Source of the DNA: a virus | Length of the DNA: 64,000 bases | Virus record (IMG/VR): IMGVR_UViG_3300009103_001934 | Span: 114,488-178,487 of that record | Strand: one strand, 5' to 3' | Notes under the pieces: generated by a model | Databases searched by the model: none | What the model was told of the DNA's origin: nothing | What the model saw: only the letters and a program-made list of their open reading frames with translations | Part shown: positions 1-64,000 of the stretch, piece by piece | Layout of the letters: the number at the start of each line of letters is the position of its first letter | How positions within the stretch are numbered: the first letter of the stretch is position 1 | Translations under genes and position numbers: made by a program

Positions 1-1
1 C

Positions 2-1036
2 CAAGGGCATCGTCGCGGAATCATGGGCAAAGTATTGCCTTACATTCTGGAACAGGAGAAGAATGTCTATTTAATTAAATTTAATAGCGAGGCAGAGAAG
101 AAGCGTTGGAAAGCGTATGCGGGTTTCGACACTAAAATGCTCAAATTGAGCGAGATGGAGAAACGTCCGTTGAGTGATTTCGCTGGATACTCTGCTGCTC
201 CTGCTGGTTCTGGAGTGGGTGAGAAGAACAAAAAGCACTCTGCAAAGTGTTTCACGTTCAAATTCGACCACAAGGGACAGTATTGGGACAGAAAGAAGTC
301 CTCTTGGTGGAGCATCGCAGACGTAGACGTAGCAGACACTAGCGAAACGCGAGTGTACGTTATCCTAGACCAATTCCAAGCAGAGAGGAATAATGGCGAT
401 GGATACCCAACTACCGAAGTACCTAACAAGATTAAGGAACTGAAGAACTGCTTTGAGCAAGCTCATATCCCCTTCCCCGAAAACGTGTATGGGTTCAAGC
501 TCAAGAATCGTAGTGATGTGGAAGGTAAGGACGGTTGGATTACCCTCTGGGATTACATCCAAGTCACGCTCAAGGAGAAGCTCAAGGACGGTGAGTATGA
601 ATTGGCATGGGCCGATATGCTGGAATTGAAGGCACTTGAGAATGACCGTGACCTTGTGGAAGATTACTGGAATTGGGACGCTAAAGGACTCCTGACGCAA
701 TTAAGAGCCTCCATAGAGGATATGGCACTCAAGGATGCAGAAGGTTCTGCTCATGCGTTAGCGTGTAATTTCGGGCTAATGAAGGCACGTTCTGGACGCG
801 ATGGCGTTGAGACAATCAAGAACCTTTGCTCTCAATTCGGCATCGAAGTGAATCTGAAGGGTAAACCATCATTTCCGCTCATAAAAGAGTTCAAAAAGGC
901 ACTGAAACGCTACCCGATGCTCAAGCACATCAAATCCGATGTGTGGAGGCACGGCAAAGTGCAAGGTATGAAGGAAATCGTCAACTACATCAATCTGGTT
1001 GACGTATGTAACCAATCCTCAAGCACAGAGGAGTAA
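2..1036 (+). CDS. rIIA: RIIA-like protein, C-terminal part (5'-truncated by window)
   Basis: Frame open from base 2; lies upstream of a clear rIIB-like gene. The call rests mainly on synteny. Confidence 0.55.
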   Translation, partial: QGHRRGIMGKVLPYILEQEKNVYLIKFNSEAEKKRWKAYAGFDTKMLKLSEMEKRPLSDFAGYSAAPAGSGVGEKNKKHSAKCFTFKFDHKGQYWDRKKSSWWSIADVDVADTSETRVYVILDQFQAERNNGDGYPTTEVPNKIKELKNCFEQAHIPFPENVYGFKLKNRSDVEGKDGWITLWDYIQVTLKEKLKDGEYELAWADMLELKALENDRDLVEDYWNWDAKGLLTQLRASIEDMALKDAEGSAHALACNFGLMKARSGRDGVETIKNLCSQFGIEVNLKGKPSFPLIKEFKKALKRYPMLKHIKSDVWRHGKVQGMKEIVNYINLVDVCNQSSSTEE

Positions 1037-1041
1037 AAAAC

Positions 1042-1083
1042 AGGGGGGCGTGAGGGTTTAGTAGGTTTTCCCTCGCGCTCCCC
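1042..1083 (+). terminator. GC-rich hairpin after rIIA
   Basis: GGGGGCGTGAGGG...CCCTCGCGCTCCC inverted repeat; no clear downstream U-tract. Confidence 0.45.
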
Positions 1084-1133
1084 GTCTTAAAAAACGAACA
1101 AAAAAACTAATTAAATTAATTTTATTAAGAAAA

Positions 1134-1544
1134 ATGGAAAACAACGAACTATCAAAAACGGAAAAGCTCGACGTAGCACTCCAAAGTCATAAGTTCTACA
1201 ATCACCAGTGCGTAGAATTAGAGAAGAAAATCAACATTAAGATTGATAGCATTTTTCAAACAGAAGAAACAGGAAAGAATATAAGTAAGAAAGATATTTT
1301 CGAGACGGTTGGTTTGGTAAATCAACTACTCTCCCTGTCAAGTAAGTATATGATGGAAGGCAAAAATGTTGTAAGTGAGTTAGAAAAAGTAGACCCAAAA
1401 GAAATTGAAGCGGATTTTGCAAAAGTAATGAAAAAGCAATTAACCGCGATGAACGAAAAACAAGAGGCAATTCACGATAGAGTGAGAGAGATACAACAAA
1501 TGCTGATTGAGATGTATAATGTTGATGAAGATGATACTTTTTAG
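1134..1544 (+). CDS. Hypothetical helical protein between rIIA and rIIB
   Basis: 136-aa AT-rich ORF. Confidence 0.7.
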   Translation: MENNELSKTEKLDVALQSHKFYNHQCVELEKKINIKIDSIFQTEETGKNISKKDIFETVGLVNQLLSLSSKYMMEGKNVVSELEKVDPKEIEADFAKVMKKQLTAMNEKQEAIHDRVREIQQMLIEMYNVDEDDTF

Positions 1545-1606
1545 TAAAAAAGACTTGTGTTAGAATAGGAAATCGACTAGAATAGAAAGATAGAGGAAAC
1601 AAAATT

Positions 1607-2416
1607 ATGATACCGCACATATTAACAGAAAACAGTCTGACAGTGGTGATAAATGGTCAGGCTCAAACCATGAACAGTGACCATCCAGCTTGGGAACAAG
1701 CGAAGGATGCACTCAAGAGTTCCGAATGGGAACGGCTTGAGAAGATGTTCGATGTGTCTCATGCCGTAGAGGATTACCTCGACGATGATGCCAACATCGA
1801 GGTAAAGGACGGAGCAGTATTCTACGGGGGCGAATCCGTTCATAACTATTGCGTAGACAAGATTCTCGATTTCATGCGGGATGGTCTACCATATCAACCC
1901 TTGGTTAAATTCCTTGGAAAGCTCATGGCGAATCCCTCTCGTCGTGCCACAGAGGAGTTGTATCGGTTCTTGGAGCATAAATCCATGCCCCTGACCCCAG
2001 AAGGCAACTTCCTCGCTTACAAAGGCGTGACGAACGATTTCAAGGATTGTTATAGCCGCAAGTTTGACAACTCTGTTGGACAGACCTTGAGCATGATTCG
2101 TAACAGTGTTTGCGATGATGCCAATATCGGTTGCTCTAACGGGTTTCATGCTGGCAGTTATGAATATGCCAAGGGTTACGCTTCTAGCGGGGGCAATCTG
2201 ATGATTGTGGAAATTGACCCATCTGATGTGGTCAGCGTCCCTCACGATTGCGACTGTCAGAAGTTGCGTACTGCGTCATATAAAGTCGTAGGTCACATGG
2301 AGAGTATCGACGCTCCCCCGCTGGACGATGGTATCAATTACGACTATTACTCCGACGAGGAGAATGAGGCATACGCCGAAGGGTACGAACAAGCCAAAAA
2401 GGACTTGGGGTACTAG
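1607..2416 (+). CDS. rIIB: RIIB-like protein
   Basis: FLAYKGV, GCSNGFHAGSYEYA and VEIDPSDVVSVPHDCDCQKLR motifs typical of the RIIB C-terminal domain. Confidence 0.85.
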   Translation: MIPHILTENSLTVVINGQAQTMNSDHPAWEQAKDALKSSEWERLEKMFDVSHAVEDYLDDDANIEVKDGAVFYGGESVHNYCVDKILDFMRDGLPYQPLVKFLGKLMANPSRRATEELYRFLEHKSMPLTPEGNFLAYKGVTNDFKDCYSRKFDNSVGQTLSMIRNSVCDDANIGCSNGFHAGSYEYAKGYASSGGNLMIVEIDPSDVVSVPHDCDCQKLRTASYKVVGHMESIDAPPLDDGINYDYYSDEENEAYAEGYEQAKKDLGY

Positions 2417-2421
2417 AAGCA

Positions 2422-2450
2422 CGGGGGGCGGGGAATAAACCCCGCTCCCC
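2422..2450 (+). terminator. Hairpin after rIIB
   Basis: GGGGGCGGG-AATAAA-CCCGCTCCCC followed by an AT/T-rich tract. Confidence 0.55.
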
Positions 2451-2892
2451 ATATTATTTTTATTATTTTAATTAGCAAGTGCGGTTAATTGACTGAACTT
2501 TCATACCTTATACATATACAAAGGAACCTACTTATGATGAAATTACAACCTTATAGATATACCTTAACATATAATGGAATTTATTTTCTTTGTGGCGTTC
2601 TTTATTTGGTTTATGAAGAACGGAGATGACTTATTCGGAGGGATGGGGGGAGATTAAATCCCCCCTTTCCCCCACTTTCCTCCCCTTTTCCCCACTTTAT
2701 CTTCAACAAATTCACATCCAAAATATACCTAGACAGACAGTAGTAATAGAAAGAAAGAATAAAGGTATTACTTATTGTCATATATTACGGGTCTGCGCGA
2801 TTTATATTTATTAAAATATATTTAATTAATTTAATCTATTTATATAAGCAGGGGCAAAAATCATCTTATTATATTATAGTGTATTTATTTAT

Positions 2893-3144
2893 ATGGCTAA
2901 TAGTCATAAAATTAAAGTTGTTGACAAACCTTTAGGTAGACAGAAGGCAGTAGGACAGGCTTATACAGAAGCAAGAGTAATTGAAATAGACCCAAGACAA
3001 AAAAGTAAAGCATATTTAGATACATTAATACATGAAATGCTTCATGTCTATAATCCAGAGTGGTCTGAAAACAAAGTTACTAAAACTGCAAATGAAATGA
3101 CTGAAATTATTTGGCAAAAAAATTATAGAAGAATCAAAAGATAA
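2893..3144 (+). CDS. Small HExxH (SprT-like) metallopeptidase-like protein
   Basis: TLIHEMLH motif; GTGTAT motif 14 nt upstream. Confidence 0.6.
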   Translation: MANSHKIKVVDKPLGRQKAVGQAYTEARVIEIDPRQKSKAYLDTLIHEMLHVYNPEWSENKVTKTANEMTEIIWQKNYRRIKR

Positions 3145-3181
3145 TTAGCCGCCAATTTTAATTATTTTATTTATTAAATTT

Positions 3182-3301
3182 AGGTTCGACGAATGTGACC
3201 TCGAAATATAGCAGGTTCGACTAGGGTGATGGTGAAATATAGCAAAAATGAAAATGACTTCGAACATTTTGACCTCGAAATATAGCGCGGCGAAATATAG
3301 C
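3182..3301. repeat. Iteron-like direct repeats
   Basis: GAAATATAGC x4 (3203, 3234, 3277, 3292); TGACCTCGAAATATAGC x2; AGGTTCGAC x2. Confidence 0.85.
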
Positions 3302-3494
3302 CCCATCTCCACTGGAATGTCAAGAAAAAAATGCCCCAGACCCGTCCTTGAGAATGAGTCTCATTTGCGATTTTTAAGAAAATAACAAAGAAAAATGCTA
3401 ATTTTATTCATTTTAATAATTTTAATTGCAATTATAGATATTTTTACGAATAATCTTGACACAAATTAGGAAATAGTTCAATATATTTAATAAC

Positions 3495-3734
3495 ATGACT
3501 GCTCCCAAAAAGAAAACCAAGAAAAATAAATATAAGTTAGATGAAGCTGGACTAAAACTCGCCCAACGCTACGAAATGGCATGGCATAAGTTGTTTTATT
3601 CTAAAAGTAGATGGACACAAGAAGAAATAATTAATGAGCCGCATGGTAGACACGCGAATGAGTTTGCCAAGGAAGTAAGAAGGATGGCAGAGAACAATAG
3701 TATAGATATAAAAGTAAGTGGGAAGATTTATTAA
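3495..3734 (+). CDS. Hypothetical basic protein
   Basis: 79-aa ORF behind TTGACA-17-CAATAT. Confidence 0.7.
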   Translation: MTAPKKKTKKNKYKLDEAGLKLAQRYEMAWHKLFYSKSRWTQEEIINEPHGRHANEFAKEVRRMAENNSIDIKVSGKIY

Positions 3735-3796
3735 ATTTAATTTTATTATTTTATTTACTTGACCTCAACTTGGATAACCCTTATACTGGTTGAAGG

Positions 3797-4084
3797 ATGA
3801 ACGAAAAGAAAAAACGTAAATCGGGTGCGGGTCGGAAGAAAGGGAGCGTTAGCTTCTGTATGGTTCCCCTCACAGAGTTAGTATCCAAACTGCCTAGCGG
3901 GGCAATTATCGTAGTGAGTAGGAAGTTCTGCGAATCTATGGGTATCGAGGGGCAACCTGTCGTATCCACGCCGACCATGATGATGCCTCTTGCTACTGCT
4001 GCCAAAGCTAATGCCGTACAGGTTACTGACTTGAATGAAAGTAAGAAAGAAACCGCGCCAGACTTTAGCGTTGACAACTGGTAA
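3797..4084 (+). CDS. Small protein with AT-hook-like basic N-terminus
   Basis: KKKRKSGAGRKKGS; own promoter TTGACC-17-TATACT. Confidence 0.7.
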   Translation: MNEKKKRKSGAGRKKGSVSFCMVPLTELVSKLPSGAIIVVSRKFCESMGIEGQPVVSTPTMMMPLATAAKANAVQVTDLNESKKETAPDFSVDNW

Positions 4085-4107
4085 GAAATCCCTTACAATT
4101 AAAGACG

Positions 4108-5082
4108 ATGAGTGAAACCTACTTCCCAGATATAATTGGTCAGAACCGTGTCAAAAAAGCGTTGGGCTTTTATATTGACGGTTATCAAGAAACGAATTGC
4201 ATACCGCATCTGATGTTTACTGCACCTCGCGGGTGCGGCAAGACTACGATGGCAACTGCTATGGCAAAGAACCTTGTTGGGCCTGACGGTGCGATTAAGC
4301 CTCTTATTACTATCAACTGTTCTACCATCAAGAGCCTCAAGCAGTTTTTCAATATGATTGTGATACCTCATATGGTTGAGCGTGATGCCACCGTGCTGTT
4401 TGACGAATGTTCTGAATTGCCCAAGGATGTGACGATGGCACTACTGACCATCACCAACCCTAATCCAGAGAACCAGAACGAGTTCTCCTATGAGGACTAT
4501 AACGTGGTGTTTGACTTTCGCCGCTTGAGCTTCATGTTCGCCACTACCGAAGGGCAAAGTATCTTCCATGCACTCATGGACAGAATGGAGCGCATCGACT
4601 TGGAAGAATATAAGTTAGATGAACTTGGTAAGATTGTGTTGCTTGGATTAGACGGTTATACTGTCGAGCAAAAAACGCTAGAGAGTATTTCTAACGTCCT
4701 GCGAGGCAACGCCCGTGCTGGTCAGAAAATGGCGATGAAGATGCGCCTATACCTTGATGCTAAAGGTCAGACTCATTTTGCCGACAAGGATTGGAAGGAA
4801 CTTATGGACAAGCTCGGTATCCTGCCGCTTGGCATCTCCGTCCAAGAACTCAACCTCATGCGTTACATGGCGCGGAAGAAGGCAACTCGCCTTACCGAAC
4901 TCGCCGCAATCACTGGACTCTCCAAGGGAGCAATCCAAAAAGATTATGAGTTATATCTCTCCAAAATGGGTCTAATGGAGATACAACCAGAGGGTCGCTC
5001 CCTCACAACAAAAGGATTGGAGTATCTTAATGACCTCGATGGAGTTAAAAAGAACAAGTCTAACAAGGCTAGTAAAAAATAA
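4108..5082 (+). CDS. ruvB: RuvB-like AAA+ branch-migration ATPase
   Basis: DIIGQ, Walker A APRGCGKT, Walker B LFDE, FATTE, LMDRM arginine finger, RGNAR sensor II, C-terminal ELYL...GRSLT; promoter TTGACA-17-TACAAT. Confidence 0.85.
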   Translation: MSETYFPDIIGQNRVKKALGFYIDGYQETNCIPHLMFTAPRGCGKTTMATAMAKNLVGPDGAIKPLITINCSTIKSLKQFFNMIVIPHMVERDATVLFDECSELPKDVTMALLTITNPNPENQNEFSYEDYNVVFDFRRLSFMFATTEGQSIFHALMDRMERIDLEEYKLDELGKIVLLGLDGYTVEQKTLESISNVLRGNARAGQKMAMKMRLYLDAKGQTHFADKDWKELMDKLGILPLGISVQELNLMRYMARKKATRLTELAAITGLSKGAIQKDYELYLSKMGLMEIQPEGRSLTTKGLEYLNDLDGVKKNKSNKASKK

Positions 5083-5110
5083 ATATAAAATAGATGATGA
5101 GCCTATACGG

Positions 5111-5332
5111 ATGTCTGATTACGAATGGCGCGGCACATTAAATAATAGTGATTTATTTGTAGTTATTAAATATAACCTTGGTGCTTGGAAAGTAAAATAT
5201 GCTGAAACAGAATACGATCTAAATAATGTAGATTATATATATGTAGCGCAAGAATGGAGTCCGATGAAGTATATTATAAATAAAGATAAGATAGAAATAA
5301 ATAACTTAATAACATTTTTAGGATGGAAATAA
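5111..5332 (+). CDS. Hypothetical protein (start uncertain)
   Basis: AT-rich ORF; first in-frame ATG beyond the ruvB overlap. Confidence 0.5.
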   Translation: MSDYEWRGTLNNSDLFVVIKYNLGAWKVKYAETEYDLNNVDYIYVAQEWSPMKYIINKDKIEINNLITFLGWK

Positions 5333-5378
5333 ATAAAAATAAACTTGAATTTAGTCAGGAAGTAGGCTAATATATAGA

Positions 5379-5451
5379 TGTGGGTGCAACGCCCACAGTT
5401 CGTTCATCATCATCGAATCCTCCTGCGGGAAACTGCGGGGGGATTTTTTTT
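5379..5451 (+). ncRNA. Candidate ~73-nt small regulatory RNA
   Basis: Promoter TTGAAT(5345)-17-TAATAT(5368); 5' hairpin TGTGGG/CCCACA; unpaired linker GTTCGTTCATCATCATCGA; terminator with G-U pairs valid only on + strand, then T8. Confidence 0.75.
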
Positions 5452-5690
5452 GTATTTTCTTTAAAACAGTGTAAATAATAATAAGACCTTGCTAAATAAA
5501 TAAATAAGGCAAGCTCAACAGGTTATGTTCAAATAAGCTTTGTAGAATAGGTTCGTCAAATATAGAACTGAAATAAAGTAAAAATAAAACAGGCCCAAAT
5601 AAGGTAAGGTTTAAACTAAATGAGAGTCAATCTCAACGTCCCTCCTTTATGCTAATGAGACTCATTCTCAATTTCACCGGTCCCGATGTT

Positions 5691-5793
5691 GGCAATCAAA
5701 ATTCCAAGAAAATGATCGACAAACTATTTTGCCGCTCACGAATGATCGACAAACAAATTTGCCAATCAAAATCTTCCCAAAATGATCGACAAA
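5691..5793. repeat. Helically phased iteron-like repeats
   Basis: AATGATCGACAAA at 5711, 5741, 5781 (30 and 40 bp apart); CAATCAAAAT at 5693 and 5763. Confidence 0.85.
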
Positions 5794-5810
5794 AAAAAGT
5801 AAAAAAAGGC

Positions 5811-5839
5811 TTGCACTAAAATGGGATGTACGGTATACT
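5811..5839 (+). promoter_or_regulatory. Sigma70-type promoter of the long RNA
   Basis: TTGCAC-17-TATACT. Confidence 0.75.
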
Positions 5840-5845
5840 ATTAAA

Positions 5846-6256
5846 ACAGTGAGGGTAACACCTCCACGATCTTTGAGACAATTTAAGAAGGCGACTGTGG
5901 TAGTCCTCACGCAAGTGAGTGCCCTCGCGGGAAAGCCCCCAGTGGAAGCGCGACGAAACTGGACGGTGATACGATACCGGAGGGATGGGGTTCGACTCCT
6001 CACGCCCTAACAATTTAAGCCTTGGGTGACGGAACAAACGTCCGACAGAGGAAACGGCCCAAGCAATTTTTACTCCGGCGACGGTTGGAGTAAGGGAATG
6101 GCTGAATAACCCTCCATCATAAGGGGTAAGGCACAGGGCCGCGCGTTAGAGTGCAATCGTATGAGGCGCGTGGTTCTGGTAGACTGGTAAACTTGAACTG
6201 TATTGTGCACTGGTCTTGATGGTAATGCAGCAATCCATCTTCCCATTAATTTAGCA
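5846..6256 (+). ncRNA. Large structured ncRNA candidate (family unassigned)
   Basis: No + strand ORF of 60 aa or more; dense hairpins (CTCAC-GCAA-GTGAG, CCAGT/ACTGG, CTTGGG/CCCAAG, TTACTCC/GGAGTAA, GATGG/CCATC) and a T-arm-like TGGGG-TTCGACT-CCTCA. Confidence 0.7.
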
Positions 6257-6348
6257 TAATCCTGAGGTTGGTGAAAACCATTAAAGAGATATTAAGCAAC
6301 AACGCCGAAATCCGCCTCTGATTTTTTTTGCCCTAATGTTAATTTTTT

Positions 6349-6412
6349 GCTTGACACGCCGGGACCGGTCCCGGCGCCTGTCAAGCTTTTTTTATTCACA
6401 GCCTGTGAGAAT
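6349..6412. repeat. Early module 1 (TTGACA-GGGACCGGTCCC-TGTCAAGC-T7, DnaA-box match)
   Basis: Palindrome 6361-6372; TTATTCACA 6392-6400. Confidence 0.9.
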
Positions 6413-6650
6413 TTCTTAAAAAGGGGCGATTTCTCCGGTGTGAAATTCGGCGTATATAAGAAACTATTTGACCCCATACCCTGCAAAAACAGTGTCAAGC
6501 TCAAAAACAATTACCCTATATAAACGCATTTAATTAGCCTAATTAAAAAAGATGTGTGTGACGTGCATTTTTTTCTTGCCAGTGATTAGGAAGTGTGAGA
6601 TAATGGTTTTAGTCGATTGAGACATAACTACTAACGAAAGAGAACGAACT

Positions 6651-7586
6651 ATGCCTATTACCGCAAAACAAAGCAAAAACAAAGATTGGGATTTCACCGT
6701 AGCACAGGAGGAGCTTTTCCTGCCTGACGGCAAGAAGTCCGGTTTCTTCGCGTCCCGCCGCCTCGACAACAACGAGGTGCTGGGCTGTCACACTAGCCGC
6801 TACGGCATCGTCCAGAATGGCGACCTAGTGGAAAAAGCCGAGAGTGCTTTTCGCCGCAAGGGATTGGGCGATTTTGAGCGCAACATCTATGTGACTGACG
6901 GCGGAGCCAAGCTGCGCGTCAATTACGACTTCCAAGGTCACGATATTGAAGTGCCAGAAGTGGGTGACAAGATGGGCTTTCGCCTGACCTTGCAAAACTC
7001 ATTTGACCGCTCGCTGCGCGTGTCCTTTGCGCTCGGTATGCTTCGCCTCGTTTGCACCAACGGTATGCAGACGCTCGAAAAGGAATTGGATATGCTCAAG
7101 AAGCACTCCAAGAACTTTGACCTCGGCGCGTTGCTGACTGATGACGCAATCGACAAGGCTATGGCTACGTTCACCAACACGGGGAACACATACGCCGCGC
7201 TGGCTCGCGTTGGAGTTACTCAAGAGCAAGGCATCTTCGCCCTGCAAAACCAAGCCAACACTGGTTTGATTTCTGACAAGGTGCGCGAGGGTATCGCAAG
7301 CGTGTGGAACAACCCACGCGAGGATGGTGCTGACGGTTCGGTTGGTGATGACCGCAACCTCTACCAACTCTACAACGCTGCCACGCAGTACCTCACCAGT
7401 GACAACTTGGTTGACAAGAAGTCTGGCGATGCTGTCGGCACGTTCGAGTCCACCCGCTTCGAGTACGCGAACCGCGTTAGCTCGCAACTGCTCAAGCGGT
7501 TCAACCTCGCCAGCGACAACCCCAAGCGGTTTGACAAACTGGTTGCGGTTGCCAAGGCTGACGGCGTAAAGGTCGAGAACAACTAG
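6651..7586 (+). CDS. DUF932/DUF945-family protein
   Basis: LQNSFDRS...LRLVCTNGM motif; strongly GC-rich codon bias. Confidence 0.85.
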   Translation: MPITAKQSKNKDWDFTVAQEELFLPDGKKSGFFASRRLDNNEVLGCHTSRYGIVQNGDLVEKAESAFRRKGLGDFERNIYVTDGGAKLRVNYDFQGHDIEVPEVGDKMGFRLTLQNSFDRSLRVSFALGMLRLVCTNGMQTLEKELDMLKKHSKNFDLGALLTDDAIDKAMATFTNTGNTYAALARVGVTQEQGIFALQNQANTGLISDKVREGIASVWNNPREDGADGSVGDDRNLYQLYNAATQYLTSDNLVDKKSGDAVGTFESTRFEYANRVSSQLLKRFNLASDNPKRFDKLVAVAKADGVKVENN

Positions 7587-7602
7587 GCCAAACCTACAAA
7601 CA

Positions 7603-7630
7603 CCCCCCGCCTTCGGGCGGGGATTTTTTT
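7603..7630 (+). terminator. Rho-independent terminator
   Basis: CCCCGCC-TTCG-GGCGGGG followed by a T tract. Confidence 0.85.
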
Positions 7631-7649
7631 GCGATTGTGGAAACTTTTT

Positions 7650-7695
7650 GCTTGACATTCGGCGGGACCGGTCCCGATTTTGTCAAGCTTTTTTT
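7650..7695. repeat. Early module 2
   Basis: TTGACA 7652, GGGACCGGTCCC 7664-7675, TGTCAA 7681. Confidence 0.9.
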
Positions 7696-7754
7696 GTGCG
7701 TTTGCGAATAACTTTCTTCTTGACGTAAAAGCGGATGTGTAGTACTATATAAAC

Positions 7755-7991
7755 ATGATGAACGAATTAGATCAACTCAAAGAAGACATTTGCATGAAGA
7801 GCTTCGGTCGCAGCCGAAGTCTCGCGCTAGCCGCAGGGCAGTGTGTTAAGTGTGGAACCTATGACCTCGACTTTCGCGATGAACCATCGCAACGTGAGTA
7901 CAAACTCACCGTGTGGTGTCAGTCGTGCCAAGACGATTTCTTCGGGCTGGATTCGGACGGTGAAATCGCATGGGAGGAGGATGAGGATTAA
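7755..7991 (+). CDS. Small Zn-finger protein, leaderless
   Basis: CVKC...CQSC; ATG 6 nt after -10 TACTAT. Confidence 0.75.
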   Translation: MMNELDQLKEDICMKSFGRSRSLALAAGQCVKCGTYDLDFRDEPSQREYKLTVWCQSCQDDFFGLDSDGEIAWEEDED

Positions 7992-8503
7992 TGGATATCG
8001 CAAACACACTTAAGCGCGAGGTCTATCGCAACCTTCACTTCAGGAACGAGACCGTTTATTCTGTACGTAAGGAAGGCCTTGTAGAGGGGCATGCCCTGAT
8101 GGTCATCATGGACGGAACGACTAAGACCCCAATTAAGTTTGCGGTCGGCCCTAAGGGCAACCAGCGCGTACGTGATGAAGAGCGCAAGAACGTGCACGCT
8201 GTTATCCGCGGGCACATCAACAACGCCGTGTGGTATACAAGTGACATGGATGTGGATGCATTCGAAATGGGTCATGCTAAGGATGCCTGCGAGTACTTTA
8301 AAAAACAGTACATGATCGAGCGTGAGGGATATCGATGGCTTGAGGTTGTATATAATCCTTACAAGTACCGCACCTTCATGACTCGTGACACGGATCCTTT
8401 CAGATCGAATGAAGACGTCTATGAGCCTATCTTTACCGCTCGCACAGTCATCATCGGCGAGACGTGCTGGGCGCAAGTCCGGGCGGAGCACGAGATGAAT
8501 TAA
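7991..8503 (+). CDS. Conserved phage hypothetical protein
   Basis: VYRNLH, RKNVHA, YNPYKY motifs; start overlaps upstream stop. Confidence 0.75.
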   Translation: MDIANTLKREVYRNLHFRNETVYSVRKEGLVEGHALMVIMDGTTKTPIKFAVGPKGNQRVRDEERKNVHAVIRGHINNAVWYTSDMDVDAFEMGHAKDACEYFKKQYMIEREGYRWLEVVYNPYKYRTFMTRDTDPFRSNEDVYEPIFTARTVIIGETCWAQVRAEHEMN

Positions 8504-8519
8504 TATTTTTCCTCCATCA

Positions 8520-8565
8520 GGCGGGTCCGGGTTTTATGTGTTTGACCGGGCCCGCCTACTTTTTT
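8520..8565 (+). terminator. Rho-independent terminator
   Basis: GGCGGGTCCGG...CCGGGCCCGCC followed by a T tract. Confidence 0.7.
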
Positions 8566-8629
8566 GCTTGACATTTCGGGACCGGTCCCGCGGCTTGTCA
8601 AGCTTTTTTTATCCACAACCTGTGAATTA
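8566..8629. repeat. Early module 3 with perfect DnaA box
   Basis: GGGACCGGTCCC 8578-8589; TGTCAA 8596; TTATCCACA 8609-8617. Confidence 0.9.
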
Positions 8630-8679
8630 TTTTTTCATTTTTTTCTTGCCTTTTTCTGCTCAACCTGTATAATGCTCGC

Positions 8680-8808
8680 ATGAAGATTAAAGCAAGAGTA
8701 AGCAAACAAGGATTTATGGGCAGCGCGTCCCGTGAACACAGAGTGAAGAAGGGCAAAGGCTCTTTCACTCGCAAACAAAAACACAAAAAAAGTATTGACA
8801 CAAACTAG
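8680..8808 (+). CDS. arfA: ArfA-like alternative ribosome-rescue factor (42 aa; absent from ORF track)
   Basis: MKIKARVSKQGFMGSASREHRVKKGKGSFTRKQKHKKSIDTN carries the ArfA KKGKGS(Y/F)xRKxKH motif; leaderless behind TTGCCT-16-TATAAT. Confidence 0.7.
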   Translation: MKIKARVSKQGFMGSASREHRVKKGKGSFTRKQKHKKSIDTN

Positions 8809-8827
8809 GATATAGGAGATAATCATA

Positions 8828-9259
8828 ATGATGATGGACGATATAAAACTGACCTACATTCCAGACTCTCACGACTGGATTAAAGTATATTTGCAAGCAC
8901 CTAACGCAGAACTTGCCGAGGCGTGGTTTAATTCCTTTTGGAATCACAACGCTACAAGCCAAGACGAGCCAGAATGGATATTCAAAAACGAGTTGGCATT
9001 TTGTACCACTTGGGACAAGCTAACCAAGGCCATGAATGATATTTTTCTTTTCATCCTTCTTAATGATGATGAAGATGCTTTCAAAGGCGAGGAAGGCGGC
9101 GCGATGCCGTTTGCCAAGGAACTAGCCAAGGCCAAGATTGCAGAGATGAACAAAAAAGATTCATCCATGCGCTACGGTCGCCAAGGTCACGTTTACACAC
9201 TCGGCGATGTTTACACCAACGAGGAAAAGTCATTTTCTTCTGGAACGTGCGACGTTTAA
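8828..9259 (+). CDS. Hypothetical protein, leaderless
   Basis: TTGACA-17-GATAAT then ATGATGATG. Confidence 0.75.
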   Translation: MMMDDIKLTYIPDSHDWIKVYLQAPNAELAEAWFNSFWNHNATSQDEPEWIFKNELAFCTTWDKLTKAMNDIFLFILLNDDEDAFKGEEGGAMPFAKELAKAKIAEMNKKDSSMRYGRQGHVYTLGDVYTNEEKSFSSGTCDV

Positions 9260-9296
9260 GCTTGACCTTTAACCCTCAAACCTTTATTATACTCTG

Positions 9297-10010
9297 ATGT
9301 TGAAATTCAAAGATGCAAACGGTAAACTCAAGAAGATGGCAAAGAAGCTTGGCGTTAAGCTTAAAACCTTCACTCTCCCTGCGGGCTATACTTGCGGCGG
9401 TGCAAAGGATTGCCTCGCGTATGCCGACAGAAAAACGGGCAAAGTGAGAGACGGCAAGGAAACACAATTCCGTTGTTTCATGGCATCGCTCGAAGCCACC
9501 TTTCCAAGTCTCCGCGCTATGGTGTGGGAGAATTACGAGCAGTTACAAGCGGCACTGAAAAACGGCGTTGATGCTTGCGCGGATCTGATCCACAACAGCT
9601 TGCCAAAGAAGTTTGACGTAATGCGCGTTCACGTTGGCGGCGATTACTTCAGCAGGGCGTATTTGCAAGCGTGGATTGAAGTTGCCAAGCGAAACCCTGA
9701 CAAGGTGTTTTACTCTTACAGCAAAAGCTTGCACCTGTTCAAGCAATTTGCGTTACCGGAAAACCTTGTGTTGACCGCTTCCCGTGGTGGCAAGTACGAT
9801 GATTTGATTGACCTCCACGCATGGAAAGAGGCGATTGTCGTATTCAGTGAAGAGGAAGCGGAAGAGCTTGACTTGGAAATTGACCACGACGATTCACACG
9901 CAGCGTTTGGCGCGGAGAATTTCGCGTTACTCATTCACGGCACACAGCCAGCAGGGAGCGCAGCAAGTGAAGCTTTGAAAGTCATAAAGAAAAAGGCAAG
10001 GGCTGCGTGA
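9297..10010 (+). CDS. GP88-like phage protein
   Basis: FTLPAGYTC...C...C, RVHVGGDYFS and FYSYSKS motifs. Confidence 0.75.
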   Translation: MLKFKDANGKLKKMAKKLGVKLKTFTLPAGYTCGGAKDCLAYADRKTGKVRDGKETQFRCFMASLEATFPSLRAMVWENYEQLQAALKNGVDACADLIHNSLPKKFDVMRVHVGGDYFSRAYLQAWIEVAKRNPDKVFYSYSKSLHLFKQFALPENLVLTASRGGKYDDLIDLHAWKEAIVVFSEEEAEELDLEIDHDDSHAAFGAENFALLIHGTQPAGSAASEALKVIKKKARAA

Positions 10011-10069
10011 TGGAATTTATTGTCCTTGTTGCCATCGGGTTGTATTTCGGCGCAAAGCTTAGTCGATAA
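10010..10069 (+). CDS. 19-aa hydrophobic micro-protein
   Basis: MEFIVLVAIGLYFGAKLSR; TGATG overlap with upstream stop. Confidence 0.45.
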   Translation: MEFIVLVAIGLYFGAKLSR

Positions 10070-10083
10070 AAATGACATTTTTT

Positions 10084-10128
10084 GCTTGACAGCCGGCGGG
10101 ACCGGTCCCGCGAGATGTCAAGCTTTTT
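10084..10128. repeat. Early module 4
   Basis: TTGACA 10086, GGGACCGGTCCC 10098-10109, TGTCAA 10116. Confidence 0.9.
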
Positions 10129-10214
10129 CTTTGTTATTTTTTTATTTGACACAAAGTCGGAAGTGGGGTATTATATAAACAGTGCGAACGAACTAACTAA
10201 AACTAAAAAAACTG

Positions 10215-10682
10215 ATGAACAACCTACATTCATATACTAACTACATCACTGGCACAGAACTTGAGAACGGAAAGATTCTCCTGTATGCTGGCAAAACACG
10301 CAACGGTATCGATGACCGTAAGAAAGGCAAAATGGCTTGCGGATTCATCGCTGGCGTTGGCCTAGATGGTCGTCTGTTTGACACCGTCCATTCTAACACT
10401 AACACCAAAAACGATAAGCTCACGGAGCAACGTCACATCAACACGATTCGTGCCGTGGCGCAATTACTCCCTGACGTTATCGTTGCTGGTAACACTTATG
10501 ACGATGGATTTTATGGGGGAATCATTTCGTCCATCAGTCCTAGCGTCTACGACAAAGTCGTAAGCTGGGTACAGGGTACGCGCACTATGACAGAAAAGCG
10601 CATGGTGGCGAACAAGCGAAAGCTGGCTCGAAAGCTCGCTCAAGTGAAGCGAGCTAGGCAAGCAAAGAAGGCTTTGGCTTAA
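10215..10682 (+). CDS. Hypothetical protein with basic C-terminal helix
   Basis: 155-aa ORF behind a TTGACA promoter. Confidence 0.75.
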   Translation: MNNLHSYTNYITGTELENGKILLYAGKTRNGIDDRKKGKMACGFIAGVGLDGRLFDTVHSNTNTKNDKLTEQRHINTIRAVAQLLPDVIVAGNTYDDGFYGGIISSISPSVYDKVVSWVQGTRTMTEKRMVANKRKLARKLAQVKRARQAKKALA

Positions 10683-10782
10683 CCCTAGTAGGGGGGAGAG
10701 AGTTTGGCGTGAATGCTTCGCCTCTTGAGTGGCTCTCTCCCCTCTTGACTTTTCAACAGAAACCCATTATACTTTTATACTT

Positions 10783-11256
10783 ATGGAGAGAATACATATA
10801 ATTATTGGATTGATAATCTTCTTTATTATTAGCATAACCGCTTCGGGCGATGAAGTCTTAACAAGGGACGAGCGTATTGTTGCACTCACTATACTGGGAG
10901 AAGCCCGTGGTGAAGGTAAAAAAGGAATGTATGCTGTCGCCTGTGTAATTCAGAAACGCGCGTCAGAACGCAACCTCACGCCAGCAAAGGTATGCCACCA
11001 ACCTTATCAGTTCAGCATTTGGAACGCTGGAAAGGGTAAGATAAAAAAAGAAAGTGAGTTGTATTATTTGTGGAAATCTAAATCCATGATGTACGCCAGA
11101 GAGTTAGCGAGAACAGTTTGCAAAGGTAAATTGTTAGATCAAAAATTCACTGGTAACGCAAATCACTATTGCAGAAAAGAAATCAATAACTATTGGACAA
11201 AGAAAGGAACAATAACAAAGGTAATTGGAAATCATAAATTTTTCAAATTACGATAG
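10783..11256 (+). CDS. SleB/Hydrolase_2-type cell-wall hydrolase with N-terminal TM segment
   Basis: ALTILGEARGEG, AVACVIQKR, PYQFSIWN, ANHY, IGNHKFF. Confidence 0.85.
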   Translation: MERIHIIIGLIIFFIISITASGDEVLTRDERIVALTILGEARGEGKKGMYAVACVIQKRASERNLTPAKVCHQPYQFSIWNAGKGKIKKESELYYLWKSKSMMYARELARTVCKGKLLDQKFTGNANHYCRKEINNYWTKKGTITKVIGNHKFFKLR

Positions 11257-11287
11257 GCTTCAAATAATAAATCAGTGCAAATATGAC

Positions 11288-11345
11288 CCGTCCCGAATAA
11301 GGGGCGGGTTTTTTTAGGGCAAAAAAAAGGCCCGCTTTCGCGGGT
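11288..11345. terminator. Back-to-back terminators between convergent genes
   Basis: CCCGTCCC...GGGGCGGG-T6 and A7-GGCCCGC-TTTC-GCGGGTT. Confidence 0.65.
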
Positions 11346-11350
11346 TGTGT

Positions 11351-11557
11351 TTAGCCCTCCAAACTGGAGGGGGTGAAATCACCGTGTCCGGTGATCTCAA
11401 GGGCACGCCCGTGATCATACTCACGGATATGCTCCTCGCGCATCCGCACGGTGCGACCATCATCCTTGAGGATGAGCCACTTGCCGTGGCGCGGAGAGGC
11501 GGCGACCACGCCAACGTAACCGTTGACGTCTTCGACTTCCATTCCTAATGTAATCAT
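11351..11557 (-). CDS. Small SH3/KOW-like protein
   Basis: LGMEVEDVNGYVGVV pattern. Confidence 0.65.
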   Translation of the reverse strand: MITLGMEVEDVNGYVGVVAASPRHGKWLILKDDGRTVRMREEHIREYDHGRALEITGHGDFTPSSLEG

Positions 11558-11608
11558 AATGATATTGATAGGGCGCGAATTCTTAGGCAGTCGCGCTCGC
11601 CCATGATG

Positions 11609-11818
11609 TTAGTCCTTCCAGACCATGTCCAGATATTCACCGTAAGTAGCAAGGTAATCCTGCCATTCGGTGTCCGTCATTAGCGGCCCATGGATTGCAA
11701 CCAGATTCGCCCAACGATCTTGGGTTTCCTGTTCGCGTGTCCACTCTTCATGCTCAAGCTGAGCTTCGATGTCTGCACTTATGGTCTCTTCTATGGTTGG
11801 CATCATGTCGTTCATCAT
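11609..11818 (-). CDS. Small acidic protein, leaderless (MMNDMM...)
   Basis: Minus-strand TTGTGC-17-TATATT 7 nt before ATG at 11818. Confidence 0.7.
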   Translation of the reverse strand: MMNDMMPTIEETISADIEAQLEHEEWTREQETQDRWANLVAIHGPLMTDTEWQDYLATYGEYLDMVWKD

Positions 11819-11891
11819 TAGAAAGAATATAACACGCATCTAAGAAAAGCACAAGGAAAAAATTCAAAAACTATTAACAAAAAAAATGCAA

Positions 11892-11968
11892 TTGTGAGCA
11901 AAAAAGACTTGACAGCCGCGGGACCGGTCCCGCTTATTGAGACCGAGTCTCACTAAAGTTGTGAATAA
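11892..11968. repeat. Early module 5
   Basis: GGGACCGGTCCC 11920-11931; TGAGAC-CGA-GTCTCA 11938-11952; TGTGAATAA 11960. Confidence 0.9.
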
Positions 11969-12011
11969 CTTTCTCCTTGACAATTACATCCTTTTGTAGT
12001 ATATTATTTAC

Positions 12012-12200
12012 ATGATGAACGATCCATATAGCCAGATAACCAGCGGAGACCGTGACAACCTGCGTGCGGAGTTTGACGAACAAATGGCGATAATTGACGG
12101 CGCGAATAACCCTGACATGATTTGGGTTCGTGGCACCCTGCCCTATGATGATGAGGGTGTACGGTGCGGGTGCGAAGACTACCCCTGTTGTGGGCATTAG
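12012..12200 (+). CDS. Small protein with C-terminal CxCEDYPCCGH metal-binding motif, leaderless
   Basis: TTGACA-17-TATATT then ATG after 6 nt. Confidence 0.75.
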   Translation: MMNDPYSQITSGDRDNLRAEFDEQMAIIDGANNPDMIWVRGTLPYDDEGVRCGCEDYPCCGH

Positions 12201-12204
12201 TAAC

Positions 12205-12277
12205 TTGTGAGTAAAAAAGACTTGACAGCCGCGGGACCGGTCCCGTTGAGACTCAGTCTCATTAAGATTGTGAATAA
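12205..12277. repeat. Early module 6
   Basis: GGGACCGGTCCC 12233-12244; TGAGAC-TCA-GTCTCA 12247-12261; TGTGAATAA 12269. Confidence 0.9.
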
Positions 12278-12328
12278 CTTTTTGAAAAAACCGCTTGACT
12301 TTTTGGCATTTATGGGTTATATTTAAGC

Positions 12329-12562
12329 ATGATTAAAACGAACATGAAAACTTACAACGTAGAGTTTACGACAGCATTCGCTGGCTCTCCGTTCGTCAAC
12401 ATCGTTCTTGAAGCCAAGGACGAAAAACAAGCTGAATGGGTTGCCCGTAACCTTTGCCGTTTCGGTTACATTAGCAACATCACAAAAACTGATGAAGTTG
12501 CTGCTTTTACCGAAGAAACTCACGCTTTTGCTTATGATGAAGATTATGAGATTTATTCATAG
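12329..12562 (+). CDS. Small protein, paralogue family X (divergent member)
   Basis: YNVEF...VNIVLEAKDEKQAEWV resembles the 14315 and 15454 products. Confidence 0.7.
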   Translation: MIKTNMKTYNVEFTTAFAGSPFVNIVLEAKDEKQAEWVARNLCRFGYISNITKTDEVAAFTEETHAFAYDEDYEIYS

Positions 12563-12598
12563 GTGGGACTGCGGATGTCCCACCCAGTATGCTATACT
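12563..12598 (+). promoter_or_regulatory. Operator-type promoter 1 (GTGGGAC-N7-GTCCCAC, TG-C-TATACT)
   Basis: Four near-identical copies (12563, 14017, 14492, 15651). Confidence 0.8.
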
Positions 12599-12604
12599 AG
12601 ACGC

Positions 12605-13060
12605 ATGATAATTAAGAACGAGATGAAAGAAAAACTAAAACCACTATTTGACCTAGACGGAACCCTTATCCGCGAGGAGCGCGGCTCAGATCGCCTATTT
12701 GATTTCCTACGGCCTCACGCTATTCTTAATCTCACAGAACACGACCTCACTCCTCTCGGAGTGTTAGTCAGAGACTCAGGCAAAGAATTTGACATTCTTA
12801 CAGCACGCGGCCCAGAGAATGCGCAGTTTATCCGTATAGCTCTTGAAGCTCTCGGATTCAACGTCGGTCGAATCGTAACCGTAGGCGTAGACATTAACGA
12901 GCCAAAGGATTGGGCTAATGTTAGCAGCAAAAGAGTAGCGGCAAAGAAAATCAGAATTGCCAAATTCGTCCAAAGGAAATTGGTTGACAACGATGCTAGG
13001 AATCTGGTAGGATTAGGAGAGTTAGGAGAGCTAGTAGCTCAAGACCAAACAGAGTTTTAA
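12605..13060 (+). CDS. HAD-superfamily phosphatase-like protein
   Basis: FDLDGTL motif I, ILTARG motif II, VDND. Confidence 0.75.
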   Translation: MIIKNEMKEKLKPLFDLDGTLIREERGSDRLFDFLRPHAILNLTEHDLTPLGVLVRDSGKEFDILTARGPENAQFIRIALEALGFNVGRIVTVGVDINEPKDWANVSSKRVAAKKIRIAKFVQRKLVDNDARNLVGLGELGELVAQDQTEF

Positions 13061-13061
13061 G

Positions 13062-13316
13062 ATGATGAATAAGATTATTACAATTAAAGCAAAAGCCAAC
13101 GCAAGCCGGCGCACTAAAAACCGCATTCGTGGATTTGGCCCACGTTTCATCGTAGAGAAGAAACATGACCTTAATGACATCATGGCCCTTATCGGCAAGC
13201 GTGATTCAGAGTCTTGGTTGCTGCGCGAAGTGGGCGGCCCAGACGGTGATCCGTGGTTTGGCTGGCTGCCAGCTAATGAATTTGAAATTGTTGAAACTGA
13301 AGGATTTTGGTCTTGA
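13062..13316 (+). CDS. Conserved small phage protein
   Basis: NASRRTKNRI...GWLP. Confidence 0.7.
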   Translation: MMNKIITIKAKANASRRTKNRIRGFGPRFIVEKKHDLNDIMALIGKRDSESWLLREVGGPDGDPWFGWLPANEFEIVETEGFWS

Positions 13317-13349
13317 CATTTAATCGGAAAACCCATATACTATAAACAG

Positions 13350-13574
13350 ATGATGAAGAAACACAACATACAAAACGCAAGCGTATTTGCCACAAAGCAA
13401 TTACGCGACAATCTTAACAAAGTGCTTACTCGCAAAGAGCGGCAACAACTTGACGAAAAAGATGCTAAAACAAAATGGTATCTTGAATTGATGATTGCTG
13501 CTTGTCTCGGTGCTGCTCTTGCCCTTGGCTTTGTAGTCGCTCACGGTATGCTCACAACTGACTGGACTTGGTAA
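13350..13574 (+). CDS. Small single-TM protein
   Basis: LMIAACLGAALALGFVVA. Confidence 0.7.
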   Translation: MMKKHNIQNASVFATKQLRDNLNKVLTRKERQQLDEKDAKTKWYLELMIAACLGAALALGFVVAHGMLTTDWTW

Positions 13575-13580
13575 AGAACG

Positions 13581-13691
13581 ATGAAAACACTATTCGAAGC
13601 AATTGACTCCCTTGTGATGCCACTCACATTCTTTATTATGATGCACCTTGTTGTGCTTTACATTATTATTCCTTTAATTATTTGGCTTTAA
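13581..13691 (+). CDS. 36-aa hydrophobic micro-protein
   Basis: MKTLFEAIDSLVMPLTFFIMMHLVVLYIIIPLIIWL. Confidence 0.5.
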   Translation: MKTLFEAIDSLVMPLTFFIMMHLVVLYIIIPLIIWL

Positions 13692-13705
13692 CAAAAAACA
13701 AACCT

Positions 13706-13822
13706 ATGCAAACTAAAACAAAAAAAGATTGGACACAAGCTCTGTTTGTGGGAAACATCGCAACCGTAACATTTATTGTCGGCGTGATCGTCGGTCAATT
13801 TGTCAAAGTCATAATTATGTGA
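13706..13822 (+). CDS. 38-aa single-TM micro-protein
   Basis: MQTKTKKDWTQALFVGNIATVTFIVGVIVGQFVKVIIM. Confidence 0.5.
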   Translation: MQTKTKKDWTQALFVGNIATVTFIVGVIVGQFVKVIIM

Positions 13823-13895
13823 TTTTGATAGGGGTCTGAAAACCTACGCTTGAGCCTTTGAGGTCTGACCTGTAGCGACACAGCGTGATGACTAC

Positions 13896-13932
13896 GACCC
13901 CACCCCCCTAGGGGTACCCCCCGGGGGGGGTC
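13896..13932. repeat. Chain of overlapping G/C palindromes
   Basis: CCCCTAGGGG, GGGGTACCCC, CCCCCCGGGGGG within GACCCC...GGGGTC. Confidence 0.8.
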
Positions 13933-13942
13933 TAAACTTTTT

Positions 13943-13989
13943 GCTTGACATCCGGCGGGACCGGTCCCGCTTATTGCGACTCGGTCTCA
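13943..13989. repeat. Early module 7
   Basis: GGGACCGGTCCC 13957-13968; TGCGAC-TCG-GTCTCA. Confidence 0.9.
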
Positions 13990-14016
13990 GTAAAACTTTT
14001 TTTAATTATCTTATGG

Positions 14017-14052
14017 GTAGGACTGCGGATGTCCCACCCTCTGTGCTATACT
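14017..14052 (+). promoter_or_regulatory. Operator-type promoter 2
   Basis: GTAGGAC-TGCGGAT-GTCCCAC, TGCTATACT. Confidence 0.8.
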
Positions 14053-14058
14053 ATACGC

Positions 14059-14262
14059 ATGATGATTAAAGAAGATAAGAAACCAACATACACCCTCTGG
14101 AACGGTGTGCAACTCATCGCCACCTACCCACACACACGTGAGGGCATGAATGCAGCCATGCTACGTGCATCAGAGCTAGGCATAGGGGCCAAGCTATACT
14201 CATCACGTGATGACCTAGTGTGGAGCGCACGCATGGCAGATGACATGATGGATTGTGAATAA
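14059..14262 (+). CDS. Small hypothetical protein, leaderless
   Basis: ATG 6 nt after -10; stop codon lies in the TGTGAATAA box. Confidence 0.7.
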   Translation: MMIKEDKKPTYTLWNGVQLIATYPHTREGMNAAMLRASELGIGAKLYSSRDDLVWSARMADDMMDCE

Positions 14263-14314
14263 CTTTCTTAAAAAACCGCTTGACTTTTTGACATTAATGA
14301 GCTATATTATACGT

Positions 14315-14491
14315 ATGTTAAACAAGATAGAAAGCATATTCACAGTAACATTCACCAACGACAGTACCGTGTTCATTAAGGCAAGGGATAGGGGACACGC
14401 GCGCCGCATCGTGGAGCGGAACGGTAGCACATGGACACGCGCTGATGAGAGCGTTGAAATGGTGATTAAAAAAATTGAAAGAAGTTGCTAG
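14315..14491 (+). CDS. Small protein, paralogue family X
   Basis: FTVTFTNDSTVFIKARDRGHARRIVE, nearly matching the 15454 product; leaderless. Confidence 0.75.
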   Translation: MLNKIESIFTVTFTNDSTVFIKARDRGHARRIVERNGSTWTRADESVEMVIKKIERSC

Positions 14492-14527
14492 GTAGGACAG
14501 CAGATGTCCCACCTCGTATGCTATACT
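14492..14527 (+). promoter_or_regulatory. Operator-type promoter 3
   Basis: GTAGGAC-AGCAGAT-GTCCCAC, TGCTATACT. Confidence 0.8.
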
Positions 14528-14545
14528 AGACGCAGTTAAAAGATT

Positions 14546-14836
14546 ATGGAAAAGAACAAGATGAACGAAACGATGACAGTAGAACAAGAAGCCCAACTCC
14601 TCCTTAATCAGGATGTACGCGTGACATTCGCGCAAAGCCAATTTTGGAACTGCACAGGTCGTGTGCGTAACATCATGGCCGATGGTCGCACACTTGAGAT
14701 TGACCTTGATTGGGACGGCAAGACCGTTCTTCTCGATGTCACCTTCGTGGGTGAGATTCAAGAGCGGACACAGTTCGCCAAGACCGAGCAAAGCCTCGGC
14801 CCAATCGCTAACAGTGTTGTAAAGTCTACCCTTTAA
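14546..14836 (+). CDS. Small SH3/Sm-like beta protein
   Basis: LLNQDVRVTF...TGRVRNIMADGRTLEIDLD. Confidence 0.65.
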   Translation: MEKNKMNETMTVEQEAQLLLNQDVRVTFAQSQFWNCTGRVRNIMADGRTLEIDLDWDGKTVLLDVTFVGEIQERTQFAKTEQSLGPIANSVVKSTL

Positions 14837-14837
14837 G

Positions 14838-15080
14838 ATGAACTACCATTATCAATTCGGCATGATTAAAACCACATCAAACAAAGAGCCTGTTGTAACT
14901 GATTTAGATAGTCAGTTTATGACTATCGACGGAGTGCTGCACTCTATTATCAGCCATCATTCATTTGATGATTTTGGTGCTACGTTGGACACTTTCAAAG
15001 TGATTAACTACGCTGGAACCATTCGAGAGATTTACTCTTTTGATGAGTGCGAAACATTCACCTTTGACAACGGAGAATAA
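14838..15080 (+). CDS. Hypothetical protein
   Basis: 80-aa ORF translationally adjacent to the upstream gene. Confidence 0.65.
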   Translation: MNYHYQFGMIKTTSNKEPVVTDLDSQFMTIDGVLHSIISHHSFDDFGATLDTFKVINYAGTIREIYSFDECETFTFDNGE

Positions 15081-15084
15081 TTAT

Positions 15085-15261
15085 ATGTATAATCCAGAAA
15101 ACCTTAAAGTAGGCGACAGAGTAAAGTCAACGGCCAGTGGTTGGGTTGGCGTAGTAGTCGGCGAAGGCTTTGGCAAACCAGACAAGGGAATGCTGCGCGT
15201 TCAACTCTCTTTCGGATTGACGCACGACTTTTATCCTAGCCACTTGGAAAAGATTAACTAA
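15085..15261 (+). CDS. Small KOW/SH3-like protein
   Basis: LKVGDRVKST...GWVGVVVG. Confidence 0.7.
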   Translation: MYNPENLKVGDRVKSTASGWVGVVVGEGFGKPDKGMLRVQLSFGLTHDFYPSHLEKIN

Positions 15262-15284
15262 AAGAGCCTACCCCCTAGGGGGGG

Positions 15285-15361
15285 TGTGAATAACTTTTGC
15301 TTGACAGCCGGCGGGACCGGTCCCGCTTATTGAGACTTAGTCTCATTCCAATTGTGAATAA
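15285..15361. repeat. Early module 8, flanked by two DnaA-box matches
   Basis: TGTGAATAA 15285 and 15353; GGGACCGGTCCC 15313-15324; TGAGAC-TTA-GTCTCA. Confidence 0.9.
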
Positions 15362-15453
15362 CTTTTTCATTTTAGGGGTTGACTTTTTGTCATTTTTGTG
15401 GCATACTATATGTATTGAGAGTGAGAGAAACAAAAGAAGAAACTAAAAAGATT

Positions 15454-15648
15454 ATGAGAAACCTACCAGCACTACCAGAGATGACCTTCGAGGTTACATT
15501 TGACAACGACAGCACGGTGTTCATTAGCGCACGCAACAAAGAACACGCTCGCCGCATCGTGGAAAACAACAAAGGATTTAGCCTGTGGCGTAGAAGAGAC
15601 GACGAAGAGTGGCAAAAGCGCACCATAAAAAAGATTGAGATAAATTAA
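15454..15648 (+). CDS. Small protein, paralogue family X
   Basis: FEVTFDNDSTVFISARNKEHARRIVE...IKKIE. Confidence 0.75.
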   Translation: MRNLPALPEMTFEVTFDNDSTVFISARNKEHARRIVENNKGFSLWRRRDDEEWQKRTIKKIEIN

Positions 15649-15650
15649 TG

Positions 15651-15686
15651 GTAGGACTACAGATGTCCCACCCTATGTGATATACT
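15651..15686 (+). promoter_or_regulatory. Operator-type promoter 4
   Basis: GTAGGAC-TACAGAT-GTCCCAC, TGATATACT. Confidence 0.8.
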
Positions 15687-15698
15687 AGACGCAGTTAA

Positions 15699-16130
15699 AT
15701 GATTATGAAAGAACAAAACACTATGAAAGCAAACAACCTAATCCTCGGAGCGGTTTACATCAACGCAACCACTGGCCAGCCTTGCCGCTTGGTCAACATC
15801 GTATCCTGCCAAGGTGTTTGGCTTGAGTCCTATGATGGACAAGGGTATGGTGAACTAGTCAGCTTCGATGATTGCCACTATGCAAGTCAGGATGAAGTGG
15901 AAGATTATCTTGAGGACTTGCGCGTTTACACCGCAAGCAACAAAGCACCATCTCACAAGTCACCAGTGAGCTATGATGAAGGATTAGACGAGGATGAAAT
16001 TGCAAGCTATGAAAGCAAGCATGACATCACACCGAACACTTCCTCGCGCGTTAAGAACTACGACACGTATTGGAACGTGCAAGGTTACTACGAGGACAGC
16101 TACGGCAACGACATCCGTTGCAGGGATTAA
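15699..16130 (+). CDS. Hypothetical protein with acidic tail
   Basis: 143-aa ORF behind operator promoter 4. Confidence 0.75.
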   Translation: MIMKEQNTMKANNLILGAVYINATTGQPCRLVNIVSCQGVWLESYDGQGYGELVSFDDCHYASQDEVEDYLEDLRVYTASNKAPSHKSPVSYDEGLDEDEIASYESKHDITPNTSSRVKNYDTYWNVQGYYEDSYGNDIRCRD

Positions 16131-16238
16131 CCCCCCCACTCCCCCCGTATTTATGAAAAAACGGGGGGTGACGTTTTTTAAAAAACCGGGGGGTGGGGTC
16201 GAAAAGAGTCTCCCCGAAGGGTCGAAAAATCCCGGGGG

Positions 16239-17123
16239 TTATACGTTTTTTAGGGGATGCGGAGATTGATTGTTCCTTTTCGCGTTTTCGTACTTTTTCT
16301 TGAGCACGTATTCGGCTATGCCTTTATATAGCTCTTCTCGGGAAGGCGGCTCATCAATTATGTTTTGTTTGTTTTTGAGCATTTCTTTTAAAGCCCAAAA
16401 GGAGTTTCTTTGGAAATTGACTTTGTCTTTGTCACTTGTGTTAGAAACGCTTTCCGAATGGACATAATATAGGTGTACGGGCTCTGAGTTATTAGTATGA
16501 GCGATAGGTTCATGTTTTTTAATGTACTTTAAGTAGTTCCACGCGAGGAGGTCTTCATATCCGCAGTTATTGATTTCGTCTTCTGGAAAGAACTTTCCGT
16601 CTTGAGGAAGAAAATCGCAGTGAAATAAAGTGGCCCACGGTCCGAATTGTAATTTTTTAGCGGCCGATCGGGCCGTTTTTTTCATTTCCTTGTCCCAGCC
16701 GTAGCTTTTAGGCACAGACGAGTGTTTTAATCGTTGCCAGCAGCCAACAACATATTTAGAATTATATTTTTTTGCGGTTTCGAGCATCTTTGGGCGCTCC
16801 GGTAACATTTGATCATCTGCATCCATCATAAGGACCGCGGGATATTCGTCCTTATACTTATGACATTCTTTAATTAATTTGTTTTTCGCTTGACCAACGG
16901 TGTCGGCCTTATTAAAATTAAAAAAATGAACTTTTTGAGCGGTAGATTTAGGAATATATTCTATAATTTCCAAAAGGCTACCGTCAGTACTGCAGTCGTT
17001 ACCGATAAGAAGTACCCACTTGTATTCTTTTAATGAATTTTCAAGGCTATCGAGACACATCTTAAGATACTTCTCAGCGTTATATACTGATAGTAACACT
17101 TGAATTCCATCTGTCGTCCACAT
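16239..17123 (-). CDS. Family 2 glycosyltransferase
   Basis: VLLSVYNAEKYL, NDCSTDGS, MMDADD (DxD), YEDL. Confidence 0.85.
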   Translation of the reverse strand: MWTTDGIQVLLSVYNAEKYLKMCLDSLENSLKEYKWVLLIGNDCSTDGSLLEIIEYIPKSTAQKVHFFNFNKADTVGQAKNKLIKECHKYKDEYPAVLMMDADDQMLPERPKMLETAKKYNSKYVVGCWQRLKHSSVPKSYGWDKEMKKTARSAAKKLQFGPWATLFHCDFLPQDGKFFPEDEINNCGYEDLLAWNYLKYIKKHEPIAHTNNSEPVHLYYVHSESVSNTSDKDKVNFQRNSFWALKEMLKNKQNIIDEPPSREELYKGIAEYVLKKKYENAKRNNQSPHPLKNV

Positions 17124-17171
17124 TTTAGTTTTTAGTTGATTTCTTTGCAGAAAAAGTATATTATATATTAC

Positions 17172-17888
17172 ATGAAATCTTTCATTTTTGCAACATCTTA
17201 CATAGACAGTGACGAAAAATATGAAAAAAGATACTTAAAATGGATTAATTACCACAAGACTCTTCCTTTCGCAGAAGATAAACAGATTTTCCTCATGGAC
17301 GATGGCTCACCCGAAGAGTATGTCTCTAGATTCGAAGCGAAAATAATCAAACCAGAAGAAATCAATACAAATTATAAAGTTCCCCAAGGAAAATTGTGGC
17401 TAGACAAAGTTAACGTCTACCATTTTGACCAAAGACTAGGCATTAACCCCAAAGACAACACCCCGGGTATTTATGGAAGCACCTTGGGGTGGTACAGAAG
17501 CGTTTTCGAAACAGTCAAAATCGCTCGTAAATTTCAATATGATAAAATTATTCATGTTGAATCCGACGCTTATTTAATTTCCAAACAAATATGTACTTTT
17601 ATTGACGCTTTAGACTCGGGATGGACAGCGTTATGGTGCCCTAAGTACTCTTTTCCGGAGACTTCTATACAAATTATTTGTAAAGATCAATTTGATAAAC
17701 TAGAAGAGCTAAGAAATGCGGATTTAAATCAATTTAAAAATCTTCAAGCAGAATGGAACCTTCCAATTAGTCAGGTAGCAAAGTCTTTTGAGGGAGATAG
17801 GTATGGAGAAATGACAAATAAACAATTACCGGGAATAGATTACTATTGTCAGTGTGGATTGGACACAATTTTAAAATACAAAGGCTAA
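17172..17888 (+). CDS. Glycosyltransferase-like protein
   Basis: MDDGS, KIIHVESDAY (DxD-like); context in glycan cluster. Confidence 0.6.
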   Translation: MKSFIFATSYIDSDEKYEKRYLKWINYHKTLPFAEDKQIFLMDDGSPEEYVSRFEAKIIKPEEINTNYKVPQGKLWLDKVNVYHFDQRLGINPKDNTPGIYGSTLGWYRSVFETVKIARKFQYDKIIHVESDAYLISKQICTFIDALDSGWTALWCPKYSFPETSIQIICKDQFDKLEELRNADLNQFKNLQAEWNLPISQVAKSFEGDRYGEMTNKQLPGIDYYCQCGLDTILKYKG

Positions 17889-18754
17889 TGAAAGGAATAA
17901 TTTTAACTGGAGGGCACGGCTCAAGACTTTACCCCTCTACCTTGGCGACAAATAAACAGCTTTTGCCTGTATTTGATAAGCCTATGATTTATTATCCCAT
18001 TACGACTTTAATAGAAAATGGAGTAAATGACATTTGTATTATTACTAATCCCGTATCTACATCAAATTTCAAACAACTGTTGGGGGATGGATCCCAGTGG
18101 GGTGTAAAAATTTCATATAAAGTTCAGAAACATCCGAATGGGATACCCGAGGCGTTTATAATTGCTAAAAGTTTTTTAAATAAAAACGAAGGAGTAACGT
18201 TAGTACTTGGTGATAACATATATTCTGGAGCAAATGATATTTTAACTGACGCTTTTCTTAATTTTAGCTCTGGCGGAACCGTATTTGGTTATAGAGTAGA
18301 AGATCCGGAAAGGTACGGTGTTGTAGAAATGAGCGGAAACAAAGTTTTGTCCATAGAAGAAAAACCTAAAAAGCCTAAAAGTAATTATGCGATACCGGGA
18401 CTCTATATTTTTGATTATGAAGTAATAGAAATTGCAGAAAAATTAAAGCCCTCTAAACGCGGCGAACTTGAGATTACAGACGTTATAAAAGCGTACCTGC
18501 GTGATGATACTCTAAGCGTATTTAAACTTCCTAGGGGCACTGTGTGGCTCGATGCGGGTACTTCTAGTAGCTTGTTTGACAGCTCCGCATACGTTCAAGC
18601 TATCGAAAAGCGGCAAGGAATAAAAATTGGCTGTCCAGAGGAAGCAACATACAATCAGGGCAATATAAACAAAACACAATTAAGAAAACTAATAAAAAAT
18701 ATTCCTAATTCTGAATATAAGAATTACTTATCAACGGTATTAAAATATGAATAA
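17888..18754 (+). CDS. rmlA: Glucose-1-phosphate thymidylyltransferase
   Basis: GIILTGGHGSRLYP, KQLLPVFDKPMIYYP, LGDNI, RGELEITDV, WLDAGT. Confidence 0.95.
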   Translation: MKGIILTGGHGSRLYPSTLATNKQLLPVFDKPMIYYPITTLIENGVNDICIITNPVSTSNFKQLLGDGSQWGVKISYKVQKHPNGIPEAFIIAKSFLNKNEGVTLVLGDNIYSGANDILTDAFLNFSSGGTVFGYRVEDPERYGVVEMSGNKVLSIEEKPKKPKSNYAIPGLYIFDYEVIEIAEKLKPSKRGELEITDVIKAYLRDDTLSVFKLPRGTVWLDAGTSSSLFDSSAYVQAIEKRQGIKIGCPEEATYNQGNINKTQLRKLIKNIPNSEYKNYLSTVLKYE

Positions 18755-18953
18755 AGACTTTTATAATGATTTTATGTCTCCTATACCAAAACATCTCACG
18801 CCAGAAGAGAGAGAAGAGTGGGAAAAGGAACTAGAGTGGGAGCGACAGGAAAGAAAAAGAAGGGAAAAAGAGGGTTTTTACGGAGAAAAACCCAAAAAGA
18901 AGGTTATTGGTTGGAAAACTATACAAAATTTATTTAGGAGAAAGAAAAAATGA
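18747..18953 (+). CDS. Small charged hypothetical protein
   Basis: Overlaps both neighbours (translational coupling). Confidence 0.6.
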   Translation: MNKDFYNDFMSPIPKHLTPEEREEWEKELEWERQERKRREKEGFYGEKPKKKVIGWKTIQNLFRRKKK

Positions 18954-19861
18954 TATTCTTAATAGGAGGAACCGGTTATATAGGCAGCCAATTTGCCACA
19001 GACTTAGAAAGAAGAGGTATAGAATACCTGAATCTTTCAAGAAGCGAATATGATTATTATAATTATGATTTGTTTTTACAATTATTGAAACAATATAAAC
19101 CAGATTTCGTAATTAATTGCGCTGGATATACAGGTAAGCCTAACGTAGACGCTTGCGAGTACTTTCAAGAAGAAACTTACAAAGGAAATGTCACTCTTCC
19201 CGCTGTAATTGGCAAGGCTTGCGAAATGACAGATACTCCTTGGGGGCATGTTTCGTCCGGATGCATCTATAATGGCTACAAAAAGGACTTTACAGAGAAA
19301 GACGACCCTAATTTCTGTTTTGATATGCCTCCCTGTAGTCATTACAGCGGAACCAAGGCTCTCGGCGAGCAAAGGGTACAGGAAATCGGCGGTGAATACT
19401 ATATTTGGCGCTTAAGAATAGCTTTTGATGAATTCGATAACCCAAGAAATTACCTTACCAAGTTGCTAAGCTATCCAAGATTACTCGACGCTAAGAATTC
19501 TATTTCACATAGGGCTGATTTTGCTAAGTATTGTAATGATTTGTGGCTACATGAATGTGAATTAGGTATTTATAACGTTGTTAACACAAATGCCGTATCA
19601 ACTAAACAAGTTACTGATAGAATAAACAAATATCTTAAAATTAACAAAAACTTTGATTTCTTTAAAGATGAGAAAGAGATGTATGAGTTTGCAGCTAATA
19701 CCCCTAGGTCTAACTGTATATTAGATAATTCTAAATTAAGAAAGCAATTAGGTAAACACAACATTAAAGTAAGAACAACTCTCAAGGCGATAGAGCACGC
19801 GTTGAAGAACTGGACGGGAGAAAATGAAGATAGCAGTGTTGACAAGTCTTTTTGGGAGTGA
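18950..19861 (+). CDS. rmlD: RmlD-family NDP-4-keto-6-deoxysugar reductase, NRS/ER (epimerase-reductase) type
   Basis: GGTGYIG Rossmann motif; NCAGYTGKPNVDACE; SSGCIY; YSGTK (YxxxK). Confidence 0.85.
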   Translation: MIFLIGGTGYIGSQFATDLERRGIEYLNLSRSEYDYYNYDLFLQLLKQYKPDFVINCAGYTGKPNVDACEYFQEETYKGNVTLPAVIGKACEMTDTPWGHVSSGCIYNGYKKDFTEKDDPNFCFDMPPCSHYSGTKALGEQRVQEIGGEYYIWRLRIAFDEFDNPRNYLTKLLSYPRLLDAKNSISHRADFAKYCNDLWLHECELGIYNVVNTNAVSTKQVTDRINKYLKINKNFDFFKDEKEMYEFAANTPRSNCILDNSKLRKQLGKHNIKVRTTLKAIEHALKNWTGENEDSSVDKSFWE

Positions 19862-20552
19862 GCACGATCTCTTTCCCTTAGCGAATCCATACGAAAGCGC
19901 AGATTACTACGCATTCGTCGATCGTGACCATCCGAATGCGGAAGGCTGGCGGCTAATTAATTCTCCTGACTTTTCTATTTGCGACTCTGTATACTATAAT
20001 AGAAGAAATGCTAAAATATATAAAGTAGCCCCCAGTTTATTTTTGCCAGATTATGATTATTATATTTGGATGGATGCTTGTAATTGTCTTTCTATAGATC
20101 CTAAAGAACTAATAGAAGGATATGTGGGAGAATCAGATTTAGGACTGTTTGCCCATCCCCATAGAAACTGTCTTTATGAAGAAGCGCAAGTAATATATCA
20201 ATATGAATTAGATTTACCTGAAATCGTACAAGACCAGATGAACGCTTATAAGATGTCACGCTTTCCTAGTAATTATGGTTTATATGAATTATCTTGTTTT
20301 ATTATGAAAAACAACGAAACCACACGCAAGATGGGTCTCATGTGGTGGGAGCAAATCTGCCGTTTTAGTTCTAGAGATCAAATTAGTTTTCCTTTTGTCT
20401 TGGCACAAGTACAAGAGGAATTAAACATTTCCATTCTTCCCGGATACGTTCATCATGAAGATGGAAATAAGCTTTTCCTTTTCTTAGATAAACATGGACA
20501 GCCTACTGAATGGGCTAACCGAGCATCCCTTGTGAAAAGGCAAAATTTATAA
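19824..20552 (+). CDS. DUF616/TOD1-MUCI70-type glycosyltransferase
   Basis: YYIWMDAC, HPHRNCLYEEA, WWEQI, SSRDQISFPFV. Confidence 0.8.
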   Translation: MKIAVLTSLFGSEHDLFPLANPYESADYYAFVDRDHPNAEGWRLINSPDFSICDSVYYNRRNAKIYKVAPSLFLPDYDYYIWMDACNCLSIDPKELIEGYVGESDLGLFAHPHRNCLYEEAQVIYQYELDLPEIVQDQMNAYKMSRFPSNYGLYELSCFIMKNNETTRKMGLMWWEQICRFSSRDQISFPFVLAQVQEELNISILPGYVHHEDGNKLFLFLDKHGQPTEWANRASLVKRQNL

Positions 20553-21883
20553 TGTGCAGTATATATTCGTCAAATATTGATCAAGATAATTATGATGATA
20601 TTAATTTCTTGTTAAAGCCTAGAGGTCCAGATAATACGTCTATAGAGCGTGTCTCTCATGGTTTTACCCTAATACATAATTTATTGAGCATAACTGGGGA
20701 ATATACTATCCAGCCCTTTATCGAAGATGATATTGCATGTTTGTATAATGGGGAAATTTATAACTTTAAAGAATTTGGAGATTATAAAAGCGACGGCTTA
20801 TGTTTAATAGATTTATATCGAGAATATGGAGAACAATTCGTACGAAAGCTTGATGGCGAATTCGCAATTCAAATATTTGATTTTAAAAACAACAAAATTC
20901 TAATATCGTCGGATATTTTTAGGACTAAGCCTTTATTTTACTCTATAGATTACGACAAGTTTGGATGTAGCACTTTTCGGACTCCTTTAGAGCTATCTGG
21001 ACACAAAAATATCAAGAAAATGCCGCCCAATACAACCAAGGTGTTTGATCTAAGCAGTCTGGACTTAATCGCTGAATATCCGATATATGAATTCGACTTG
21101 GATCAGAATAAAAATTATTACGATGATTGGAATATCGCATTTGAAAAATCTATATCCAAAAGGGTCTCAAATACGGCCTGTGAGGTCTTTATGGGCCTTA
21201 GCAGCGGGTATGACAGTGGCGCGATATGTAACGAGCTCATACGCCAATCTGCGCCTTTTAAAACGTATACTGTGATGGGGTCTGAAGACGAAAAAGTCAT
21301 GAGCGAAAGATTCTTTATTTTAGATTCTAATGAAGGGTGTTCTTATGCAAAGCTAGACAAAACAACAGATAATTTGACAAGAAACTATGAGCATATTAAG
21401 AGGTATACTGATCATTTTGTTTATACCATTAAGTCTTCTCGTGGATATACTGATTTTATTAAGTTAATAGATGATGCTGGTTCTTCTTGGTTATCTTTCG
21501 TATGTGAAGAAGCTAAAAAAGAAAATAGAAAAATTTACCTTTCTGGAATGGGGGCGGACGAAATATTTTCAGATTATGGATTTAATGGTAAGCCTAAATT
21601 TAGACACAGTAATTTCGGGGGGCTATTTCCTAAAGACTTGACTACGATATTTCCGTGGAATAGCTTTTATGGTAGTACTATGGAATCTTATCTAGCTAAA
21701 GAAGAATATGTCGCTGGCGCGCACGGACTGGAAGGCCGTTATCCATTTTTAGACAAAGAGGTCGTGCAAGAATTTCTCAATTTATCCGAAGATATTAAGA
21801 ACTACTCTTATAAGAGTGTTTTAGATAATTATTTATCAAAGCATGAGTATCCTTATGAAATCGGTAAGAAAAGGGGCTTTTAG
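20552..21883 (+). CDS. asnB: Asparagine-synthetase-like amidotransferase
   Basis: N-terminal MCSI, RGPD, YNGEIYNF, LSSGYDSG, LSGMGADEI, RYPFLD. Confidence 0.85.
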   Translation: MCSIYSSNIDQDNYDDINFLLKPRGPDNTSIERVSHGFTLIHNLLSITGEYTIQPFIEDDIACLYNGEIYNFKEFGDYKSDGLCLIDLYREYGEQFVRKLDGEFAIQIFDFKNNKILISSDIFRTKPLFYSIDYDKFGCSTFRTPLELSGHKNIKKMPPNTTKVFDLSSLDLIAEYPIYEFDLDQNKNYYDDWNIAFEKSISKRVSNTACEVFMGLSSGYDSGAICNELIRQSAPFKTYTVMGSEDEKVMSERFFILDSNEGCSYAKLDKTTDNLTRNYEHIKRYTDHFVYTIKSSRGYTDFIKLIDDAGSSWLSFVCEEAKKENRKIYLSGMGADEIFSDYGFNGKPKFRHSNFGGLFPKDLTTIFPWNSFYGSTMESYLAKEEYVAGAHGLEGRYPFLDKEVVQEFLNLSEDIKNYSYKSVLDNYLSKHEYPYEIGKKRGF

Positions 21884-21908
21884 GAGCGTAAGGGGTGTAA
21901 TAATTATT

Positions 21909-22433
21909 ATGTCGCACAGAAAACAAAGACATTACTGTAATGAAATTAGGGATATTTTCCCGAATCATTTCAACGGTAAAAAAGTTTTAGAAGTCGGTTC
22001 TCTAGACATTAATGGTAACAATAATCGTTTGTTCGAAAATTGTGAATTATTGAGAATAGATTTAGGTCCGGGCAAAAACGTAGACTTAGTATGCCATGGG
22101 GCAGATCTAGATCACCCAGACAATAGTTACGAAACAATTTTATCAACAGAGGCTTTCGAACATGATAGCAGGCTAGAAGAGACACTAAAAAATATTATCA
22201 GGCTTTTATCAAACGGGGGGTTATTCATCTTTACTTGCGCTGGCATAGGAAGAAAAGAACACGGGACAAGCGCGTATCATTCTTTCGCTAGCCCCTATAC
22301 CCTAGATTTCTATAAAAACCGCTCAGAAGACGAAATCAGGCGAATAATCGACATCGACGAAACTTTCGAGACATACGAATTTCAATTTAATGCGACCTCT
22401 TCAGATCTTTATTTTTGGGGGATTAAAAAATGA
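21909..22433 (+). CDS. Class I SAM-dependent methyltransferase
   Basis: VLEVGSLDING, DLGPGKNVD, TEAFEHD, GGLFIFTCA. Confidence 0.85.
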   Translation: MSHRKQRHYCNEIRDIFPNHFNGKKVLEVGSLDINGNNNRLFENCELLRIDLGPGKNVDLVCHGADLDHPDNSYETILSTEAFEHDSRLEETLKNIIRLLSNGGLFIFTCAGIGRKEHGTSAYHSFASPYTLDFYKNRSEDEIRRIIDIDETFETYEFQFNATSSDLYFWGIKK

Positions 22434-23404
22434 ATTTACTAATTACAGGTGGCGCGGGGTTCATAGGGACCAATTTTGTTAAGATGATGCTCAAAAAAAG
22501 GGCTGGTCAAAAATTAATGGTTGTTATGGATAGCTTAACCTACGCTTCGGACTACAAAAACATTAAAGAAGATATTTACGATCATCCCAAATTAAAATTT
22601 GCAAATGTTGATATAAGAGACTCTAGATATGTAAACGCTACGTTTGAAAAATATGGTATAACTCATGTTGTTCATTTTGCTGCAGAATCTCACGTCGATA
22701 ATTCTATCCTTGGCCCAAAAACGTTTATCGAAACAAATGTGCTAGGAACGCTTAACCTTTTAGAGGCGGCGAAGACATACCAAGTAGAAAGATTCCATCA
22801 CATTTCCACAGACGAAGTGTTCGGCCACTTGGGTGACAAAGGTAAGTTCTCAGAAAATACCCCTTATGCTCCTAGGAACCCATATTCTGCTTCTAAGGCG
22901 GCTTCTGATCATTTGGTTAGATCATACTACTATACCTATGAACTGCCCGTAACGATATCAAACTGCTCCAATAACTACGGTCCCTATCAGCATGATGAAA
23001 AGTTTATTCCAACAATCATCAATTCGATATTGAAAAGAAAAAAGATTCCCCTATATGGACAAGGTTTAAATGTAAGAGATTGGATTCATGCAGAAGATCA
23101 CTGTAATGCGCTGTTAACTATTTTAAAAAAGGGCAAAGTGGGAGAAACATATAATATTGGTGCTGACTGCGAAATGAGAAATCTTGATGTAGTTAACTTA
23201 ATATGCGAGATCTTAAAGGTAGAGCCTGACGACTGTATAGAATTTGTCTGTGATCGATTAGGGCATGATTTTAGATATGCAATAGATTCATCTAGAATCA
23301 GAAAAGAATTGAGATGGAAGCCTAAAATTTCATTCGAAAAAGGTATACTTAAAACCGTATCTTATTACAAAAGTAAGTATGATACTGAATTTAGAGACTT
23401 ATAG
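22430..23404 (+). CDS. rmlB: dTDP-glucose 4,6-dehydratase
   Basis: TGGAGFIG, HFAAESHVDNSI, ISTDEVFG, YSASKA, NCSNNYGPYQ, RDWIH. Confidence 0.95.
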   Translation: MNLLITGGAGFIGTNFVKMMLKKRAGQKLMVVMDSLTYASDYKNIKEDIYDHPKLKFANVDIRDSRYVNATFEKYGITHVVHFAAESHVDNSILGPKTFIETNVLGTLNLLEAAKTYQVERFHHISTDEVFGHLGDKGKFSENTPYAPRNPYSASKAASDHLVRSYYYTYELPVTISNCSNNYGPYQHDEKFIPTIINSILKRKKIPLYGQGLNVRDWIHAEDHCNALLTILKKGKVGETYNIGADCEMRNLDVVNLICEILKVEPDDCIEFVCDRLGHDFRYAIDSSRIRKELRWKPKISFEKGILKTVSYYKSKYDTEFRDL

Positions 23405-23420
23405 TGTGTAATTATAATTA

Positions 23421-24212
23421 ATGCCTACTAAGAAGACTAATTCTGATGGTAAGGTTAAGATCCGACGCGACCGAGAGTTTGCAGAACATCTAAACGAAAC
23501 TGAAAACAAATTTGTCCCAGATAATCCAATCAAAAGACAAATTAAAATTAACCAACTACCGTGGACTGATAAGCAAAAAGAGTTTTTCCGAATAGCGCTA
23601 GATTATCATACTAAGATAGTCTTTGTTAATGGACCAGCGGGTACATCTAAGACTTTGTTATCGGTCTATTGTGGATTACAGCTTTTAAATATGAAAGCTA
23701 TCTCAGATATTATGTATTTGAGATCCGCAGTAGAAAGTTCTGAATCTAAACTGGGTTTTCTCCCGGGGTCAGCAGACGATAAACTAAAATTTTATAACTT
23801 GCCATTTTTAGATAAATTAGACGAGCTACTAATAACTACCAAGCCCGAAAAGCTAGAAGAGGAAAAAAGAGTTTCCATGTTTCCAGTAAACTTCGCAAGA
23901 GGAATGAACTGGAAAGGTAAATGCATTATTTTAGATGAAGCGCAAAACTCTACCATGAAGGAGATTACGACCGTTCTTACTAGAATGGGTGAGGGGAGCA
24001 GATGCTTTGTATTGGCGGACCCTATGCAAACCGACTTGAGAGCAGACTATCAACAGGGAGCCTTCGAAAAGTTAGGGGGTATATTCTCCGATGAGGAAAG
24101 CATGAATATGGGGATTTATAATTTTAACTTTACTGAAGAAGATATTATGAGGTCTGAATTAGTTAAGTTTATCGTTCGAAAAATCAACCGAGAGGGAGAG
24201 AACCATGAGTGA
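23421..24212 (+). CDS. phoH: PhoH-family ATPase
   Basis: GPAGTSKT, LGFLPG, RGMNW, IILDEAQN, LTRMG, DPMQTD, RSELV. Confidence 0.92.
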   Translation: MPTKKTNSDGKVKIRRDREFAEHLNETENKFVPDNPIKRQIKINQLPWTDKQKEFFRIALDYHTKIVFVNGPAGTSKTLLSVYCGLQLLNMKAISDIMYLRSAVESSESKLGFLPGSADDKLKFYNLPFLDKLDELLITTKPEKLEEEKRVSMFPVNFARGMNWKGKCIILDEAQNSTMKEITTVLTRMGEGSRCFVLADPMQTDLRADYQQGAFEKLGGIFSDEESMNMGIYNFNFTEEDIMRSELVKFIVRKINREGENHE

Positions 24213-24984
24213 AGAAGTAAAAAGAACTAAAAAAGAAATAGAAGCTGATTTGCTCTTAAAGCAAGCAGAGTTAGATCAGAAACTAGCCGAAATAGAAAAG
24301 ACCAAGGCTGAGACAGAAAAAATGCAAGCTGAAGCCGGAAAGGCTCACCTCGAATATGAGAAGGCCCACAATAACAGGAGCAAAGAGCTATATACAGATG
24401 AAGAAAATTATTTATATAGATTTTCTAAAGACGTTTCTCATCACTCAGTTCAGGCCTGTATGAGTAAGCTTACAGAATGGCACAGAAAGGATCCAAAGTG
24501 CGCAATAGAAATTATCTTCTCATCTCCCGGAGGAAGTATTATTGATGGATTTGAATTATTCGATTTCATACAAGAGCTTAGGCAAAAGGGGCACAAAATA
24601 ACTACGGGCTCCTTGGGCATGGCCGCTTCCATGGCAGGCATCTTATTGCAAGCGGGAGACGTAAGGTGGATCGGGCATCAAGCATGGATGATGATCCATA
24701 GGGCTGCATTCGGAGCGATTGGTAAAACATATGAGGTGGAAGATGAAGTAAGGTTGGTAAAAAGAATTGAAGGAAGAATTTTAGATATCTTTACTTCTAG
24801 ATCTAACCTAACTAAAATTAAAATAAAAAGAAATTGGGACAGAAAAGACTGGTGGATAGACGCTGACGAAGCTGTATCTTTAGGGTTAGTCGACGAAATT
24901 CGAGCGATGATGCCTGAGCACCAAAATAATAAAAAAATAACAAAGAAAGTAAAAGCAAATGTACGGAAGACTAAAAGATCCTGA
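24205..24984 (+). CDS. clpP: ClpP-like serine protease with N-terminal coiled coil
   Basis: SSPGGSIIDG, GMAASMAG, MIHR, WIDADEAVSLGLVD. Confidence 0.85.
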   Translation: MSEEVKRTKKEIEADLLLKQAELDQKLAEIEKTKAETEKMQAEAGKAHLEYEKAHNNRSKELYTDEENYLYRFSKDVSHHSVQACMSKLTEWHRKDPKCAIEIIFSSPGGSIIDGFELFDFIQELRQKGHKITTGSLGMAASMAGILLQAGDVRWIGHQAWMMIHRAAFGAIGKTYEVEDEVRLVKRIEGRILDIFTSRSNLTKIKIKRNWDRKDWWIDADEAVSLGLVDEIRAMMPEHQNNKKITKKVKANVRKTKRS

Positions 24985-25117
24985 AAAATACGGAGCGTGG
25001 ACTAGAGCAATTAAGAGTTGGCTTAAAAAAGCTTGGAAAAAAATTAGACATTATTGCTGTAGCGTGGGATTATGTACTATAGATAAGTGCAAATGCTCAT
25101 GTCATGAGAGTAAGTAG
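24959..25117 (+). CDS. 52-aa Cys-rich small protein (absent from ORF track)
   Basis: MYGRLKDPEKYGAWTRAIKSWLKKAWKKIRHYCCSVGLCTIDKCKCSCHESK; overlaps both neighbours. Confidence 0.55.
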   Translation: MYGRLKDPEKYGAWTRAIKSWLKKAWKKIRHYCCSVGLCTIDKCKCSCHESK

Positions 25118-25814
25118 CAAACATAAGTTTATATTCCTCAGTAATCCTAAGTGCGGATCTACAAGTATAGATTACGCTTTACAAGATTATTCTACCTTCG
25201 GGCACGAACACTGTAGGCCTGACGAAAACTATGTCCCTCCAGAAGACGGAGGATTTGATAATAGAGCAATACGACATATTAACGCTTACCAACTAAAAGT
25301 TTACTTTGATCACATGAAATCTACGGACGACAGTGATTTTGATTGGGAGTGGGATAATTATTATAAATTTACCACAATCCGAAATCCTTGGGAAAAAATG
25401 GTGTCCTATTATTTTCTCTCCAAGCCCGATAAAGATAACAACTTCTTTATGGAAGTGGATAAGTGGAATAAAGACACAGCATTTAGCAACGGATTTAATA
25501 GTTGGCTAAAGTGGGTTATATCCCTCCACGGACTCCCTTCTTACGAATACTTTTGTTTAAATCACGAAACGAAAGAAGAAATGATTGATGAAGTCTTTGA
25601 CGTGGCCGAAATAAATGGAGGACTAATTACTAAACTAAATGAATTAGGATTGGATATTGAAGAAATTCCCAAAAGGCAACCTATGAGCTTAGAGGTAACT
25701 GCTTCGAACATAACGGAAGACTATTTTTCTTTGTATAATACAGAATCAAAAGAAATTATAGAAAAAGTGTATGCCTCAGATATAGATAAGTTCGGCTATA
25801 CTTTTGGGGCTTAA
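25104..25814 (+). CDS. Sulfotransfer_2-family sulfotransferase
   Basis: FIFLSNPKCGSTSI (5'-PSB), FTTIRNPWEKMVSYY (3'-PB), YASDIDKFGY. Confidence 0.85.
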   Translation: MRVSSKHKFIFLSNPKCGSTSIDYALQDYSTFGHEHCRPDENYVPPEDGGFDNRAIRHINAYQLKVYFDHMKSTDDSDFDWEWDNYYKFTTIRNPWEKMVSYYFLSKPDKDNNFFMEVDKWNKDTAFSNGFNSWLKWVISLHGLPSYEYFCLNHETKEEMIDEVFDVAEINGGLITKLNELGLDIEEIPKRQPMSLEVTASNITEDYFSLYNTESKEIIEKVYASDIDKFGYTFGA

Positions 25815-25975
25815 TTTAGCCGTCTTTCTATTAGAACTTTAAGTTCATGCGCTATATTATTAACCCTTATTGAATAAGCTCTGATCTCATCATCTGTATC
25901 TTTACAGTAATGTAGAGATAACTTCATAATCTCCTCAGCCTTTTCTGCAGCTTCCTTTTTAGCCAAGTTATCCAT
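25811..25975 (-). CDS. 54-aa helical protein
   Basis: MDNLAKKEAAEKAEEIMKLSLHYCKDTDDEIRAYSIRVNNIAHELKVLIERRLN. Confidence 0.55.
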   Translation of the reverse strand: MDNLAKKEAAEKAEEIMKLSLHYCKDTDDEIRAYSIRVNNIAHELKVLIERRLN

Positions 25976-26043
25976 ATCTTATTTTAGCCTAAAGTTAGAA
26001 AAAATTAATAAAATATTTCAAATATGTGGTATAATAAGTAGAT

Positions 26044-26403
26044 ATGTTAAAAATATATTGTCAAAAATGCGGGGGCTTAAATGCTTATGTCTCAGAAAAG
26101 CCAAAATTCTGCCAAAAATGTGGTAATACTTTCGGCTCAATAGGCGCACCAAAAAAACTTGAAAAACAGGCGCGAGCTTTTGCTGAAGATGAAGATTTAG
26201 AAATACATCATATCCCCGATATTGATGGATTGTTGGTAGACATAGATGTAGCCGGACCCAGTAGTAGCACAATCGGTAATATTGCCGGAACGAATAAAGA
26301 AGGATTAAAAATAGAGCGGAGAGAGTTATCTCCGGAAGAAGCCAATATGGACCCCGTGGCTGAGTTAAAAAGAGAAGGGTCAACACTAAGACAAAATGAA
26401 TAA
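26044..26403 (+). CDS. Zn-ribbon protein
   Basis: CQKCG...KPKFCQKCG. Confidence 0.75.
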   Translation: MLKIYCQKCGGLNAYVSEKPKFCQKCGNTFGSIGAPKKLEKQARAFAEDEDLEIHHIPDIDGLLVDIDVAGPSSSTIGNIAGTNKEGLKIERRELSPEEANMDPVAELKREGSTLRQNE

Positions 26404-27124
26404 AAAAAAGCCTAGCAAAAAAGCTAAGGCGCAAGCAAAGAAAAAAAAGGAATTAAGGTTTGAGGACTGCTTAGGGATAATTAACGAAGAGATAGCGAAA
26501 AGGAGAGGAAAATGGAATTTATCGGTTATAGCTTGGATGGATTTTGAAGATGTATCACAGATACTAAGAATACACATTTATAGAAAATGGCATCTTTATG
26601 ATCAAACCAAAAATCTAAAGCCATGGATTAGGACAATAATTGGGAATCAAATTAAAAATTTAGTTAGAAATAACTATACTAATTTTGTTAAACCCTGTGC
26701 TAAATGCGCTGCAGCTGTAGAAGAGCATGGTTGCCTAATTTATGAGCAACAGTGCAGCGCTTGCCCATTATACAAAAATTGGGAAAAAAATAAAAAAAGT
26801 GGATACCAAGCAAAAATGCCCTTATCTCTTGAAAACCACTCTCAAGAAGTTTATCATTTACCAACGCATAATGAATTTAATCTTGAGATATCTATTAAAA
26901 ATTTAAATAATAAGATGCAGGAAGTTTTAAAGCCTCACGAATGGAAAATTTATTGCTATTTATATGTTGATAACTTATCGGAGTTAGAGGTAGCAAAGAA
27001 AATGGGCTACAAAACTTCAGAAAAGAATAGGTCCCCGGGGTATAAACAAATTAAAAATGTTAAAAAGAAAATCATATTAAAAGCCAAACAGTGTTTGGAG
27101 AACGACGAAATAGATATATATTAA
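26396..27124 (+). CDS. Phage RNA polymerase sigma-70-like factor (probably late sigma)
   Basis: DFEDVSQILRIHIYRKWHLYD, region-2-like WIRTIIGNQIKN, C-terminal HTH SELEVAKKMGY; Cys-rich insert. Confidence 0.7.
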   Translation: MNKKKPSKKAKAQAKKKKELRFEDCLGIINEEIAKRRGKWNLSVIAWMDFEDVSQILRIHIYRKWHLYDQTKNLKPWIRTIIGNQIKNLVRNNYTNFVKPCAKCAAAVEEHGCLIYEQQCSACPLYKNWEKNKKSGYQAKMPLSLENHSQEVYHLPTHNEFNLEISIKNLNNKMQEVLKPHEWKIYCYLYVDNLSELEVAKKMGYKTSEKNRSPGYKQIKNVKKKIILKAKQCLENDEIDIY

Positions 27125-27132
27125 AGTAAATT

Positions 27133-28221
27133 ATGTCCGGCGCAAATTTAACAGAGGAGCAAAAGGAGGAAGTTTTAAAAGAGTGGGAAAAGAGATCTGA
27201 TAATCCACCCTCACTTTTAGAACTAATTAGAATCGCTTACCCAGATCAACCACATTTAGACGGAAGAAGTAAAGAAGGAAAAGCGGTTAAAGCTTTTCTA
27301 GCGACGAAAGAAATCTCGCCCCTAGCATCTCATCAATACCAGCCTAAAAAGATCGAATTAACAGAGGAACACAAAGAGTTTATTCGTAACAATTTTCAAA
27401 TGATGTCATCAGTAGAAATGGCAAGAGTATTGTTCAAAAATAACGAACTGACAAACCTTAGTGCGGAATCAAGAGCGGTAGACGAATACGTTAAGACTCT
27501 AAACCCTACTATCGCTTTTCGACCAGAATCGGAAATTCCCGATGAGGATTATAAACCCCCAAAAACTACCCACGCCGCCATAACGAAAATAAATACTTAT
27601 GTTTTAGAAGGCATAGATAAAAATAAAATAACTCCCAGCGAAAAAAAAGGCATTAATAGTTTAATCGGCTATCTTCATACTTACAGATTCCTTCATCAAA
27701 TAAATACCTATGAAAATCAAACTGTTCGAGAGTTATTTGAAAGTAGCTTTATTAGATATACGTGGGACAAATATGATCTAACACAAGAAGAAGTAGATCA
27801 ATATATAGTTTTATCTGGTGAAGTAGTTATAGCCTCTAATATTCAAAGGCGAGTAGAAAGACTACAGCAGCATCTAGACGAGTCCGCGGAAGATTCGGAA
27901 GGAAGGCGTATAGCTATGTCTCTCGTAGAGTCCATAAGCACGGCGCAAACGGAATATAATCAGTGCGTCAATCGACAACAAAAATTACTCGAAAGCCTTA
28001 AGGAAAAACGTAGCGATAGACTTAAAAAGCAAGTGTCAGATACGGCGAGCATACTTAACTTAGTCGAGATGTGGAAGGAAGAGGAGTCTCGTAAAAAAAT
28101 GATTCAAATCGCCGAATTGAGAAAAGAAGTAATTAAAGACGAAATCGAAAATCTTACTTCTATGGACGAGATGAAAGCAAAAATAATGGGAATATCACAG
28201 GGGGAAATTTTAGATGGTTAA
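27133..28221 (+). CDS. Conserved protein upstream of terminase (function unknown)
   Basis: 362-aa helical ORF with coiled-coil C-terminus. Confidence 0.7.
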   Translation: MSGANLTEEQKEEVLKEWEKRSDNPPSLLELIRIAYPDQPHLDGRSKEGKAVKAFLATKEISPLASHQYQPKKIELTEEHKEFIRNNFQMMSSVEMARVLFKNNELTNLSAESRAVDEYVKTLNPTIAFRPESEIPDEDYKPPKTTHAAITKINTYVLEGIDKNKITPSEKKGINSLIGYLHTYRFLHQINTYENQTVRELFESSFIRYTWDKYDLTQEEVDQYIVLSGEVVIASNIQRRVERLQQHLDESAEDSEGRRIAMSLVESISTAQTEYNQCVNRQQKLLESLKEKRSDRLKKQVSDTASILNLVEMWKEEESRKKMIQIAELRKEVIKDEIENLTSMDEMKAKIMGISQGEILDG

Positions 28222-29167
28222 ATGTGCGATATGTAAAGAAGAATACGAATCCGATAAGGAACTGCATAGGCATTTGAGAAGTCACAAAATGTTATTGGTA
28301 GATTATTATCATAAATATTTTCCAAGGAAAGACCTTTACACTGGCAACTTACTAAAATTTAAAAACAAAGAATCATACTTTGAAAACGACTTTGATAATA
28401 AAACGCATTTAAAGAAATGGTTAAATGATCAAGAAGAAAACGTAGCAAAAAGTTATTGCGTAAGGCTTTTATCTAAAAGGGTGAGAAGGCTAGGCCTAAA
28501 ATACGTTCCCACTGAAGTAGAACTTAAAAGCTCCATGATACCGCCCACATTATATCTAGAAAGAATTTTGGAAGGGTATTATTCTTTTTGTCGAGAACAG
28601 CTGTCTTTAACTCAAAAATTTAAGGCGCTCCCCAAGGGACTGGGTATGCCTCACGATCTATCCGAAAATAGCTTTAACGTATCTAACTTTACTATTTATG
28701 TAGACACTAGGGAGCAAAGGCCTTTAAAATTTAATTTTCCGATTGAAGTCAAAACTCTAAGTTTCGGAGATTACGCTTGTAGCGATAATAGAATAAGCGC
28801 GAATATTTATATAGAAAGAAAGTCTTTAACGGATTTTATAGGGACTATGAGCGGGGGGCTAGAAAGATTTAAAAAAGAAATAGAGCGATCTAAAGAAGAA
28901 AAATGCAAGTTAATTGTTTTGGTCGAAGAATCGTTAAGTAACGCGCTGTCTTTTAAATATTTACCATACATTTCGAAAAAGATAAGAGCCACGCCAGAGT
29001 TTATCTTTCATAATGTTCGAAGCCTATGTCAAGACTATGATAATATACAATTTCTATTTGTAAAGGGAAGAAAAGAAGCAACAAGGGTAATAGAAAAACT
29101 TTTTACTTACGGCTCAAAGTACGCACAATATGATTTACAATTAGCTTATGATAATAAGGAATTATAA
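28214..29167 (+). CDS. ERCC4/XPF-type nuclease with N-terminal C2H2 Zn finger
   Basis: CAIC...HRH...H; VDTREQ, GDY, IERKS. Confidence 0.85.
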   Translation: MVKCAICKEEYESDKELHRHLRSHKMLLVDYYHKYFPRKDLYTGNLLKFKNKESYFENDFDNKTHLKKWLNDQEENVAKSYCVRLLSKRVRRLGLKYVPTEVELKSSMIPPTLYLERILEGYYSFCREQLSLTQKFKALPKGLGMPHDLSENSFNVSNFTIYVDTREQRPLKFNFPIEVKTLSFGDYACSDNRISANIYIERKSLTDFIGTMSGGLERFKKEIERSKEEKCKLIVLVEESLSNALSFKYLPYISKKIRATPEFIFHNVRSLCQDYDNIQFLFVKGRKEATRVIEKLFTYGSKYAQYDLQLAYDNKEL

Positions 29168-29169
29168 TT

Positions 29170-29787
29170 ATGAATATCAATATAAAACGAGAAGAATATT
29201 TTGATCATCCCCATAATACGACGATAGAAAACGAGCGGGCTATAGAAGTAGTTATGGGACTTAGATACCTTAAAGAATGCGGAAAAAGCTTAACAAAAGA
29301 TAGGATAATCGAAATTGGCTCAGTTATGCCTCATTACTTGAAACAACCAGTATCTCATGAAGTTTTAGACCCAGAAGACCCATACGCTACGATAGTAGAT
29401 TTTGCGGAAAATCATAGCTATAAAGGAGATCATGTCTTAAGTATATCAACAATCGAACACATAGGAAAAGTGGGACCACGAGACCAATTTAAAAACGCAG
29501 AAGAAGAAAATTTGCCCTTGGGCTACAATTTGTTATGCAGAATCTATGAAGAAAGTAAATCATGTTTGATTTCTTGGCCGATAGGCTATAATACATTCCT
29601 TGATAATAGCGTCTTAAACTCTAAAGAAAATGGTGTTGAATTAAATTATTTTTTTTATATAAAAATGTGTTCCGAGCCCGAGCCCGTATGGGAATTGGAG
29701 CAAAGTGATGAAGGATTTAAACATTTTTATGGTACGCCGTTTTCACATGCGAACAGCGTAATTTTTGTCCATAACATGACTTCATAA
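29170..29787 (+). CDS. SAM-methyltransferase-like protein
   Basis: IIEIGSVM, HVLSISTIEHIG. Confidence 0.55.
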   Translation: MNINIKREEYFDHPHNTTIENERAIEVVMGLRYLKECGKSLTKDRIIEIGSVMPHYLKQPVSHEVLDPEDPYATIVDFAENHSYKGDHVLSISTIEHIGKVGPRDQFKNAEEENLPLGYNLLCRIYEESKSCLISWPIGYNTFLDNSVLNSKENGVELNYFFYIKMCSEPEPVWELEQSDEGFKHFYGTPFSHANSVIFVHNMTS

Positions 29788-31614
29788 ATGTGGTACTGTC
29801 CAGAAAAGTATACAAAAGATATTCCGAGCGTTAACGGAGAACTTCTTAAACTAGAAGGAGACCTTAATACTAAGGAAGCCAAGATTTCTTTAGCTAAGTT
29901 CTTGCGAGCAAATCTAGGCTTTACCACAGAATTGATCTCAGGGATCAAACTCGCCCCCTTTCAAGAGATAACCCTAAAGGGTATGATGAATCGAAATTTT
30001 TCGATGTGCGTCTGGGGTCGCGGTTGCGGTAAAACCTTCATAGCTTCCATCTTTTGTTTCTTGCAGTGCATTTTTGAGCCCGGAACTAAAATACTTATAG
30101 CTGGCCCTACATTCCGTACCGCCCGTTTTATTTTTGAAAATTTAGAGAAAATCGTAGACTCAAAAGGCGCACAATTTTTAATGCAGTGTTTCGGCGCAAA
30201 GTCCAAACGGAATGATCAATTTAAGTGGGATATTAATGGGGGAACTATCACCGCTATTCCGTTATCTGGAGAAAAGATCCGCGGTTTTCGTGCAAACGTT
30301 TTGGTCTTGGACGAATATTTATTACTTCCCGAAGATCTCATTAAAACTGTACTTATGCCATTCTTAGTCGCTCCTCAAGACATGAAGGAGAGAATAGAAA
30401 TAAGAGAAATAGAAGATAAGCTAATTAAAGAGGGCAAAATGAAAGAGAGCCAGAGAATGGTATTTGAAAATGATTCTAAAATGATTGCTCTTTCCTCTGC
30501 CTCTTACACGTTTGAAAATTTATATAAACAATATAAAGAATGGACAGACAAAATTTACTCTAAAGAATCTATAGACGCAGATTATTTTATTTCACAAATG
30601 GGTTATGAGTCCTTACCGGAGCATATGATTGATACGACAATTATCGAAGAGGCTCAAAATGGTGGCCAAAGTCATTCTAGTTTTTTACGTGAATATTGCG
30701 CTCAATTTACTGACGGCTCAGATAGCTATTTTAGCGCAAAGAAAATGTATGAATGTACTATCCCTGATGGAGAGTTACCCAGCACAAAAATAGTGGGAGA
30801 CTCAGGAGCTAAGTATATTTTAGCTATTGACCCTAGTTTTTCTAATAGCCCCACTTCTGACTATTTTGCTATGTCTATTTTAGAATTGAATGACGAAACT
30901 CAACAAGGGACTCTTGTTCATAATTATGCTGTTGCTGGCGGAAATCTAAAGGATCATATTCATTATATGTATCATGTTGTCAAAAATTTTGATTTAGAAA
31001 TGATCGTTATCGATAATGCAGGATATCAATTTATTGATAGCTGTAACGAAAACGCCCTTTTTAAAAAGGATAAAATTGAATTAAAATTCTTTGAGTTTAA
31101 AAGCGATGCGGACGGGGCAGATTATCAAAAAGCATTAACGAAAGTAAGAAGGCAATATAACAAAGAAAACCAAACTATAGTGTTTAAACAAGTATTTACT
31201 TCAGATTTTATTAGACAAGCGAACGAGCATTTACAAGCCTGTATAGACCACAAAAAGATTTGGTTTGCTTCTAAAACCGTCGCTAATCCGGAAGCTTTTA
31301 ATCGGTATTCTGGCAAAAAAGTAACCTTAAAACATATCGGAGAAAAAAGCCTTATAGAATTTATAGAGGCTCAAGACGCATTAATATACCAAACGAAGAA
31401 GCAGTGCACCTTAATCGAAGTAAAGTCAACGGCTAGGGGTACACAGACCTTTGACCTCCCCTTGCATTTAAAACGCTCCACAAGCTCGTCTAGAGCCCGC
31501 AAGGATAATTATACGACGCTTATGTTATCTAATTGGGGAGTTAAAAGTTATTATGATATCATGTCCAAACCGCTTGACGATAATACTGGCACTTTTGTTC
31601 CAAGGATGATATAA
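29788..31614 (+). CDS. terL: Terminase large subunit
   Basis: Walker A WGRGCGKT, IRGFRANVLVLDE, LSSA, LAIDPS nuclease, RKDNYTTL. Confidence 0.92.
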   Translation: MWYCPEKYTKDIPSVNGELLKLEGDLNTKEAKISLAKFLRANLGFTTELISGIKLAPFQEITLKGMMNRNFSMCVWGRGCGKTFIASIFCFLQCIFEPGTKILIAGPTFRTARFIFENLEKIVDSKGAQFLMQCFGAKSKRNDQFKWDINGGTITAIPLSGEKIRGFRANVLVLDEYLLLPEDLIKTVLMPFLVAPQDMKERIEIREIEDKLIKEGKMKESQRMVFENDSKMIALSSASYTFENLYKQYKEWTDKIYSKESIDADYFISQMGYESLPEHMIDTTIIEEAQNGGQSHSSFLREYCAQFTDGSDSYFSAKKMYECTIPDGELPSTKIVGDSGAKYILAIDPSFSNSPTSDYFAMSILELNDETQQGTLVHNYAVAGGNLKDHIHYMYHVVKNFDLEMIVIDNAGYQFIDSCNENALFKKDKIELKFFEFKSDADGADYQKALTKVRRQYNKENQTIVFKQVFTSDFIRQANEHLQACIDHKKIWFASKTVANPEAFNRYSGKKVTLKHIGEKSLIEFIEAQDALIYQTKKQCTLIEVKSTARGTQTFDLPLHLKRSTSSSRARKDNYTTLMLSNWGVKSYYDIMSKPLDDNTGTFVPRMI

Positions 31615-31633
31615 TTAGTGTAATAACAAAAAG

Positions 31634-33673
31634 ATGAAAAAAGGTCAAACAAGGTTAAAACAGACTAAACCAGTAAAAGAAGAAATCGTTGCTACTTCTG
31701 CTCAACCGCTCATGACAGAAAGCACAGCTTCTTATTCGGCTCGGCCGACAAGGAGTCGCAGGAATAAAGCAGGAAATATAGAAAGAACGGACAGATTTAG
31801 TAATATTGAAAGCGGAATCGTCCCCTTTAATTATAGTACAACCGGATACGGCAGTAAAACATCTAATATTGACATTAGGGATACAGTTATGCTGTGTCAA
31901 AAAGCTTATTATAATTTTGCCGTATTTAGGAACGCCATCGATTTGATGACTGAATTTTCTATTAGCAAGCTCTTTATGAGAGGCGGAAGTAAAAAGTCTC
32001 AAGTTTTCTTCGAGGCCTTCTTCGATAAAGTCGACGTTTTGTCTTTAATGGATAGATTTTTTAGAGAGTATTACAGAAGCGGTAATGTTTTTGTTTATAG
32101 GTACGACGGGCTTATTAATAAAAAGGACCTAAATAGAATGAGTCAGACCTTCGGAGTGTCAAGAGCAAACACAAAGTATTCTATACCTCTTAGGTATTCG
32201 ATTTTAAATCCTGCGGATATACAGGTGGGAGGAAATATCTCATTTGCTAATAGTCAATATTACAAGCTGGTAAATGGCTATGAATTAGAAAGACTTAGAA
32301 ACCCAAGAACGGACGAGGATGCGAGCGTTTTTGAAAGTCTCCCGGAACAAATTAAAGATCAAATTAAACAAAAAAGCGCTAACGTGACTATTCCGCTAGA
32401 GCAAGAAAAAATTAACGCTGTATTCTATAAAAAACAAGATTACGAACCATTCGCTGTTCCCATGGGATACCCAGTGCTAGATGATATAAATTGGAAAGCG
32501 GAAATGAAGAAGATGGACATGGCTGTAGCAAGAACTATGCAGCAGACTATCCTGTTGGTCACCATGGGTACCGAACCCGATAAGGGGGGCGTTAACCAAC
32601 GGAACTTGGCTGCCATGCAGGACTTATTTACAAACCAATCTGTAGGCAGAGTATTAATCGCGGATTATACTACAAAAGCTCAATTTGTCATCCCAGAGGT
32701 AGGGAGCATTTTGGATGCAAAAAAATATGAGGTAGTAAATAAAGATATAGAACTGGGATTAGGAACAATTATCACTGGCGGAGCAGAAAAATTTGCAAAT
32801 CAAAGCGTGAAAGTAGAAATGTTCATGGCTAAGTTAAAACAGGCGAGAGAGGCCTTTCTGCATCAGTTTTTGATTCCCGAAGTCAAGCGGGTCGCTAAAG
32901 ATTTGGGTTTTAAAAATTACCCTACTCCTTATTTTCATAAGCTATCTTTAAAAAATGATGATATTATGGCTCGTATATATGCAAGACTAATTGAAATGGG
33001 TATTTTAACTCCAGAAGAAGGCATGGAGGCCTTAGACACAGGAAGACTGCCGACAAATACAGAATCTATTGAGTCTCAAGAAGCGTTATTAAAATTAAAA
33101 GAGAAAGGCTTTTATGAACCCATGGTGGGCGGGCCTCAAACTCAAATGGAACTGGCAGACAAGCAGGCCGATGTTCAAATTGAGATGCAAGATAAAAACC
33201 TTAAGACTCAAGAAAAAATAAATCATGAAAAAGTAAAACAAGCCGAAAAATCTAGCAAACAAAACGCGTCTCCTGCTAAGAAGCCGGGGCAACAAGCGGG
33301 AAGGCCTTCGGGGACGAGCTCTCCGCAGACAACAAAGAAAGTTTCTCCGATCGGGGCCAACGAATCTTATTCAGTTCTTAAGGTTAAAGACAATTTCGCT
33401 TTAGCGGACAAGTTATATAGAAAAGTAGTCACCTCTTTAAAACGTAAGCATAAAATTAAAGAATTATCAGAAAGCCAAGAAGGTATAGCTTTTGAAATTA
33501 CGAAAACGATTGTGGCCAACGAAGAATCTTCAAATTGGAATAAAAAAGTAAAAGACTATCTCAAAAGCCCAATTGACACCAACCCGGAAAGAATTGCTAA
33601 GATACAAAAAATATCTTATGATCACCAAGTAGACGATTATCTAGCCAGTATTTTATACATTAGTAAAATATGA
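31634..33673 (+). CDS. Portal protein
   Basis: Directly follows TerL; FRNAIDLMTEF, FFREYYRSGNVF, YKKQDYEPFAVP. Confidence 0.8.
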   Translation: MKKGQTRLKQTKPVKEEIVATSAQPLMTESTASYSARPTRSRRNKAGNIERTDRFSNIESGIVPFNYSTTGYGSKTSNIDIRDTVMLCQKAYYNFAVFRNAIDLMTEFSISKLFMRGGSKKSQVFFEAFFDKVDVLSLMDRFFREYYRSGNVFVYRYDGLINKKDLNRMSQTFGVSRANTKYSIPLRYSILNPADIQVGGNISFANSQYYKLVNGYELERLRNPRTDEDASVFESLPEQIKDQIKQKSANVTIPLEQEKINAVFYKKQDYEPFAVPMGYPVLDDINWKAEMKKMDMAVARTMQQTILLVTMGTEPDKGGVNQRNLAAMQDLFTNQSVGRVLIADYTTKAQFVIPEVGSILDAKKYEVVNKDIELGLGTIITGGAEKFANQSVKVEMFMAKLKQAREAFLHQFLIPEVKRVAKDLGFKNYPTPYFHKLSLKNDDIMARIYARLIEMGILTPEEGMEALDTGRLPTNTESIESQEALLKLKEKGFYEPMVGGPQTQMELADKQADVQIEMQDKNLKTQEKINHEKVKQAEKSSKQNASPAKKPGQQAGRPSGTSSPQTTKKVSPIGANESYSVLKVKDNFALADKLYRKVVTSLKRKHKIKELSESQEGIAFEITKTIVANEESSNWNKKVKDYLKSPIDTNPERIAKIQKISYDHQVDDYLASILYISKI

Positions 33674-33677
33674 TATT

Positions 33678-35504
33678 ATGTCCAGAAATAGAATTATACA
33701 TAATGTCCAAGAGGTCCTTGTTGGTTCTCCAGACGGTGAAGATGATGCAATCGTAACGGGAATAATTGGGCATCAAATTTTAAAAAGATTAAACCTCGTT
33801 CAGTCTTTTAATTATACCGTCGGCACTAAAACAAATACGGCTGATGTCTTAGGAAAATCTGCTCCCATAGCGGAAAAAGTAGATCGGCCTCCGGACATAA
33901 CATTAGATTTAAGCTATTATTTAGACGGAGTGAACAACGAAAAAAGGTTAGGGCTCACATGCGCAAATGGAGCAACTACAACAGACCTTTGGAATAAAAA
34001 TATAATTCACGAAATAACTGATAATTCAAGAGATAAAGACAAAAGGAATATATATCTTATAGTTAATAAAAATGCTCAAGATATAAATAATCCGACGAAA
34101 GACTACCCTAGAGTAGACTACATGAATGACTCTACGCTCGAAACCCAGAAGGGCGATTTAATTAATCCAGAAAGTACGGGATATGGAGTGGTAATTTTTC
34201 AAAATTGTTATTTAGACTCTTACTCATTAAATGTTGAACCGGGATCTATGCCTCTTGTAAATATTAGTTATGTCGCAGATAACATAGTAGCTTACGCTTC
34301 TGGGAGTGGAATTAATATTCCTTATTTGGATTCGAAAAAGGGAGAGGTAACGGATACTGTTGCTAGTGTTTATACTTCAGATTTTTACAGCGACACCGTA
34401 AGACTTCAATCCGCAGGAAGCGCAATTGAAGGTTGGACGCCCAGTGATGGAGAGATATCTTGGGGCATAACAAGTTACAACGGAGAAACTTATCCTCTAA
34501 AAGTTATATTTAGTACAACTAACGGCGGCCAAGATAATAGTAGTGGCCATTATACTTATAAAGACTTTCTAACTGTAGGAAAAAAATATAGGATAACAGG
34601 AAAAGTATACATCAATTCTAGCAATAGCAAAGTGAATGTCGTCGGAATTGACAATTATATTCCCGGAAACCAAGCAACAATAAAAGACATTACCACCAAA
34701 GGAGAATGGGTTAGTTTCGATGAAGAATTTACGGCTGTTGGATCTGTCCTATATTTCTGGGCAAAAGAAGGTACGGGAGACTATACTTTTCAAATCACTT
34801 CTGGAAGTGACGAATTTGCAATTAAAGATATTGTAGTAACAGAAATCAAAGAATTCATTATACCAAGACATTTTAAAAATATTTCAAATACGGACACGCT
34901 TGACTTTAAGAGTCTTGAGATAGACAGTGGCACCGAAAGGGAAGCTTTAAAGTCTAATAATATTGAATTTACTTTATCTCCGGAAAGCGAGAACGGTATA
35001 GCTTTTTATAAAGATACGGTTCAGTCTTGTAGTATCGATTTTTCATTAGAGAGAGAAAATATAAATCTCTTTGCACATAATTTATATTCCGATCGACTCC
35101 CTGAATTTCCCGTAGAAGTATCCATGTCGGTAGATCTTTTATCGAAAGAAACCTTAACGGGTTCTTTTTTAACTAACGTAGACGAAAACACTTATTATAA
35201 TGCGACTATAGATTTTAAAAATGAAAGTGGAGAAATCGCAGCGAGGTACAGCTTATCTAAGGCTAAATTAAAATCCACCTCGCAAGACTCTTCAGTACGG
35301 GAGAATAAAACTGCGTCACTTAATCTCAAAAGCTATATGAATTTCGAAGATAACGATAGGGGACTGTTCGTCAGCGGGAAGGTCCTAGGCTTAGTCGTAA
35401 ACATATTAAATGAAGATCAAAGTACACCACCAGAGGGGCCGGAGTACGTTTTAAATGACGATGGGGAGATATTAAAAGCGACCGTAGGGAATCCTCAATT
35501 TTAA
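33678..35504 (+). CDS. Tail-tube-like structural protein with inserted beta-sandwich domain
   Basis: MSRNRII..., VQSFNY, PDITLDLSYY, VQSCSIDFSLERE; central VGKKYRITGKV...IKDIVVTE segment. Confidence 0.5.
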   Translation: MSRNRIIHNVQEVLVGSPDGEDDAIVTGIIGHQILKRLNLVQSFNYTVGTKTNTADVLGKSAPIAEKVDRPPDITLDLSYYLDGVNNEKRLGLTCANGATTTDLWNKNIIHEITDNSRDKDKRNIYLIVNKNAQDINNPTKDYPRVDYMNDSTLETQKGDLINPESTGYGVVIFQNCYLDSYSLNVEPGSMPLVNISYVADNIVAYASGSGINIPYLDSKKGEVTDTVASVYTSDFYSDTVRLQSAGSAIEGWTPSDGEISWGITSYNGETYPLKVIFSTTNGGQDNSSGHYTYKDFLTVGKKYRITGKVYINSSNSKVNVVGIDNYIPGNQATIKDITTKGEWVSFDEEFTAVGSVLYFWAKEGTGDYTFQITSGSDEFAIKDIVVTEIKEFIIPRHFKNISNTDTLDFKSLEIDSGTEREALKSNNIEFTLSPESENGIAFYKDTVQSCSIDFSLERENINLFAHNLYSDRLPEFPVEVSMSVDLLSKETLTGSFLTNVDENTYYNATIDFKNESGEIAARYSLSKAKLKSTSQDSSVRENKTASLNLKSYMNFEDNDRGLFVSGKVLGLVVNILNEDQSTPPEGPEYVLNDDGEILKATVGNPQF

Positions 35505-35526
35505 AAGTGTAATATAAGGAAGAAAA

Positions 35527-35946
35527 ATGGCACAGAGTACAAAATTAAAAGATCTAGATAAAGTAATCATCATGGGTAAGGTCGGTATTGGAGATACACA
35601 ACCCGCAGACCGATTGGTTTTAAAGCCGGACGCGAATGGAAACTCCACAATTCGCGTAGACCATAGTAATGACGGCAACGGCGTAAGATTTACCTCAATT
35701 GATAACGCGGGATACAAGGCGGGAATTTATTGGAACAATTCTGGCGGGCTAGAAAAATGGAGAATAATCGCAGATCCTAATGGAGATAATACCGGAAATT
35801 TACAAATTAGAGCATATTCAAATACCATAACTGCAATTGAATTAACACAAAACGGTGAAATAATTATGCCCAATTTACCTACGGAAGAGCCTGATACTAC
35901 AGGGGCCATTTGGAACGATGGAGGCACTTTAAAGATTAAAAGCTAG
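35527..35946 (+). CDS. Small tail-fibre-like protein
   Basis: GKVGIGDTQP; C-terminal NLPT...GAIWNDGGTLKI. Confidence 0.65.
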   Translation: MAQSTKLKDLDKVIIMGKVGIGDTQPADRLVLKPDANGNSTIRVDHSNDGNGVRFTSIDNAGYKAGIYWNNSGGLEKWRIIADPNGDNTGNLQIRAYSNTITAIELTQNGEIIMPNLPTEEPDTTGAIWNDGGTLKIKS

Positions 35947-35967
35947 TTATACGGTGTAACTATATAT

Positions 35968-36156
35968 GTGCTAACCTATCCAGAAATTCGAGGCGTCTTG
36001 GCCGAAATGGAGGCAGAATTTAAGGAGTCTGCAGAAAAGCCTCAACAAGAATCGTTTTCTAAAAACGCTATTTTTGTCTTAGCTATGGTTGACCGTAGGC
36101 TTGGAAAAAGACTCCAAGCAAAGGTAGCTAAGAGTAAACAAAAATTCTTTTTTTAA
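35968..36156 (+). CDS. Hypothetical protein
   Basis: 62-aa ORF, GTG start after a GTGTAA motif. Confidence 0.55.
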   Translation: MLTYPEIRGVLAEMEAEFKESAEKPQQESFSKNAIFVLAMVDRRLGKRLQAKVAKSKQKFFF

Positions 36157-36158
36157 TT

Positions 36159-36611
36159 ATGAAAAACCTACTACTTAAATTTAAAGGCTTGCTCGGCTCC
36201 GTATGGAGTCGCGTATTGAATCATTATATTACTGTTTGCGCCGTATTAATTGTATCTATATGTTTCTTGGGAAATACATTAAGGATTCAAGTAGATTATG
36301 AAAAACAACTGTTAGATTTAGAAAAAAATCATATTGAAGCGATGGGGTTGATAGAAGAGCAAGCGGTAGTTATAACTGAGCAAAACGAGGGCCTTGAAGA
36401 CCAAAGTGGTCTCATACAGGAACAAGGAGCTTTAATCAATAGGCTGATAGGTATAGTTAATGAGCAAAAGAGTATTATTCATTATCAAGGGCAAATCATT
36501 CAAGAGCTAATGAAAAGACTCAGAGATAACGGGCTTTTACCTAAGGCCCCGAACAAGGACAGGAGCGACGCGAATTGGATTCTCTATGAAAGACCTTCGG
36601 ATACTCAATAA
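36159..36611 (+). CDS. TM plus coiled-coil protein (i-spanin-like architecture)
   Basis: ITVCAVLIVSICFLG followed by Gln/Glu heptads. Confidence 0.6.
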   Translation: MKNLLLKFKGLLGSVWSRVLNHYITVCAVLIVSICFLGNTLRIQVDYEKQLLDLEKNHIEAMGLIEEQAVVITEQNEGLEDQSGLIQEQGALINRLIGIVNEQKSIIHYQGQIIQELMKRLRDNGLLPKAPNKDRSDANWILYERPSDTQ

Positions 36612-36867
36612 AACCAACGTTCACTACTGGAATAAAAAAAAGACAGACTGGGCTGTTCAGGATAAAGACGGATACTGGTGGATAATCCCCGGGTCTGAGA
36701 TGGCGGAAACGAGGCTTGATAAAAACAAAAAGATGAAGATGCCGTCAAAAAAGAAAATACGCCAATCCTCTGTCAGGGCGTCTTTAGAAATTATGTTGTG
36801 GATTATTTTTGCTTCTCTAGTCGGCGTGAGTTTTGCTTTAAACGTAATCTATTATTTATTAAAATGA
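36586..36867 (+). CDS. Small C-terminally anchored membrane protein
   Basis: IMLWIIFASLVGVSFALNVIYYLL. Confidence 0.6.
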   Translation: MKDLRILNKTNVHYWNKKKTDWAVQDKDGYWWIIPGSEMAETRLDKNKKMKMPSKKKIRQSSVRASLEIMLWIIFASLVGVSFALNVIYYLLK

Positions 36868-37385
36868 ATTTAATTAAAAAGCCAGCTTGGATTTTAGCTT
36901 TGATGTTAGCTTTAGGACCAATACCGGGGTGCGCTTTATTCGACAGGCACCAAAAAAATTCAGAAGGATATTACGAAAGACACTTCTGGGCGTGTGGGCC
37001 CATAGCCTTGGAAAAGGCCTTCTCGAAGAAATATGAAAGACGAGGTATTGCTTATTGCGTAAGCAGAGAAGAATTAAGCAAGCAGATCCAAGATTATGGA
37101 ATGCTTAGAAAAGAGCTACTTTCTTATTTCGATAAAGAAGCCGTGGGCATTACTTGGCCGTCAGAAATTAAAAAGCTTGCAAGGAAGCATGGATTCGATG
37201 TTACAAAGATAGACGATATAAACTCTTTGGATTCAAATGAAGATATTGCAATTGTTTTAATTCATGGTAAATTTTTTAGCAAGCAGTATCACTGGTTGGT
37301 ATATCCACTGGATGACGTTAAAAATTTTTATGGGAAAAAAACAGTAATTGACGTCATATACTTGTTAAAATGGAAAGGAGAATAA
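36864..37385 (+). CDS. Putative lipoprotein with papain-fold (C39-like) peptidase motifs
   Basis: Signal ending PIPGC; WACGPIAL; HWLVY. Confidence 0.6.
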   Translation: MNLIKKPAWILALMLALGPIPGCALFDRHQKNSEGYYERHFWACGPIALEKAFSKKYERRGIAYCVSREELSKQIQDYGMLRKELLSYFDKEAVGITWPSEIKKLARKHGFDVTKIDDINSLDSNEDIAIVLIHGKFFSKQYHWLVYPLDDVKNFYGKKTVIDVIYLLKWKGE

Positions 37386-37389
37386 AATT

Positions 37390-37527
37390 ATGAAAAAATT
37401 ATTAGCACTTTTTGCCGCAGTACTATTCATGGGCTGCAATTGGGGTTCGAGTGTCTGCTCTTGTGGGGTAGATTGCTGCGAGTCTGGTAATTGCTCTACA
37501 GTTGATTGTAATTGTGCCTGTAAGTGA
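37390..37527 (+). CDS. 45-aa Cys-rich lipoprotein (absent from ORF track)
   Basis: MKKLLALFAAVLFMGC-NWGSSVCSCGVDCCESGNCSTVDCNCACK; GGAG RBS. Confidence 0.7.
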   Translation: MKKLLALFAAVLFMGCNWGSSVCSCGVDCCESGNCSTVDCNCACK

Positions 37528-37604
37528 AATTTTTTACTTGCTTTTAGTCTGGTACTCTGCTATTATTAAATCACCCTTAAGTAAGGGGTTTATTGATAAA
37601 TAGT

Positions 37605-37829
37605 ATGAAAATGATTAAAATTATCTGTATCGGGGCACTGCTCGCGGCTTATTCCGTGGGTTGTGCCGTAACTCAAAATCTGCCGTCGGTCACCCTTGGC
37701 CCTAAAGCTAACCACGATAAGTTGCTTGGCGCTAGCGTCAGTAAGGATGGTGTAGCGGTAGTTGCTCCTCTCGTAGAGGTCGGTATTCCGGCCCCATCCC
37801 TAAGGGTAGGAGACGGAAAGAAGAAGTAA
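37605..37829 (+). CDS. Small lipoprotein (o-spanin-like candidate)
   Basis: MKMIKIICIGALLAAYSVGC lipobox; Pro-rich mature part. Confidence 0.65.
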   Translation: MKMIKIICIGALLAAYSVGCAVTQNLPSVTLGPKANHDKLLGASVSKDGVAVVAPLVEVGIPAPSLRVGDGKKK

Positions 37830-37853
37830 GTAAATTCTATATTTAGAATTAGC

Positions 37854-37889
37854 AAGCCTCCCATTTTATATGGGGGGTTATTTTTTTTT
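37854..37889 (+). terminator. Rho-independent terminator
   Basis: GCCTCCCAT...ATGGGGGGT followed by a T tract. Confidence 0.65.
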
Positions 37890-37952
37890 AGTTTTAAGTC
37901 TAAATCAGACTAAAATAAGTGTATTTTATTATAGCGCTTATAATATACCTGT

Positions 37953-38477
37953 ATGGAAAATTTAGAATTCGAAAATTTTGATGTGAACGAAGAGACTGTT
38001 TCCAGTTCTCAGCCTGATTCTGTTTCCCCAGAGGAAGAGCAACGGGAGAATATAAACTTTTCCAATAAGGTCATCAAAGCGCTGGAAGACAAAATTAAAT
38101 TAAATAATACTAATTCAAATTTTAACATTATTCAACTGAAAAGGGTATATACACATGGAGCTAAAGCGGCAGAAGAAGACAGGGGACTATTCGCTATGGC
38201 TAGAGTTAATATGTACATGAGGATGAAGAACGAAAAACAAATTATCTTAGGTAAGAAAAAAAGCGCTAAAAAAGAAAAACTTACCGAACTAGTCTTGGAA
38301 GATTCATCTGTTAATCGTATAGATAAATATATAGATGCGACAGCAAATTGGCATCCTTCCGAAAAAGATTTCGAAGAGGCTAAAGTCGATATTGTTAAAT
38401 ATGAGTTAGATTACGAATTTAAAGATATAGATGATTTATATTTGGACGAATACAAAAGAATAGAATTCGAGTATTGA
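37953..38477 (+). CDS. Head-region hypothetical protein
   Basis: LKRVYTHG...AMARVNMYMR. Confidence 0.7.
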   Translation: MENLEFENFDVNEETVSSSQPDSVSPEEEQRENINFSNKVIKALEDKIKLNNTNSNFNIIQLKRVYTHGAKAAEEDRGLFAMARVNMYMRMKNEKQIILGKKKSAKKEKLTELVLEDSSVNRIDKYIDATANWHPSEKDFEEAKVDIVKYELDYEFKDIDDLYLDEYKRIEFEY

Positions 38478-38478
38478 C

Positions 38479-38790
38479 ATGGAAATAGACTTTACAGATC
38501 AAATTAAGCAGTTAAGGGCTGATGACAAAGCGGGGTACCCGCCTAACTGTAAAGAGGGATATGAAGAAAAAGAGGGCAAGTGTGTTGAAATAGAAGGCTA
38601 CTGGAAGAAAAACGTAGCCAAAGATTATCCGGGTAAAAATGTAAAACGCCGTAAAGATGGAGTGCCCGTGAAAAAGAAAAAAAAGAGAGCCTGTAAGCCG
38701 GGAGAGCATAGAGATAAAAGCGGCAAGCTGATTAAAAATAGTAAATCAGCGTGCTACAAAGAACTATATAAGAAAGTAAAAGGACTTTAA
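38479..38790 (+). CDS. Small basic Cys-containing protein
   Basis: YPPNCKEGYEEKEGKCV. Confidence 0.7.
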   Translation: MEIDFTDQIKQLRADDKAGYPPNCKEGYEEKEGKCVEIEGYWKKNVAKDYPGKNVKRRKDGVPVKKKKKRACKPGEHRDKSGKLIKNSKSACYKELYKKVKGL

Positions 38791-38791
38791 G

Positions 38792-39097
38792 ATGCAAGGA
38801 AACAAAAGATATCAACCAGAAACGTTCCAATACGTAAACTCGAGTGGGGCAGCGGCATCCATTTTAATTCCCACTCCGGGAACGGACAAGCGAATTGTGG
38901 TGCATAGTGTATTAAGTGACACTCAAGGTTGGTTAGTTTGGGGAAATGATAATAGCGTGGGGCAAAACGGGGGGAAAGTGTGCCGCGTAGACAATCAAGG
39001 TCAAGTTACTTATGACATAGTTATGGGCGAAGACAAATCTCTTTGGAAGGGGCCGAACCTCGGGGGGAACTTAACTGTAACTTATTATATTATATAA
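38792..39097 (+). CDS. Hypothetical beta-rich protein
   Basis: 101-aa ORF. Confidence 0.65.
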   Translation: MQGNKRYQPETFQYVNSSGAAASILIPTPGTDKRIVVHSVLSDTQGWLVWGNDNSVGQNGGKVCRVDNQGQVTYDIVMGEDKSLWKGPNLGGNLTVTYYII

Positions 39098-39109
39098 GGA
39101 GAATTTGAA

Positions 39110-40609
39110 ATGGAAGACCATAAGTATACAAGTATTTTTAGCTCAACAATTAAACCGTTAGTCTCAGAAGAGAAAGACAAGTATCTTTCTCTTGCGAGTC
39201 TAGTAAATATATCTGAGTTTATACCCGACGTGGACACAGAAAAGAACGTAGATCTATTACCTATCGCCTTTAACGCTTGTGTGGCTAATAGAGTTAATAA
39301 GAATGGGGATGTAATTGATACCTCTGTTGCCTCTAAAATATATGAGAATTTTATTAATAAACCTATCAATATTGAACATAATAGAGATAGAGTAGTTGGT
39401 GTTATCTTAACCGCTGGGTTTAGTGAGTTTGGAACCGACAACGTAATTAAAGCCGAAGACCTTTCTGAGAAGAAGGGTCCGTTTAATATTACCCTAGGCG
39501 GTGTTATTTGGCGGGTGGTTAATAGCGACCTAACGGATTTAATTGAGGATTCGGGTGATCCTACTAGCGAGAATTATAGAAAAATCTCTGCTAGCTGGGA
39601 GTTAGGATTCTCAGACTATAATTTAGTTTTACTACCAGAAGGGCAGAAAAACATAGAAAATGGAAAATTTATTACAGATGCATCCGAAATTGAAGATATG
39701 GAAAAGCATCTTAGGAGTTTTGGTGGAGACGGGTCGTTGGAAGACGGCCGATGCGTTTATCGCCAAGTAATAGCTGAGGTTGTTCCCCTTGGGATCGGCC
39801 TCACCGAATCACCAGCCGCGGATGTCAAAGGGCTAGTAACAAAAGGGGAGGAAGAAAGGCCTCAAAATGAAGAACTTGAAAGTTCTCAAAATAACAAAAA
39901 TAATGTAAAAATAGATAAAGTTATGAATATTAAGATTGACAATATGAAAGATATCAACGATGAGTCGTTGAAAGAATTATCTGCTTCGTCCATCACAGAC
40001 TTTATCCAAAGTGAACTCGAAAAAGCTTCCGAGCAATATAAGAAGGAAATGACCGAAGCCGAGGAGGCCCTTAATGCCGCCAACGAAAAGGCTGAGACAC
40101 TCCAGACTGAGCAAGAGAAGATTGATAAAGAGCTAGCGGAGGTAAAGTCTAATTTGGCTGAGCTTGAAAAAGCTAATGCCGAAAGAGCGGCCGAAGAAAG
40201 ATTTAATCAACGCATGTCTCTTATGGACGACACGTACGAATTAAGCGATGAAGATCGCGAGGTTCTTGCTAAGGACATTAAAGACATGGAAGAAGAAACA
40301 TTTTCTAACTATCAAGAGAAACTAAGTATTCTTTTGAAAGAGAAAAACAAAGAAGTTCTTCGAGAAAAAGCTGAAGCTGAAGCTAAGGCCGTGGAAGACG
40401 CTGCTGTTGAAGTAGCCGAAACCGAGGTTAAAGAAGAAGCAAACGCCTCTACCGAAGAAGCAACCGAAGTGTTGGATCAGGCTGTTGAGAACGCCGAAGG
40501 CGAAAATCTGGAAGTACCAGAGGCCGCAGAAGCCGAAGAGCCCACGCTGTATGATAAATACGCTAAAGCTTTCGCTCCTGACCAATTCGAAATCAAAGTT
40601 AAACAATAA
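39110..40609 (+). CDS. Prohead protease fused to coiled-coil scaffold
   Basis: NKNGD, KPINIEH, SASWEL, PLGIGLTESPAA; acidic coiled-coil C-terminal half; AAGGAG RBS. Confidence 0.8.
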   Translation: MEDHKYTSIFSSTIKPLVSEEKDKYLSLASLVNISEFIPDVDTEKNVDLLPIAFNACVANRVNKNGDVIDTSVASKIYENFINKPINIEHNRDRVVGVILTAGFSEFGTDNVIKAEDLSEKKGPFNITLGGVIWRVVNSDLTDLIEDSGDPTSENYRKISASWELGFSDYNLVLLPEGQKNIENGKFITDASEIEDMEKHLRSFGGDGSLEDGRCVYRQVIAEVVPLGIGLTESPAADVKGLVTKGEEERPQNEELESSQNNKNNVKIDKVMNIKIDNMKDINDESLKELSASSITDFIQSELEKASEQYKKEMTEAEEALNAANEKAETLQTEQEKIDKELAEVKSNLAELEKANAERAAEERFNQRMSLMDDTYELSDEDREVLAKDIKDMEEETFSNYQEKLSILLKEKNKEVLREKAEAEAKAVEDAAVEVAETEVKEEANASTEEATEVLDQAVENAEGENLEVPEAAEAEEPTLYDKYAKAFAPDQFEIKVKQ

Positions 40610-40636
40610 TTTATTAACAATTAAGGAGAAAATATT

Positions 40637-41227
40637 ATGGCAACATTAAGACCATTTAGACAAATTAGTGAAAACGACGTTGTTAACCTCTATGCGTTTG
40701 ATTATGCCGGTACGGCAATCACGCGGGGGCACCTCGTCAAGTTACGTAGTGATCGCGGTTGGATGGCTGACGATGAATTCCTGACGGAGTCCATCAATAA
40801 CGACTATACCAATACCGTTTCTGATCGTTACGGATTAAACAGCCGAGTGCAAACTTGCACATCGGGAGATACGCCGCTTGGCATGCTTATGTATGACGTA
40901 GCGGAAGTGGATGAGAATGGAGAGAAGCTCGTGTGGCATCCTCGTAAAGCTCATGAAATGCAAACTGCGCTTAGTGGACAAGCTGTTCCGATCTTGACTC
41001 GCGGTATCGTTCTTGTGAACGGTATTGACGTATTCAACGGAGAGACTGTCGCTGCGGGGACACCGCTTTATGCTGGTGACAACGGAGCAATTATCACTAA
41101 TACACTTGCCGAGAAAGAAAATTTGGTTAAAATCGGTCAGGCTTTAGGTCCTGCTGTAGATAATACGGCTGCCACCTATAATAGTCTCGGTAACCACGGT
41201 GACGTGTTAATCAAACTGGAACTCTAA
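40637..41227 (+). CDS. Head decoration/cement-like protein
   Basis: Between scaffold and capsid genes; PLGMLMYDV, GQAVPILTRG. Confidence 0.65.
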   Translation: MATLRPFRQISENDVVNLYAFDYAGTAITRGHLVKLRSDRGWMADDEFLTESINNDYTNTVSDRYGLNSRVQTCTSGDTPLGMLMYDVAEVDENGEKLVWHPRKAHEMQTALSGQAVPILTRGIVLVNGIDVFNGETVAAGTPLYAGDNGAIITNTLAEKENLVKIGQALGPAVDNTAATYNSLGNHGDVLIKLEL

Positions 41228-41251
41228 ACTTATTAAGGAGAAAGAATTATA

Positions 41252-42400
41252 ATGAAATTGAAATTAAAAAATACTCCAGAACAAGTTGAGCTTATTAGAG
41301 CGTTGGGATCGAAAGATAACAACATTTCTACAGAGGCAGCAACTGCGTTTGCCGCTTTCATCGGTCCAGTTATTCAGAAAGTAATCGCTCAGGCTAGTAC
41401 AGCCGGACTGATTTTCTCTGATAGCTCTTACGATGAAGATGATAGCCCATCTTATCCTCTGGATTTATACTATAACGAAGGTGTTGGTTATATCAACACT
41501 TGGTCACAAACAATTGCTGGTGGTATGCCTACCTCGCAAGTCGAAGGTGTGAAAGAGATGAAAATCTCCACCTATCGCCTCGATAGCGCAGTTAGCTTCC
41601 TCAAAAAGTATGCTCGTAAGAGCCGCTTGGATGTCATCAGTAAGGCTCTCGAGCGCATGGCGCAAGAGGTCTTGGTCAAGCAGGAAAGAAATGCTTGGTC
41701 GGTAATCATGAAGGCTCTGGCTGACGCCAGATCCACAGTGTCTACCGCCACGTCCGACGGACACGTGTTCGCTTCTATGGCTGCGAATCAGTTTAAGGTC
41801 CATGATCTTAGCAGACTGATGACCTTAATGCGTAGACTTAGTGGGTCTTTTGCTTCCGGTACTCCGGCTGGCGCAGACACCTATGGTCTTACGGACTTGT
41901 TCGTAAGCCCCGAAGTCAAGCAAGAAGTTCGCGGTTTTGCTTATCAGCCGATGAATACTTACACCACTGGTGGTGGCGGTATTGCTTTGCCGGACAGCGT
42001 TCGTGAAGATGTCTTCCGTGCAGCTGGAACCAACGAGATCTACGGTGTGAGAATCACTGACTTGATCGAATTGGGTGACGGACAAAAGTATACCAAGCTG
42101 TTCAGAGAGTTCAATCAAGCATCTACTGGCACTCCTACCGTGGCTCATACGAGCAATACGGATTCGGGCGCGCAAAGTAGCGCTATGAGCGCTACAGTTG
42201 ACGATCTTATCGTCGGTGTAGACGCTTCTCGTGAAGCGTTCATCCGTCCTGTTGCACAGCAGCATGATAGCGGTGGCTCATTTGTGACACTTCCTGATGA
42301 TCAGTTCGCGTCTCGCGCTGACAAGACCGGCTTCTACGGTTTCCTAGAAGAGGGTCGTGTTTGTATCGATTCACGGGCGATTGTTGGTATGATCGTCTAA
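41252..42400 (+). CDS. Major capsid protein
   Basis: 382 aa, head-operon position, biased codons, AAGGAG RBS, strong terminator. Confidence 0.85.
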   Translation: MKLKLKNTPEQVELIRALGSKDNNISTEAATAFAAFIGPVIQKVIAQASTAGLIFSDSSYDEDDSPSYPLDLYYNEGVGYINTWSQTIAGGMPTSQVEGVKEMKISTYRLDSAVSFLKKYARKSRLDVISKALERMAQEVLVKQERNAWSVIMKALADARSTVSTATSDGHVFASMAANQFKVHDLSRLMTLMRRLSGSFASGTPAGADTYGLTDLFVSPEVKQEVRGFAYQPMNTYTTGGGGIALPDSVREDVFRAAGTNEIYGVRITDLIELGDGQKYTKLFREFNQASTGTPTVAHTSNTDSGAQSSAMSATVDDLIVGVDASREAFIRPVAQQHDSGGSFVTLPDDQFASRADKTGFYGFLEEGRVCIDSRAIVGMIV

Positions 42401-42418
42401 TCTACGGTTTTATTACCG

Positions 42419-42449
42419 GACTCGGGGGGTTTCCCCCGAGTTTTTTTTT
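42419..42449 (+). terminator. Terminator after major capsid gene
   Basis: GACTCGGGGG-GTTT-CCCCCGAGTT followed by T tract. Confidence 0.85.
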
Positions 42450-42504
42450 GTTTTTATATAGCGCCCGTGCTATAATATTGTGTAACTTTTTATTAGTATT
42501 TATA

Positions 42505-44046
42505 ATGGCAGATAACACCTATAGCCCGCAAACCCCGCCAATACAGGATTTAGATTATAAATCTTTCGGTCCGGATAGCATGGACGAAAACAAAAAACTG
42601 ATGGTTTATAACGATGGGTCCGTATTGGTTGAAAATATAGAAGAGCGAACTGCGGACGGGCTAAGCTACGAATTGGATAAAAAGAATAATTATGTTTATT
42701 TTTCAAATAACTTAGATGCCAATACTAAGGTAAAATATATCCCTAAAAACGTAGATAAAGTTTATTGTACTACTATTAATAAAACCTTTTCTATCAAAGG
42801 GGCTTTGGCTGTTTTTAAAAATGACGTAAGAAAGTTTATTGTTAAAAATTTAGATAGATACAAAACATCTAAGAAGTCACTCAAAAAAGAGATAGACAAG
42901 ATCCTACTAAAGAAAAATCAATTTCTTTGGACCGAAAAAAGACTAAGTAGCGAATGGAACAAAACTTACGTTGATAGCGTTACTCTAGGACCGTATAGCT
43001 GCGACACCACCCTAACCGTTACCAAAGATATAGAAATGATTAATGACTTAATAGTTATTAAAACAGGGGATTGGGGCCAGCTTTATGACTCGAAAACAAA
43101 AAAGATGAACACGGTAGCTCGCGCAGGAAAAATTGTTTGGGTATCTCCCCACGAAATTTTAAATTATTCCGGAGAGGCAAATTATTATTCAAGCGGTGAA
43201 GTATGGACCTATAACACAACTAACAGCGGTGTGTATTCAGGAGAAACTTTTTTGAATGTAAGTTATGGAGTAGGAAACAATAGGGAATCTTACGGTTTAT
43301 CTTCTCGGTTTATAAAAATTCCAAAAGACACTCAGATTAAGACTGAATTTCCATATGAAGAAATCCCAAGAGACGAAACACAATTATTTCTTGACACTCG
43401 TCAGGGGGTGGGGATTGAAAAACAATTTTTTAATGGTATATATTCAGAGTGGGATTGGGCTCAAAGGGTATTAACTGGGACTTGGGATGGAGTCGTTCCT
43501 TCGGGTTCATATATTGAATTGCAAACTTGGTCTACAAACCCTCAGTTCGTTGGCTTTAATGGAGAAATTACTGTTAAGCCTGTAGATACCACTTTAGTCG
43601 AGGATATTGATTTGTCTTACAATATAAGCGCTACAGCGTCGGATTTAAATTATCAAGCTTCAGTGAGAAAGGCGGTACAAAAGGCCAAAAATGTTTTTTA
43701 TAAAAAATTGAACAAACACTTGGTCTCTAAAGGCCTAAAGAAAAAATCTTCAAACCTTAAGAGGTATGATAAGATGCTGGAAAGAGTAGCTCAAAATGTA
43801 TACGATGGATTATCTTTTGTGAGAAATGAAAATATAGCAAAAATACAAGGCTTAGAAAGTAACCCCTTAGATGGACCGATATATTACGACGGCACAGCCA
43901 AAATGTATGGAGGAAGTAAGGAAGAGGCAGACTATGATTACTCACGAACAAAATCACAAAGAAGTTATTTAGGCTTGAATCCATCAAGCACGTCGCAATC
44001 TACCTCATCCAAGACGAACGCTGGAGACATGGGAGGAAGTTATTAA
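42505..44046 (+). CDS. Large hypothetical virion-associated protein
   Basis: Start after a GTGTAA motif; the upstream ORF-track extension crosses the terminator. Confidence 0.75.
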   Translation: MADNTYSPQTPPIQDLDYKSFGPDSMDENKKLMVYNDGSVLVENIEERTADGLSYELDKKNNYVYFSNNLDANTKVKYIPKNVDKVYCTTINKTFSIKGALAVFKNDVRKFIVKNLDRYKTSKKSLKKEIDKILLKKNQFLWTEKRLSSEWNKTYVDSVTLGPYSCDTTLTVTKDIEMINDLIVIKTGDWGQLYDSKTKKMNTVARAGKIVWVSPHEILNYSGEANYYSSGEVWTYNTTNSGVYSGETFLNVSYGVGNNRESYGLSSRFIKIPKDTQIKTEFPYEEIPRDETQLFLDTRQGVGIEKQFFNGIYSEWDWAQRVLTGTWDGVVPSGSYIELQTWSTNPQFVGFNGEITVKPVDTTLVEDIDLSYNISATASDLNYQASVRKAVQKAKNVFYKKLNKHLVSKGLKKKSSNLKRYDKMLERVAQNVYDGLSFVRNENIAKIQGLESNPLDGPIYYDGTAKMYGGSKEEADYDYSRTKSQRSYLGLNPSSTSQSTSSKTNAGDMGGSY

Positions 44047-45821
44047 TGAGCTTTAAAACAAATAGAGTTAACAGAAATTTTGTTTTAACAACAAATTTAT
44101 ATTTTAATAGTAGCTCTTGGAATAGGTCTGGAGATACTACTCCTAGATTTTATTTAAAACCTTCGAACCTTACTCATCTAGAAAAAGTAGCTTTTAACTA
44201 CAGCGGAGCGAAAGCTAATGACTATGTAAAACGAGGGCATAAATTTTGGGGATATAAAAAAGATGATACCCTTACTAATAAAGAGGTCCTAGAGCATTAT
44301 GATCAAATTAAAACATCTTATCCATATGGATTTGTACAGGGAGATATAGCGAGCGAGAATAAATATAATATTGATGTAAAAAATAATGATGCTTTTCAGT
44401 CTTTTTACAAATCTTATTGGGATAATAATCCAGATAAGATAAAACAACCCAAAAAGGATACGAAAGGCGAATGGGATCACCCTCACCCTTATATATCTTT
44501 TACGACAAATGAAATTATTACCGCGAAACATAATGTAGGTACGGTCCCGGTTTTAGAGGCGGGAATACCGACATGGGCCGAATATGGCGTTGGCACCCCT
44601 TACTATTCTCAACCAGAAGCCTATTCATGCATGGATCAAAACTTAAGCGCAGTTGCTTATGATTATTATGGCGATAATAAACTCGCTTTTATTATTGAAG
44701 GCGGCGCGCATATGCCCTTAGTGCTAGCTAACAGTGGTCATTCTTATACATTTAATTTACAAAGTGGCGCTACTCCATGGGCTACCTCTAATGTGTGGCC
44801 CACAGGGGTCGGAGGAGCACACTCAGGAATAGATTTACACTTTAGCACTGGAAGGGATGGCACTTGGAATGGTTTCGACAAATTGGATGACGGCGTAGCC
44901 GGTGACGCGTTTATTAGAAGAGCATACGAAAAACCGGGCACACACACCTATTACGTATCCTCTGCAGTTAAAGACGGTGATCCAAATACCGGGCATCCTT
45001 GGTATAATTCAGGTAGCGTTTCTGGATTTGTTATAAGTGGTGAAAGCCAACAGTCTGGACCATTAAATTTATATAGGGGTTGGACCTATGTTTTCAATCT
45101 AACTGGATCCTCTAACGTGTCTGAGCGAGGAACGGATGGCAATTCACAAAACGCTGGAGGGGACTATGATCGTAGCGCGTTATACTTCACTAATAGCCTT
45201 GTATCGGGCGAGTGGGGAAATGAATCTGAAAACGAACTTGGCGGCGGGATTTGGGCAACCGGTATCGGCGCAGGAATTTATACAATTAGTTTGGACTGGG
45301 ACTGTCCAGACACCTTCTTTTATCAAAATAGATATGCTGCGTATTATGGCGGCGTAGTAAACGTAACTGATCCTCCTACAGCTTTGGGTGATAAGCCGGG
45401 GCAAATAGTAAGGATCACCTTAAGCGGGGGTAAAGACGAATATCTATTTTATTATTCTCCTAATCAATCTGGAATGGGAGGATTAATGATACTAAAGGGA
45501 ACTTGCGACGGTAAAGTGGCGAGTATTTAAATAAAAAACTTTTTGCATAACATTTTAATATGTGTTATAATAAATTAGATTGGCCGTATTGGGTGAACTC
45601 GGTAGAACTCTCTCGTAGACAATACCGAGCCAAGCCGGAAGTGGGCTTAGTGCTTCCGGAAGGTGTAGAGACTAGAGGGTGAGTCCCAACAATAACCCCT
45701 CCACGAGCGCCCAACACCGTAAAGGTGAAGATATAGTCCGAACTGCATGGCGACATGTAGAAGTCGTAATTAAAAAAGCGTCGATAACAACTTGGACTAC
45801 GAGATGAGTGCAGCGTACTAA
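44046..45821 (+). CDS. Gly/aromatic-rich structural protein split by a group I intron (exons 44046-45512, 45795-45821)
   Basis: Splicing joins ...TCDG to DYEMSAAY-stop in frame; the unspliced ORF stops at 45530. Confidence 0.7.
45513..45794 (+). ncRNA. Group I self-splicing intron (IA-like, no homing endonuclease)
   Basis: P4 CTCGGT/ACCGAG, P3 TTGGGTG/CGCCCAA, R GTAGAGACTA, P7.1 hairpin, S AAGATATAGTCC, P9 CTGCATG-GCGA-CATGTAG, terminal G; P1 ACGGU/GCCGU with U-G at the splice site. Confidence 0.9.
45543..45571 (+). promoter_or_regulatory. Consensus-like sigma70 promoter inside intron L1
   Basis: TTGCAT-17-TATAAT with extended TG. Confidence 0.7.
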
Positions 45822-45874
45822 CTAGTGTCTATGCAGACATTAGCCCAGTATACTCAATTTTGTGTCGGCTAAAC

Positions 45875-46264
45875 ATGAGTACCAAGAAAACAACGAAAAA
45901 GACCAAGGCCTCTGAGAAGAAACTCAAAGTAAAAGAGATGTCTCAAACTCACGGAATGGTTGAAGGGAAAAAGTATGAGCCCACGACCTTGGATCAAGTA
46001 TGGGGCGATGATGGACTGTCGAAATATCAAACGATGGACGCGGCCGAATACGAGAGCAAAGTTGAAAATATGCCTTTAGCGGACCTTAAGGAAGAGGCTA
46101 TAAGAGTAGGTCTTTTGCCTGTGGATAATGCAGAAATGCTGAAAGAAAGATTACTTAGGCAGTTTAATGTCCATATTAGTTCTTATCGTAAGCCGGTGGA
46201 AAATCCCCAACAAGCTCATAAGGTAAGCCCGGAAATAAATAAAATCCTTAAGGAAGGTAGATAG
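45875..46264 (+). CDS. Conserved hypothetical protein
   Basis: TTLDQVWGDDG...GLLPVDN...LLRQF. Confidence 0.75.
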   Translation: MSTKKTTKKTKASEKKLKVKEMSQTHGMVEGKKYEPTTLDQVWGDDGLSKYQTMDAAEYESKVENMPLADLKEEAIRVGLLPVDNAEMLKERLLRQFNVHISSYRKPVENPQQAHKVSPEINKILKEGR

Positions 46265-46308
46265 TTACAATAATATCTCAAATACAGGTGTAATATTAGT
46301 TAGATATT

Positions 46309-46677
46309 ATGCCTGTAAATTATAATTTAGATATAACCCAAGGTTCTAGTTTTTCTGCTCAGCTTTTCGCAAAAAATTCTGACGGTACAGCTGTCGACTT
46401 AAATGGATACTCACTTAGCGGCGTAATGAAATATAATTACGGTACGGGAGCTAGCTTGGTCGATCTTTCTCCAACCATAAATCTCGGCGCTAATTCTCTT
46501 GGTCAAACAAATACTGCCGCCAGCGGTGTGGTAGATATAAGTTTAACTCATGCCCAAACCTCCACTCTTCCTGTTACTATGGCCGTATATGACGTTGAGA
46601 TGTACAACGCGAATTTTACAGAAGTAAGAAAATTACTAGATGGAAGGGTTACCGTACATCCTGAAGTTACGAGATAA
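46309..46677 (+). CDS. BppU-like baseplate/fibre-adaptor protein
   Basis: YNLDITQGSSF, AVDLNGY, AVYDVEM, LLDGRVTVHPEVTR. Confidence 0.7.
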   Translation: MPVNYNLDITQGSSFSAQLFAKNSDGTAVDLNGYSLSGVMKYNYGTGASLVDLSPTINLGANSLGQTNTAASGVVDISLTHAQTSTLPVTMAVYDVEMYNANFTEVRKLLDGRVTVHPEVTR

Positions 46678-46683
46678 AGGTGA

Positions 46684-47763
46684 ATGTCAGATCAGAATTA
46701 CAAAGTTGACGTCGTACTCTCTGGTGCACAACAAACCAGCGTAGTCGTTGGTGGACCACCCTCAGTTAACGTCTCCGTGGGAGGAGCATCGAGTACCTCT
46801 GTTCAACAAGGCGCGACGAGTGCCTCGGTTTTATCAACCACACCAACCGCACACCCGACTGTAGGATTTGTGGGCGTACAAGGCCCCCCGGGAGAAATGG
46901 TATTCGCCAAGGGGGATCACGGTCAAATACAATATAATAGGCTGGGTTATATATCTGGCGTATCAAATTTTTTCTTTTATCCTGAAGCAAATAATTTATA
47001 TTTAAGCGGGGGATTGTTGTCTTCAAGAGGGGGTAAGTTTCAAATAACTGGTCTAGCTGTAGACACTGGAGCCTTTTTATTAAGGGATCCCGGAAATGAT
47101 AAAAATTTATTTAAAATAGATACAACTAATAAAAGAATCTCTATATCAGATACAACTACGGCTAATGAATATTATGTAGGAATAGGAACTGGGGTCGCTC
47201 GAGAGAGACTCCATGTCGCAGGAGGTAACTTAAGGGTCGATGGGGATATAGTTTTAGGGGGTAATATAGTCCCAACAGAAAGCGGTATTTATAACTTGGG
47301 CTCGCCCACTAGGCCTTTTAAAGAATTATATATTGAGGGGGATTCTATTCATTTTGTGAATTCTCAATCGAAAATTTCTGCCAGTTCAGATGGATTTGCG
47401 TTTACTACCCAAGAGGACGATGGTACACAAAAAGTACTTTTTCAGGTGACAAATGAAGGCGTGCATGCTGATGGATCTCTAATTACTGGCGTACCGTATA
47501 CTGGATTGAGAGACGGTGGAGCCTATTTGTCTTTTGACGTCCCAGATAAGGCGGCTAGTTTAGAAATAGATTACGGAAAAACTCTTAATTATGACCCACA
47601 AGTCCTATGCGATTTGGAGCCTCCACAGGGAAAAAATGAAATTTATTTTACGTCAGTACATAATGTAGAAAGAACTGGCTGTAACGTGTTCTTTAGTAAT
47701 AAAATCAGCGGAAATGGTTATATTTTGAATTGTCACGTGGGACCGAGGAATCCGCTTTTCTAG
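46684..47763 (+). CDS. Tail-fibre-like protein
   Basis: VGIGTGVARERLHVAGG, GNIVP...YNLGSP; C-terminal H-type-lectin-like segment. Confidence 0.7.
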   Translation: MSDQNYKVDVVLSGAQQTSVVVGGPPSVNVSVGGASSTSVQQGATSASVLSTTPTAHPTVGFVGVQGPPGEMVFAKGDHGQIQYNRLGYISGVSNFFFYPEANNLYLSGGLLSSRGGKFQITGLAVDTGAFLLRDPGNDKNLFKIDTTNKRISISDTTTANEYYVGIGTGVARERLHVAGGNLRVDGDIVLGGNIVPTESGIYNLGSPTRPFKELYIEGDSIHFVNSQSKISASSDGFAFTTQEDDGTQKVLFQVTNEGVHADGSLITGVPYTGLRDGGAYLSFDVPDKAASLEIDYGKTLNYDPQVLCDLEPPQGKNEIYFTSVHNVERTGCNVFFSNKISGNGYILNCHVGPRNPLF

Positions 47764-47814
47764 TCTATTTCTTTTTTATCTGGTGTATTTAATAGATAGG
47801 AGCTTTATAGGACC

Positions 47815-49629
47815 ATGCCATCAAAAACATTTTCAGTAGAACAATTAAGACTTAACGATAGGTTGCTTACGGGTAGTGCTGAGGGCCTATTTATCGACGG
47901 ACAACAGCTTGCGGTAGGAAGCTCTGCCGTACCATTAGCTAGAAAGATCTATGCCGGTAACGCCCTTAAGATTCAAGGTGCGCAAGGTACAGCTTGGTCT
48001 GATTTAAGTCTTGATGTTACTATCGATGTTGATCTCCCAGATCCAGTAGGCACGAATAATGGTGTGGGCGCACTTGGAATTGACGGAAATGATCAACTTT
48101 ACGTCGTAGATCAGGGTATTAATAAGGACATGTTGTCCACCAATATTTGGGGATTAGGCCTCGAAGGTGGAGGAGGTAATGTTGTTAACATCGGTCCCGG
48201 CTCTGGTCTTTCTGCTCAAGACAATCATGTTGATATTGATGTAGGTGGCGTTACTGACGACATGCTCGCCGGCAGCATTTCTGACGGTAAGCTCGCTACT
48301 ATTACCGCTGGGGGTAAAGTGGCTGGTTCGGCAGTTCAGTTAAATGCGGGCGGGACTATTGCGGATGATTCGGGACTAAAAGTAGCAGCAAATAAAATTG
48401 GCAAACTTCACTTGACGACCGACGTTGCCGGTGACGGTTTAGCCGGAGGAAATGATACGGCGCTTTCTGTCGGTGCGGGATCCGGTCTTTATGTTCAAGC
48501 AGGCGCGGACACAGTAAACATTAATGTAGGTGGCGTAACTAATGATATGCTCGCCGGTAGCATTCAAGACAATAAGCTTAATCAAATTGTTACCGCAAAT
48601 AAAGTCGCTGGTTCCTCAGTCGAACTCCACGATAAGGATGGAGCCTCTCAAAGTATTTCTGATGATAACGGACTTGAAGTTAAAGCAGGTAGTATTAAAT
48701 CAGTACACCTTTCTTCGTCGAACCTTCTCGGAGTAGGCCTTAATGGCGGAAATAATACAGATATTTACGTCGGCGCTGGTTCCGGTATTCACGTTGAAGG
48801 CGGAGAAGTTCATTTAAATAACACGGGAGTTACTACAGCAAAAATTGTAGATCTTGCAGTCACATCAGCAAAACTTGCTGGTAGTATTCCGATGGCTAAA
48901 ACGAACTTCTCCGACGGTAACGGTTTAGTTTTATCTACCGCTGGTAATGTTGACACATTAGATATCGTGGCAGGAACGGGTATCCTCGTTAACGCTAATG
49001 ATATTAATGTCGATACTAATGTCGTAAGAACTGACTCGGACGTGACTCAGACTTTAGAAGGTAATTATACCTTTACTAATTCACTTCTGCTTAGCTCAGG
49101 CATTACGATTGCAGGAGACCTAACGGTAAGAGGGCAAACTGTAATTACAGAGCAAAATCAAGTTAACATCGGCGATAATATTATCGTACTTAATTCTGAT
49201 TTTGTAGGTAATGATCCGCCCGACGCGGGCATAGAAGTTTATCGCGATAATGCTGCAGGCGGAGACGCTTCACTTATCTTTGATGACGACACTTTAGCCT
49301 CCGCTGGCGGAGATGTCTGGAAAGCTGGCTTCAAGGGATCCGAGCAGATGATCCATACCGCAAAAACCATGCGGACATATTCAAAGATAGTCAAATCTGG
49401 CCTTACTCGAGAAAGCGTCCTATTTGGCTATACTTTCACTGCCGTTCCAAATGTGGTCGTTTCTTTGCAAAATACCACTACCGAACTGGAGCCCAGCAGA
49501 GAGCCTGACTTAATGGCTATGTTGGTAACGACAGTAAATACTACTGGGTTTAATGTTGATTTCTCTTGTCCGGTAGATGGAGATAGTTATTACATTAAAG
49601 CCTTCGTTGAGGGGGGAGCAATCTACTAA
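47815..49629 (+). CDS. Long tail-fibre protein with internal repeats
   Basis: Repeated GVTDDMLAGSI/GAGSGL units; C-terminal FTAVPNVVVS...TTTGFNV. Confidence 0.75.
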   Translation: MPSKTFSVEQLRLNDRLLTGSAEGLFIDGQQLAVGSSAVPLARKIYAGNALKIQGAQGTAWSDLSLDVTIDVDLPDPVGTNNGVGALGIDGNDQLYVVDQGINKDMLSTNIWGLGLEGGGGNVVNIGPGSGLSAQDNHVDIDVGGVTDDMLAGSISDGKLATITAGGKVAGSAVQLNAGGTIADDSGLKVAANKIGKLHLTTDVAGDGLAGGNDTALSVGAGSGLYVQAGADTVNINVGGVTNDMLAGSIQDNKLNQIVTANKVAGSSVELHDKDGASQSISDDNGLEVKAGSIKSVHLSSSNLLGVGLNGGNNTDIYVGAGSGIHVEGGEVHLNNTGVTTAKIVDLAVTSAKLAGSIPMAKTNFSDGNGLVLSTAGNVDTLDIVAGTGILVNANDINVDTNVVRTDSDVTQTLEGNYTFTNSLLLSSGITIAGDLTVRGQTVITEQNQVNIGDNIIVLNSDFVGNDPPDAGIEVYRDNAAGGDASLIFDDDTLASAGGDVWKAGFKGSEQMIHTAKTMRTYSKIVKSGLTRESVLFGYTFTAVPNVVVSLQNTTTELEPSREPDLMAMLVTTVNTTGFNVDFSCPVDGDSYYIKAFVEGGAIY

Positions 49630-49642
49630 AATATTGGGAATA

Positions 49643-49685
49643 AAAGCCTCCTTACCCCCCGTTTTCGGAACGGGGGGTTTTTTTA
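49643..49685 (+). terminator. Rho-independent terminator
   Basis: ACCCCCCGTT-TTCGG-AACGGGGGGT followed by T tract. Confidence 0.8.
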
Positions 49686-49737
49686 TATTTACATTTCTTA
49701 CCATTTAAAAATATAATAACTGAGGTATTTTACGTGT

Positions 49738-50094
49738 ATGGCTGACGAAAGAACATGGAACAAAAAGAAGAAAATAGAGGAAATAGCCAACTATATTATA
49801 AATAATATTACCATGGCTGAAGTTACCCATATTTTGATAGAAAGAGCCACGGAAACAGCAACAGAAATAGTAGAAAATGATTTGCCAGCAGAGGAGTATA
49901 GGGCGATCATCTTTTACAAGAAAAAAAGGAAAAAAAATAACTCTAAATTAATTAATAATATCAAAAACTCAGTTAACTCATTTTGGAGTACTGTAAAGTC
50001 AAAATTTACTAAAAAAGAAGAAGATCCATTATCTAAATTAATTAAACGAGACGGATTCACCACCAAGAAGACAAGAGACGAAGATGGCACATAG
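49738..50094 (+). CDS. Basic hypothetical protein
   Basis: 118-aa ORF. Confidence 0.65.
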
Positions 50095-51103
50095 AAAAAA
50101 TTTATTTTTAGGTAACATTCTCGGCGCTACGGGACCCACAGGGCCTTCGGGGCCGACCGGGCCCTCGGGGCCGAGCGGAGCCACGGGACCTGCGGGAGGT
50201 CCCACGGGCCCTACCGGGCCGACCGGGGCCACGGGACCTATTGGTCCGACAGGCGTTCGAGGCGTTTCGGGTTATGGATTCGTTACTTCTTCCAGCGACT
50301 CCATAGACCTTGATGCCGCTTCCCTTGGTACATCAATAACAAAAAACATAGAGTCAGGATTAGCGTACCAAGCGGGCACGAGGATAAGATTCTCAAGCGA
50401 GAATTCTTCTGACTGCTTTTTTGAAGGAAAGGTACTTTCTTATACGCCCGCATCTGAAAACATTACTCTTTATATAGATTATATAAAGGGCACGTGCGCA
50501 GACGCGCAGTGGAATGTTAACCTAGCGGGAGAAGTGGGAGCGACGGGCCCTGAAGGGGCGACCGGGCCCGATGGAAGAATACTCAATACAAATTATGATA
50601 AACAATTAACATATAATGATAATGGCTCGTTAAGTTATGCGGGAGGAGTATATGATAAGAGTAATGAATATTTTGCGCTAGGTCATTTATCTCCAGAATG
50701 TATTTTAGATGTAAGTGGTAATTCAAAATTCAGAGGAAACGTAAATATTACTGGAAACTTATATGTTTCTGGACTAGGAGAATTAATTGTCGATGACTTG
50801 GCTGTTGCTCAACATAACACGGCTACTTCTGGTTACTTGGTTACAGATCCGGACAACACTGGCGTATCGATTAAATGTATTGTACCCAAAATAGAATATG
50901 AAGAATTTACGGGAGATGGAATGATCAGTGAATTTATTTTGTCTACGGCCTGCAAAGGTCCGGAGTGGCTCATCATATGGGATAGTTACGCTGGAACCCC
51001 TCGTTCTCCTACTGAATATAGTGTTAATGGGTCAACGATAACTTTTCTTGATCAACAATCTTTACCCATGGGCAAATTAACCGTTAGGCATATTATACTG
51101 TAA
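50084..51103 (+). CDS. Collagen-like fibre protein 1
   Basis: FLGNILG followed by (G-P/A-T/S)n. Confidence 0.85.
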
Positions 51104-52995
51104 TGGCAAAAAAAATATTCAGAGCAGAAAAAATAAAAGCCGATGAAATATGCGGGATAACTGGTAATTTTGTCGTTGATGGTAATGTAATAGCTAGCGG
51201 GGGATATGTACACGCTCAGACATATGTAAGCGGAGCTACTGGATATTTCGGAACTCTCCACGCAGATAATTTTGAACAAAATCAAGACTTAGTTTACGCT
51301 TTTAGATTCGGAGGACCCCCGATAAATGTGCCGAGTAGGCTCCCAGTTATGACCGCTACGGGTTTGAGGCTAACCGGTTGCGGCCCCGGGCAAGAAGCTC
51401 TTCCCGCTAACGGACACGTACCATATTGGTGTGATGTGTCAGAAGATCAATCTACATGGCCTGTTACTTTTGGGTTTACTGGCCTAGCTTCAGGACACAA
51501 TTTAGTTTTCGTAGAAGATCCCAGTTCATTTCCAATTGGAGAACACATTATAATTAACCCCGGAGGATTATATGGAGACGGCATTCCTCAAGAAGAGCAT
51601 ACAGTTATAGATTCAACTTATTATTGGCCCACAGGCTGTTGTAACTCTCAGGTTAGTGGATACTATAACGCCGGAAACGACGGCATATTGCATACCGATA
51701 CCATAAGTGGCGGTTATAATTTTATTAAAGGAGATCACGTAAAAATTTCAGGCTCAGAAACGGTATATACTATTACTCAAACTGGGTCGAGCGTAACAGA
51801 AGGAATTAGAACTTTAGATTTTGCTCCGGTCTTACAAGAAAATGCTTTAGACAGCGGATGCATATGCTTGGTTCAACCCACGCTACTTTTAGAAGATAAA
51901 TTACAAAATGATTATCCAACGGGAACGAAAATAGCAAACGTATTTCCTAGGACAAGCACTACGGTAGCAAAAGATAGCTGCCTGCTTAATCTTGATGGGC
52001 ATCTTGATCCTTGGTATTCAAACGCAGACCCCTATTGGGATAAGACTGTGTTAATTTTACAGTCTACCGGAGCTCATGGATCTATTAAGTTCTGTGATTC
52101 GTCTCCAGTTCTTCATTTAGTAACAGGTTTTGGAGACGTACATCAATCAAATGTACAAAGTAAATTTGGACATTCTATCTACTTCGATGGGAATGGAGAC
52201 TATTTAACTATCGGCGAAGACTCTGCGGGTTCTTTAGACCTTGACGCTAATCCATTCGCAATCGAATTTTGGTTTTATACCACTGGGCACAATTATATTG
52301 ATCCTATTACGTTATTACCTTCTTCTGGGACAATTTTATCAAAGGGATCAGTGGGTACAGATCTTTATGAAGACTTTAGTGTATTCTACGGCTCTGGCGA
52401 AAAAATTCACGTTCATGGATTAAATCAGGCCAATAGCGGGTTGGCCGCGGTATCAACGAACACCCTTGCTCTGGACACGTGGCATCATATTGCTATAGTA
52501 AGGGAGGACGCTACGCCTAATCAGATGAAGCTATACGTTAATGGTTCTGAAGAGGCCGCTTGGGCGAAAACTAATACAGTATATAATAGCACAAGGCCCC
52601 TTTACGTAGGCAAAAATGAATACAACTTAGATCAACCAACTGATTATTTTAAAGGGTACGTAGAAGAAGTAAGAATAACTAAGGGTGTTCCTCGTTACGA
52701 AGATAAAGATCGATTCACTACGTCAAATACTTTTGTTGTTCCGACTAGCCGGGCAGCCATGCCTCCGTTCAATAAGTATGTCGCGGCTAATTATGGGTGT
52801 ATAAATCAAATATGCTATAATACCCAATATTTATATTTAGAGACTTTTACTGGAATGGGGAGGTGGATGGCGACGGGCTATAGAGAGTGGTTCGTGGGAG
52901 AGTCCGGCATCGAAGTTCACATAACTGGCGCCCCTCATGGAACGGTTATCCCTAATATATTAACTCTCTCATACCCACACAATTTACCAACTTAA
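51103..52995 (+). CDS. LamG/ConA-like domain protein
   Basis: SKFGHSIYFDGNGDYL, FAIEFW, WHHIAIVR, LYVNG, YVEEVRITKG. Confidence 0.85.
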   Translation: MAKKIFRAEKIKADEICGITGNFVVDGNVIASGGYVHAQTYVSGATGYFGTLHADNFEQNQDLVYAFRFGGPPINVPSRLPVMTATGLRLTGCGPGQEALPANGHVPYWCDVSEDQSTWPVTFGFTGLASGHNLVFVEDPSSFPIGEHIIINPGGLYGDGIPQEEHTVIDSTYYWPTGCCNSQVSGYYNAGNDGILHTDTISGGYNFIKGDHVKISGSETVYTITQTGSSVTEGIRTLDFAPVLQENALDSGCICLVQPTLLLEDKLQNDYPTGTKIANVFPRTSTTVAKDSCLLNLDGHLDPWYSNADPYWDKTVLILQSTGAHGSIKFCDSSPVLHLVTGFGDVHQSNVQSKFGHSIYFDGNGDYLTIGEDSAGSLDLDANPFAIEFWFYTTGHNYIDPITLLPSSGTILSKGSVGTDLYEDFSVFYGSGEKIHVHGLNQANSGLAAVSTNTLALDTWHHIAIVREDATPNQMKLYVNGSEEAAWAKTNTVYNSTRPLYVGKNEYNLDQPTDYFKGYVEEVRITKGVPRYEDKDRFTTSNTFVVPTSRAAMPPFNKYVAANYGCINQICYNTQYLYLETFTGMGRWMATGYREWFVGESGIEVHITGAPHGTVIPNILTLSYPHNLPT

Positions 52996-52996
52996 T

Positions 52997-53929
52997 ATGG
53001 CTAATTTATATCTAGGTAACATTCTCGGAGCCACCGGTCCTACGGGCCCAAGCGGCCCTGTAGGGCCTTCCGGGGTCACGGGGGCTACGGGCCCAGCGGG
53101 CTCTCCCGGAGGCGCCACAGGGCCTTCTGGGGCCACTGGAGCCACAGGACCGAGCGGGCCAGCAGCGCCTTTATGTAATGGAACATCTGTGGATTATCTT
53201 GATCTACTAAGTGACACAACATCAGTTGGATCTACTGTTAGTCTAACGACCCAATTAGACAAATGTTGGACAGTCGGCCAACACGTTATGATTACGTCTA
53301 ATGCTGATAATAGTCAATTTTTGGTGGGATCCATAGTTTCTTATATAAATTATACTCTTACGCTTGACATCGTATATCGACAGGGAATAGTCAATCACAA
53401 CTCTTGGCTTATTAATCTTAGTGGTCCCGTAGGCGCAACTGGGCCCGTGGGAGTAGCTATAGCTGTTGATGCAGACACAATCAATTATTTTTCGGATGAT
53501 ATAGCGGGTGGATATCTCTGGACTGGAACTTGCGGTATCAGTGGGAACGATTTTAACGCTATTGATGACACCTCAAGTACGGCTTTCGCTGTTTCTTTTT
53601 CTGGAGATAACGGGGTCAGCCTTAATCCTGTCTTAAAAATAAATTACCAAGGAAATAGAACAATAATTAATAAATATTATCTTCATTTAGGTAGTGATGA
53701 AGATGTAAAATATGCGCCGAAGTATTGGCATATTGAAGCCTCAAACGATGATACTATTTGGACCACTTTGGATACAAGAGCAAATCAAAATTTTATAATA
53801 GGAAAATTTAATTATAATTTCGCTAACGGAGATCAGTATCAATATTATAGAATGAGTTTATTATCTGGAGAAGAAACTGTATATCATAAAGCTAGAATAA
53901 GTCATTTAGATTTTGTAACACAACAATAA
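52997..53929 (+). CDS. Collagen-like fibre protein 2 with C-terminal F5/8C (discoidin)-like domain
   Basis: YLGNILG plus collagen; APKYWHIEASNDDTIWTTLD...YQYYR. Confidence 0.85.
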   Translation: MANLYLGNILGATGPTGPSGPVGPSGVTGATGPAGSPGGATGPSGATGATGPSGPAAPLCNGTSVDYLDLLSDTTSVGSTVSLTTQLDKCWTVGQHVMITSNADNSQFLVGSIVSYINYTLTLDIVYRQGIVNHNSWLINLSGPVGATGPVGVAIAVDADTINYFSDDIAGGYLWTGTCGISGNDFNAIDDTSSTAFAVSFSGDNGVSLNPVLKINYQGNRTIINKYYLHLGSDEDVKYAPKYWHIEASNDDTIWTTLDTRANQNFIIGKFNYNFANGDQYQYYRMSLLSGEETVYHKARISHLDFVTQQ

Positions 53930-54786
53930 TGCCCGTAACACATACATATTTAGGTAATATCTTGGGAGCGACAGGGCCCACGGGGCCTTCGGGACCAACC
54001 GGGCCTTCGGGGCCGAGCGGAGCCACAGGACCTGCGGGGGGACCCACGGGCCCGACGGGCCCCTCTGGTCCTACCGGTCCCAGTGGAATTGCGCTTCTTA
54101 GTCACGGTAATACGACCGACAGTATAGATCTTTCTCATGCGTCAACCGCTGTGGGACAAACAGTTTGTGTTACTACTAATCAAGATAGGGCTTGGGGGAA
54201 CGGCGAATATATAATACTAACTTTACCGGCTGATACCTCTAACTTTTTAGTAGGGTGTGTCACTTCTTATTCGGGCACATCGCTTTGTTTCGAAGTAAAA
54301 TATCGCTCTGGAACTCAAGCTGCTGCTCTTTGGAATATTAACCCAAGCGCGGTACCGGGTCCTAGCGGACCACCGGGAGCGACTGGGCCGATTGGCATCG
54401 CTGGACCCACAGGGCCAGTTGGCGCAGCCTCTCCGCCTTCTTCTAGAGGAGCCACAAATGCTGTAATTAGTTTAGCGGGAGGAACAACAATTTTAGATTG
54501 CGGAGCTACAGAGCTTTTCAGGTGCGATCTAACATCGACCTCGACGCTTAAGCTTAATAATGCGGGTTCTGGTCAAGTTATTTACATTTTGGTTTCCTAT
54601 GCAAATGTTATGGCGGATCTTTCTTGGTCGAATCCTAGTGATGGATCTATATATTGGGAAAACGACACAATTCCATACTCCCCGAGCTTTACGGGTTATA
54701 GTAAACTATATCAATTTATTAAAATATATCACGCTACATCTAATAGTATATACTTAGCTAAGGACTTGGGAGAATTTAACATTTAG
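53929..54786 (+). CDS. Collagen-like fibre protein 3
   Basis: YLGNILG plus two collagen tracts. Confidence 0.85.
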   Translation: MPVTHTYLGNILGATGPTGPSGPTGPSGPSGATGPAGGPTGPTGPSGPTGPSGIALLSHGNTTDSIDLSHASTAVGQTVCVTTNQDRAWGNGEYIILTLPADTSNFLVGCVTSYSGTSLCFEVKYRSGTQAAALWNINPSAVPGPSGPPGATGPIGIAGPTGPVGAASPPSSRGATNAVISLAGGTTILDCGATELFRCDLTSTSTLKLNNAGSGQVIYILVSYANVMADLSWSNPSDGSIYWENDTIPYSPSFTGYSKLYQFIKIYHATSNSIYLAKDLGEFNI

Positions 54787-55900
54787 GGTATTTTTTATTA
54801 AGCCACTCTAAATTTGAGTCGGCTATTTGATAAAAGCCGTCTTCTTTTAAATTATTAATATTATTAAAATATGAACTATACATTTTACTTATAGCTCCTA
54901 GGGAGAAGTTATTTTTTGACCAATACCTACAATCTTTGGGCTTTATATCTTGTATATTTTTAATGGCCCAATAAAAATCATTCATATTTCTACAGCGATA
55001 CCCAGTAACCCCATGAAGATTATTCTCTGCAAAGCATCCCCAGTCGCTAGTAATAATAGGTGTACCACAAAGCATAGCCTCTATAGTCACTCCCCCAAAA
55101 GGTTCTATATAATGCGTGGGTAAAATAAGCGCCTTCGCGTTCTTCATTAATTCTTTTCTTTTTTCTACATCAGCATACCCAACATATTCTACATGACTGG
55201 GTGTCCTGTCGTATCCCATATCCTCCAGATTTCCCTGCCCAGCAAGGACTAACTTGTCTCCAGTTTTTTCTGTAGCCTGAATGGCTATATTTACCCCTTT
55301 AATTTCCGCTATCCTGCCGAGATATAAAACATAATCTTCTTTATTTTCTTTATACTCAAAGTCTTCGAGATCAAAATAATTTGGAATTACCGCGTCAAAC
55401 CAAGCTGGGTGGGCTACTTTATTCTCTCCGTATATCGCATGCATGACTGCATAAGATTCAAAAACTTTGTGAGGAGCAAAAGTCGCCCCCGCGTTATAAC
55501 CTATTCCGGGTTCAATTATGAAACATTTATGTCCGAATTTGTCTGCGACCGCTTGATGGCCGTTACCCCAAAAACATAATATTGCATCACCCTCTTCTAC
55601 CCTACTGTTTAATGCCTCTTCCGCTCTTCGATAAAACGTTTGGTGAGCATAATCATCCGTACCGTGTCTGAAAAACTCTTTTTTCCAATCATATTCTCCA
55701 TATGCGGTATTTAATGCTAAATCGTCTGTAACAGCAACATGTTCGTGACAAATAACCTCTGATTTTTCATGCCCATAATGTATTATTTGATAAAAAGGGC
55801 TCATCATCTTACAAAATTTAAGTACTTTTTGAGTAAAAGCGCATGATAGGTATTCTTTAGAGGTAATTGTGTGGGGAATAGCTAAAACATGTAATTTCAT
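54776..55900 (-). CDS. GT-B (family 4) glycosyltransferase
   Basis: VIPNY, YLGRIAEIKG, EPFGGVTIEAMLCGTPII (ExF-x5-E). Confidence 0.9.
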   Translation of the reverse strand: MKLHVLAIPHTITSKEYLSCAFTQKVLKFCKMMSPFYQIIHYGHEKSEVICHEHVAVTDDLALNTAYGEYDWKKEFFRHGTDDYAHQTFYRRAEEALNSRVEEGDAILCFWGNGHQAVADKFGHKCFIIEPGIGYNAGATFAPHKVFESYAVMHAIYGENKVAHPAWFDAVIPNYFDLEDFEYKENKEDYVLYLGRIAEIKGVNIAIQATEKTGDKLVLAGQGNLEDMGYDRTPSHVEYVGYADVEKRKELMKNAKALILPTHYIEPFGGVTIEAMLCGTPIITSDWGCFAENNLHGVTGYRCRNMNDFYWAIKNIQDIKPKDCRYWSKNNFSLGAISKMYSSYFNNINNLKEDGFYQIADSNLEWLNKKYPKC

Positions 55901-55973
55901 TAAAATATTTCCTAAAAAAATATATTACAAAAAAGGTCATTTTTCAAGATAATATTATTGGGATAGTCCACAT

Positions 55974-56579
55974 ATGTCACATAAAGAATCAGATGCTGCA
56001 TCTTGCAATTCTTACTTTAAATACGGAAAATCTTTTCCCGATAACGTAAGGGATGCCATTTGCGATCTTCCCGAAGTCATAGGAAGCACGGGCCCTACGG
56101 GGCCAGAAGGACCTAAGGGCTCTACGGGAGATATAGGCAATTTTAGTCCAGCTACTTTGGATGATATCTTAGCTGGAAGAAATTCTGATCCGCCGTCCTA
56201 CGTAGATGCTTCAGGCTGGTATCACGGATCTAATCAGTATGCGCCTCTCGTGCAAACTGATACTATATTAGAACAAACTTATTATCCTGACGCTTTGGAT
56301 CATAATATATTTGATTTGACCATAAGTGGCAATTGTGTTTTAGGCACTCCCGTAAACATGAAAAATGGAAGGACCATAAGCGTTGTCGTTAGACAGCACT
56401 TAGCCACACAGGGACTTAATGAATTGAATATGGATCCAGCTTATGAATTCGACGGAGGTTATAATCAGCTAACTTTAACCTCTGGAGCTAAAGACGTAAT
56501 CGTTGCGACAAAAATTAATGATTTTTATTTTTGTACTTTAGCCGTTGATATTAAAACTGGAATAAATACAGCATATTAA
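55974..56579 (+). CDS. Short-collagen fibre-associated protein
   Basis: GSTGPTGPEGPKG; C-terminal NMKNGRTISVVVRQ. Confidence 0.7.
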   Translation: MSHKESDAASCNSYFKYGKSFPDNVRDAICDLPEVIGSTGPTGPEGPKGSTGDIGNFSPATLDDILAGRNSDPPSYVDASGWYHGSNQYAPLVQTDTILEQTYYPDALDHNIFDLTISGNCVLGTPVNMKNGRTISVVVRQHLATQGLNELNMDPAYEFDGGYNQLTLTSGAKDVIVATKINDFYFCTLAVDIKTGINTAY

Positions 56580-56607
56580 TTCCGTTTAATATTGAGGTTA
56601 ATACAAA

Positions 56608-59600
56608 ATGAGATCTACAGTACAGCCGTTTAGGAGAAACTCTGCTTTGTACAGGGTATATGATGATCTTATTTTATATCTCAAAAGCGAATTAAACTGG
56701 CAAGATCTAAGTTATTATTATCAAGAGGTTATTGAGCCTTCTGGTTTAAATCAAAATATTCTTCCAGATAATCATTTTGTGCCCTTACCGGGGTTTGATA
56801 TAAATCACAAAACTCATTCTTTAATTTCTCTCCATAAAACTAATGTGGCATCGGTTTTCTTTTCTGGGGAAGCGCTTCATGAAAACGGTGATATGATGAG
56901 TGGTCAATCTATTCCCGTAAGTGGAACAGGAGTATATACTACTGGCCCCGAGTTAGATTCCGCTTCCGAGTTTGACTTAAAGAATGATTTCTGTATAGAA
57001 TTTTGGGCTCAATTCAGCGGGGTGCCAGATGCACCCGACCCTTCGTATTTGTTCGATTTTGGTAATATTAAATTTAGTTGTTTAAGTGGAATGCTTAGTA
57101 TAGAAGCTCCAGATTCTGCAGAAAAATATTTTGACTATTATGACCCGGGTTTTATACATGAGCCAGACCTTACTAAGCCGAGCTTAACTAATCGATTTAG
57201 TCATTATGCTATACAAAAAAGAGATGACTATATTCAACTTTTTATTGGCCCCCAAGAGAATGATGGATCGCCGGGACCGATGTTTAAAATCTTAGAAGAG
57301 CCACTTCGTGATAAAAGACTATTGTGGCCGGATAATAAATATCTTATTACGGGCAACTCTGCTCATCCATATTATAATATTAGAACTTTTGGTTCAACTA
57401 TAAGTGGTACAAACTTCTTTACGGGCTGGATGGATGAAATTAAGGTCTGGAAAACGTGGATTTATGATGGGCCAGTTGTCCCGGGTCCATATCCAGAAGT
57501 TAGCGGTATATATCTTGGCTTCGATGATCATCGAGTGGGACGATGTAAGGCTGGCACGGGCCCCGGCACAACGAAGCCCTGCGAAACATTTAATCAAGTA
57601 GACTTGATGAGGCAAAGATTAACCCGACCTCATCAGTATATGCCCTGCTCAACTATCGGTGGATTCCGGGACCAATTCGTTGGTAAAATAGAATTTTTTA
57701 TACAAGTCAAAGCTCCTATTGATCCTAGATATAGTATGCATCGACCACTTCCTTATATAGTCAGATGGTATCACCAAAAAGAATCTGTTGGTCCTCCGGG
57801 AGGTGGCATTAGCACTCAGTTGCCTAGGCCAAGAAAACTAGTTGCTTCTACCGAGTGGGGTATTGGTCGGCGAAGGCAATATGGACAGGGGCACTACACA
57901 TTTAATGAGGGAGGTTTATGTAATTTAATTATAGATCCGCTTACTTATAATGAAAGGGGTATTTATAGCTGCAAGGTTATTTTCGGCGATCCGAATAGGC
58001 CGGTTAATGTAATTGAATCGAAGGGGGTTTATAAAACCACACCCGGAGCGCCTAATCACTATGGAACCAAAGAGATAGCTTTTACATGCGGTTGTATTTC
58101 ATCACAGCAATTATATAATGGGCCGGGGGTATATACGCGGTCAGCCAATTTGTATCATCCGGCGACCACCTGTTATCCTCCCTTGGGTAATGTCGAAATA
58201 TTGTGGATTGATGTCGTACCTACGAAGCCGCCATGGATAACTACAACTGACTGTTTTAAAAAGTGGGCGATAGGAACAGACGCTACAGTGTGTGCTCACA
58301 TGAATAATTTAAAGGCAGACAACTATACTGGCCCGATTACTTGGACTTGGGGTACTGCTGGAAATATACACGCGGGACAAACTGATGCTAAATCTTGTCT
58401 CACGATTCCGAATTTAAGAAAAAATACTAGATTTAAAGTTACTGCTGTAGATGCTGATGGAAAAAAATGGGAAGCACAGTGCGGCGCATTTATTGATTAC
58501 CCCCCCTTGCAGTGCCCGACGATTATTGATTTATTACCCAACGACCACAAAACAAATGAATATACCGTTGATCCTGTTGGCGTAATAAGTCAGGTTAAAC
58601 AAACGAATCAAAGCTGCGAATGGAGAAGAGATATCGATGTTAAACCTGATCAAACCAGTATAGATATAAAACTTGAAATTATAGCTAATGACCCTAATAT
58701 TCCAGATTTACTCACTGGAGGATTAAGATATGAATGGTGGCAAGGAAATCAGTGGGTTAATGGTTTAAGCACTAAAAACGTTACCGTTTCTGAGAATACA
58801 AATGTATGGTACAAATGCAGAGTGGGATATAATAACTATCCCGGTAACGATCCGTCGGGAGTTAGGCAGGAAGCATGGGCGACTTGTTATTTTTATATAA
58901 ATTTTCCAGATTGTAAGGGTCCTTCTGTCGAGTGGGAAGGAATATCTAGCGGGCATCAAATAAGCATGAGTACTTCTTCTTCTAACTGGAAAAAGGCTAA
59001 CTCAGGCAAGGACGAAATAACCGTAAATGTATACGCTTGCTCTGAGGATACAGAAATATGTTTGTATGGGTTTTTTAATAGAAATAACGCAAGCTTTAAT
59101 CATTTACAATACGGTAATCCTAATTGCTCGAGATCATTCGGAGGAACCACTTTACAGGGAGGGGGATACACCTATGACGATGGGCAAGGAGTTGGTGGCG
59201 CTGGTATTAAATCAAGGCAAGGGGGACCTAATGCCTCCCAAAATCCGGCCACTTTCAAAATAGAAGAATATAATGCAGCGCATGATTGTTGGGGGCCTGA
59301 GGCAGACAAACTTATAATTACAAAAGATTTATATAGTCAAGACGATGGGTCGTGGGTAGAGTTAGATTTTATTAATGAGTGTGATATTATTACTAAAAAA
59401 GTAAATTTCAAAGTATTTCAAGAGCCCAAGCCAATTATTCAGGCTATATATCCTAGCAGGTGGTACTGGGGATCGAAACGGAAGTCAACAAGACTTTCTC
59501 TTTATCGTTTTTTACACGTATTTACGTATAACGCAAGTAATCTGCGAACGGGCGTGACTAAGCAGTATAGCGATTATTGGTCTCCCTCTTCAGAAAATAT

Positions 59601-60216
59601 GTCCTTTTTACTAAAGCCTACGACGAGTGGTTGTATGTTCTGGCGTATTAGTCTTAATGGGACTGTTTTATCTGGGTGGAATCATATGCCGGGTGGTTCA
59701 AAGTGCGGGCTTTTAAACTATCCCTGTTTAGTAATTTACAACGACCATGGAATAACCCTTGGGTTCTCTACGACATTCGGGAAGAGAAGCGCAACTTTAA
59801 CTATCGACGGAAAAAAAGCTTGGAACTCTATCGCTTCTAACGTATTTCAAAAGGGTGTTAATAATTTAAAATTAGAAGTATGCAATAATCCTTCGGACAA
59901 AAATAGTGTTCATGCTGGAGACTGTGCTTCGCATGATGTAGAAATTGTTATAGAAGATTCACCAATAATTATTAGCCCAATAAATAATAAGCTCTCTGGA
60001 GTGTTTAATAAACCGGCCCAAACTTGGTGGTGGCGTTGGTGGTGGCCTTGGTATAACCCTTTCTTTAATCCTAATGGTACTCCTCCGAGGATTTATGGAT
60101 TGTTAAAAGGTCAAAATGGCTGGTGGCGCTGGAATTATGCTAATACTAGGCCACCCGGGACAAATTCTATGAATGGCACAAGGATCTCTTTGAGGACTTA
60201 TGTCGCTATGAACTAA
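56608..60216 (+). CDS. 1202-aa multi-domain adhesin-like protein (LamG plus Ig-like/Cys-rich)
   Basis: DFCIEFWAQF, GWMDEIKVW; Ig-like VRWYHQ...GIYSCKV; Trp-rich tail. Confidence 0.75.
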   Translation: MRSTVQPFRRNSALYRVYDDLILYLKSELNWQDLSYYYQEVIEPSGLNQNILPDNHFVPLPGFDINHKTHSLISLHKTNVASVFFSGEALHENGDMMSGQSIPVSGTGVYTTGPELDSASEFDLKNDFCIEFWAQFSGVPDAPDPSYLFDFGNIKFSCLSGMLSIEAPDSAEKYFDYYDPGFIHEPDLTKPSLTNRFSHYAIQKRDDYIQLFIGPQENDGSPGPMFKILEEPLRDKRLLWPDNKYLITGNSAHPYYNIRTFGSTISGTNFFTGWMDEIKVWKTWIYDGPVVPGPYPEVSGIYLGFDDHRVGRCKAGTGPGTTKPCETFNQVDLMRQRLTRPHQYMPCSTIGGFRDQFVGKIEFFIQVKAPIDPRYSMHRPLPYIVRWYHQKESVGPPGGGISTQLPRPRKLVASTEWGIGRRRQYGQGHYTFNEGGLCNLIIDPLTYNERGIYSCKVIFGDPNRPVNVIESKGVYKTTPGAPNHYGTKEIAFTCGCISSQQLYNGPGVYTRSANLYHPATTCYPPLGNVEILWIDVVPTKPPWITTTDCFKKWAIGTDATVCAHMNNLKADNYTGPITWTWGTAGNIHAGQTDAKSCLTIPNLRKNTRFKVTAVDADGKKWEAQCGAFIDYPPLQCPTIIDLLPNDHKTNEYTVDPVGVISQVKQTNQSCEWRRDIDVKPDQTSIDIKLEIIANDPNIPDLLTGGLRYEWWQGNQWVNGLSTKNVTVSENTNVWYKCRVGYNNYPGNDPSGVRQEAWATCYFYINFPDCKGPSVEWEGISSGHQISMSTSSSNWKKANSGKDEITVNVYACSEDTEICLYGFFNRNNASFNHLQYGNPNCSRSFGGTTLQGGGYTYDDGQGVGGAGIKSRQGGPNASQNPATFKIEEYNAAHDCWGPEADKLIITKDLYSQDDGSWVELDFINECDIITKKVNFKVFQEPKPIIQAIYPSRWYWGSKRKSTRLSLYRFLHVFTYNASNLRTGVTKQYSDYWSPSSENMSFLLKPTTSGCMFWRISLNGTVLSGWNHMPGGSKCGLLNYPCLVIYNDHGITLGFSTTFGKRSATLTIDGKKAWNSIASNVFQKGVNNLKLEVCNNPSDKNSVHAGDCASHDVEIVIEDSPIIISPINNKLSGVFNKPAQTWWWRWWWPWYNPFFNPNGTPPRIYGLLKGQNGWWRWNYANTRPPGTNSMNGTRISLRTYVAMN

Positions 60217-60217
60217 A

Positions 60218-63200
60218 ATGAGTTGGAAGACTATATATAATTATACAGTTACAGGTAACGGCCCGTATTATTACGGCGCCGATTTACCCAACTCTAGTAA
60301 TTGGAGAATTAATCAGGCTGATGGGGAAATACAAATAAATGAAACTACTCCTGAGGGTAAGTATAAATTTGATATTTGGGTTCAAGACACTAAGGGCGGA
60401 TTTTCTATAGGGTCGCCGCATATGGCTAACGTAAATATCCCCGGAAGAAAAGACGAAAATATAGACGTAGAAGTTATAAGAAATGGAATCGATCCGTTTT
60501 GTAGTCTAGAAAAAATATATGTAGAGTTCACTGATGTTAAAATATATAAAGGAGATTGTACAGAAGGTAAAGTGGGCTGGAGATTGTATGATCAAAATTT
60601 TATTCATGTCAATAGAAACTTCGAGTTAGTAAAAAACGAAGCCCTTTCTGATCCCGCAAACGGTAAGTGCTATTTTGAATATACTGGTTGTAATTATCCG
60701 GTTTATTATGAGCGAAACCATTCCCTTAATAAAAATTGTGATTTTTGTGGGGCAGAATCTAAAGCGGGATATTTAAAAAGCGGTTTTCTATCCGCTTCAT
60801 TAGATAAAGTAGATGCAGATAATAATATTTTTAAGTTAAGGTTCGATGGAAAATATCCAAACGATAATTCTAAAAATAATTTTGCTAACATTTATCATAT
60901 AGATAGATTTTTAAGCGATCCATTTGATGCGCCCAATTTTATAGATGACGATGGTTTACGGGGATTTAAGAATTACCTCGTGGGTTTTGATCCTTTGGGG
61001 ACTTTTGATGGGTCTCAGATTTTAGGGTCGGGGGGTAGGTGTTACATAAGTTACGATTACTGTGACTGCGTAAATGTGGACTGTAACTTACGGACGCCTA
61101 CTCCCTACCCTACTTGTACAGTAAGTTATACGCCCTCTGCCACCGTGTCAGAAACACCGACACCTACAGTTACGTATACCCCCACTCTGACCGAAACAGC
61201 GACCGCGACGTTTACCGTTACGGAAACTGCGCCAAGTAGATTAAATGCGGTTTTGTTCGGCTTGAATCCTTGCGCACTAAATCGTAATGCTCCAAACCCG
61301 TGGGACCGCACTCCTTATACGGGATATTTTGCCCGCTTATTAAAAACAGGAAATGTCGGAGGAGACTGTAGAGCACTGATTGGCGCTGCTCCTTTGGACT
61401 CTAATAATTCTATAGAAAGTTATAAGTTTCCCGGCGCAGACGCGGAGTGCTTTGATTCAAATAATCCGGGACATAACCCGCACAAGTTTGATAATCCTAT
61501 TATTTCTTTTGATATAAATGGAACAGATCCTCAATACTTGGATCATCCTGACAATAACAGATTACTACGAAGAAGAGGCCAACAGGGGGTCGGTCTAATT
61601 CCTGCTCATGATGATTTTTGGAAAGCTTTAAATTATAATAGGGGCCATACAATATTTAATAACCTGACTAATTCCGCATCTTATACTACCTTTGGTGATT
61701 GTTTAAGTTGTATTGGTATAACTCCGAGCGCGACCGCCACGCCTACTGCGGATAGCAGTTGCTTTGCTTTGATTCATTTGACTGGTTGCGCAGGAAATAC
61801 TGCGTCCCAAGGTAATTTATTTTCTATGTTGTTGGACTCCAGTAATGCCTCAAGGTCTTGGAGTACTCTTTTTCAAGGGAAAACTTATAAATTTAGTCGA
61901 GACGGAATTGCTGACGACGGTTGTTTTCAGCAACCACCTTCATCACAGAGAATAGGAAATAAACCCCCGTTGGTCTGTCTCGTTAATGGCGCCCCGCAAT
62001 ATTATGATGGTCCTCCAAATAGAAGGGCTTTAAGGTCTCGGGGTAATTTGGGATTGGGTTTATTAGATCATGATCAGGACGCTTGGGATCAGCTAAATAA
62101 TTGTAGGGGTACAACTGTATATGGTAATTTTAATAGTATTGTAAGTCCTCAAGAATACAATAGTTGTACGCTTTGTTTTGGGCTTACTCATACCGCTACT
62201 GCTACTAAAACTCCAAGCGCCACGGCTACCTTTTCTTCTTCCGTTAGCGCTTCTGAAACGCCTACGGTTACAGAGTCTGCTACTCTTACCCATACGCATA
62301 CAGCAACAAGTACTTCTTCGGATACTCCTACGTTTACAGCATCACATACTCCTACTGTTTCCGCAACCGCTACCCTTACGGTTTCAGCGACCCATACGGA
62401 CTCAATTACGTCTACACCGACGCCCACTATAAGTTATAGCCCGACTGTTACGTCTACTTCTACCAGTACAGTAAGCGCAACCCCCAGTATATCGTCTACA
62501 CCAACGGTTTCATCTAGTCCTACTTTGACTCATACTGCAACCGTTACTCTTTCTGATACGGCAACTCACACTGTTTCGCATACGCCCACTTTAACATTTA
62601 CGCACCCCCTCAGTTCAACGGTAACTGGTACGGTATCGCATACCCCCACGGTTTCGCATACACCGACGTTAACTGGATCTCGTACAGCAACTTCGACCAG
62701 AACAGAAACAGCAACGGTTTCATTTACCCCTACTTTGACTCATACCACAACCGCTACCCTTTCTGATACGCCGACTCATTCAGCTACATTAAGTTATAGT
62801 CCTACGCATACTACAACGAGTACGGCATCTCACACACCGACTATAAGTCATACGCCAACGTATACCGCTTCTCATACGTCTAGCGTTTCTCATACGCCTA
62901 CTATAAGTCATACACGCACTCGGACTCACACTTCTACAGGAACGCATACTGCTACAGGTAGCGTTTCTCATACGCCCACTATGACTAGAACGGCAACTGC
63001 AACCAGTTCGCATACGTCTACATTAAGTCATACGCCTACGTTTACAGGTTCACATACATCTACCGTAAGTCACACGCCAACATATACGGGTTCATATACA
63101 GCAACGATGACTCGTACGGCTTCGGCTACTGTGTCAGCTACATCTACATTTACTGGGACAGCGACAAAAACATCTACGCGTACACTAACTCATACCGTAT

Positions 63201-64000
63201 CTCACACTCCAACTATAAGTCATACTCTTACTGGAACAGTTTCACACACGCCCACCTTGACGCATACTCCTACGGTTACTCGTTCTGCTACTGAAACTGT
63301 ATCAGATACGCCAACCGTTACAGCTTCCCATACAGTTACTGCAAGTCATACACCAACTTATACGGTATCTCACACGCCGACATTAACCGTTACCTTTACT
63401 CCTACGGTTTCTCATACGCCTACTTTAACACGTACCCCAACAGTTACTCGTTCTGGTACTGAAACTATATCGCATACGCCGACTTATACTATATCTGATA
63501 CGCCTACAATATCTCATACTCCGACCTATACCGTATCACATACGCCTACTCATACTGTATCAGATACACCTACGGTATCGCATACACCAACTGTGTCTCA
63601 TACTTTAACTGTAACTCGAACAGTTACAGCAACTGTATCTGGCACATTAACATCAACGGCGTCTTATACGCCTACGATTTCACATACACCGACCTATACG
63701 GTGTCTCATACGCCCACGTTAACTCATTCGGCGACGGCAACGGAAACTGCTACTGGAACAGTTTCTCATACCGACACAGAAACTGTTTCTCATACTCCGA
63801 CAGTAAGTCATACAGTAACTGGTACGATTTCTCACACTCCTACACGTACTGTTACATCTACGATTTCTCATACGCCTACGCTATCTGCTTCCGATACCCC
63901 AACGTTGTCCGCTTCGCATACACCGACTGTAACGTATACAGATCCGCATACTTTGACAGCAACGGGTACGGTTTCTCATACGAGGACTCGTACGCGTACT
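60218..64000 (+). CDS. Giant mucin-like Thr/Ser/Pro/His protein (over 1260 aa, 3'-truncated; absent from ORF track)
   Basis: ATG at 60218; same frame at both ends and no stop seen when read by hand; Cys-rich domains, then (V/I)SHTPT repeats from ~62180. Confidence 0.85.
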   Translation, partial: MSWKTIYNYTVTGNGPYYYGADLPNSSNWRINQADGEIQINETTPEGKYKFDIWVQDTKGGFSIGSPHMANVNIPGRKDENIDVEVIRNGIDPFCSLEKIYVEFTDVKIYKGDCTEGKVGWRLYDQNFIHVNRNFELVKNEALSDPANGKCYFEYTGCNYPVYYERNHSLNKNCDFCGAESKAGYLKSGFLSASLDKVDADNNIFKLRFDGKYPNDNSKNNFANIYHIDRFLSDPFDAPNFIDDDGLRGFKNYLVGFDPLGTFDGSQILGSGGRCYISYDYCDCVNVDCNLRTPTPYPTCTVSYTPSATVSETPTPTVTYTPTLTETATATFTVTETAPSRLNAVLFGLNPCALNRNAPNPWDRTPYTGYFARLLKTGNVGGDCRALIGAAPLDSNNSIESYKFPGADAECFDSNNPGHNPHKFDNPIISFDINGTDPQYLDHPDNNRLLRRRGQQGVGLIPAHDDFWKALNYNRGHTIFNNLTNSASYTTFGDCLSCIGITPSATATPTADSSCFALIHLTGCAGNTASQGNLFSMLLDSSNASRSWSTLFQGKTYKFSRDGIADDGCFQQPPSSQRIGNKPPLVCLVNGAPQYYDGPPNRRALRSRGNLGLGLLDHDQDAWDQLNNCRGTTVYGNFNSIVSPQEYNSCTLCFGLTHTATATKTPSATATFSSSVSASETPTVTESATLTHTHTATSTSSDTPTFTASHTPTVSATATLTVSATHTDSITSTPTPTISYSPTVTSTSTSTVSATPSISSTPTVSSSPTLTHTATVTLSDTATHTVSHTPTLTFTHPLSSTVTGTVSHTPTVSHTPTLTGSRTATSTRTETATVSFTPTLTHTTTATLSDTPTHSATLSYSPTHTTTSTASHTPTISHTPTYTASHTSSVSHTPTISHTRTRTHTSTGTHTATGSVSHTPTMTRTATATSSHTSTLSHTPTFTGSHTSTVSHTPTYTGSYTATMTRTASATVSATSTFTGTATKTSTRTLTHTVSHTPTISHTLTGTVSHTPTLTHTPTVTRSATETVSDTPTVTASHTVTASHTPTYTVSHTPTLTVTFTPTVSHTPTLTRTPTVTRSGTETISHTPTYTISDTPTISHTPTYTVSHTPTHTVSDTPTVSHTPTVSHTLTVTRTVTATVSGTLTSTASYTPTISHTPTYTVSHTPTLTHSATATETATGTVSHTDTETVSHTPTVSHTVTGTISHTPTRTVTSTISHTPTLSASDTPTLSASHTPTVTYTDPHTLTATGTVSHTRTRTRT

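Follow-up and report, generated by a model that had tools for sequence, protein, structure and literature searches.

The window, that is, the whole stretch of DNA analysed (the last 64 kb of the 178,487-bp IMG/VR virus record IMGVR_UViG_3300009103_001934), carries at positions 5380–5451 a segment that is, as judged from its fold and covariation, a new, discrete plus-strand small RNA gene with a predicted product of ~72 nt. The RNA comprises two hairpins separated by an unpaired seed, and this seed mirrors the shared AUGAUGAACGA starts of a set of small genes. The reading preferred here, to which a probability of roughly 0.55 is given, is that the RNA is a trans-acting antisense regulator that would bind the 5′ ends of leaderless mRNAs and repress the genes carrying this tag. 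One small RNA governing a regulon of tagged genes had been proposed in a first-pass annotation of the same DNA; the RNA gene and the mirrored gene starts were confirmed, and repression is retained as the probable direction of the effect.

The promoter, 5′ hairpin, linker and terminator named in that annotation were all recovered, each in its place (Table 1). The plus strand of 5380–5451 folds at −34.4 kcal/mol (z = −5.28), a value equalled by none of 200 shuffled sequences; the minus strand of the element gives z = 0.11 and no fold. The mean unpaired probability of the linker in the ensemble is 0.95. An attenuator or riboswitch was considered and dropped, as the fold shows no alternative pairing for the linker. 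Transcription from the promoter-like region is predicted to begin at about 5380, which is the base of the 5′ hairpin. This region matches the sigma-70 consensus at 8 of 12 positions, lies below the threshold of the promoter scan and is unlisted there; its assignment is supported by conservation. The element starts 13 nt past the stop codon of ORF 5030–5332, part of the upstream clamp-loader operon, and the promoter scan contains no minus-strand promoter near it. The motif GGAA(G/A)T(A/G)G, a possible site for a shared regulator, is found in the spacer immediately 5′ of the −10 hexamer in three promoters (3426–3454, 5345–5373 and 10146–10174). A transcript from the 10146 promoter would begin with GUGCGAACGAACU, of which 9 nt are complementary to the sRNA seed.

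Table 1. Positions in the window of the parts of the RNA element and of the genes whose starts are complementary to its seed (energies in kcal/mol; ddG from cofolding).
Feature	Position	Strand	Details
Promoter-like region	5345–5373	+	TTGAAT 5345–5350, 17-nt spacer, TAATAT 5368–5373
5′ hairpin	5380–5396	+	7 bp, loop CAA
Single-stranded seed	5397–5414	+	Three CAU repeats; linker GTTCGTTCATCATCATCGA = 5398–5416
Intrinsic terminator	5415–5451	+	Stem of 13–14 bp (5415–5446), 4-nt loop, U8 tail 5444–5451
Gene A, predicted best target	7755–7991	+	78-aa CxxC...CxxC protein; predicted leaderless mRNA; pairs at 7755–7768
143-aa ORF, predicted target	8828–9259	+	AUGAUGAUGGACGA (8828–8841), 14 bp including one G–U
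62-aa ORF, predicted target	12012–12200	+	Predicted leaderless; 11 bp at 12012–12022; −15.4; ddG −14.9
69-aa ORF, predicted target	11609–11818	−	11 bp at 11818–11808; −15.4; ddG −14.2
95-aa ORF, weaker predicted target	3797–4084	+	GAUGAACGAA (3796–3805), 10 bp; −14.7; ddG −10.2
74-aa ORF, weak predicted target	13350–13574	+	GAUGAUGAA, 9 bp; −16.1 with bulges; ddG −11.6
91-aa ORF, weak predicted target	14561–14836	+	10 bp at 14560–14569; −14.7; other promoter type
84-aa ORF, weak predicted target	13062–13316	+	9 bp at 13061–13069; −13.8

No family was found at the element at the gathering cutoff of Rfam 15, the only matches in the window being the manA motif and a group I intron, and the known Rfam families, including phage c4, CI, OOP and sar-type RNAs and host sRNAs, gave no match to it. 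In a permissive Rfam search the best match at the element was rli38, scoring 28.4 bits and thus below the cutoff of 49 (E = 0.21). A cis-antisense RNA of the lambda OOP or P22 sar type was rejected: the opposite strand of the element contains no conserved ORF, and the targets lie 1.6–9 kb away. The group I intron (RF00028, 61.6 bits) is located at 45523–45760 (+), at the junction of ORFs 44046–45530 and 46684–47763.

The alignment of the RNA comprises 20 distinct versions from three viral and 23 marine metagenome contigs. The viral relatives were found through the neighbouring clamp-loader protein, and the metagenome contigs with a search pattern that contained the promoter only, the seed being left out; all 23 contigs recovered carry the element. 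A seed that varied in relatives had been named in the first-pass annotation as evidence against its proposal; a 25-nt block at 5398–5422 (GTTCGTTCATCATCATCGAATCCTC) is identical in 20 of 20 versions. Both helices covary, with 99.8% of cells paired and seven pairs changed on both sides across these versions; none of 500 shuffles was as good, and slid controls were 50–65% paired. In the 5′ hairpin 100% of cells are paired, three of the seven pairs show changes on both sides, and U–G/G–U pairs assign it to the plus strand; in the terminator the corresponding values are 99.6% and four pairs. Several helix pairs are G–U in most sequences and would be A–C on the opposite strand; therefore, the functional strand is the plus strand. 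In the four genomes derived through the clamp loader, the promoter region is almost invariant and the tract is invariant, and the end of the upstream ORF and both stems diverge. Conservation stops at the U-tract; the sequence directly 3′ of it is variable, which marks the end of the RNA unit. Homologues with a changed seed were found neither in an alignment of gene A against viral contigs, which returned the same three relatives only, nor with a covariance model in seven more distant loci. As a separate observation, the window at 5530–5680 and the relatives share a conserved non-coding stretch of ~200 nt 3′ of the sRNA with repeated small hairpins, whose loops keep TAAATAT and whose stems compensate (for example, GGTTCG...GAACT and GGCTCG...GAGTC).

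The motif CCUCCU (5419–5424) had been taken for an anti-Shine–Dalgarno sequence, by which the RNA would mirror a whole AGGAGG-N5-AUG initiation region. This idea was abandoned: the motif lies inside the terminator stem, where it undergoes compensatory drift, and reads CCUCUC in 12 of the 20 versions. Moreover, an SD core precedes 27 of 152 long ORFs (18%) vs 12.7% of random positions, and the phage therefore scarcely uses SD sequences.

All gene-start matches of the first-pass annotation are exact, and each marks the beginning of a genuine ORF (62–143 aa). With gene A, the seed forms a predicted duplex of 14 bp (12 Watson–Crick pairs, a G–U and an A–U) with an energy of −18.2 kcal/mol and a cofold ddG of −16.6; position 13 of gene A is C or U, and either letter pairs with a seed G. 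The duplex with the 8828 gene reaches −20.6 kcal/mol in the energy scan, and its cofold ddG is −19.2. In the cofolds both hairpins of the RNA are kept and the seed pairs with nt 1–14 of the mRNA, the ddG being −14 to −19 for the four main targets vs −0.4 to −11 for untagged neighbours. The 11-mer ATGATGAACGA is expected 0.068 times on both strands of the genome (second-order Markov model) and is found four times: at the RNA locus in the antisense orientation and at 7755, 12012 and 11818 (minus strand), the last three being promoter-proximal starts. The exact 11–12-mers are located at ORF starts 4–9 nt past −10 hexamers.

In predicted pairing with the seed, leaderless-type starts are enriched: 8 of 34 pair at −13.8 kcal/mol or better (5 of 31 without the three starts added from the first-pass list), the next best reaching −11.5, and 1.4% of random ATG-headed 18-mers reach −14 kcal/mol. 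The genome-wide energies are not striking; the whole-genome scan does not discriminate and is therefore not counted as evidence, since many unrelated non-start sites reach −17 to −20 kcal/mol. Many GC-rich, bulged duplexes score in this range, and the strongest site apart from the RNA locus itself (8457, minus strand, −23.9) lies opposite a plus-strand gene. At position 12 of the tag the families have any of the four letters (A/C/G/T), so selection for pairing past 11 nt is not evident. Pairing of the seed with the 5′ region of 16S rRNA, suggested by a possible 8-nt similarity, was considered and dropped.

Many small ORFs in the first 16,000 nt of the window stand behind strong TTGACA-17-TATAnT promoters, and the promoter scan detected 49 promoter-like sites vs 28 ± 5.5 in shuffles. 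Since ATG lies only 4–9 nt 3′ of the −10 hexamer at 10 of the 13 strong promoters between 3.7 and 14.3 kb, the mRNAs of these promoters should be leaderless or nearly so. Of the listed targets, 7755, 8828, 12012 and 11818 (minus strand) are predicted to be leaderless, ATG following shortly past the −10 hexamer (at 8828 the hexamer ends 4 nt before ATG); 13062 and 14561 have leaders of ~25–45 nt and are not leaderless.

The tag is linked to the promoter. In each of the three related genomes, the 11-mer heads two to three promoter-proximal ORF starts, and a control pattern gave no matches; the tag is shared by at least five small-gene families that are unrelated to one another. One case is a HAD-like gene that is 95% identical between genomes (window 12563–13060 vs L017 10492–10929). 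In relatives G001 and G002 it has the start ATGATGAACGAG and a leaderless TTGACA-type promoter, and in the window it has the start ATGAAAGAA, a different promoter and a leader. As the same gene is found with different promoters and first codons, the tag belongs to the promoter cassette and not to the protein; by this comparison, a promoter-plus-start cassette is swapped at the HAD-like gene. The 11818 (minus-strand) gene and the 12012 gene are divergently oriented, with a palindromic module common to both between them; the orthologue of the 11818 gene in G001 lies on the plus strand. Eight copies of the palindrome CGGGACCGGTCCCG occur beside TTGACA promoters in the window (6360, 7663, 8577, 10097, 11919, 12232, 13956 and 15312). 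The palindrome sits in a ~70-nt module (TTTTTGCTTGACA...TGTCAAGCTTTTTTT) that stands between cassettes of small genes and is found again where relatives show recombination breakpoints. In sequence, the RNA locus resembles the gene starts within the unpaired tract only, and the resemblance does not reach into the flanks.

In nearly all relatives the RNA is followed at ~400 nt by gene A on the same strand; the 78-aa gene A product matches no Pfam family. The window differs in that ~2.3 kb, made up of a manA RNA and a DUF932 gene, is inserted between the two. The manA motif is full-length (RF01745, 6071–6249 (+), 77.9 bits vs a cutoff of 55.2) and lies within a 1.3-kb non-coding stretch between the sRNA and the DUF932 gene. 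The repeat ATGATCGACAAA occurs three times, at 5712, 5742 and 5782 (+), interleaved with two copies of TTG(G/C)CAATCAAAAT; at the syntenic place in a distant relative (L069 3040–3130) the same repeat is reversed and occurs three times as TTGTCGATCA. These repeats resemble iterons or operator sites for a DNA-binding protein. A gene of the same relative in a gene A-type neighbourhood (L069 8642–8809) has a weak match to Pfam ArfA.

The tag extends beyond the range of the RNA. Gene A has 908 homologues with the N-termini MMNEL, MLNEL, MMNTL and others. In the seven more distant loci, the covariance model of the RNA gave nothing at E < 1, and ATG(ATG)AACGA heads several leaderless genes there; the gene A start is ATGATGAACGAA in three of these loci and changed in four. 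The tag is thus older than, or independent of, the sRNA, and other forces, for example promoter escape, the efficiency of leaderless initiation or a protein, also maintain it. Locus L057 gives a weak model match (E ~1) and contains a hairpin, linker and terminator at the same place, with an unrelated linker and no promoter. In L064, the clamp-loader operon is followed by a terminator (3686–3726; L071 and L072 have the identical sequence) whose 16-nt loop carries an anti-tag, GUCGUUCAUC; leaderless genes of that locus have starts, ATGAACGAC/ATGAACGAA, to which the anti-tag is complementary. This element occupies a spot syntenic to the sRNA, differs from it in structure and was found in identical copies only; its anti-tag terminator is a hint of a second element in favour of the antisense reading. 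In a distant relative in a Flavobacteriales MAG, no RNA was found downstream of the 35%-identical clamp loader, and a seed match with three mismatches lies in an unrelated context.

The phage itself is distant from cultured ones: a distant-mode blastn search of 5000–6000 against 50,697 phage records gave no match to isolated phages, and its terminase is <27% identical to that of any isolate. The closest relatives are three viral contigs, detected by protein search, and many marine metagenome contigs; a 69%-identical terminase is encoded on a contig binned into a Flavobacteriales MAG. Relatives co-bin with Bacteroidota or Flavobacteriales MAGs, which, together with the scarcity of SD sequences, is a possible clue to the host, co-binning being weak evidence. 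Host mRNAs had also been suggested as targets, a suggestion that gained no support: in one cellular MAG with related phage contigs, the tag occurs at chance level (3 vs 1 for the control) and outside promoter context. A tRNA and tmRNA search of the window found none; elsewhere in the phage genome (G000:C1 70910–71327, 81422–87067) a tmRNA with the tag ...EEELQLAA and three tRNAs (Arg-TCT, Ile-TAT and Leu-TAA) are encoded.

According to the proposed mechanism, the 5380–5451 RNA would consist of a protective 5′ hairpin, an unpaired seed of 18–25 nt (GUUCGUUCAUCAUCAUCGA...) and a Rho-independent terminator. The trans partner of the seed would be the very 5′ end (AUGAUGAACGA...) of phage mRNAs whose transcription starts at the start codon or a few nucleotides from it. 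The main partner would be gene A, a small zinc-ribbon gene and apparently the ancestral neighbour of the RNA; the other partners would be genes that have acquired the promoter-plus-tag cassette, namely 8828, 12012 and 11818 (minus strand) and, weakly, 3797 and 13350. Ribosomes recognise a leaderless mRNA by its 5′-terminal AUG alone, and an 11–14-bp duplex that buries this AUG should therefore block 70S binding; it may also alter decay that depends on the 5′ end. The outcome would be joint down-regulation of the tagged gene set. We infer that the RNA is transcribed and that it pairs with these messages in vivo; repression, as the direction of the effect, and the timing of the control are likewise conjectured. 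A broader proposal, held more tentatively and at rather less than even odds, is that the regulon consists of a portable cassette (promoter plus AUGAUGAACGA) and one master sRNA capping the 5′-terminal start codon, so that any gene recombined behind the cassette would become leaderless and at the same time join it, its translation being shut off by the sRNA; leaderless translation controlled by an sRNA would then be described for the first time.

The evidence for the trans-acting repressor has to be weighed against other readings of the same locus. The RNA might be a dedicated local regulator of gene A alone, acting in trans or, on terminator read-through, in cis by sequestering the downstream start with its seed, and the other matches might be by-products of a promoter-plus-tag cassette spreading for other reasons. 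Such a restriction is suggested by the almost constant distance and shared strand of gene A, by 14-nt pairing with just gene A and 8828 (9–11 nt for the others), by the retention of M-M/L-N-E-L at the protein level in the gene A homologues, far past the range of the RNA, and by the frequency of the tag in loci that lack the sRNA. It is nevertheless unlikely: the RNA is unchanged in the window despite the insertion before gene A, gene A has its own promoter, and the perfect 11-bp duplexes with 12012 and 11818 (minus strand), with a ddG of about −14 to −15 kcal/mol, lie in the usual range of sRNA seeds. Slightly less probable still is that the RNA is real but its seed acts elsewhere, on a host mRNA or other RNA, a protein or rRNA, the tag being kept for reasons of DNA or initiation (as an initial transcribed sequence, for leaderless initiation or as a protein operator at +1 to +11) and the complementarity reflecting descent by cassette copying. 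A relic copy does not fit a similarity limited to the unpaired tract, which agrees with selection for pairing; a DNA operator need not sit exactly between two covarying RNA helices; and the one candidate cellular genome shows no enrichment of the tag. What speaks for this reading is the tag in distant relatives without the RNA, its movement with the promoter and the length of the invariant block, which at 25 nt exceeds any phage match (≤14 nt), so that other partners may constrain CAUCGAAUCCUC.

The remaining two explanations, which dispense with a separate antisense RNA, are considerably weaker. The invariance of the linker and the promoter-like region, while stems and flanks change, makes it improbable that the locus is a mere terminator of the clamp-loader operon with a stabilising hairpin and chance complementarity, even though it directly follows ORF 5030–5332, its promoter is a poor match to the consensus, and the distant hairpin–linker–terminator with an unrelated linker has no promoter at all. 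Chance is also opposed by the rarity expected of the 11-mer and by the enrichment at leaderless starts, and an RNA derived from a 3′ UTR would carry the seed too. Less credible again is a minus-strand micro-ORF (MMMNELWALHPHLYISLLPD) as the real gene, served by AGGAGG-N5-ATG, an option that the first-pass annotation had set against its own proposal. An SD-like AGGAGG does lie 5 nt before the minus-strand ATG; however, the frame has 6, 15 or 20 aa in relatives, where 1-nt indels shift it and its amino-acid changes are non-conservative and follow the compensatory changes of the RNA. The G–U pairs, moreover, exist on the plus strand only, no minus-strand promoter is near and the phage hardly uses SD sequences.

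If the trans-acting repressor is real, membership of the regulon would be acquired by cassette shuffling, a simple viral route to co-regulate unrelated genes via a start-codon tag and a promoter, and the locus would provide a portable repression module for leaderless expression systems. With a 72-nt RNA, an 11–14-nt tag and 4–8 natural targets, it is a compact test case, and it bears on the open question of gene-by-gene control of leaderless mRNAs. The element also adds a well-supported new RNA family, with 20 variants and covariation, from abundant uncultured marine phages.

Among known systems, the c4 antisense RNA of phages P1 and P7, reportedly described by Citron & Schuster in 1990, is the closest functional analogue. 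The c4 RNA is ~70–77 nt long; through short unpaired tracts it binds complementary sites where translation of a phage gene starts, shortly downstream on the same strand, and so blocks expression of that gene. It is cut from the transcript of its own target, uses two loop sequences and masks the SD-type site of icd-ant, with a role in lysogenic immunity. Both c4 and the window RNA are small structured phage RNAs with an unpaired tract, sites in start regions and a downstream gene on the same strand. Unlike c4, the window RNA has one linear seed between two hairpins, with an apparent promoter and terminator of its own, and several dispersed predicted targets; the masked site would be the 5′-terminal AUG of predicted leaderless mRNAs. 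A purely functional analogy exists with T4 RegB, a protein endoribonuclease that inactivates many early mRNAs via GGAG in SD sequences: in both cases a phage factor would act on many mRNAs through a short motif shared by their initiation regions. In contrast to RegB, the factor in the window is an RNA, predicted to pair with start-codon tags in a phage scarcely using SD sequences.

DicF of Qin is a multi-target trans-encoded prophage sRNA. Other trans-encoded sRNAs of phages and prophages with multiple targets are VpdS of vibriophage VP882 and PreS of lambda (PMC12197685), and the same review covers c4 as a phage antisense RNA. With VpdS, PreS and DicF, the window RNA shares a conserved seed, an intrinsic terminator, predicted imperfect 9–14-bp pairing near several start codons and, apparently, the form of an independent small unit. 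These three RNAs require Hfq, and most of their targets are host mRNAs with a 5′ UTR and an SD site, whereas the window RNA is predicted to pair with leaderless mRNAs of the phage itself, at a tag that travels with a promoter cassette. In T4-type phages, PeSL promoter–terminator cassettes are repeated composite modules that separate small early genes and mediate their shuffling (PMC2839356, PMC4122927). The eight CGGGACCGGTCCCG modules beside TTGACA promoters, and the same gene with different promoter and first-codon sets, are similar to them in architecture alone, with no sequence similarity implied; neither a coding-start tag nor a matching antisense sRNA is known for PeSLs.

In leaderless mRNAs, the 5′-terminal AUG is the recognition signal for 70S or for 30S-IF2, and its accessibility decides translation (PMC9031893). 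The effect of sRNAs on leaderless mRNAs is listed as ‘Unknown’ in this 2022 review, where such regulators are only predicted as possible (PMC9031893), and leaderless messages are absent from the 2025 review of phage sRNAs (PMC12197685). The window locus would be a concrete candidate for these predicted sRNA regulators of leaderless mRNAs.

Follow-up and report, generated by a model that had tools for sequence, protein, structure and literature searches.

The phage RNAs GOLLD and ROOL assemble into cages made only of RNA and often lie near tRNA islands, with GOLLD sometimes carrying tRNAs in its linker (Kretsch et al. 2025, PMC12286853). RNAs of a further family, manA, were described mostly from putative 5' UTRs (Weinberg et al. 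2010, PMC2864571) and have counted as a riboswitch candidate for 16 years; a cryo-EM study now reports that, in vitro, members of this family other than the one described here assemble into decamers and 60-mer cages made of RNA alone (preprint 10.64898/2026.07.01.735769). Phages also make smaller stable RNAs, among them the T4 species 1 and 2 RNAs (rnaC and rnaD), which are around 120–140 nt, are annotated in the T4 tRNA cluster and are of unknown function; rnaC ends in a canonical T-arm (CCGGG-UUCGAAU-CCCGG). The rRNA (rrn) operons of Bacillus subtilis carry a small 5' hairpin followed directly by the boxA-like sequence AUGAUCUUUGAAA, which binds NusB, and boxA is also found ahead of CRISPR operons (2026 study; PMC13753749). 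In Escherichia coli the rrn boxA and its spacer read ugcucuuua-acaauuua, with the spacer binding NusA (PMC2724277).

The locus considered here lies in the genome of an uncultured large marine phage of ~178 kb, known from an IMG/VR record of 178,487 bp that is rated complete by CheckV; the window, meaning the whole 64,000-nt stretch of DNA that was analysed, corresponds to bases 114488–178487 of that record. The phage genome has a G+C content of 40.8 % and includes a large terminase, while most structural ORFs have no PHROG match and no match to Gp23 was found in it; the phage is therefore not called T4-like here. It also encodes tRNA-Arg, tRNA-Ile and tRNA-Leu and a separate bona fide tmRNA, all with CCA. 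The stretch of interest (5811–6393, plus strand) is a promoter-to-terminator unit with separable RNA modules, flanked by a clamp-loader-like AAA+ gene (4108–5082) and a DUF932 gene (6651–7586). Our best explanation, which we think is probably correct, is that this unit is a self-contained RNA-only operon consisting of a boxA-like leader, a tRNA-shaped RNA, a small hairpin RNA and a manA RNA. Its features, all on the plus strand, are as follows.

5811–5839, plus strand: sigma70-type promoter read from the sequence, with TTGCAC (5811–5816), a 17-nt spacer and TATACT (5834–5839), behind an A-rich tract
5849–5867, plus strand: 5' leader hairpin from folding, GUGAGGG, loop UAACA, CCUCCAC
5868–5885, plus strand: boxA-like element GAUCUUUGAGA and then spacer ACAAUUUA, from sequence comparison
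5887–6009, plus strand: tRNA-shaped RNA of an uncatalogued family (module B), from an alignment of 26 distinct relatives and the covariance model R1 built for it
6010–6019, plus strand: linker ACAAUUUAAG, with related copies at 5878–5887 and 6063–6069
6020–6064, plus strand: small hairpin RNA of 45 nt (module C), closing stem CUUGGG/CCCAAG around the conserved interior GUGACGGAACAAACGUCCGACAGAGGAAACGG
6071–6249, plus strand: manA RNA (RF01745) of 179 nt, found with Infernal against Rfam 15
6250–6348, plus strand: 3' trailer with a small GAAA hairpin (~6268–6279) and a first U-run at 6322–6329, conserved with two relatives (L002 and L003)
6349–6393, plus strand: intrinsic terminator, a 16-pair hairpin with a 2-nt bulge (6349–6386) and then UUUUUUU, conserved in the same two relatives

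An earlier sequence-only reading of this DNA had proposed a ~410-nt multi-stem RNA, of no assignable family, that contained an internal mimic of a T-arm and ended at 6256. That this is a structured, non-coding phage RNA behind a promoter is supported by comparative evidence, whereas its description as a single RNA of 410 nt is not, and the unit continues beyond 6256 to the hairpin terminator at 6349–6393. The tract is GC-rich, as had been stated (56 % in module B and 50 % in manA, against 40.8 % for the genome), and GNRA loops are found within it (GCAA at 5911–5914 and GAAA near 6272). It is not free of ORFs, with mechanical ORFs of 53–109 aa overlapping it; what distinguishes its relatives are compensatory base changes and hairpin insertions or deletions of 17–75 nt, which is the pattern of an RNA and not of a coding sequence. 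The folding energy of the single sequence is a weak guide, giving a z-score of −2.05 for the whole tract (5845–6260) and of 0.01, that is like shuffled sequences, for module B, so the case rests on comparison with relatives. By that comparison the parts of the unit, their order, their conservation and the independence of the modules are matters of observation.

The best known part of the operon is its last gene. The manA assignment is clear, scoring 77.9 bits against a gathering score of 55.2 (E = 4e-18) and covering model positions 1–192 of 192, and in the cmscan alignment the window matches the conserved CUGAAUAA and places GGGAA and UUCCC in the columns of the GGGA...UCCC pseudoknot that brackets this motif. 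The Infernal scan that the earlier reading had proposed as a check thus returns a known class for 6071–6249, and no other Rfam match near significance is present in 5500–6500. Like most known members, the window copy comes from a marine phage, and it is full-length; it differs from them in closing an RNA-only operon that has a terminator of its own, and in sharing a transcript with a tRNA-shaped RNA. The likening of the tract to GOLLD and ROOL in that reading was apt, given that its 3' 179 nt belong to the family for which the preprint reports cages, and the pairing of manA with a tRNA-shaped RNA echoes the occurrence of cage RNAs near tRNAs. In sequence and size, however, these RNAs are unrelated, manA being shorter than 200 nt, and the GOLLD and ROOL models of Rfam give no match even at E-values up to 10.

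Rfam lists manA as a cis-regulatory RNA (type Cis-reg) and, with most members being placed in putative 5' UTRs as cited above, the unit might be read as a leader or riboswitch of the downstream DUF932 gene. Here manA is free-standing and does not occupy a 5' UTR: between it and the DUF932 gene lie the terminator, whose hairpin folds at −28.1 kcal/mol (z = −5.5), and a separate promoter for that gene at 6576–6604, with the intervening 3' trailer folding no better than shuffled sequences. The gene order of relatives points the same way. Three related contigs (L002, L003 and L004) were reached through the DUF932 protein, and in each of them the operon with its manA RNA lies downstream of the DUF932 gene and not upstream as in the window, so neither can be the leader of that gene. 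We consider a cis-acting role on DUF932 to be very improbable. The free-standing gene in the window and in its relatives argues against cis-regulation by manA and fits the report of cages.

Scans with short conserved words added further loci to these three contigs and revealed how the modules are arranged. The window and L002–L004 share a promoter and a leader and have differing inserts between leader and manA. The order leader, B, C, manA is found in the window and in L177, leader, C, manA in L002, and leader, B, manA in L125, L153, L196 and L199, with module C following manA in L125 and L153. Module B also occurs between C and another module (L156 and L159) or between two other modules (L157 and several more), while L142 has leader and manA only. 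Each module therefore recurs in related phages, alone or reordered, and because modules recur as strings in this manner, the '410-nt RNA' is better described as one primary transcript with separable RNA genes. An initial scan of viral sequences with a 15-nt pattern from the leader was unspecific and returned at least 119 loci, only the four known relatives being real; of the 33 matches to a 16-nt word from manA, around two-thirds fell by chance in coding DNA. A blastn search with this region found no match among 50,697 phage records.

The same arrangements bear on whether the tract could instead be one large ornate RNA of ~410–550 nt, of the GOLLD or ROOL kind, in which the tRNA-like part is an internal domain. 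All modules do lie on one primary transcript, the linker region of GOLLD can hold tRNAs, and module B lies beside manA, or one module away from it, in 9 of the 27 distinct loci with module B. Against this, each module also turns up in the absence of the others and in different arrangements, the manA RNA by itself spans its full Rfam model, the minimum free energy fold of the whole tract reaches only the modest z-score given above, and the modules are separated by conserved, unpaired, A/U-rich linkers with no covarying long-range pairing seen between modules. A single large RNA is in our view unlikely, and we retain the reading of an operon of several RNAs.

The linkers are themselves a recurring feature of this operon. 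The modules are joined by (A/G)CAAUUU, and in most relatives this linker follows the discriminator base of module B. On the sense strand CAAUUU occurs 2.9 times per kb inside the RNA operons and 0.39 times per kb outside them, a 7.5-fold difference. They may be RNase E-type cleavage sites or NusA sites, or neither. The small hairpin RNA that lies between the second and third linker copies of the window is known from 10 distinct copies, the closing stem being CAUAGG/CCUAUG in most and CUUGGG/CCCAAG in the window. Its RNAalifold consensus has 13 pairs, five of them with compensatory changes, and the inner helix switches between U-A and C-G; module C has no match in Rfam.

The tRNA-shaped RNA is the part of the operon that the earlier reading had seen as a T-arm mimic without a complete cloverleaf. 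The T-arm is present exactly as it was written, but it belongs to a separate and complete tRNA-shaped module and is not internal to one big RNA. The sequence GAAGGCG (5887–5893) pairs with CGCCCU (6003–6008) beside the T-arm and closes a four-arm junction that covariation supports, which contradicts the view that no complete cloverleaf is present. The elements of this module, all on the plus strand, are the following.

5887–5893, plus strand: acceptor 5' strand, GAAGGCG
5894–5904, plus strand: D-loop-like ACUGUGGUAGU, unpaired and containing UGG
5906–5919, plus strand: hairpin P2, CUCAC-GCAA-GUGAG
5922–5984, plus strand: conserved long arm of 63 nt, consisting of P3a, a bulged G, P3b, an internal loop, P4, P5 and a 14-nt loop
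5986–6002, plus strand: T-arm, UGGGG (5986–5990), UUCGACU (5991–5997) and CCUCA (5998–6002), placed 0–1 nt after the long arm
6003–6008 and 6009, plus strand: acceptor 3' strand CGCCCU and then the unpaired A6009 at the discriminator position

The UGG stretch reads AAAUUGGUG in the relatives and ACUGUGGUAGU in the window. P2 is variable across relatives, with hairpins of 17–75 nt and loops from 4 nt upward. The stems of the long arm are P3a (CCCUC/GAGGG), P3b (CGG/CCG) beyond the bulged G5927, P4 (GCC/GGU) and P5 (CCAGU/ACUGG); the internal loop places GAAA opposite GAUACGAUA in the window, with GAYACGAUA as the family form, and the 14-nt loop at 5944–5957 is GGAAGCGCGACGAA. In most relatives the acceptor stem is formed by GUUGGUG with CACCAGC, and that of the window is the weakest in the family, having four G-C pairs, an A-C mismatch, an A-U pair and a G-A end. 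There is no anticodon loop and no encoded CCA. This is the topology of a class II tRNA, P2 standing where the anticodon arm would be and the conserved arm where the variable arm would be.

Homologues of module B were collected with two pattern scans, which yielded 7 viral and 38 metagenomic loci, all of them marine, and from these 26 distinct full-length sequences were aligned (alignment A4); because the 14-nt loop and GGAAAGCCC were part of the patterns searched for, conservation there is partly circular and the set is biased to close relatives. Across these 26 sequences 97.9 % of the cells of the proposed helices are paired, as compared to 28–44 % when the 3' partners are slid, and the covariation score was reached by none of 500 shuffles. 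Pairing amounts to 94.4 % in the acceptor, where the window has two mismatches, and 100 % in the T-arm. Compensatory changes are seen in 10 of the 29 pairs (four in the acceptor, three in P3, one in P5 and two in the T-stem), examples being acceptor pair 3:70 as U-A, G-C and C-G, P3a with G-C/C-G and A-U/U-A, and the T-stem with C-G/G-C; within the long arm it is P3a, P3b and P5 that covary. By pair counting, then, the covariation among homologues that the earlier reading had named as a check is present in the tRNA-shaped RNA. With the model R1 the window reaches 136.6 bits and a divergent copy in L004 52.7 bits. In this divergent copy the P4–P5 hairpin is replaced and P3b is changed at all three pairs, which remain paired, with the internal loop being kept. 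An alternative CGGU/ACCG hairpin, suggested by single-sequence folding, was rejected in favour of P3b and P4, given the A-U to G-C changes in P3b and the swap of all three of its pairs in L004.

The likeness of module B to class II tRNAs, and especially to tRNA-Leu(UAA), extends to a 7-bp acceptor stacked on a 5-bp T-stem, a 7-nt T-loop of the form UUCGANU (within the tRNA pattern UUCRANY), a discriminator A, UGG where G18 and G19 of the D-loop lie and a long arm just 5' of the T-arm. R1 matches tRNA-Leu genes, its only other matches being the tRNA-Leu(UAA) of L131 (30.6 bits) and the T4 tRNA-Leu (18.9 bits), in which the variable arm aligns to P3a. Unlike these tRNAs, module B shows neither a conserved D-stem nor a conserved 7-nt anticodon loop with U33, it encodes no CCA, and its 'variable arm' is an invariant 63-nt domain. 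The family is absent from Rfam, with no match to the tRNA model RF00005 at E-values up to 10, and ARAGORN at default settings, with or without introns, finds no tRNA or tmRNA in module B or the window. At an 80 % threshold ARAGORN made calls of Arg, Ser and 'Stop', which were rejected as incoherent with shifting boundaries, and matches obtained from Rfam at permissive E-values (1 kb, and module B alone) were noise, such as mascRNA (E = 8.3) and a snoRNA (E = 2). The core pattern of module B was absent from 185,579 prokaryote genomes.

The T4 species 1 and 2 RNAs share with module B the size and setting of phage stable RNAs, but their interior sequences are unrelated and R1 gives no match to rnaC or rnaD (in L161) at E-values up to 10; since R1 does not detect them, this likeness is one of kind. 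With the tRNA-like domain of tmRNA it shares an acceptor stem, a T-arm and a stemless analogue of the D-loop, whereas it lacks G3:U70, CCA, a tag frame, a resume codon and a ring of pseudoknots. A UAG in P5 was considered as the stop of a tag peptide and rejected, the window having CAG at this position and the position lying within a covarying helix. In a comparison with bacterial Y RNAs (YrlA), no TROVE domain was found in the phage genome, and the ends of module B lie in an acceptor stem and not in a Ro-binding stem.

Another reading is that the tRNA-shaped RNA carries an amino acid and works at the ribosome, either as a factor of the tmRNA or rescue type or as an unusual leucine acceptor. 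Such a role would be in keeping with the 7-bp acceptor, the canonical T-loop, the discriminator A and the tRNA-Leu-like class II topology, and with the investment of this phage in ribosome rescue through its own tmRNA. It is hard to reconcile with the want of an encoded CCA in a phage whose three tRNAs and tmRNA all encode one and in whose genome no gene for a CCA-adding enzyme or SmpB was found. Furthermore, pair 3:70 varies (U-A, G-C, C-G and A-C) and is never G3:U70, pair 1:72 is often mismatched, no 7-nt anticodon loop is conserved, there is no tag reading frame, and ARAGORN (including its -m mode) detects neither a tRNA nor a tmRNA. We regard a charged, ribosome-acting RNA as distinctly improbable. 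The absence of a D-stem, of a 7-nt anticodon loop, of a conserved acceptor identity pair and of an encoded CCA leads us to the view that module B is not a decoder, which is nevertheless among the least certain parts of the explanation.

The imperfect acceptor stem of the window and its missing CCA could also be taken as signs of decay, module B then being a functionless remnant of a tRNA or tmRNA beside a manA gene. The 63-nt arm is, however, nearly invariant, and compensatory changes keep four helices intact across 26 sequences from many marine samples. Together the near-invariant arm and the compensatory changes indicate purifying selection on structure, and a remnant is extremely improbable. 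Module B is better seen as a maintained gene of the RNA operon, retaining what RNase P and other readers of the tRNA top half need and dropping decoding. Its neighbours in 31 loci are confined to genes for DUF932, L5-gp82-like, GP88 and SprT-like proteins and cell-wall hydrolases, with no RNA-handling partner gene near it in any of them, and neither the 14-nt loop nor GAUACGAUA has an antisense target in the phage genome.

The 5' end of the operon resembles that of rRNA operons. The promoter had been called strong in the earlier reading; it is of the sigma70 type, but its −35 hexamer TTGCAC matches only 3 of 6 consensus positions and the site is not listed by a consensus promoter scan, so that 'strong' does not stand. 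The same promoter is kept in L002, L003, L004 and L177, and other relatives have near-consensus promoters of the TTGACA/TATAAT type at the equivalent position. Transcription would start near 5846, and the host-type promoter suggests that the unit may be among the earliest to be transcribed. Leader hairpins of other sequences and with GNRA loops take the place of the window hairpin in relatives, namely GAUGAGG-GAAA-CCUUAUC in L004, AGGG-GAAA-CCCU in L181 and L193 and GUAAGG-GGAA-CCUUAC in L187, and a covarying hairpin precedes the boxA-like word in the window, L004, L181, L193, L187 and L125.

The boxA-like word itself agrees with 11 of 13 positions of the B. subtilis rrn consensus, for a short motif whose consensus is host-specific and may differ in the host of this phage, and the spacer that follows it in the window is identical to the E. 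coli rrn spacer acaauuua. The locus thus has a boxA-like sequence and an AUU-containing spacer near the 5' end of an untranslated operon. Of 32 related RNA operons, 22 have the word UCUUUGARA at their transcript start or close to it, the remaining 10 having no boxA-like word, and no boxA-like word was found at any other promoter of the phage genome. The likeness to an rrn boxA leader therefore comprises a 5' hairpin and then GAUCUUUGAGA and ACAAUUUA at the head of an untranslated operon; the difference is that here the leader is found in a phage, ahead of small non-coding RNAs instead of rRNA. We propose that it is a putative loading site for NusB/S10 and NusA in an rrn-type antitermination system.

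A possible course of events can be put together from these parts. Host RNA polymerase would initiate at the promoter, the boxA-like leader would load NusB–S10 and NusA as in rRNA operons, and the untranslated transcript would in this way escape Rho. RNase P may then cleave 5' of the acceptor stem, before G5887, because the acceptor, T-arm and elbow are the form that RNase P reads. RNase E-type cleavage in the A/U-rich ACAAUUU linkers would release the modules, the RNase E consensus RN|WUU fitting ACAA|UUU. The linkers also resemble the NusA-binding spacer. Once released, the manA RNA might multimerise, as the preprint cited above reports for other members in vitro. For module B, the top half (acceptor, T-arm and elbow) would most likely serve processing, stability and recognition by tRNA-binding factors, again one of the least certain parts of the explanation, and the invariant arm would be the working part, binding a protein or RNA partner, which might be the manA assembly.

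The co-transcription of the tRNA-shaped RNA with manA also suggests a joint function, in which a manA cage or scaffold would dock or enclose an equimolar amount of the tRNA-like RNA through its arm or its elbow. We hold this idea to be rather improbable. If true, the phage would possess a particle made of RNA only, displaying tRNA top halves or sequestering them, for instance as a trap for host tRNA-binding factors or for defence factors that target tRNAs, and, taken with GOLLD and ROOL, 'cage RNA plus tRNA' would be a general phage device.

The manA family is known from earlier work. Three features were not found in the databases and literature searched and are new to these sources, namely the tRNA-shaped RNA, the small hairpin RNA and the format of shuffled operons led by a boxA-like element. 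Module B adds a well-supported case to the small group of tRNA mimics from phages, the purpose of which has been a question ever since the T4 species 1 RNA, and the boxA-type leader suggests how phages may shield long untranslated transcripts from Rho. The further shuffled modules seen in the related loci (M4, M5 and M6) point to a larger RNA repertoire in marine phages.

The RNA operons of related phages are assembled from further modules, of which M4 recurs 3' of the tRNA-shaped RNA or of manA in at least 11 loci, and M5 and M6 are two additional recurrent elements (L-numbers denote related loci from other phages and metagenomes):

L157 5000-5120 (-): M4, also in L169, L170, L182, L184, L191 and others
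L156 1360-1480 (+), L159, L164; L049, L157, L158: M6 and M5

M4 has the sequence CCUCGCCUCAACCGGACGCAGAUAAG...GCCGUGGCGAGG, with a long stem closing the module, M5 has the sequence GUUCUCUGAAAAC.ACGCUUGAG...CAGCGUGACG and can also carry GGUGCUGGGUUACAGGCCAU as an insert, and M6 contains GUGGAGCCGAAAGGUGGGGAAACGGGAAACCGCC; M4 has no match in Rfam, and M5 and M6 are both absent from that database. In L003 another structured insert of about 250 nt (5145-5420, +) stands where the tRNA-shaped RNA would be, and a copy of module C, the small hairpin RNA, is embedded within it.

Two kinds of element precede the RNA operon in the window:

5415-5446: strong terminator hairpin (14 pairs and a U-run), closing a short unit that lies a little way upstream of the operon
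5711-5723, 5741-5753, 5781-5793: three copies of the direct repeat AATGATCGACAAA, directly upstream of the RNA promoter

The repeats are possible operators, or possibly promoters that have decayed; their counterpart in L004 is AATGATTGACAAA, within which TTGACA is found.

The phage also carries RNA elements elsewhere, namely tRNA-Arg(tct), tRNA-Ile(tat), tRNA-Leu(taa) and the following:

70910-71327 of the whole phage genome, outside the window: full tmRNA that carries G3:U70, has its CCA encoded in the gene and specifies a tag with ...ELQLAA at its end
45523-45760 of the window (+): group I intron (RF00028), which scores 61.6 bits where the cut-off is 50

Despite the full tmRNA, no SmpB gene was found in the phage genome. 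Because the intron begins (45523) at the end of an ORF (44046-45530), its position suggests that a late or structural gene is split by it.

Follow-up and report, generated by a model that had tools for sequence, protein, structure and literature searches.

The leading proposal for how T4-type phages swap small adaptive early genes is shuffling at promoter-early stem-loops (PeSLs). The rIIB region of T4 is a variable block of small genes. PeSLs have been described in the T4-type phages RB49/phi1, PST/T4 and nt-1/KVP40 (Arbiol et al. 2010, PMC2839356; Comeau et al. 2014, PMC4122927). In each, a stem-loop terminator is joined to an A/T-rich block, a sigma-70 promoter and the start of a gene; the consensus of the stem-loop is specific to the lineage, and the elements are associated with mini-circle formation (PMC2839356, PMC4122927). 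The ndd.4/.5 exchange of PST/T4 (PMC4122927) lies in the T4 rIIB region.

The array described here lies in a window of 64,000 nucleotides from a large uncultured marine phage, the full genome of which is 178,487 bp (CheckV completeness 100%). It is located downstream of rIIB (RIIB has a phrog_609 match, 1e-68), and the genome also encodes a terminase of the Terminase_6N/gp17-type and has baseplate-wedge-like matches. The phage may differ from T4-type carriers of PeSLs: despite rIIB and the gp17-type terminase, Pfam Gp23 and Portal_T4 searches of the genome gave no match, although control genomes could not validate either search.

The likeness to PeSLs suggested in a preliminary description of the window holds for the architecture (PMC2839356, PMC4122927). 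A composite terminator stem-loop (with a U-tract in modules 1-4) adjoins a sigma-70-like promoter, and many copies are packed into a small-gene block beside core genes, here eight in 9 kb. In both systems the stem-loop consensus is lineage-specific, and it is at the elements that relatives differ by indels, replacements and displacements. Set beside the PeSL cassette shuffling of T4-type phages, the array is an unusually sharp variant. PeSL stems are loosely conserved (GGGG..CCCC and similar), whereas a 14-bp block is letter-perfect here in 172 of ~179 copies (~96%). Breaks in homology are concentrated at the hairpin tip, whereas those of the RB49 mini-circles fall in the promoter, -10 and SD region. 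In addition, the arms of the hairpins are combinatorial (X, X' and Y) and all copies lie in a single contiguous array. Most gene starts lack a leader, in contrast to PeSLs, in which an SD and start codon stand at the 3' end.

Anatomy of the modules

The core palindrome GGGACCGGTCCC is present in eight exact copies (6361, 7664, 8578, 10098, 11920, 12233, 13957 and 15313), against an expectation of 0 in 100 shuffles. All eight perfect palindromes were found where previously placed, 4-6 nt past (G/A)CTTGACA. A motif scan of the whole 178,487-bp genome revealed zero copies of GGGACCGGTCCC beyond these eight, which form one ~9-kb block, so that the earlier statement that none occurs past 16 kb is borne out. 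The two degenerate copies reported before were also recovered on the plus strand: one (3339-3365) has 8/12 positions of the core and a Y-like arm TGAGAATGAGTCTCA, while the other (5654-5685), upstream of a manA RNA operon, has a Y arm TGAGACTCATTCTCA and a core without its first GGG (ACCGGTCCCG). The conserved block extends to 14 bp (CGGGACCGGTCCCG), is palindromic and is situated at the hairpin tip. At its edges the information content drops from 1.8-2.0 bits to 0.04-0.85 bits, and the neighbouring spacers are hypervariable.

Modules 1-4, all on the plus strand, have a left arm GCTTGACA (X) and a right arm TGTCAAGC followed by a T-run (X'). The predicted hairpins are stable (-18.7 to -28.1 kcal/mol, z -3.7 to -5.9), confirming the earlier description of these copies as closing hairpins, with runs of T5-T7. 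Module 1 (6349-6393, core 6361-6372, T7) is of terminator type with the lowest energy (-28.1 kcal/mol, z -5.9). It is followed by module 2 (7650-7695, core 7664-7675, T7; -20.0 kcal/mol), with a promoter at 7720-7748 and a leaderless ATG at 7755; module 3 (8566-8610, core 8578-8589, T7; -18.7 kcal/mol), with a TTATCCACA/TGTGAATTA block and a promoter at 8646-8673; and module 4 (10084-10128, core 10098-10109, T5; -24.9 kcal/mol), with a promoter at 10146-10174.

The remaining copies had been described as continuing into TGAGAC-N3-GTCTCA. This Y arm is indeed present in copies 5, 6 and 8, whereas copy 7 has TGCGAC-N3-GTCTCA, a single uncompensated change. Furthermore, the left side of copies 11920 and 12233 is not the X arm but A6-GACTTGACA, the reverse complement of the TGTCAAG-T-run arm. 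Module 5 (11907-11968) thus comprises an inverted X' arm, core 11920-11931, Y arm 11938-11952 and a DnaA-box-like word (box) at 11960-11968; it has a minus-strand, inverted cassette on its left and a plus-strand promoter (11977-12005) on its right. Module 6 (12220-12277, plus strand) has an A-run with ACTTGACA, core 12233-12244, Y arm 12247-12261, box 12269-12277 and a promoter at 12295-12323. The X arm reappears on the plus strand in module 7 (13943-13989, core 13957-13968), with its degenerate Y arm TGCGACtcgGTCTCA and a palindrome-type promoter at ~14016-14036 (GGTAGGAC-N7-GTCCCACC), and in module 8 (15299-15361, core 15313-15324, Y arm 15331-15345, box 15353-15361, promoter 15379-15407).

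Modules 5-8, which have a double hairpin instead of the terminator-like one, lack a U-tract. Half of the window's modules are non-terminators, which counts against the PeSL-type reading given below. The preliminary description had also noted separate terminators just upstream of modules, and these were found at 7605-7622, ahead of module 2, and as a GC hairpin with a T-run ahead of 8566 (module 3). As many cassettes already have a terminator of their own just upstream, the module is unnecessary for termination alone.

Strong sigma-70-type promoters follow seven of the eight modules on the plus strand, in agreement with the earlier claim for nearly all of them. There are 15 promoter matches scoring 10-12/12 in the array, every one on the plus strand; a structural block of the same size has one 11/12 match (minus strand) and eight 10/12 matches on both strands. 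An ATG lies 6-9 nt past the -10 in 48 of 67 modules, leaving no room for an SD, and these starts are leaderless. Between hairpin and promoter there is an A/T-rich DnaA-box-like block, and the DnaA-box match previously noted near the modules, TGTGNATAA/TTATNCACA, occurs seven times in the 9.2-kb array and 11 times genome-wide. Judged by promoter type, the array may be 'early' and 'host-takeover', as labelled before. In most modules 27-65 nt separate the core from the -35 downstream of it, and the core never overlaps the promoter; the spacing is variable and clear helical phasing is absent.

Cassette order in related phages

The window phage was compared with three related IMG/VR phages (G001, G002 and G003) that share its core. 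Genes flanking the array are collinear in all four, while the cassettes between them are permuted, inverted, gained or lost. The array ORFs are mostly small and without known function. Cassette P (6651-7586, plus strand), encoding a DUF932 protein, precedes Q (7755-8503, plus strand; a 78-aa ORF and an L5-gp82-like protein) here and in G001, and follows it in G002 and G003. Cassette R (8828-10010, plus strand) encodes a 143-aa ORF and a GP88-family protein, and its place relative to S and T varies among the four phages. S (10215-11256, plus strand) carries a 155-aa ORF and Hydrolase_2, a SleB-type cell-wall hydrolase. The order P|Q|R|S of the window is Q|P|S..R in G002 and G003. Cassette T (11331-11839, minus strand), with two small ORFs and a terminator of its own (11344-11331) on that strand, is inverted together with its joint (copy 11920) relative to G002 and G003, window positions 11402-11956 corresponding to G003 23505-22951 reversed. 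The content of U and V (12329-15261, plus strand; small ORFs without assigned function) differs among the relatives, and the last cassette, W (15379-16130, plus strand; 89-aa and 143-aa ORFs), follows the final core in 4/4 phages.

Identity to G002 is 76-96% in the cassettes and 78-83% in the flanks. Homology ended ≤ 40 nt from a core in 26% of cases, as against 6% for random positions (4.3-fold). The earlier proposal of a recombination platform is supported by these data, the order being neither identical among the four phages nor free of breakpoints at modules. The array was also called exchangeable, and its cassettes are indeed reordered, inverted, gained and lost. However, the DUF932, GP88, L5-gp82-like and Hydrolase_2 cassettes are present in all clades sampled, and are therefore not freely exchangeable accessories.

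Upstream of the array is a gene for a RuvB-like AAA+ protein (4108-5082, plus strand; PF05491, 37.5 bits), which belongs to the neighbourhood. It occupies that place in 7/7 clade loci (the window, L139-L141 and L144-L146), among them clades without this core at their junctions, and likewise in the three close relatives.

Junctions in marine metagenomes and sister clades

At least 120 marine metagenome stretches with an identical core were collected. In the 125 distinct junctions used for left and right context counts, 54 upstream and 48 downstream contexts are joined in 84 combinations, and one left context meets up to nine right contexts or cassettes. Recombinant pairs lose similarity ≤ 30 nt from the core in 79% of cases and within 0-4 nt in 29-37%. 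Arm combinations XX, XY, YX, YY and -Y were all found. The left and right spacers of one module are no more complementary than spacers drawn from different modules, in keeping with halves of separate descent. It is clear that the left and right halves are of separate origin.

That the whole X-core-X' unit is a small selfish element of REP/MITE type, spread between genes independently of the cassettes, is highly improbable. The unit, an imperfect palindrome of 38-40 bp, recurs many times between genes and has a lineage-specific sequence, and it resembles REP/BIME elements, which are likewise lineage-specific extragenic palindromes at gene 3' ends with possible roles in mRNA stabilization and termination. 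However, the halves have separate ancestries and travel with the upstream or downstream cassette instead of as one unit, copies are restricted to a single 9-kb block, and the genome has no match to a Y1/RAYT transposase (PF01797). Nor was a junction noticed with identical flanks with and without the unit, an incidental observation rather than the result of a dedicated search.

The modules are probably PeSL-type composite junctions at which cassettes were exchanged. Each cassette would then be a self-contained transcription unit, opening with a half-core and a right arm (TGTCAAGC-T7 or AATGAGAC-N3-GTCTCATT), continuing through the A/T-rich DnaA-box-like block, a near-consensus sigma-70 promoter, a mostly leaderless ATG and 1-4 genes, often with their own terminator, and closing with the left arm GCTTGACA and a half-core. 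Where X meets X', a strong intrinsic terminator may insulate adjacent units. The 14-bp block would serve as a shared identity patch for exchange within or between co-infecting genomes of the lineage, in either orientation because it is palindromic. We infer that the general recombination machinery of the phage carries this out, through recombination at short homologies or through template switching, at the GC-rich hairpin; cassettes with a mutated core may leave circulation, so that the block stays invariant.

Some observations count against such an exchange. Fourteen base pairs is short for efficient homologous recombination, which weighs against an identity patch. Metagenome contig ends show no enrichment at cores. 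In RB49/phi1 the mapped PeSL crossovers are in the promoter part and not in the stem-loop (PMC2839356), which counts against exchange at the tip. A dedicated, sequence-specific factor for exchange is possible, and the sharp edges beside hypervariable spacers fit a specific recognition factor better than gene conversion or plain homology alone.

In sister clades the arms and cassettes are kept and the centre is GGGGCC[C/G]ACCCC or CCGGGC[A/T]GCCCGG. One of these centres differs by a compensatory change in the stem (A4:T9 to G4:C9), and between clades the loop goes from CCGG to CCGA to CCCA. The L139 core is non-palindromic, and clades L144 and L145 have no GC-rich core, yet array the same cassettes.

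It is possible but doubtful that the modules are primarily regulatory, a lineage-specific phage protein binding the 14-mer as duplex or as RNA hairpin tip and co-regulating all cassettes (for example, as an antiterminator or a processing or stabilizing factor, in the manner of N and boxB), with shuffling a by-product of repeated sequence. The swapping of cores between clades with constant arms and a compensatory stem change recalls lambdoid nut sites, in which conserved flanks (boxA) accompany a short hairpin (boxB, bound by N) whose sequence is constant in any one lineage and gives way to another in the next. A regulatory role would also suit the sharply bounded invariant block amid hypervariable spacers, the Y arm (an operator-like 19-bp palindrome kept across clades) and the cassettes with their own upstream terminators, for which termination is insufficient reason for a module. 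On the other hand, the unfixed, unphased distance of the core from the -35 argues against it, and the independent origin of the halves is not predicted by a regulatory site alone. In contrast to nut sites, the modules are upstream of promoters or at 3' ends and not in 5' leaders, and their copy number is far higher; a search of the genome for a candidate binding protein found none, an N-like protein included.

Dedicated site-specific exchange with an integron-like logic, in which an unrecognised phage nuclease or recombinase cleaves or crosses over within the palindrome and every clade has its own site-enzyme pair, is quite unlikely. Its attraction lies in the breakpoints at core edges, the presence of every arm combination, insertions in both orientations and invariant cores that are clade-specific; a stem-loop-binding recombination protein was already suggested by the PeSL authors (PMC2839356). 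In its favour, too, is a circular-assembling metagenome contig (L083), which is also the only hint of ongoing exchange and a lead on mini-circles. Its ends overlap by 141 nt and its 3,633-bp unit comprises two cassettes and two cores, a pattern that a circle or a tandem repeat would produce, as would a cycle in the assembly graph. Integrons (attC and IntI) similarly have short gene units bounded by imperfect palindromes, with each boundary made of two halves and circles possible in principle. However, searches of the complete genome gave no match to Phage_integrase, Resolvase, GIY-YIG, HNH, Endonuclease_7 (EndoVII) or Y1_Tnp; for the tyrosine recombinase (PF00589), controls respond in 14/14 genomes. 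The non-palindromic core of L139 and the arrayed cassettes of L144 and L145 also argue against an enzyme of this kind. Moreover, integron cassettes are promoterless and share a common Pc, whereas each cassette here has its own consensus promoter; the short exact palindrome differs from the long attC with its extrahelical bases, and the carrier is a lytic-type phage genome.

Significance for phage gene shuffling

The lineage is an unusually clean system for a question dating from 2010, whether PeSL shuffling is driven by a specific factor or by general recombination. It offers an exact, sharp-edged 14-bp joint, natural recombinant junctions by the hundred in ocean metagenomes and sister clades in which the joint is swapped while arms and cassettes are kept. 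If a cognate protein exists, it could be identified by comparing full genomes that carry the three types of joint. We consider it unlikely that the 14-bp palindrome is the recognition and crossover site of a lineage-specific phage protein that actively moves promoter-bearing cassettes, with the site-protein pairs of the clades acting as exchange-compatibility groups. If true, virulent phages would have a cassette system of the recombinase type, and the 'helper' long suspected behind PeSL shuffling would have been found. The abundance of the lineage in Tara-type marine data makes the mechanism relevant to the diversification of early genes in ocean phages.

The conserved core and its arms

All eight copies of the 12-bp palindrome GGGACCGGTCCC listed in the preliminary description are present exactly where it placed them (window 6361, 7664, 8578, 10098, 11920, 12233, 13957 and 15313), against none expected from dinucleotide-preserving shuffles of the window. 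The 178,487-bp IMG/VR record, of which the window forms the final 64 kb, is rated complete by CheckV, and a search of the whole genome gave no further copy outside the array. The conserved block is 14 bp long (C-GGGACCGGTCCC-G), with 1.8 to 2.0 bits across the block compared with 0.04 to 0.85 bits at adjacent positions. In subsets free of bias from the fishing pattern, the C and G flanks were kept in 26 of 30 cores. Sites with the type-2 arm (Y) had a perfect core in 25 of 27 cases and one mismatch in the other two; overall, 172 copies were perfect, four had one mismatch and three had two. As change in the adjoining spacers has reached saturation, the block is under selection and not merely young. 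The 12-mer appears in the literature solely as an unrelated oligonucleotide. No Rfam family matched the modules, the only Rfam match in the region being a manA RNA (6071-6249) in the small RNA region that follows a RuvB-like gene.

Reading of the contexts bore out the described anatomy. The sequence (G/A)CTTGACA lies 4 to 6 nt upstream of every core, TGTCAAGC followed by a T-run closes copies 1 to 4, and TGAGAC-N3-GTCTCA follows copies 5 to 8, with a single uncompensated change in copy 7. A DnaA-box-like word (TGTGNATAA/TTATNCACA) follows most copies; seven of its 11 copies in the genome are inside the 9.2-kb array. This word is one half of a 6-N3-6 inverted repeat, T(T/C/G)CACA-N3-TGTGAA, located beyond the T-run in type-1 modules (window 6392-6420, 8609-8629, and relatives). 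In some relatives a third type of right arm, the near-palindrome GTGCGCCA-TAT-TGGCACAC, which contains TGGCAC, is found 3' of the core (L011:9270-9290 and 17280-17300; L139:7661-7680 and 13742-13760).

As RNA, copies 1 to 4 are predicted to form a two-tier hairpin: an 8-bp stem at the base, then an internal loop, then an apical CGGGA/UCCCG stem capped by a CCGG loop (-18.7 to -28.1 kcal/mol; z -3.7 to -5.9). A U-tract comes after it. Copies 5 to 8 gave two small hairpins, not clearly better than those of shuffled sequence. Modules 2 and 3 do have the additional upstream terminators noted in the preliminary description. Selection for a fully paired 40-bp hairpin was considered and dropped, as the left and right spacers of one module were not more complementary than those of different modules (1.36 against 1.63 contiguous pairs).

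Cassette content and promoters

Upstream of the array are an rIIB homologue (1607-2416; phrog_609, 1e-68) and a RuvB-like AAA+ gene (4108-5082), whose RuvB_C winged helix exceeds the Pfam threshold (37.5 bits). A 100-aa ORF, for which there were no matches, overlaps 3' of the RuvB-like gene (window 4108-5332). The RuvB-like gene is 5' of the cassette array in each clade sampled, even those lacking the GC-rich core. Downstream are glycosyltransferase and nucleotidyl-transferase genes, then a structural block with a gp17-type terminase; G+C content is 44 to 50% in the cassette array (6001-16000) and 35 to 39% in that block (18001-40000). Cassette products include DUF932 (cassette P), L5-gp82-like (Q) and GP88-family (R) proteins and a Hydrolase_2 cell-wall hydrolase (S), together with many small ORFs without matches. 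The Hydrolase_2 gene (SleB-type cell-wall hydrolase, 'endolysin' in PHROG; window 10729-11256) lies in the presumed early block as a cassette with its own promoter, and this cassette is kept in all clades sampled.

Near-consensus sigma-70 promoters were found 3' of the modules on the + strand, in agreement with the preliminary description. Fifteen matches of 10 to 12 out of 12 occur in the array, all on the + strand, while a same-sized structural block has one 11/12 match (minus strand) and eight 10/12 matches (both strands). The first genes of cassettes are mostly leaderless: of 67 modules, 48 have the ATG 6 to 9 nt past the -10 (in the window at 7755, 8680, 12012 and 12329, and in many metagenome copies). 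Many of these leaderless genes open with ATGATGAACGA.

The TTGACA 5' of the core was correctly described as having no -10 partner: no conserved -10 is present 16 to 20 nt downstream, and TTGACA plus core was therefore rejected as a MerR-type or ordinary promoter. The distance from core to downstream promoter is variable, with clusters at 44 to 47, 49 to 52 and 53 to 59 nt, which makes a strictly positioned activator site at the core less likely.

A second promoter class occurs within cassettes. It has the palindrome GGT(A/G)GGAC-N7-GTCCCACC in place of the -35, then TGnTATACT, with the start 6 to 7 nt further on; the four copies (window 12565-12582, 14019-14036, 14494-14511 and 15653-15670) are all in the array. 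As this element is kept in clades with a different core (contigs L139 and L146), its regulator is probably a separate, conserved one, perhaps acting in a later phase of expression. A single factor recognizing both it and the core through their common GGGAC half-sites was rejected, since the palindrome persists where the core of the clade differs.

Cassette order and junctions in relatives

Scanning IMG/VR with the core pattern added three phage contigs (G001 to G003), with arrays of six, eight and nine cores at the syntenic place, and a metagenome scan for the core gave at least 120 stretches, almost all of marine origin. Neither the array nor the structural block had a megablast match among GenBank phages (n = 50,697). 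Protein-based searches of IMG/VR for the locus, whether the query was the single RuvB-like gene or an alignment, returned no relatives beyond the same three, and an arm-only DNA scan of IMG/VR (GCTTGACA-N16-30-TGTCAAGCTTTT) gave two unrelated matches and nothing new.

The flanks of the four phages are collinear at 70 to 84% identity; the cassettes are not. The order is P/Q/R/S in this genome and G001, and Q/P/S with R further on in G002 and G003. Cassette T and its joint are inverted in this genome, and several cassettes are found in only some of the four. Identity to G002 spans 76 to 96% for cassettes compared with 78 to 83% for flanks, which suggests that the cassettes have separate histories. 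Of the ends of homology, 26% are no more than 40 nt from a core, compared with 6% of random positions.

Among 172 perfect cores pooled from 84 sequences there were 141 distinct contexts (40 nt each side). The neighbour on either side of the core is arm X/X' (the type-1 left and right arms), arm Y (the arm of type-2 copies) or neither, and all combinations occur. With 220-nt flanks, the upstream sides of 125 junctions fell into 54 sequence clusters and the downstream sides into 48, with 84 pairings between them, and one upstream context was joined to nine different downstream cassettes. In pairs sharing only one side, the point at which similarity stops is at most 30 nt from the core in 79% and 0 to 4 nt from it in 29 to 37%; the long exceptions are a single RNA-operon cassette that is variable internally. 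These limits, and spacers no more complementary within than between modules, indicate that each half of a joint is part of the cassette beside it and that the core is where the two halves meet.

Contig ends showed no enrichment around cores (8.6% lay within 100 nt, 7.8% expected), so assembly breaks give no population-level support. One 3,774-bp metagenome contig (L083, MPLU02000713.1) has a 141-nt terminal direct repeat (overlap). Its 3,633-bp unit comprises the RNA operon plus S cassette, a core, the R cassette and a core, that is, two cassettes and two cores, and corresponds to what G003 has between two cores, with its ends joined. A mini-circle, as core-to-core excision would give, is one explanation. 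A tandem repeat or duplication would give the same picture, and so would an assembly-graph cycle arising from a mixture of strains.

More distant contigs were fetched through homologues of the RuvB-like protein (60 to 73% identity). In these sister clades the DUF932, GP88, gp82-like and Hydrolase_2 cassettes recur with the same arms, and the centre is different. It is GGGGCC[C/G]ACCCC in L139 and L140; compared with the present core, the stem pair A4:T9 has become G4:C9 (a compensatory change), the loop is altered as well, and the sequence is not a palindrome. In L141 and L146 it is CCGGGC[A/T]GCCCGG. Junctions of L144 lack a GC-rich centre. In the more distant L145, junctions have inverted repeats TAAGTCATTGA...TCAATGACTTA around G/C-rich runs (L145:11500-19800), and the cassette array there lies partly on the other strand. 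The recurrence of arms and cassettes around differing centres indicates that the arms are older than the core. Judged by these comparisons, the centre is a short GC-rich hairpin (L144 apart) whose exact sequence is fixed within each lineage.

Comparison with promoter-early stem-loops

Promoter-early stem-loops (PeSLs) combine a terminator and a promoter in one element, and in T4-type phages they are the places where early genes are shuffled and mini-circles arise (PMC2839356, PMC4122927). This phage differs from described PeSLs in that the tip of the stem-loop is letter-perfect, breakpoints are at the hairpin and not in the promoter, arms are combinatorial, starts are mostly leaderless and all copies are in one contiguous array. 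Its T4 kinship is uncertain, as rIIB and terminase are present but the Pfam families Gp23 and Portal_T4 had no match.

The genome encodes none of the recombinase or nuclease families sought (tyrosine and serine recombinases, GIY-YIG, HNH, endonuclease VII and Y1 transposase), and by default, therefore, exchange would take place at the hairpin, through short-homology recombination or template switching, with the 14-mer as the shared identity patch. Because the edges are sharp and the core has been replaced in a lineage-specific manner, there is real room for an unrecognised specific factor, which might act on DNA or RNA.

The analogy with PeSLs proposed in the preliminary description holds for both architecture and comparative pattern, and for this reason the modules are read as PeSL-type joints. 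As such they would insulate independently promoted cassettes from one another and may also be the sites at which cassettes are exchanged, in either orientation.

Follow-up and report, generated by a model that had tools for sequence, protein, structure and literature searches.

Group I ribozymes are textbook selfish introns, and a locus in the genome of a large uncultured marine phage raises the question of what such a ribozyme does at a place where it appears to interrupt no gene. To answer it we analyzed a stretch of 64,000 nt of this genome, called the window below and used for all coordinates. Using Rfam a match to the group I family (RF00028) was found on the plus strand at 45523-45760 (61.6 bits, E 3e-13, gathering score 50), which bears out the complete catalytic core that a first-pass annotation, made from the letters alone, had read at this position. 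It is the only group I core in the 178-kb phage genome, and RF00028 is the sole family at gathering score in an Rfam scan of the ribozyme stretch. The ribozyme sits in the late structural module, together with a terminase gene (29788), a gene for a cement-like protein (40637) and baseplate-like genes located downstream of it. A blastn comparison with annotated phage records returned short core matches only. A second structured RNA, a manA RNA motif (Rfam RF01745, 77.9 bits), is present at 6071-6249 (plus strand) in the early region of the phage.

From the Rfam alignment, covariation counts and the homology of its 3' end to classical relatives, the catalytic core could be placed at 45589..45794 on the plus strand, as are all elements of the unit described below. 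It comprises P3 (45589-95/45708-14), P4 (45599-604/45623-28), P6a, P7 (45670-74/45734-38), P7.1 (45675-79/45697-701), P8 (45715-18/45724-27), P9 (45743-60) and P9.1 (45763-82), and it is closed by the omega-G at 45794, assigned by the same homology. In a plain MAFFT alignment of 14 diverged members of the family described below (alignment A2), the core helices P3 to P9 are each 96-100% paired with compensatory changes present, and the bases of P7 and J8/7 are identical to those in about 90 classical introns. In about 100 classical relatives, whose P9 and P9.1 have the same sequences, the intron closes with (G/A)TAACA-N-TG and a coding exon follows, and in the window this context ends at G45794. 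In addition, the two bases before G45794 can pair with J7/9 to give a P9.0-like G.U/A-U pairing ahead of the omega-G. Judged by this likeness the 3' splice site is after G45794, in agreement with the exon that the first-pass annotation had let begin at 45795.

The classical phage introns of RF00028 (L007/L008 and about 100 viral contigs) share the sequence of J8/7, P7, P9 and P9.1 with the window, and common to both are the P3-P9 core, the P7.1 insert, a GNRA-capped P9, the P9.1 loop UAAUUAAAAAA and the TAACA..TG context of the omega-G. The classical relative in L007 and L008, which shares P4 to P7.1 almost base for base, is located within another gene and carries an insertion of about 1 kb downstream of P3', which may be an endonuclease ORF. 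Several contigs (L152, L096, L132, L144, L154 and L180) carry two or three classical introns of the P9.1 type within about 1-2 kb, many of them in capsid-like genes with an EWQTD motif.

The gene upstream of the ribozyme encodes a structural protein of 494 aa (44046..45530) that belongs to no known family and has its own stop codon at 45528-45530. The ribozyme had been proposed to be an intron of this gene, with a 5' splice site after 45512 at which ACGGU (45508-45512) would pair with GCCGU (45583-45587) across an L1 of about 70 nt, and with splicing as a possible switch of the C-terminus from KVASI to DYEMSAAY. Part of this proposal stands, as the complementarity is real (5 bp including a U.G wobble) and the arithmetic is correct: a codon boundary of the 494-aa ORF lies at 45512, the junction would be in frame and the sequence from 45795 onward would add DYEMSAAY and a stop. 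One homologue even ends in CDGDYSTFSGYGA, loosely resembling CDG plus DYEMSAAY. To judge the splice site and the long L1 we turned to relatives, and pattern scans of viral and marine phage as well as metagenome contigs yielded 48 distinct copies in addition to that of the window. Of all homologues of the 494-aa protein the closest (53% identity) is found in L001, where the same RNA is about 95% identical in nucleotide sequence; this conserved stretch begins at the promoter and extends to the start codon of the following gene, and the coding flanks have diverged. In this closest relative the proposed helix is broken, with AUGGU opposite GCCUU and thus a U-U mismatch, and the register (searched as A, the complement of N10 and GGU within 150 nt upstream) occurs in only 2 of 43 family members.

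The C-terminal tails speak against the splice site as well. KVASI in the window matches KALSV and QVIDF of its relatives, and as these tails are mutually homologous KVASI is the real C-terminus. The upstream homologues in L004, L006 and L009 have a complete tail and a stop, have no GGU splice site and are followed by the same ribozyme, and L046, L059 and L066 carry another gene at the upstream position. With several relatives showing intact, homologue-like tails without a 5' splice site, and a structured non-coding segment at the place of the supposed exon 2, the isoform switch is not supported. The segment was also considered as a coding exon and rejected, since the codons read as DYEMSAAY coincide with strands of covarying helices, and the codon-like changes within them, which fall at first and second positions without any third-position bias, fit these helices. 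An ordinary cis-splicing intron in the 494-aa gene, whose long L1 would contain a promoter that is either a relic or regulatory, is therefore the least probable of all readings that we considered. Judged by the comparison with relatives the ribozyme unit interrupts no gene and lies between two intact genes. In the strict sense, in which a group I intron interrupts a gene and its ligation restores a frame or an RNA, the unit is not an intron. For neither of the neighbouring proteins, the 494-aa upstream and the 129-aa downstream one, was a Pfam or PHROG family found. Among bacterial genome contigs the pattern of guide, P3 and P4 gave 16 matches, and those that were read lie within ORFs, are not followed by a core and are due to chance.

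The doubt that the first-pass annotation had expressed about its own P1 was justified, as a different partner for the guide is found on the other side of the core. The internal guide UUGGCC (45580..45585) lies 3 nt before P3 with no P2 in between, and it can form six pairs, all of them 100% paired in the 14 sequences, with the strand GGCU/AA at 45867..45872. Both covariation and RNAalifold identify the latter as the substrate strand of P1, and RNAalifold found this closing helix between guide and tail unaided. The G45582.U45870 wobble is kept in 14 of 14 aligned copies and marks the predicted 5' splice site, the point of guanosine attack, between U45870 and A45871. In the same alignment two pairs of the guide-tail helix have changed on both sides, with neighbouring pairs going from G-C to A-U once and from U-A to C-G twice. 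The former is a double compensatory change in L066 (guide UUGACC, tail GGUUAA), and the U-A to C-G change is found in L006 and L167. At the third P1 pair 41 of the 49 distinct members have C-G and 8 have U-A, with GACC guides always facing GGUU tails (8) and GGCC guides facing GGCU (41), although the selection rule of this set demanded pairing at four P1 positions and the 14-sequence alignment gives the only unbiased count. For the whole structure 97.0% of the cells of this alignment are paired, compared with 35-38% when the partners are slid by 1-3 columns; 39 of 79 pairs have changed on both sides and none of 500 shuffles reaches any of these measures.

The predicted 3' splice site at the omega-G (45794) thus lies upstream of the U.G site at 45870, 76 nt apart on the same strand. 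Intron and exon are thus permuted, and the break falls in loop L1. A weak point of this P1 is its short exon side, with 3 bp plus the wobble. One member, L228, has the tail GGAU instead of GGCU, which breaks a P1 pair, and may be a decaying copy or contain a sequencing error. More distant stand-alone ribozymes were seen in L214 (reverse-complement orientation, about 3130-3640) and L259, in which a GGCC guide abuts P3 behind an AT-rich, promoter-like upstream stretch and in which elements of P5, P6 and P9 differ; in L214 a longer 3' segment ends in AAGGCUAAAC, 9 nt before an ATG. These two may represent a second permuted subfamily.

Between the two predicted splice sites lies a segment of 76 nt (45795..45870), the 'exon' of the permuted layout and its predicted circular product. 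According to folds and covariation it forms a rod built from E1 (GAC with GUC, 45795-97/45864-66), E2 (45799-805/45857-63), E3 (45806-09/45852-55) and a hairpin (45822-30/45835-43). Minimum free energy folds of all 14 members show the same rod, and two of the exon helices (helices 12 and 13) together contain 18 pairs with changes on both sides in the 14-sequence alignment. Its last four bases are the GGCU of the substrate strand, and its length is kept at 73-80 nt in the 49 members. The shape of the rod is kept between subfamilies, but its sequence is poorly conserved, as expected if it were only a spacer. Through E1 the two splice sites come to lie 4 bp from each other, and this helix has to open before ligation can occur. 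An origin of the segment from a tRNA or tmRNA was considered and dropped, as ARAGORN found nothing in tripled exons of the 14 members.

Upstream of the guide the unit carries a promoter of the sigma-70 type (45543..45571), identified by its sequence, by a promoter scan and by its equivalents in relatives. Direct reading and the scan agree with the TTGCAT-17-TG-TATAAT arrangement noted before: TTGCAT at 45543-45548 is the -35 element, followed by a 17-nt spacer, with TG at 45563-45564 and TATAAT, the -10 element, at 45566-45571. The start is predicted at about 45578, 2 nt before the guide. Pairs of the form TTG(A/C)(C/A)(T/A)-17-TATAAT-like recur in 11 of the first 14 members with unrelated spacers, no clear promoter being found in the other three (L046, L052 and L059), and the -10 element mostly lies 7-18 nt before the guide. 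A promoter score of at least 9.5 is reached by 31 of 45 members versus 7.8% of random 93-nt windows of the phage genome, and a score of at least 11 by 8 of 45 members versus 0.4% of random windows. The idea that a promoter launches a ribozyme devoid of a 5' exon, starting at its guide, is therefore supported by the recurrence of the -35 and -10 elements at one position in most family members, whose spacers and flanks are unrelated.

The ribozyme promoter resembles the intergenic early TTGACA-17 promoters of the phage, and near-consensus TTGACA-17-TAnnnT promoters are concentrated in intergenic gaps of the early region (4071-15064 in the window; 84-112 kb in the genome). In the late module only two comparable sites are present, that of the ribozyme and one at 49688-49717 just after a strong terminator (49654-49678). 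Given the recurring promoter and the early-region bias of near-consensus sites, the ribozyme looks like a transcription unit for the host polymerase planted in the late module. The phage also encodes a sigma-like protein of its own (26396-27124, plus strand), which matches sigma-70 region 2 (Pfam PF04542, E 6e-07).

Taken together we consider it probable that the locus holds a group I ribozyme gene standing on its own, with a circular permutation in L1, and that this natural permuted intron-exon arrangement ('self-targeting') would cut and back-splice as predicted; we infer both chemical steps from established group I chemistry. Transcription from the sigma-70-type promoter would start at the guide or a few nucleotides before it. 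Free guanosine or GTP would then attack after U45870, a cut that would fall 4 nt ahead of the start codon (ATG) of the downstream lysine-rich gene and leave a G on the 5' end of its message. In the second step the 3'-OH of U45870 would attack the 3' splice site after G45794 and join U45870 to G45795, by which the segment 45795-45870 would be released as a covalently closed, mostly double-stranded circle of 76 nt. In this circle E1 would close a GGCU tetraloop at the junction, giving a dumbbell-like rod, and the linear ribozyme (about 45578-45794) would be released as well. Read-through transcripts of the upstream late gene would be processed likewise. As far as can be predicted from the arrangement of the splice sites, this back-splicing probably releases a 76-nt RNA ring.

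The gene on the other side of the predicted cut encodes a protein of 129 aa (45875..46264), its ATG following 4 nt after the cut, with a lysine-rich N-terminus and the motifs SQTHG and LDQVWGDDG. A protein of 118-139 aa, in which the lysine-rich N-terminus and both motifs are conserved, follows the tail in 47 of 48 members at a distance of 2-134 nt, usually within 35 nt. An AlphaFold model of the 129-aa protein (pLDDT 71) gave weak matches to SAP/HeH domains, which bind nucleic acids, only (E > 0.4); the SAP/HeH-like helix pair comprises residues of about 68-104, and its likenesses include the RNA stem-loop-binding SAP domain of 3'hExo. For the flanking proteins, a profile search against PDB sequences gave nothing meaningful.

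This close neighbour is the basis for the main rival of the back-splicing ribozyme, namely a one-step processing of the downstream message, in which the permuted P1 is used for the first reaction only, by guanosine attack or hydrolysis after U45870. It would provide the lysine-rich mRNA with a defined, G-tagged 5' end and uncouple it from upstream transcripts, the rod merely holding the substrate strand beside the guide and the circle being a by-product or never made. The almost invariable position of the lysine-rich gene, the rod that varies in sequence between subfamilies and keeps its shape, and P10 fit such a role. P10, the pairing expected to bring the 3' splice site into register for the second step, has no covariation support and is not claimed here: between exon bases 1-4 and the bases 5' of the guide it is only 2-5 bp long and no better than shuffled pairings (3.08 of 4 pairs versus 3.02), and E1 competes with it. 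However, the whole apparatus of the 3' splice site, with TAACA..TG, the P9.0-like pairs and the omega-G, has been kept as in the splicing relatives. Moreover, about six members show a terminator-like hairpin and a T-run between the tail and the lysine-rich gene, and the processed 3' product can therefore not be the message in every case. We regard one-step processing as unlikely overall, and as the alternative that deserves most attention.

Two further explanations can be weighed against the same covariation. A trans-acting ribozyme would splice its 3' segment onto other RNAs with a GGCU-like site or cleave them, and the expected chimera would be a foreign RNA followed by GACUACGAG. Such a ribozyme would profit from a guide that opens the predicted transcript, an arrangement shared with engineered trans-splicing ribozymes, and from many cellular sites matching a guide this short; yet the guide covaries with a conserved target in cis, E1-E3 hold this target beside it and no conserved external target was identified. 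This makes trans action very improbable, and the free attack on ACGGU sites elsewhere that the first-pass annotation had envisaged is not supported, given the conserved, covarying cis target at 45867-45872. Equally, little speaks for a catalytically dead relic, that is a former intron whose exons have decayed and which has been kept as a structured spacer or promoter carrier, because the core bases common to about 90 classical introns are intact and compensatory change has preserved every helix in hosts with no more than 35-55% identity between their flanking proteins; we give it hardly any credence.

If the locus is a ribozyme that cuts and back-splices, the question is which of its products matters. 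In favour of a control of the lysine-rich gene's message one can point to the constancy with which this gene follows the ribozyme. In favour of the small RNA itself are the conserved rod and, in some relatives, terminators placed immediately behind the cut, and such terminator-like hairpins directly after the tail (L046, L239, L275, L284 and L285) were also counted as support for an independent unit. From these comparisons we propose, tentatively and with more doubt than confidence, a dedicated phage gene for a small circular RNA, in which the 76-nt dumbbell would be the functional product, possibly together with its SAP-like neighbour, and in which the same reaction would set the 5' end of the mRNA.

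Compared with known systems, the classical phage introns described above are ORF-less or endonuclease-bearing, reside inside genes (e.g. capsid-like genes), have the P1 strand of the 5' exon on the upstream side and separate their guide from P3 by a P2 hairpin, whereas the ribozyme in the window has neither P2 nor a 5' exon and finds its P1 substrate strand 76 nt downstream of the omega-G. The lariat-capping ribozyme GIR1 differs in its remodelled core and in its reaction, a branching in one step. By its marks, which are this remodelled core, the lack of a P1 splice-site wobble and a branching triplet behind the analogue of the omega-G, the phage element is no GIR1, as it retains a canonical core, the U.G pair and the omega-G. 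The two are alike in being group I-derived and without a 5' exon, and in lying directly upstream of an ORF, where GIR1 shapes the 5' end of the mRNA (PMC8637638). Circularly permuted group II ribozymes of bacteria also have reversed splice sites and release a circle of 15-86 nt with poorly conserved sequence (Roth et al. 2021, PMC8637638), but they belong to another ribozyme class with branching chemistry and are not promoter-adjacent to one constant protein gene.

The nearest natural parallel among group I introns is ND5-717 from mushroom coral mitochondria, which has a permuted precursor that is back-spliced via a circular exon-containing RNA and which was called the first natural case by its authors (Chi et al. 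2019, PMC6545197). In ND5-717 the break lies in P8 of a giant intron of 18-19 kb and the product is a protein-coding mRNA (PMC6545197), while the phage element is a promoter-driven unit of 290 nt with the break in L1 and a small non-coding rod as exon. The same order of guide, core, 3' splice site, cargo and guide-complementary site is found in an engineered design that combines a ribozyme with a downstream target and yields circular cargo (Cui et al. 2023, PMC10415121). Such engineered permuted systems are man-made, whereas the phage layout is natural, conserved and, as seen from the covariation, under selection. The published literature that we searched yielded no permuted group I ribozyme that occurs naturally in phages or bacteria, and the layout was found in print for engineered RNAs and one coral mitochondrial intron only.

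In summary, a ribozyme that interrupts nothing, has its own promoter and is held by selection at the same place in the genomes of diverged phages would count as domesticated, with a job of its own. This raises the question of which role an RNA ring made by a ribozyme, or an mRNA 5' end cut by a ribozyme, plays in infection. With a size of about 215 nt and no P2 it would also be a compact natural scaffold for the production of circular RNA. If the proposed mechanism is true, viruses that infect bacteria make small circular RNAs by ribozyme back-splicing, and phages have reached the wiring that RNA engineers invented for circular RNA.
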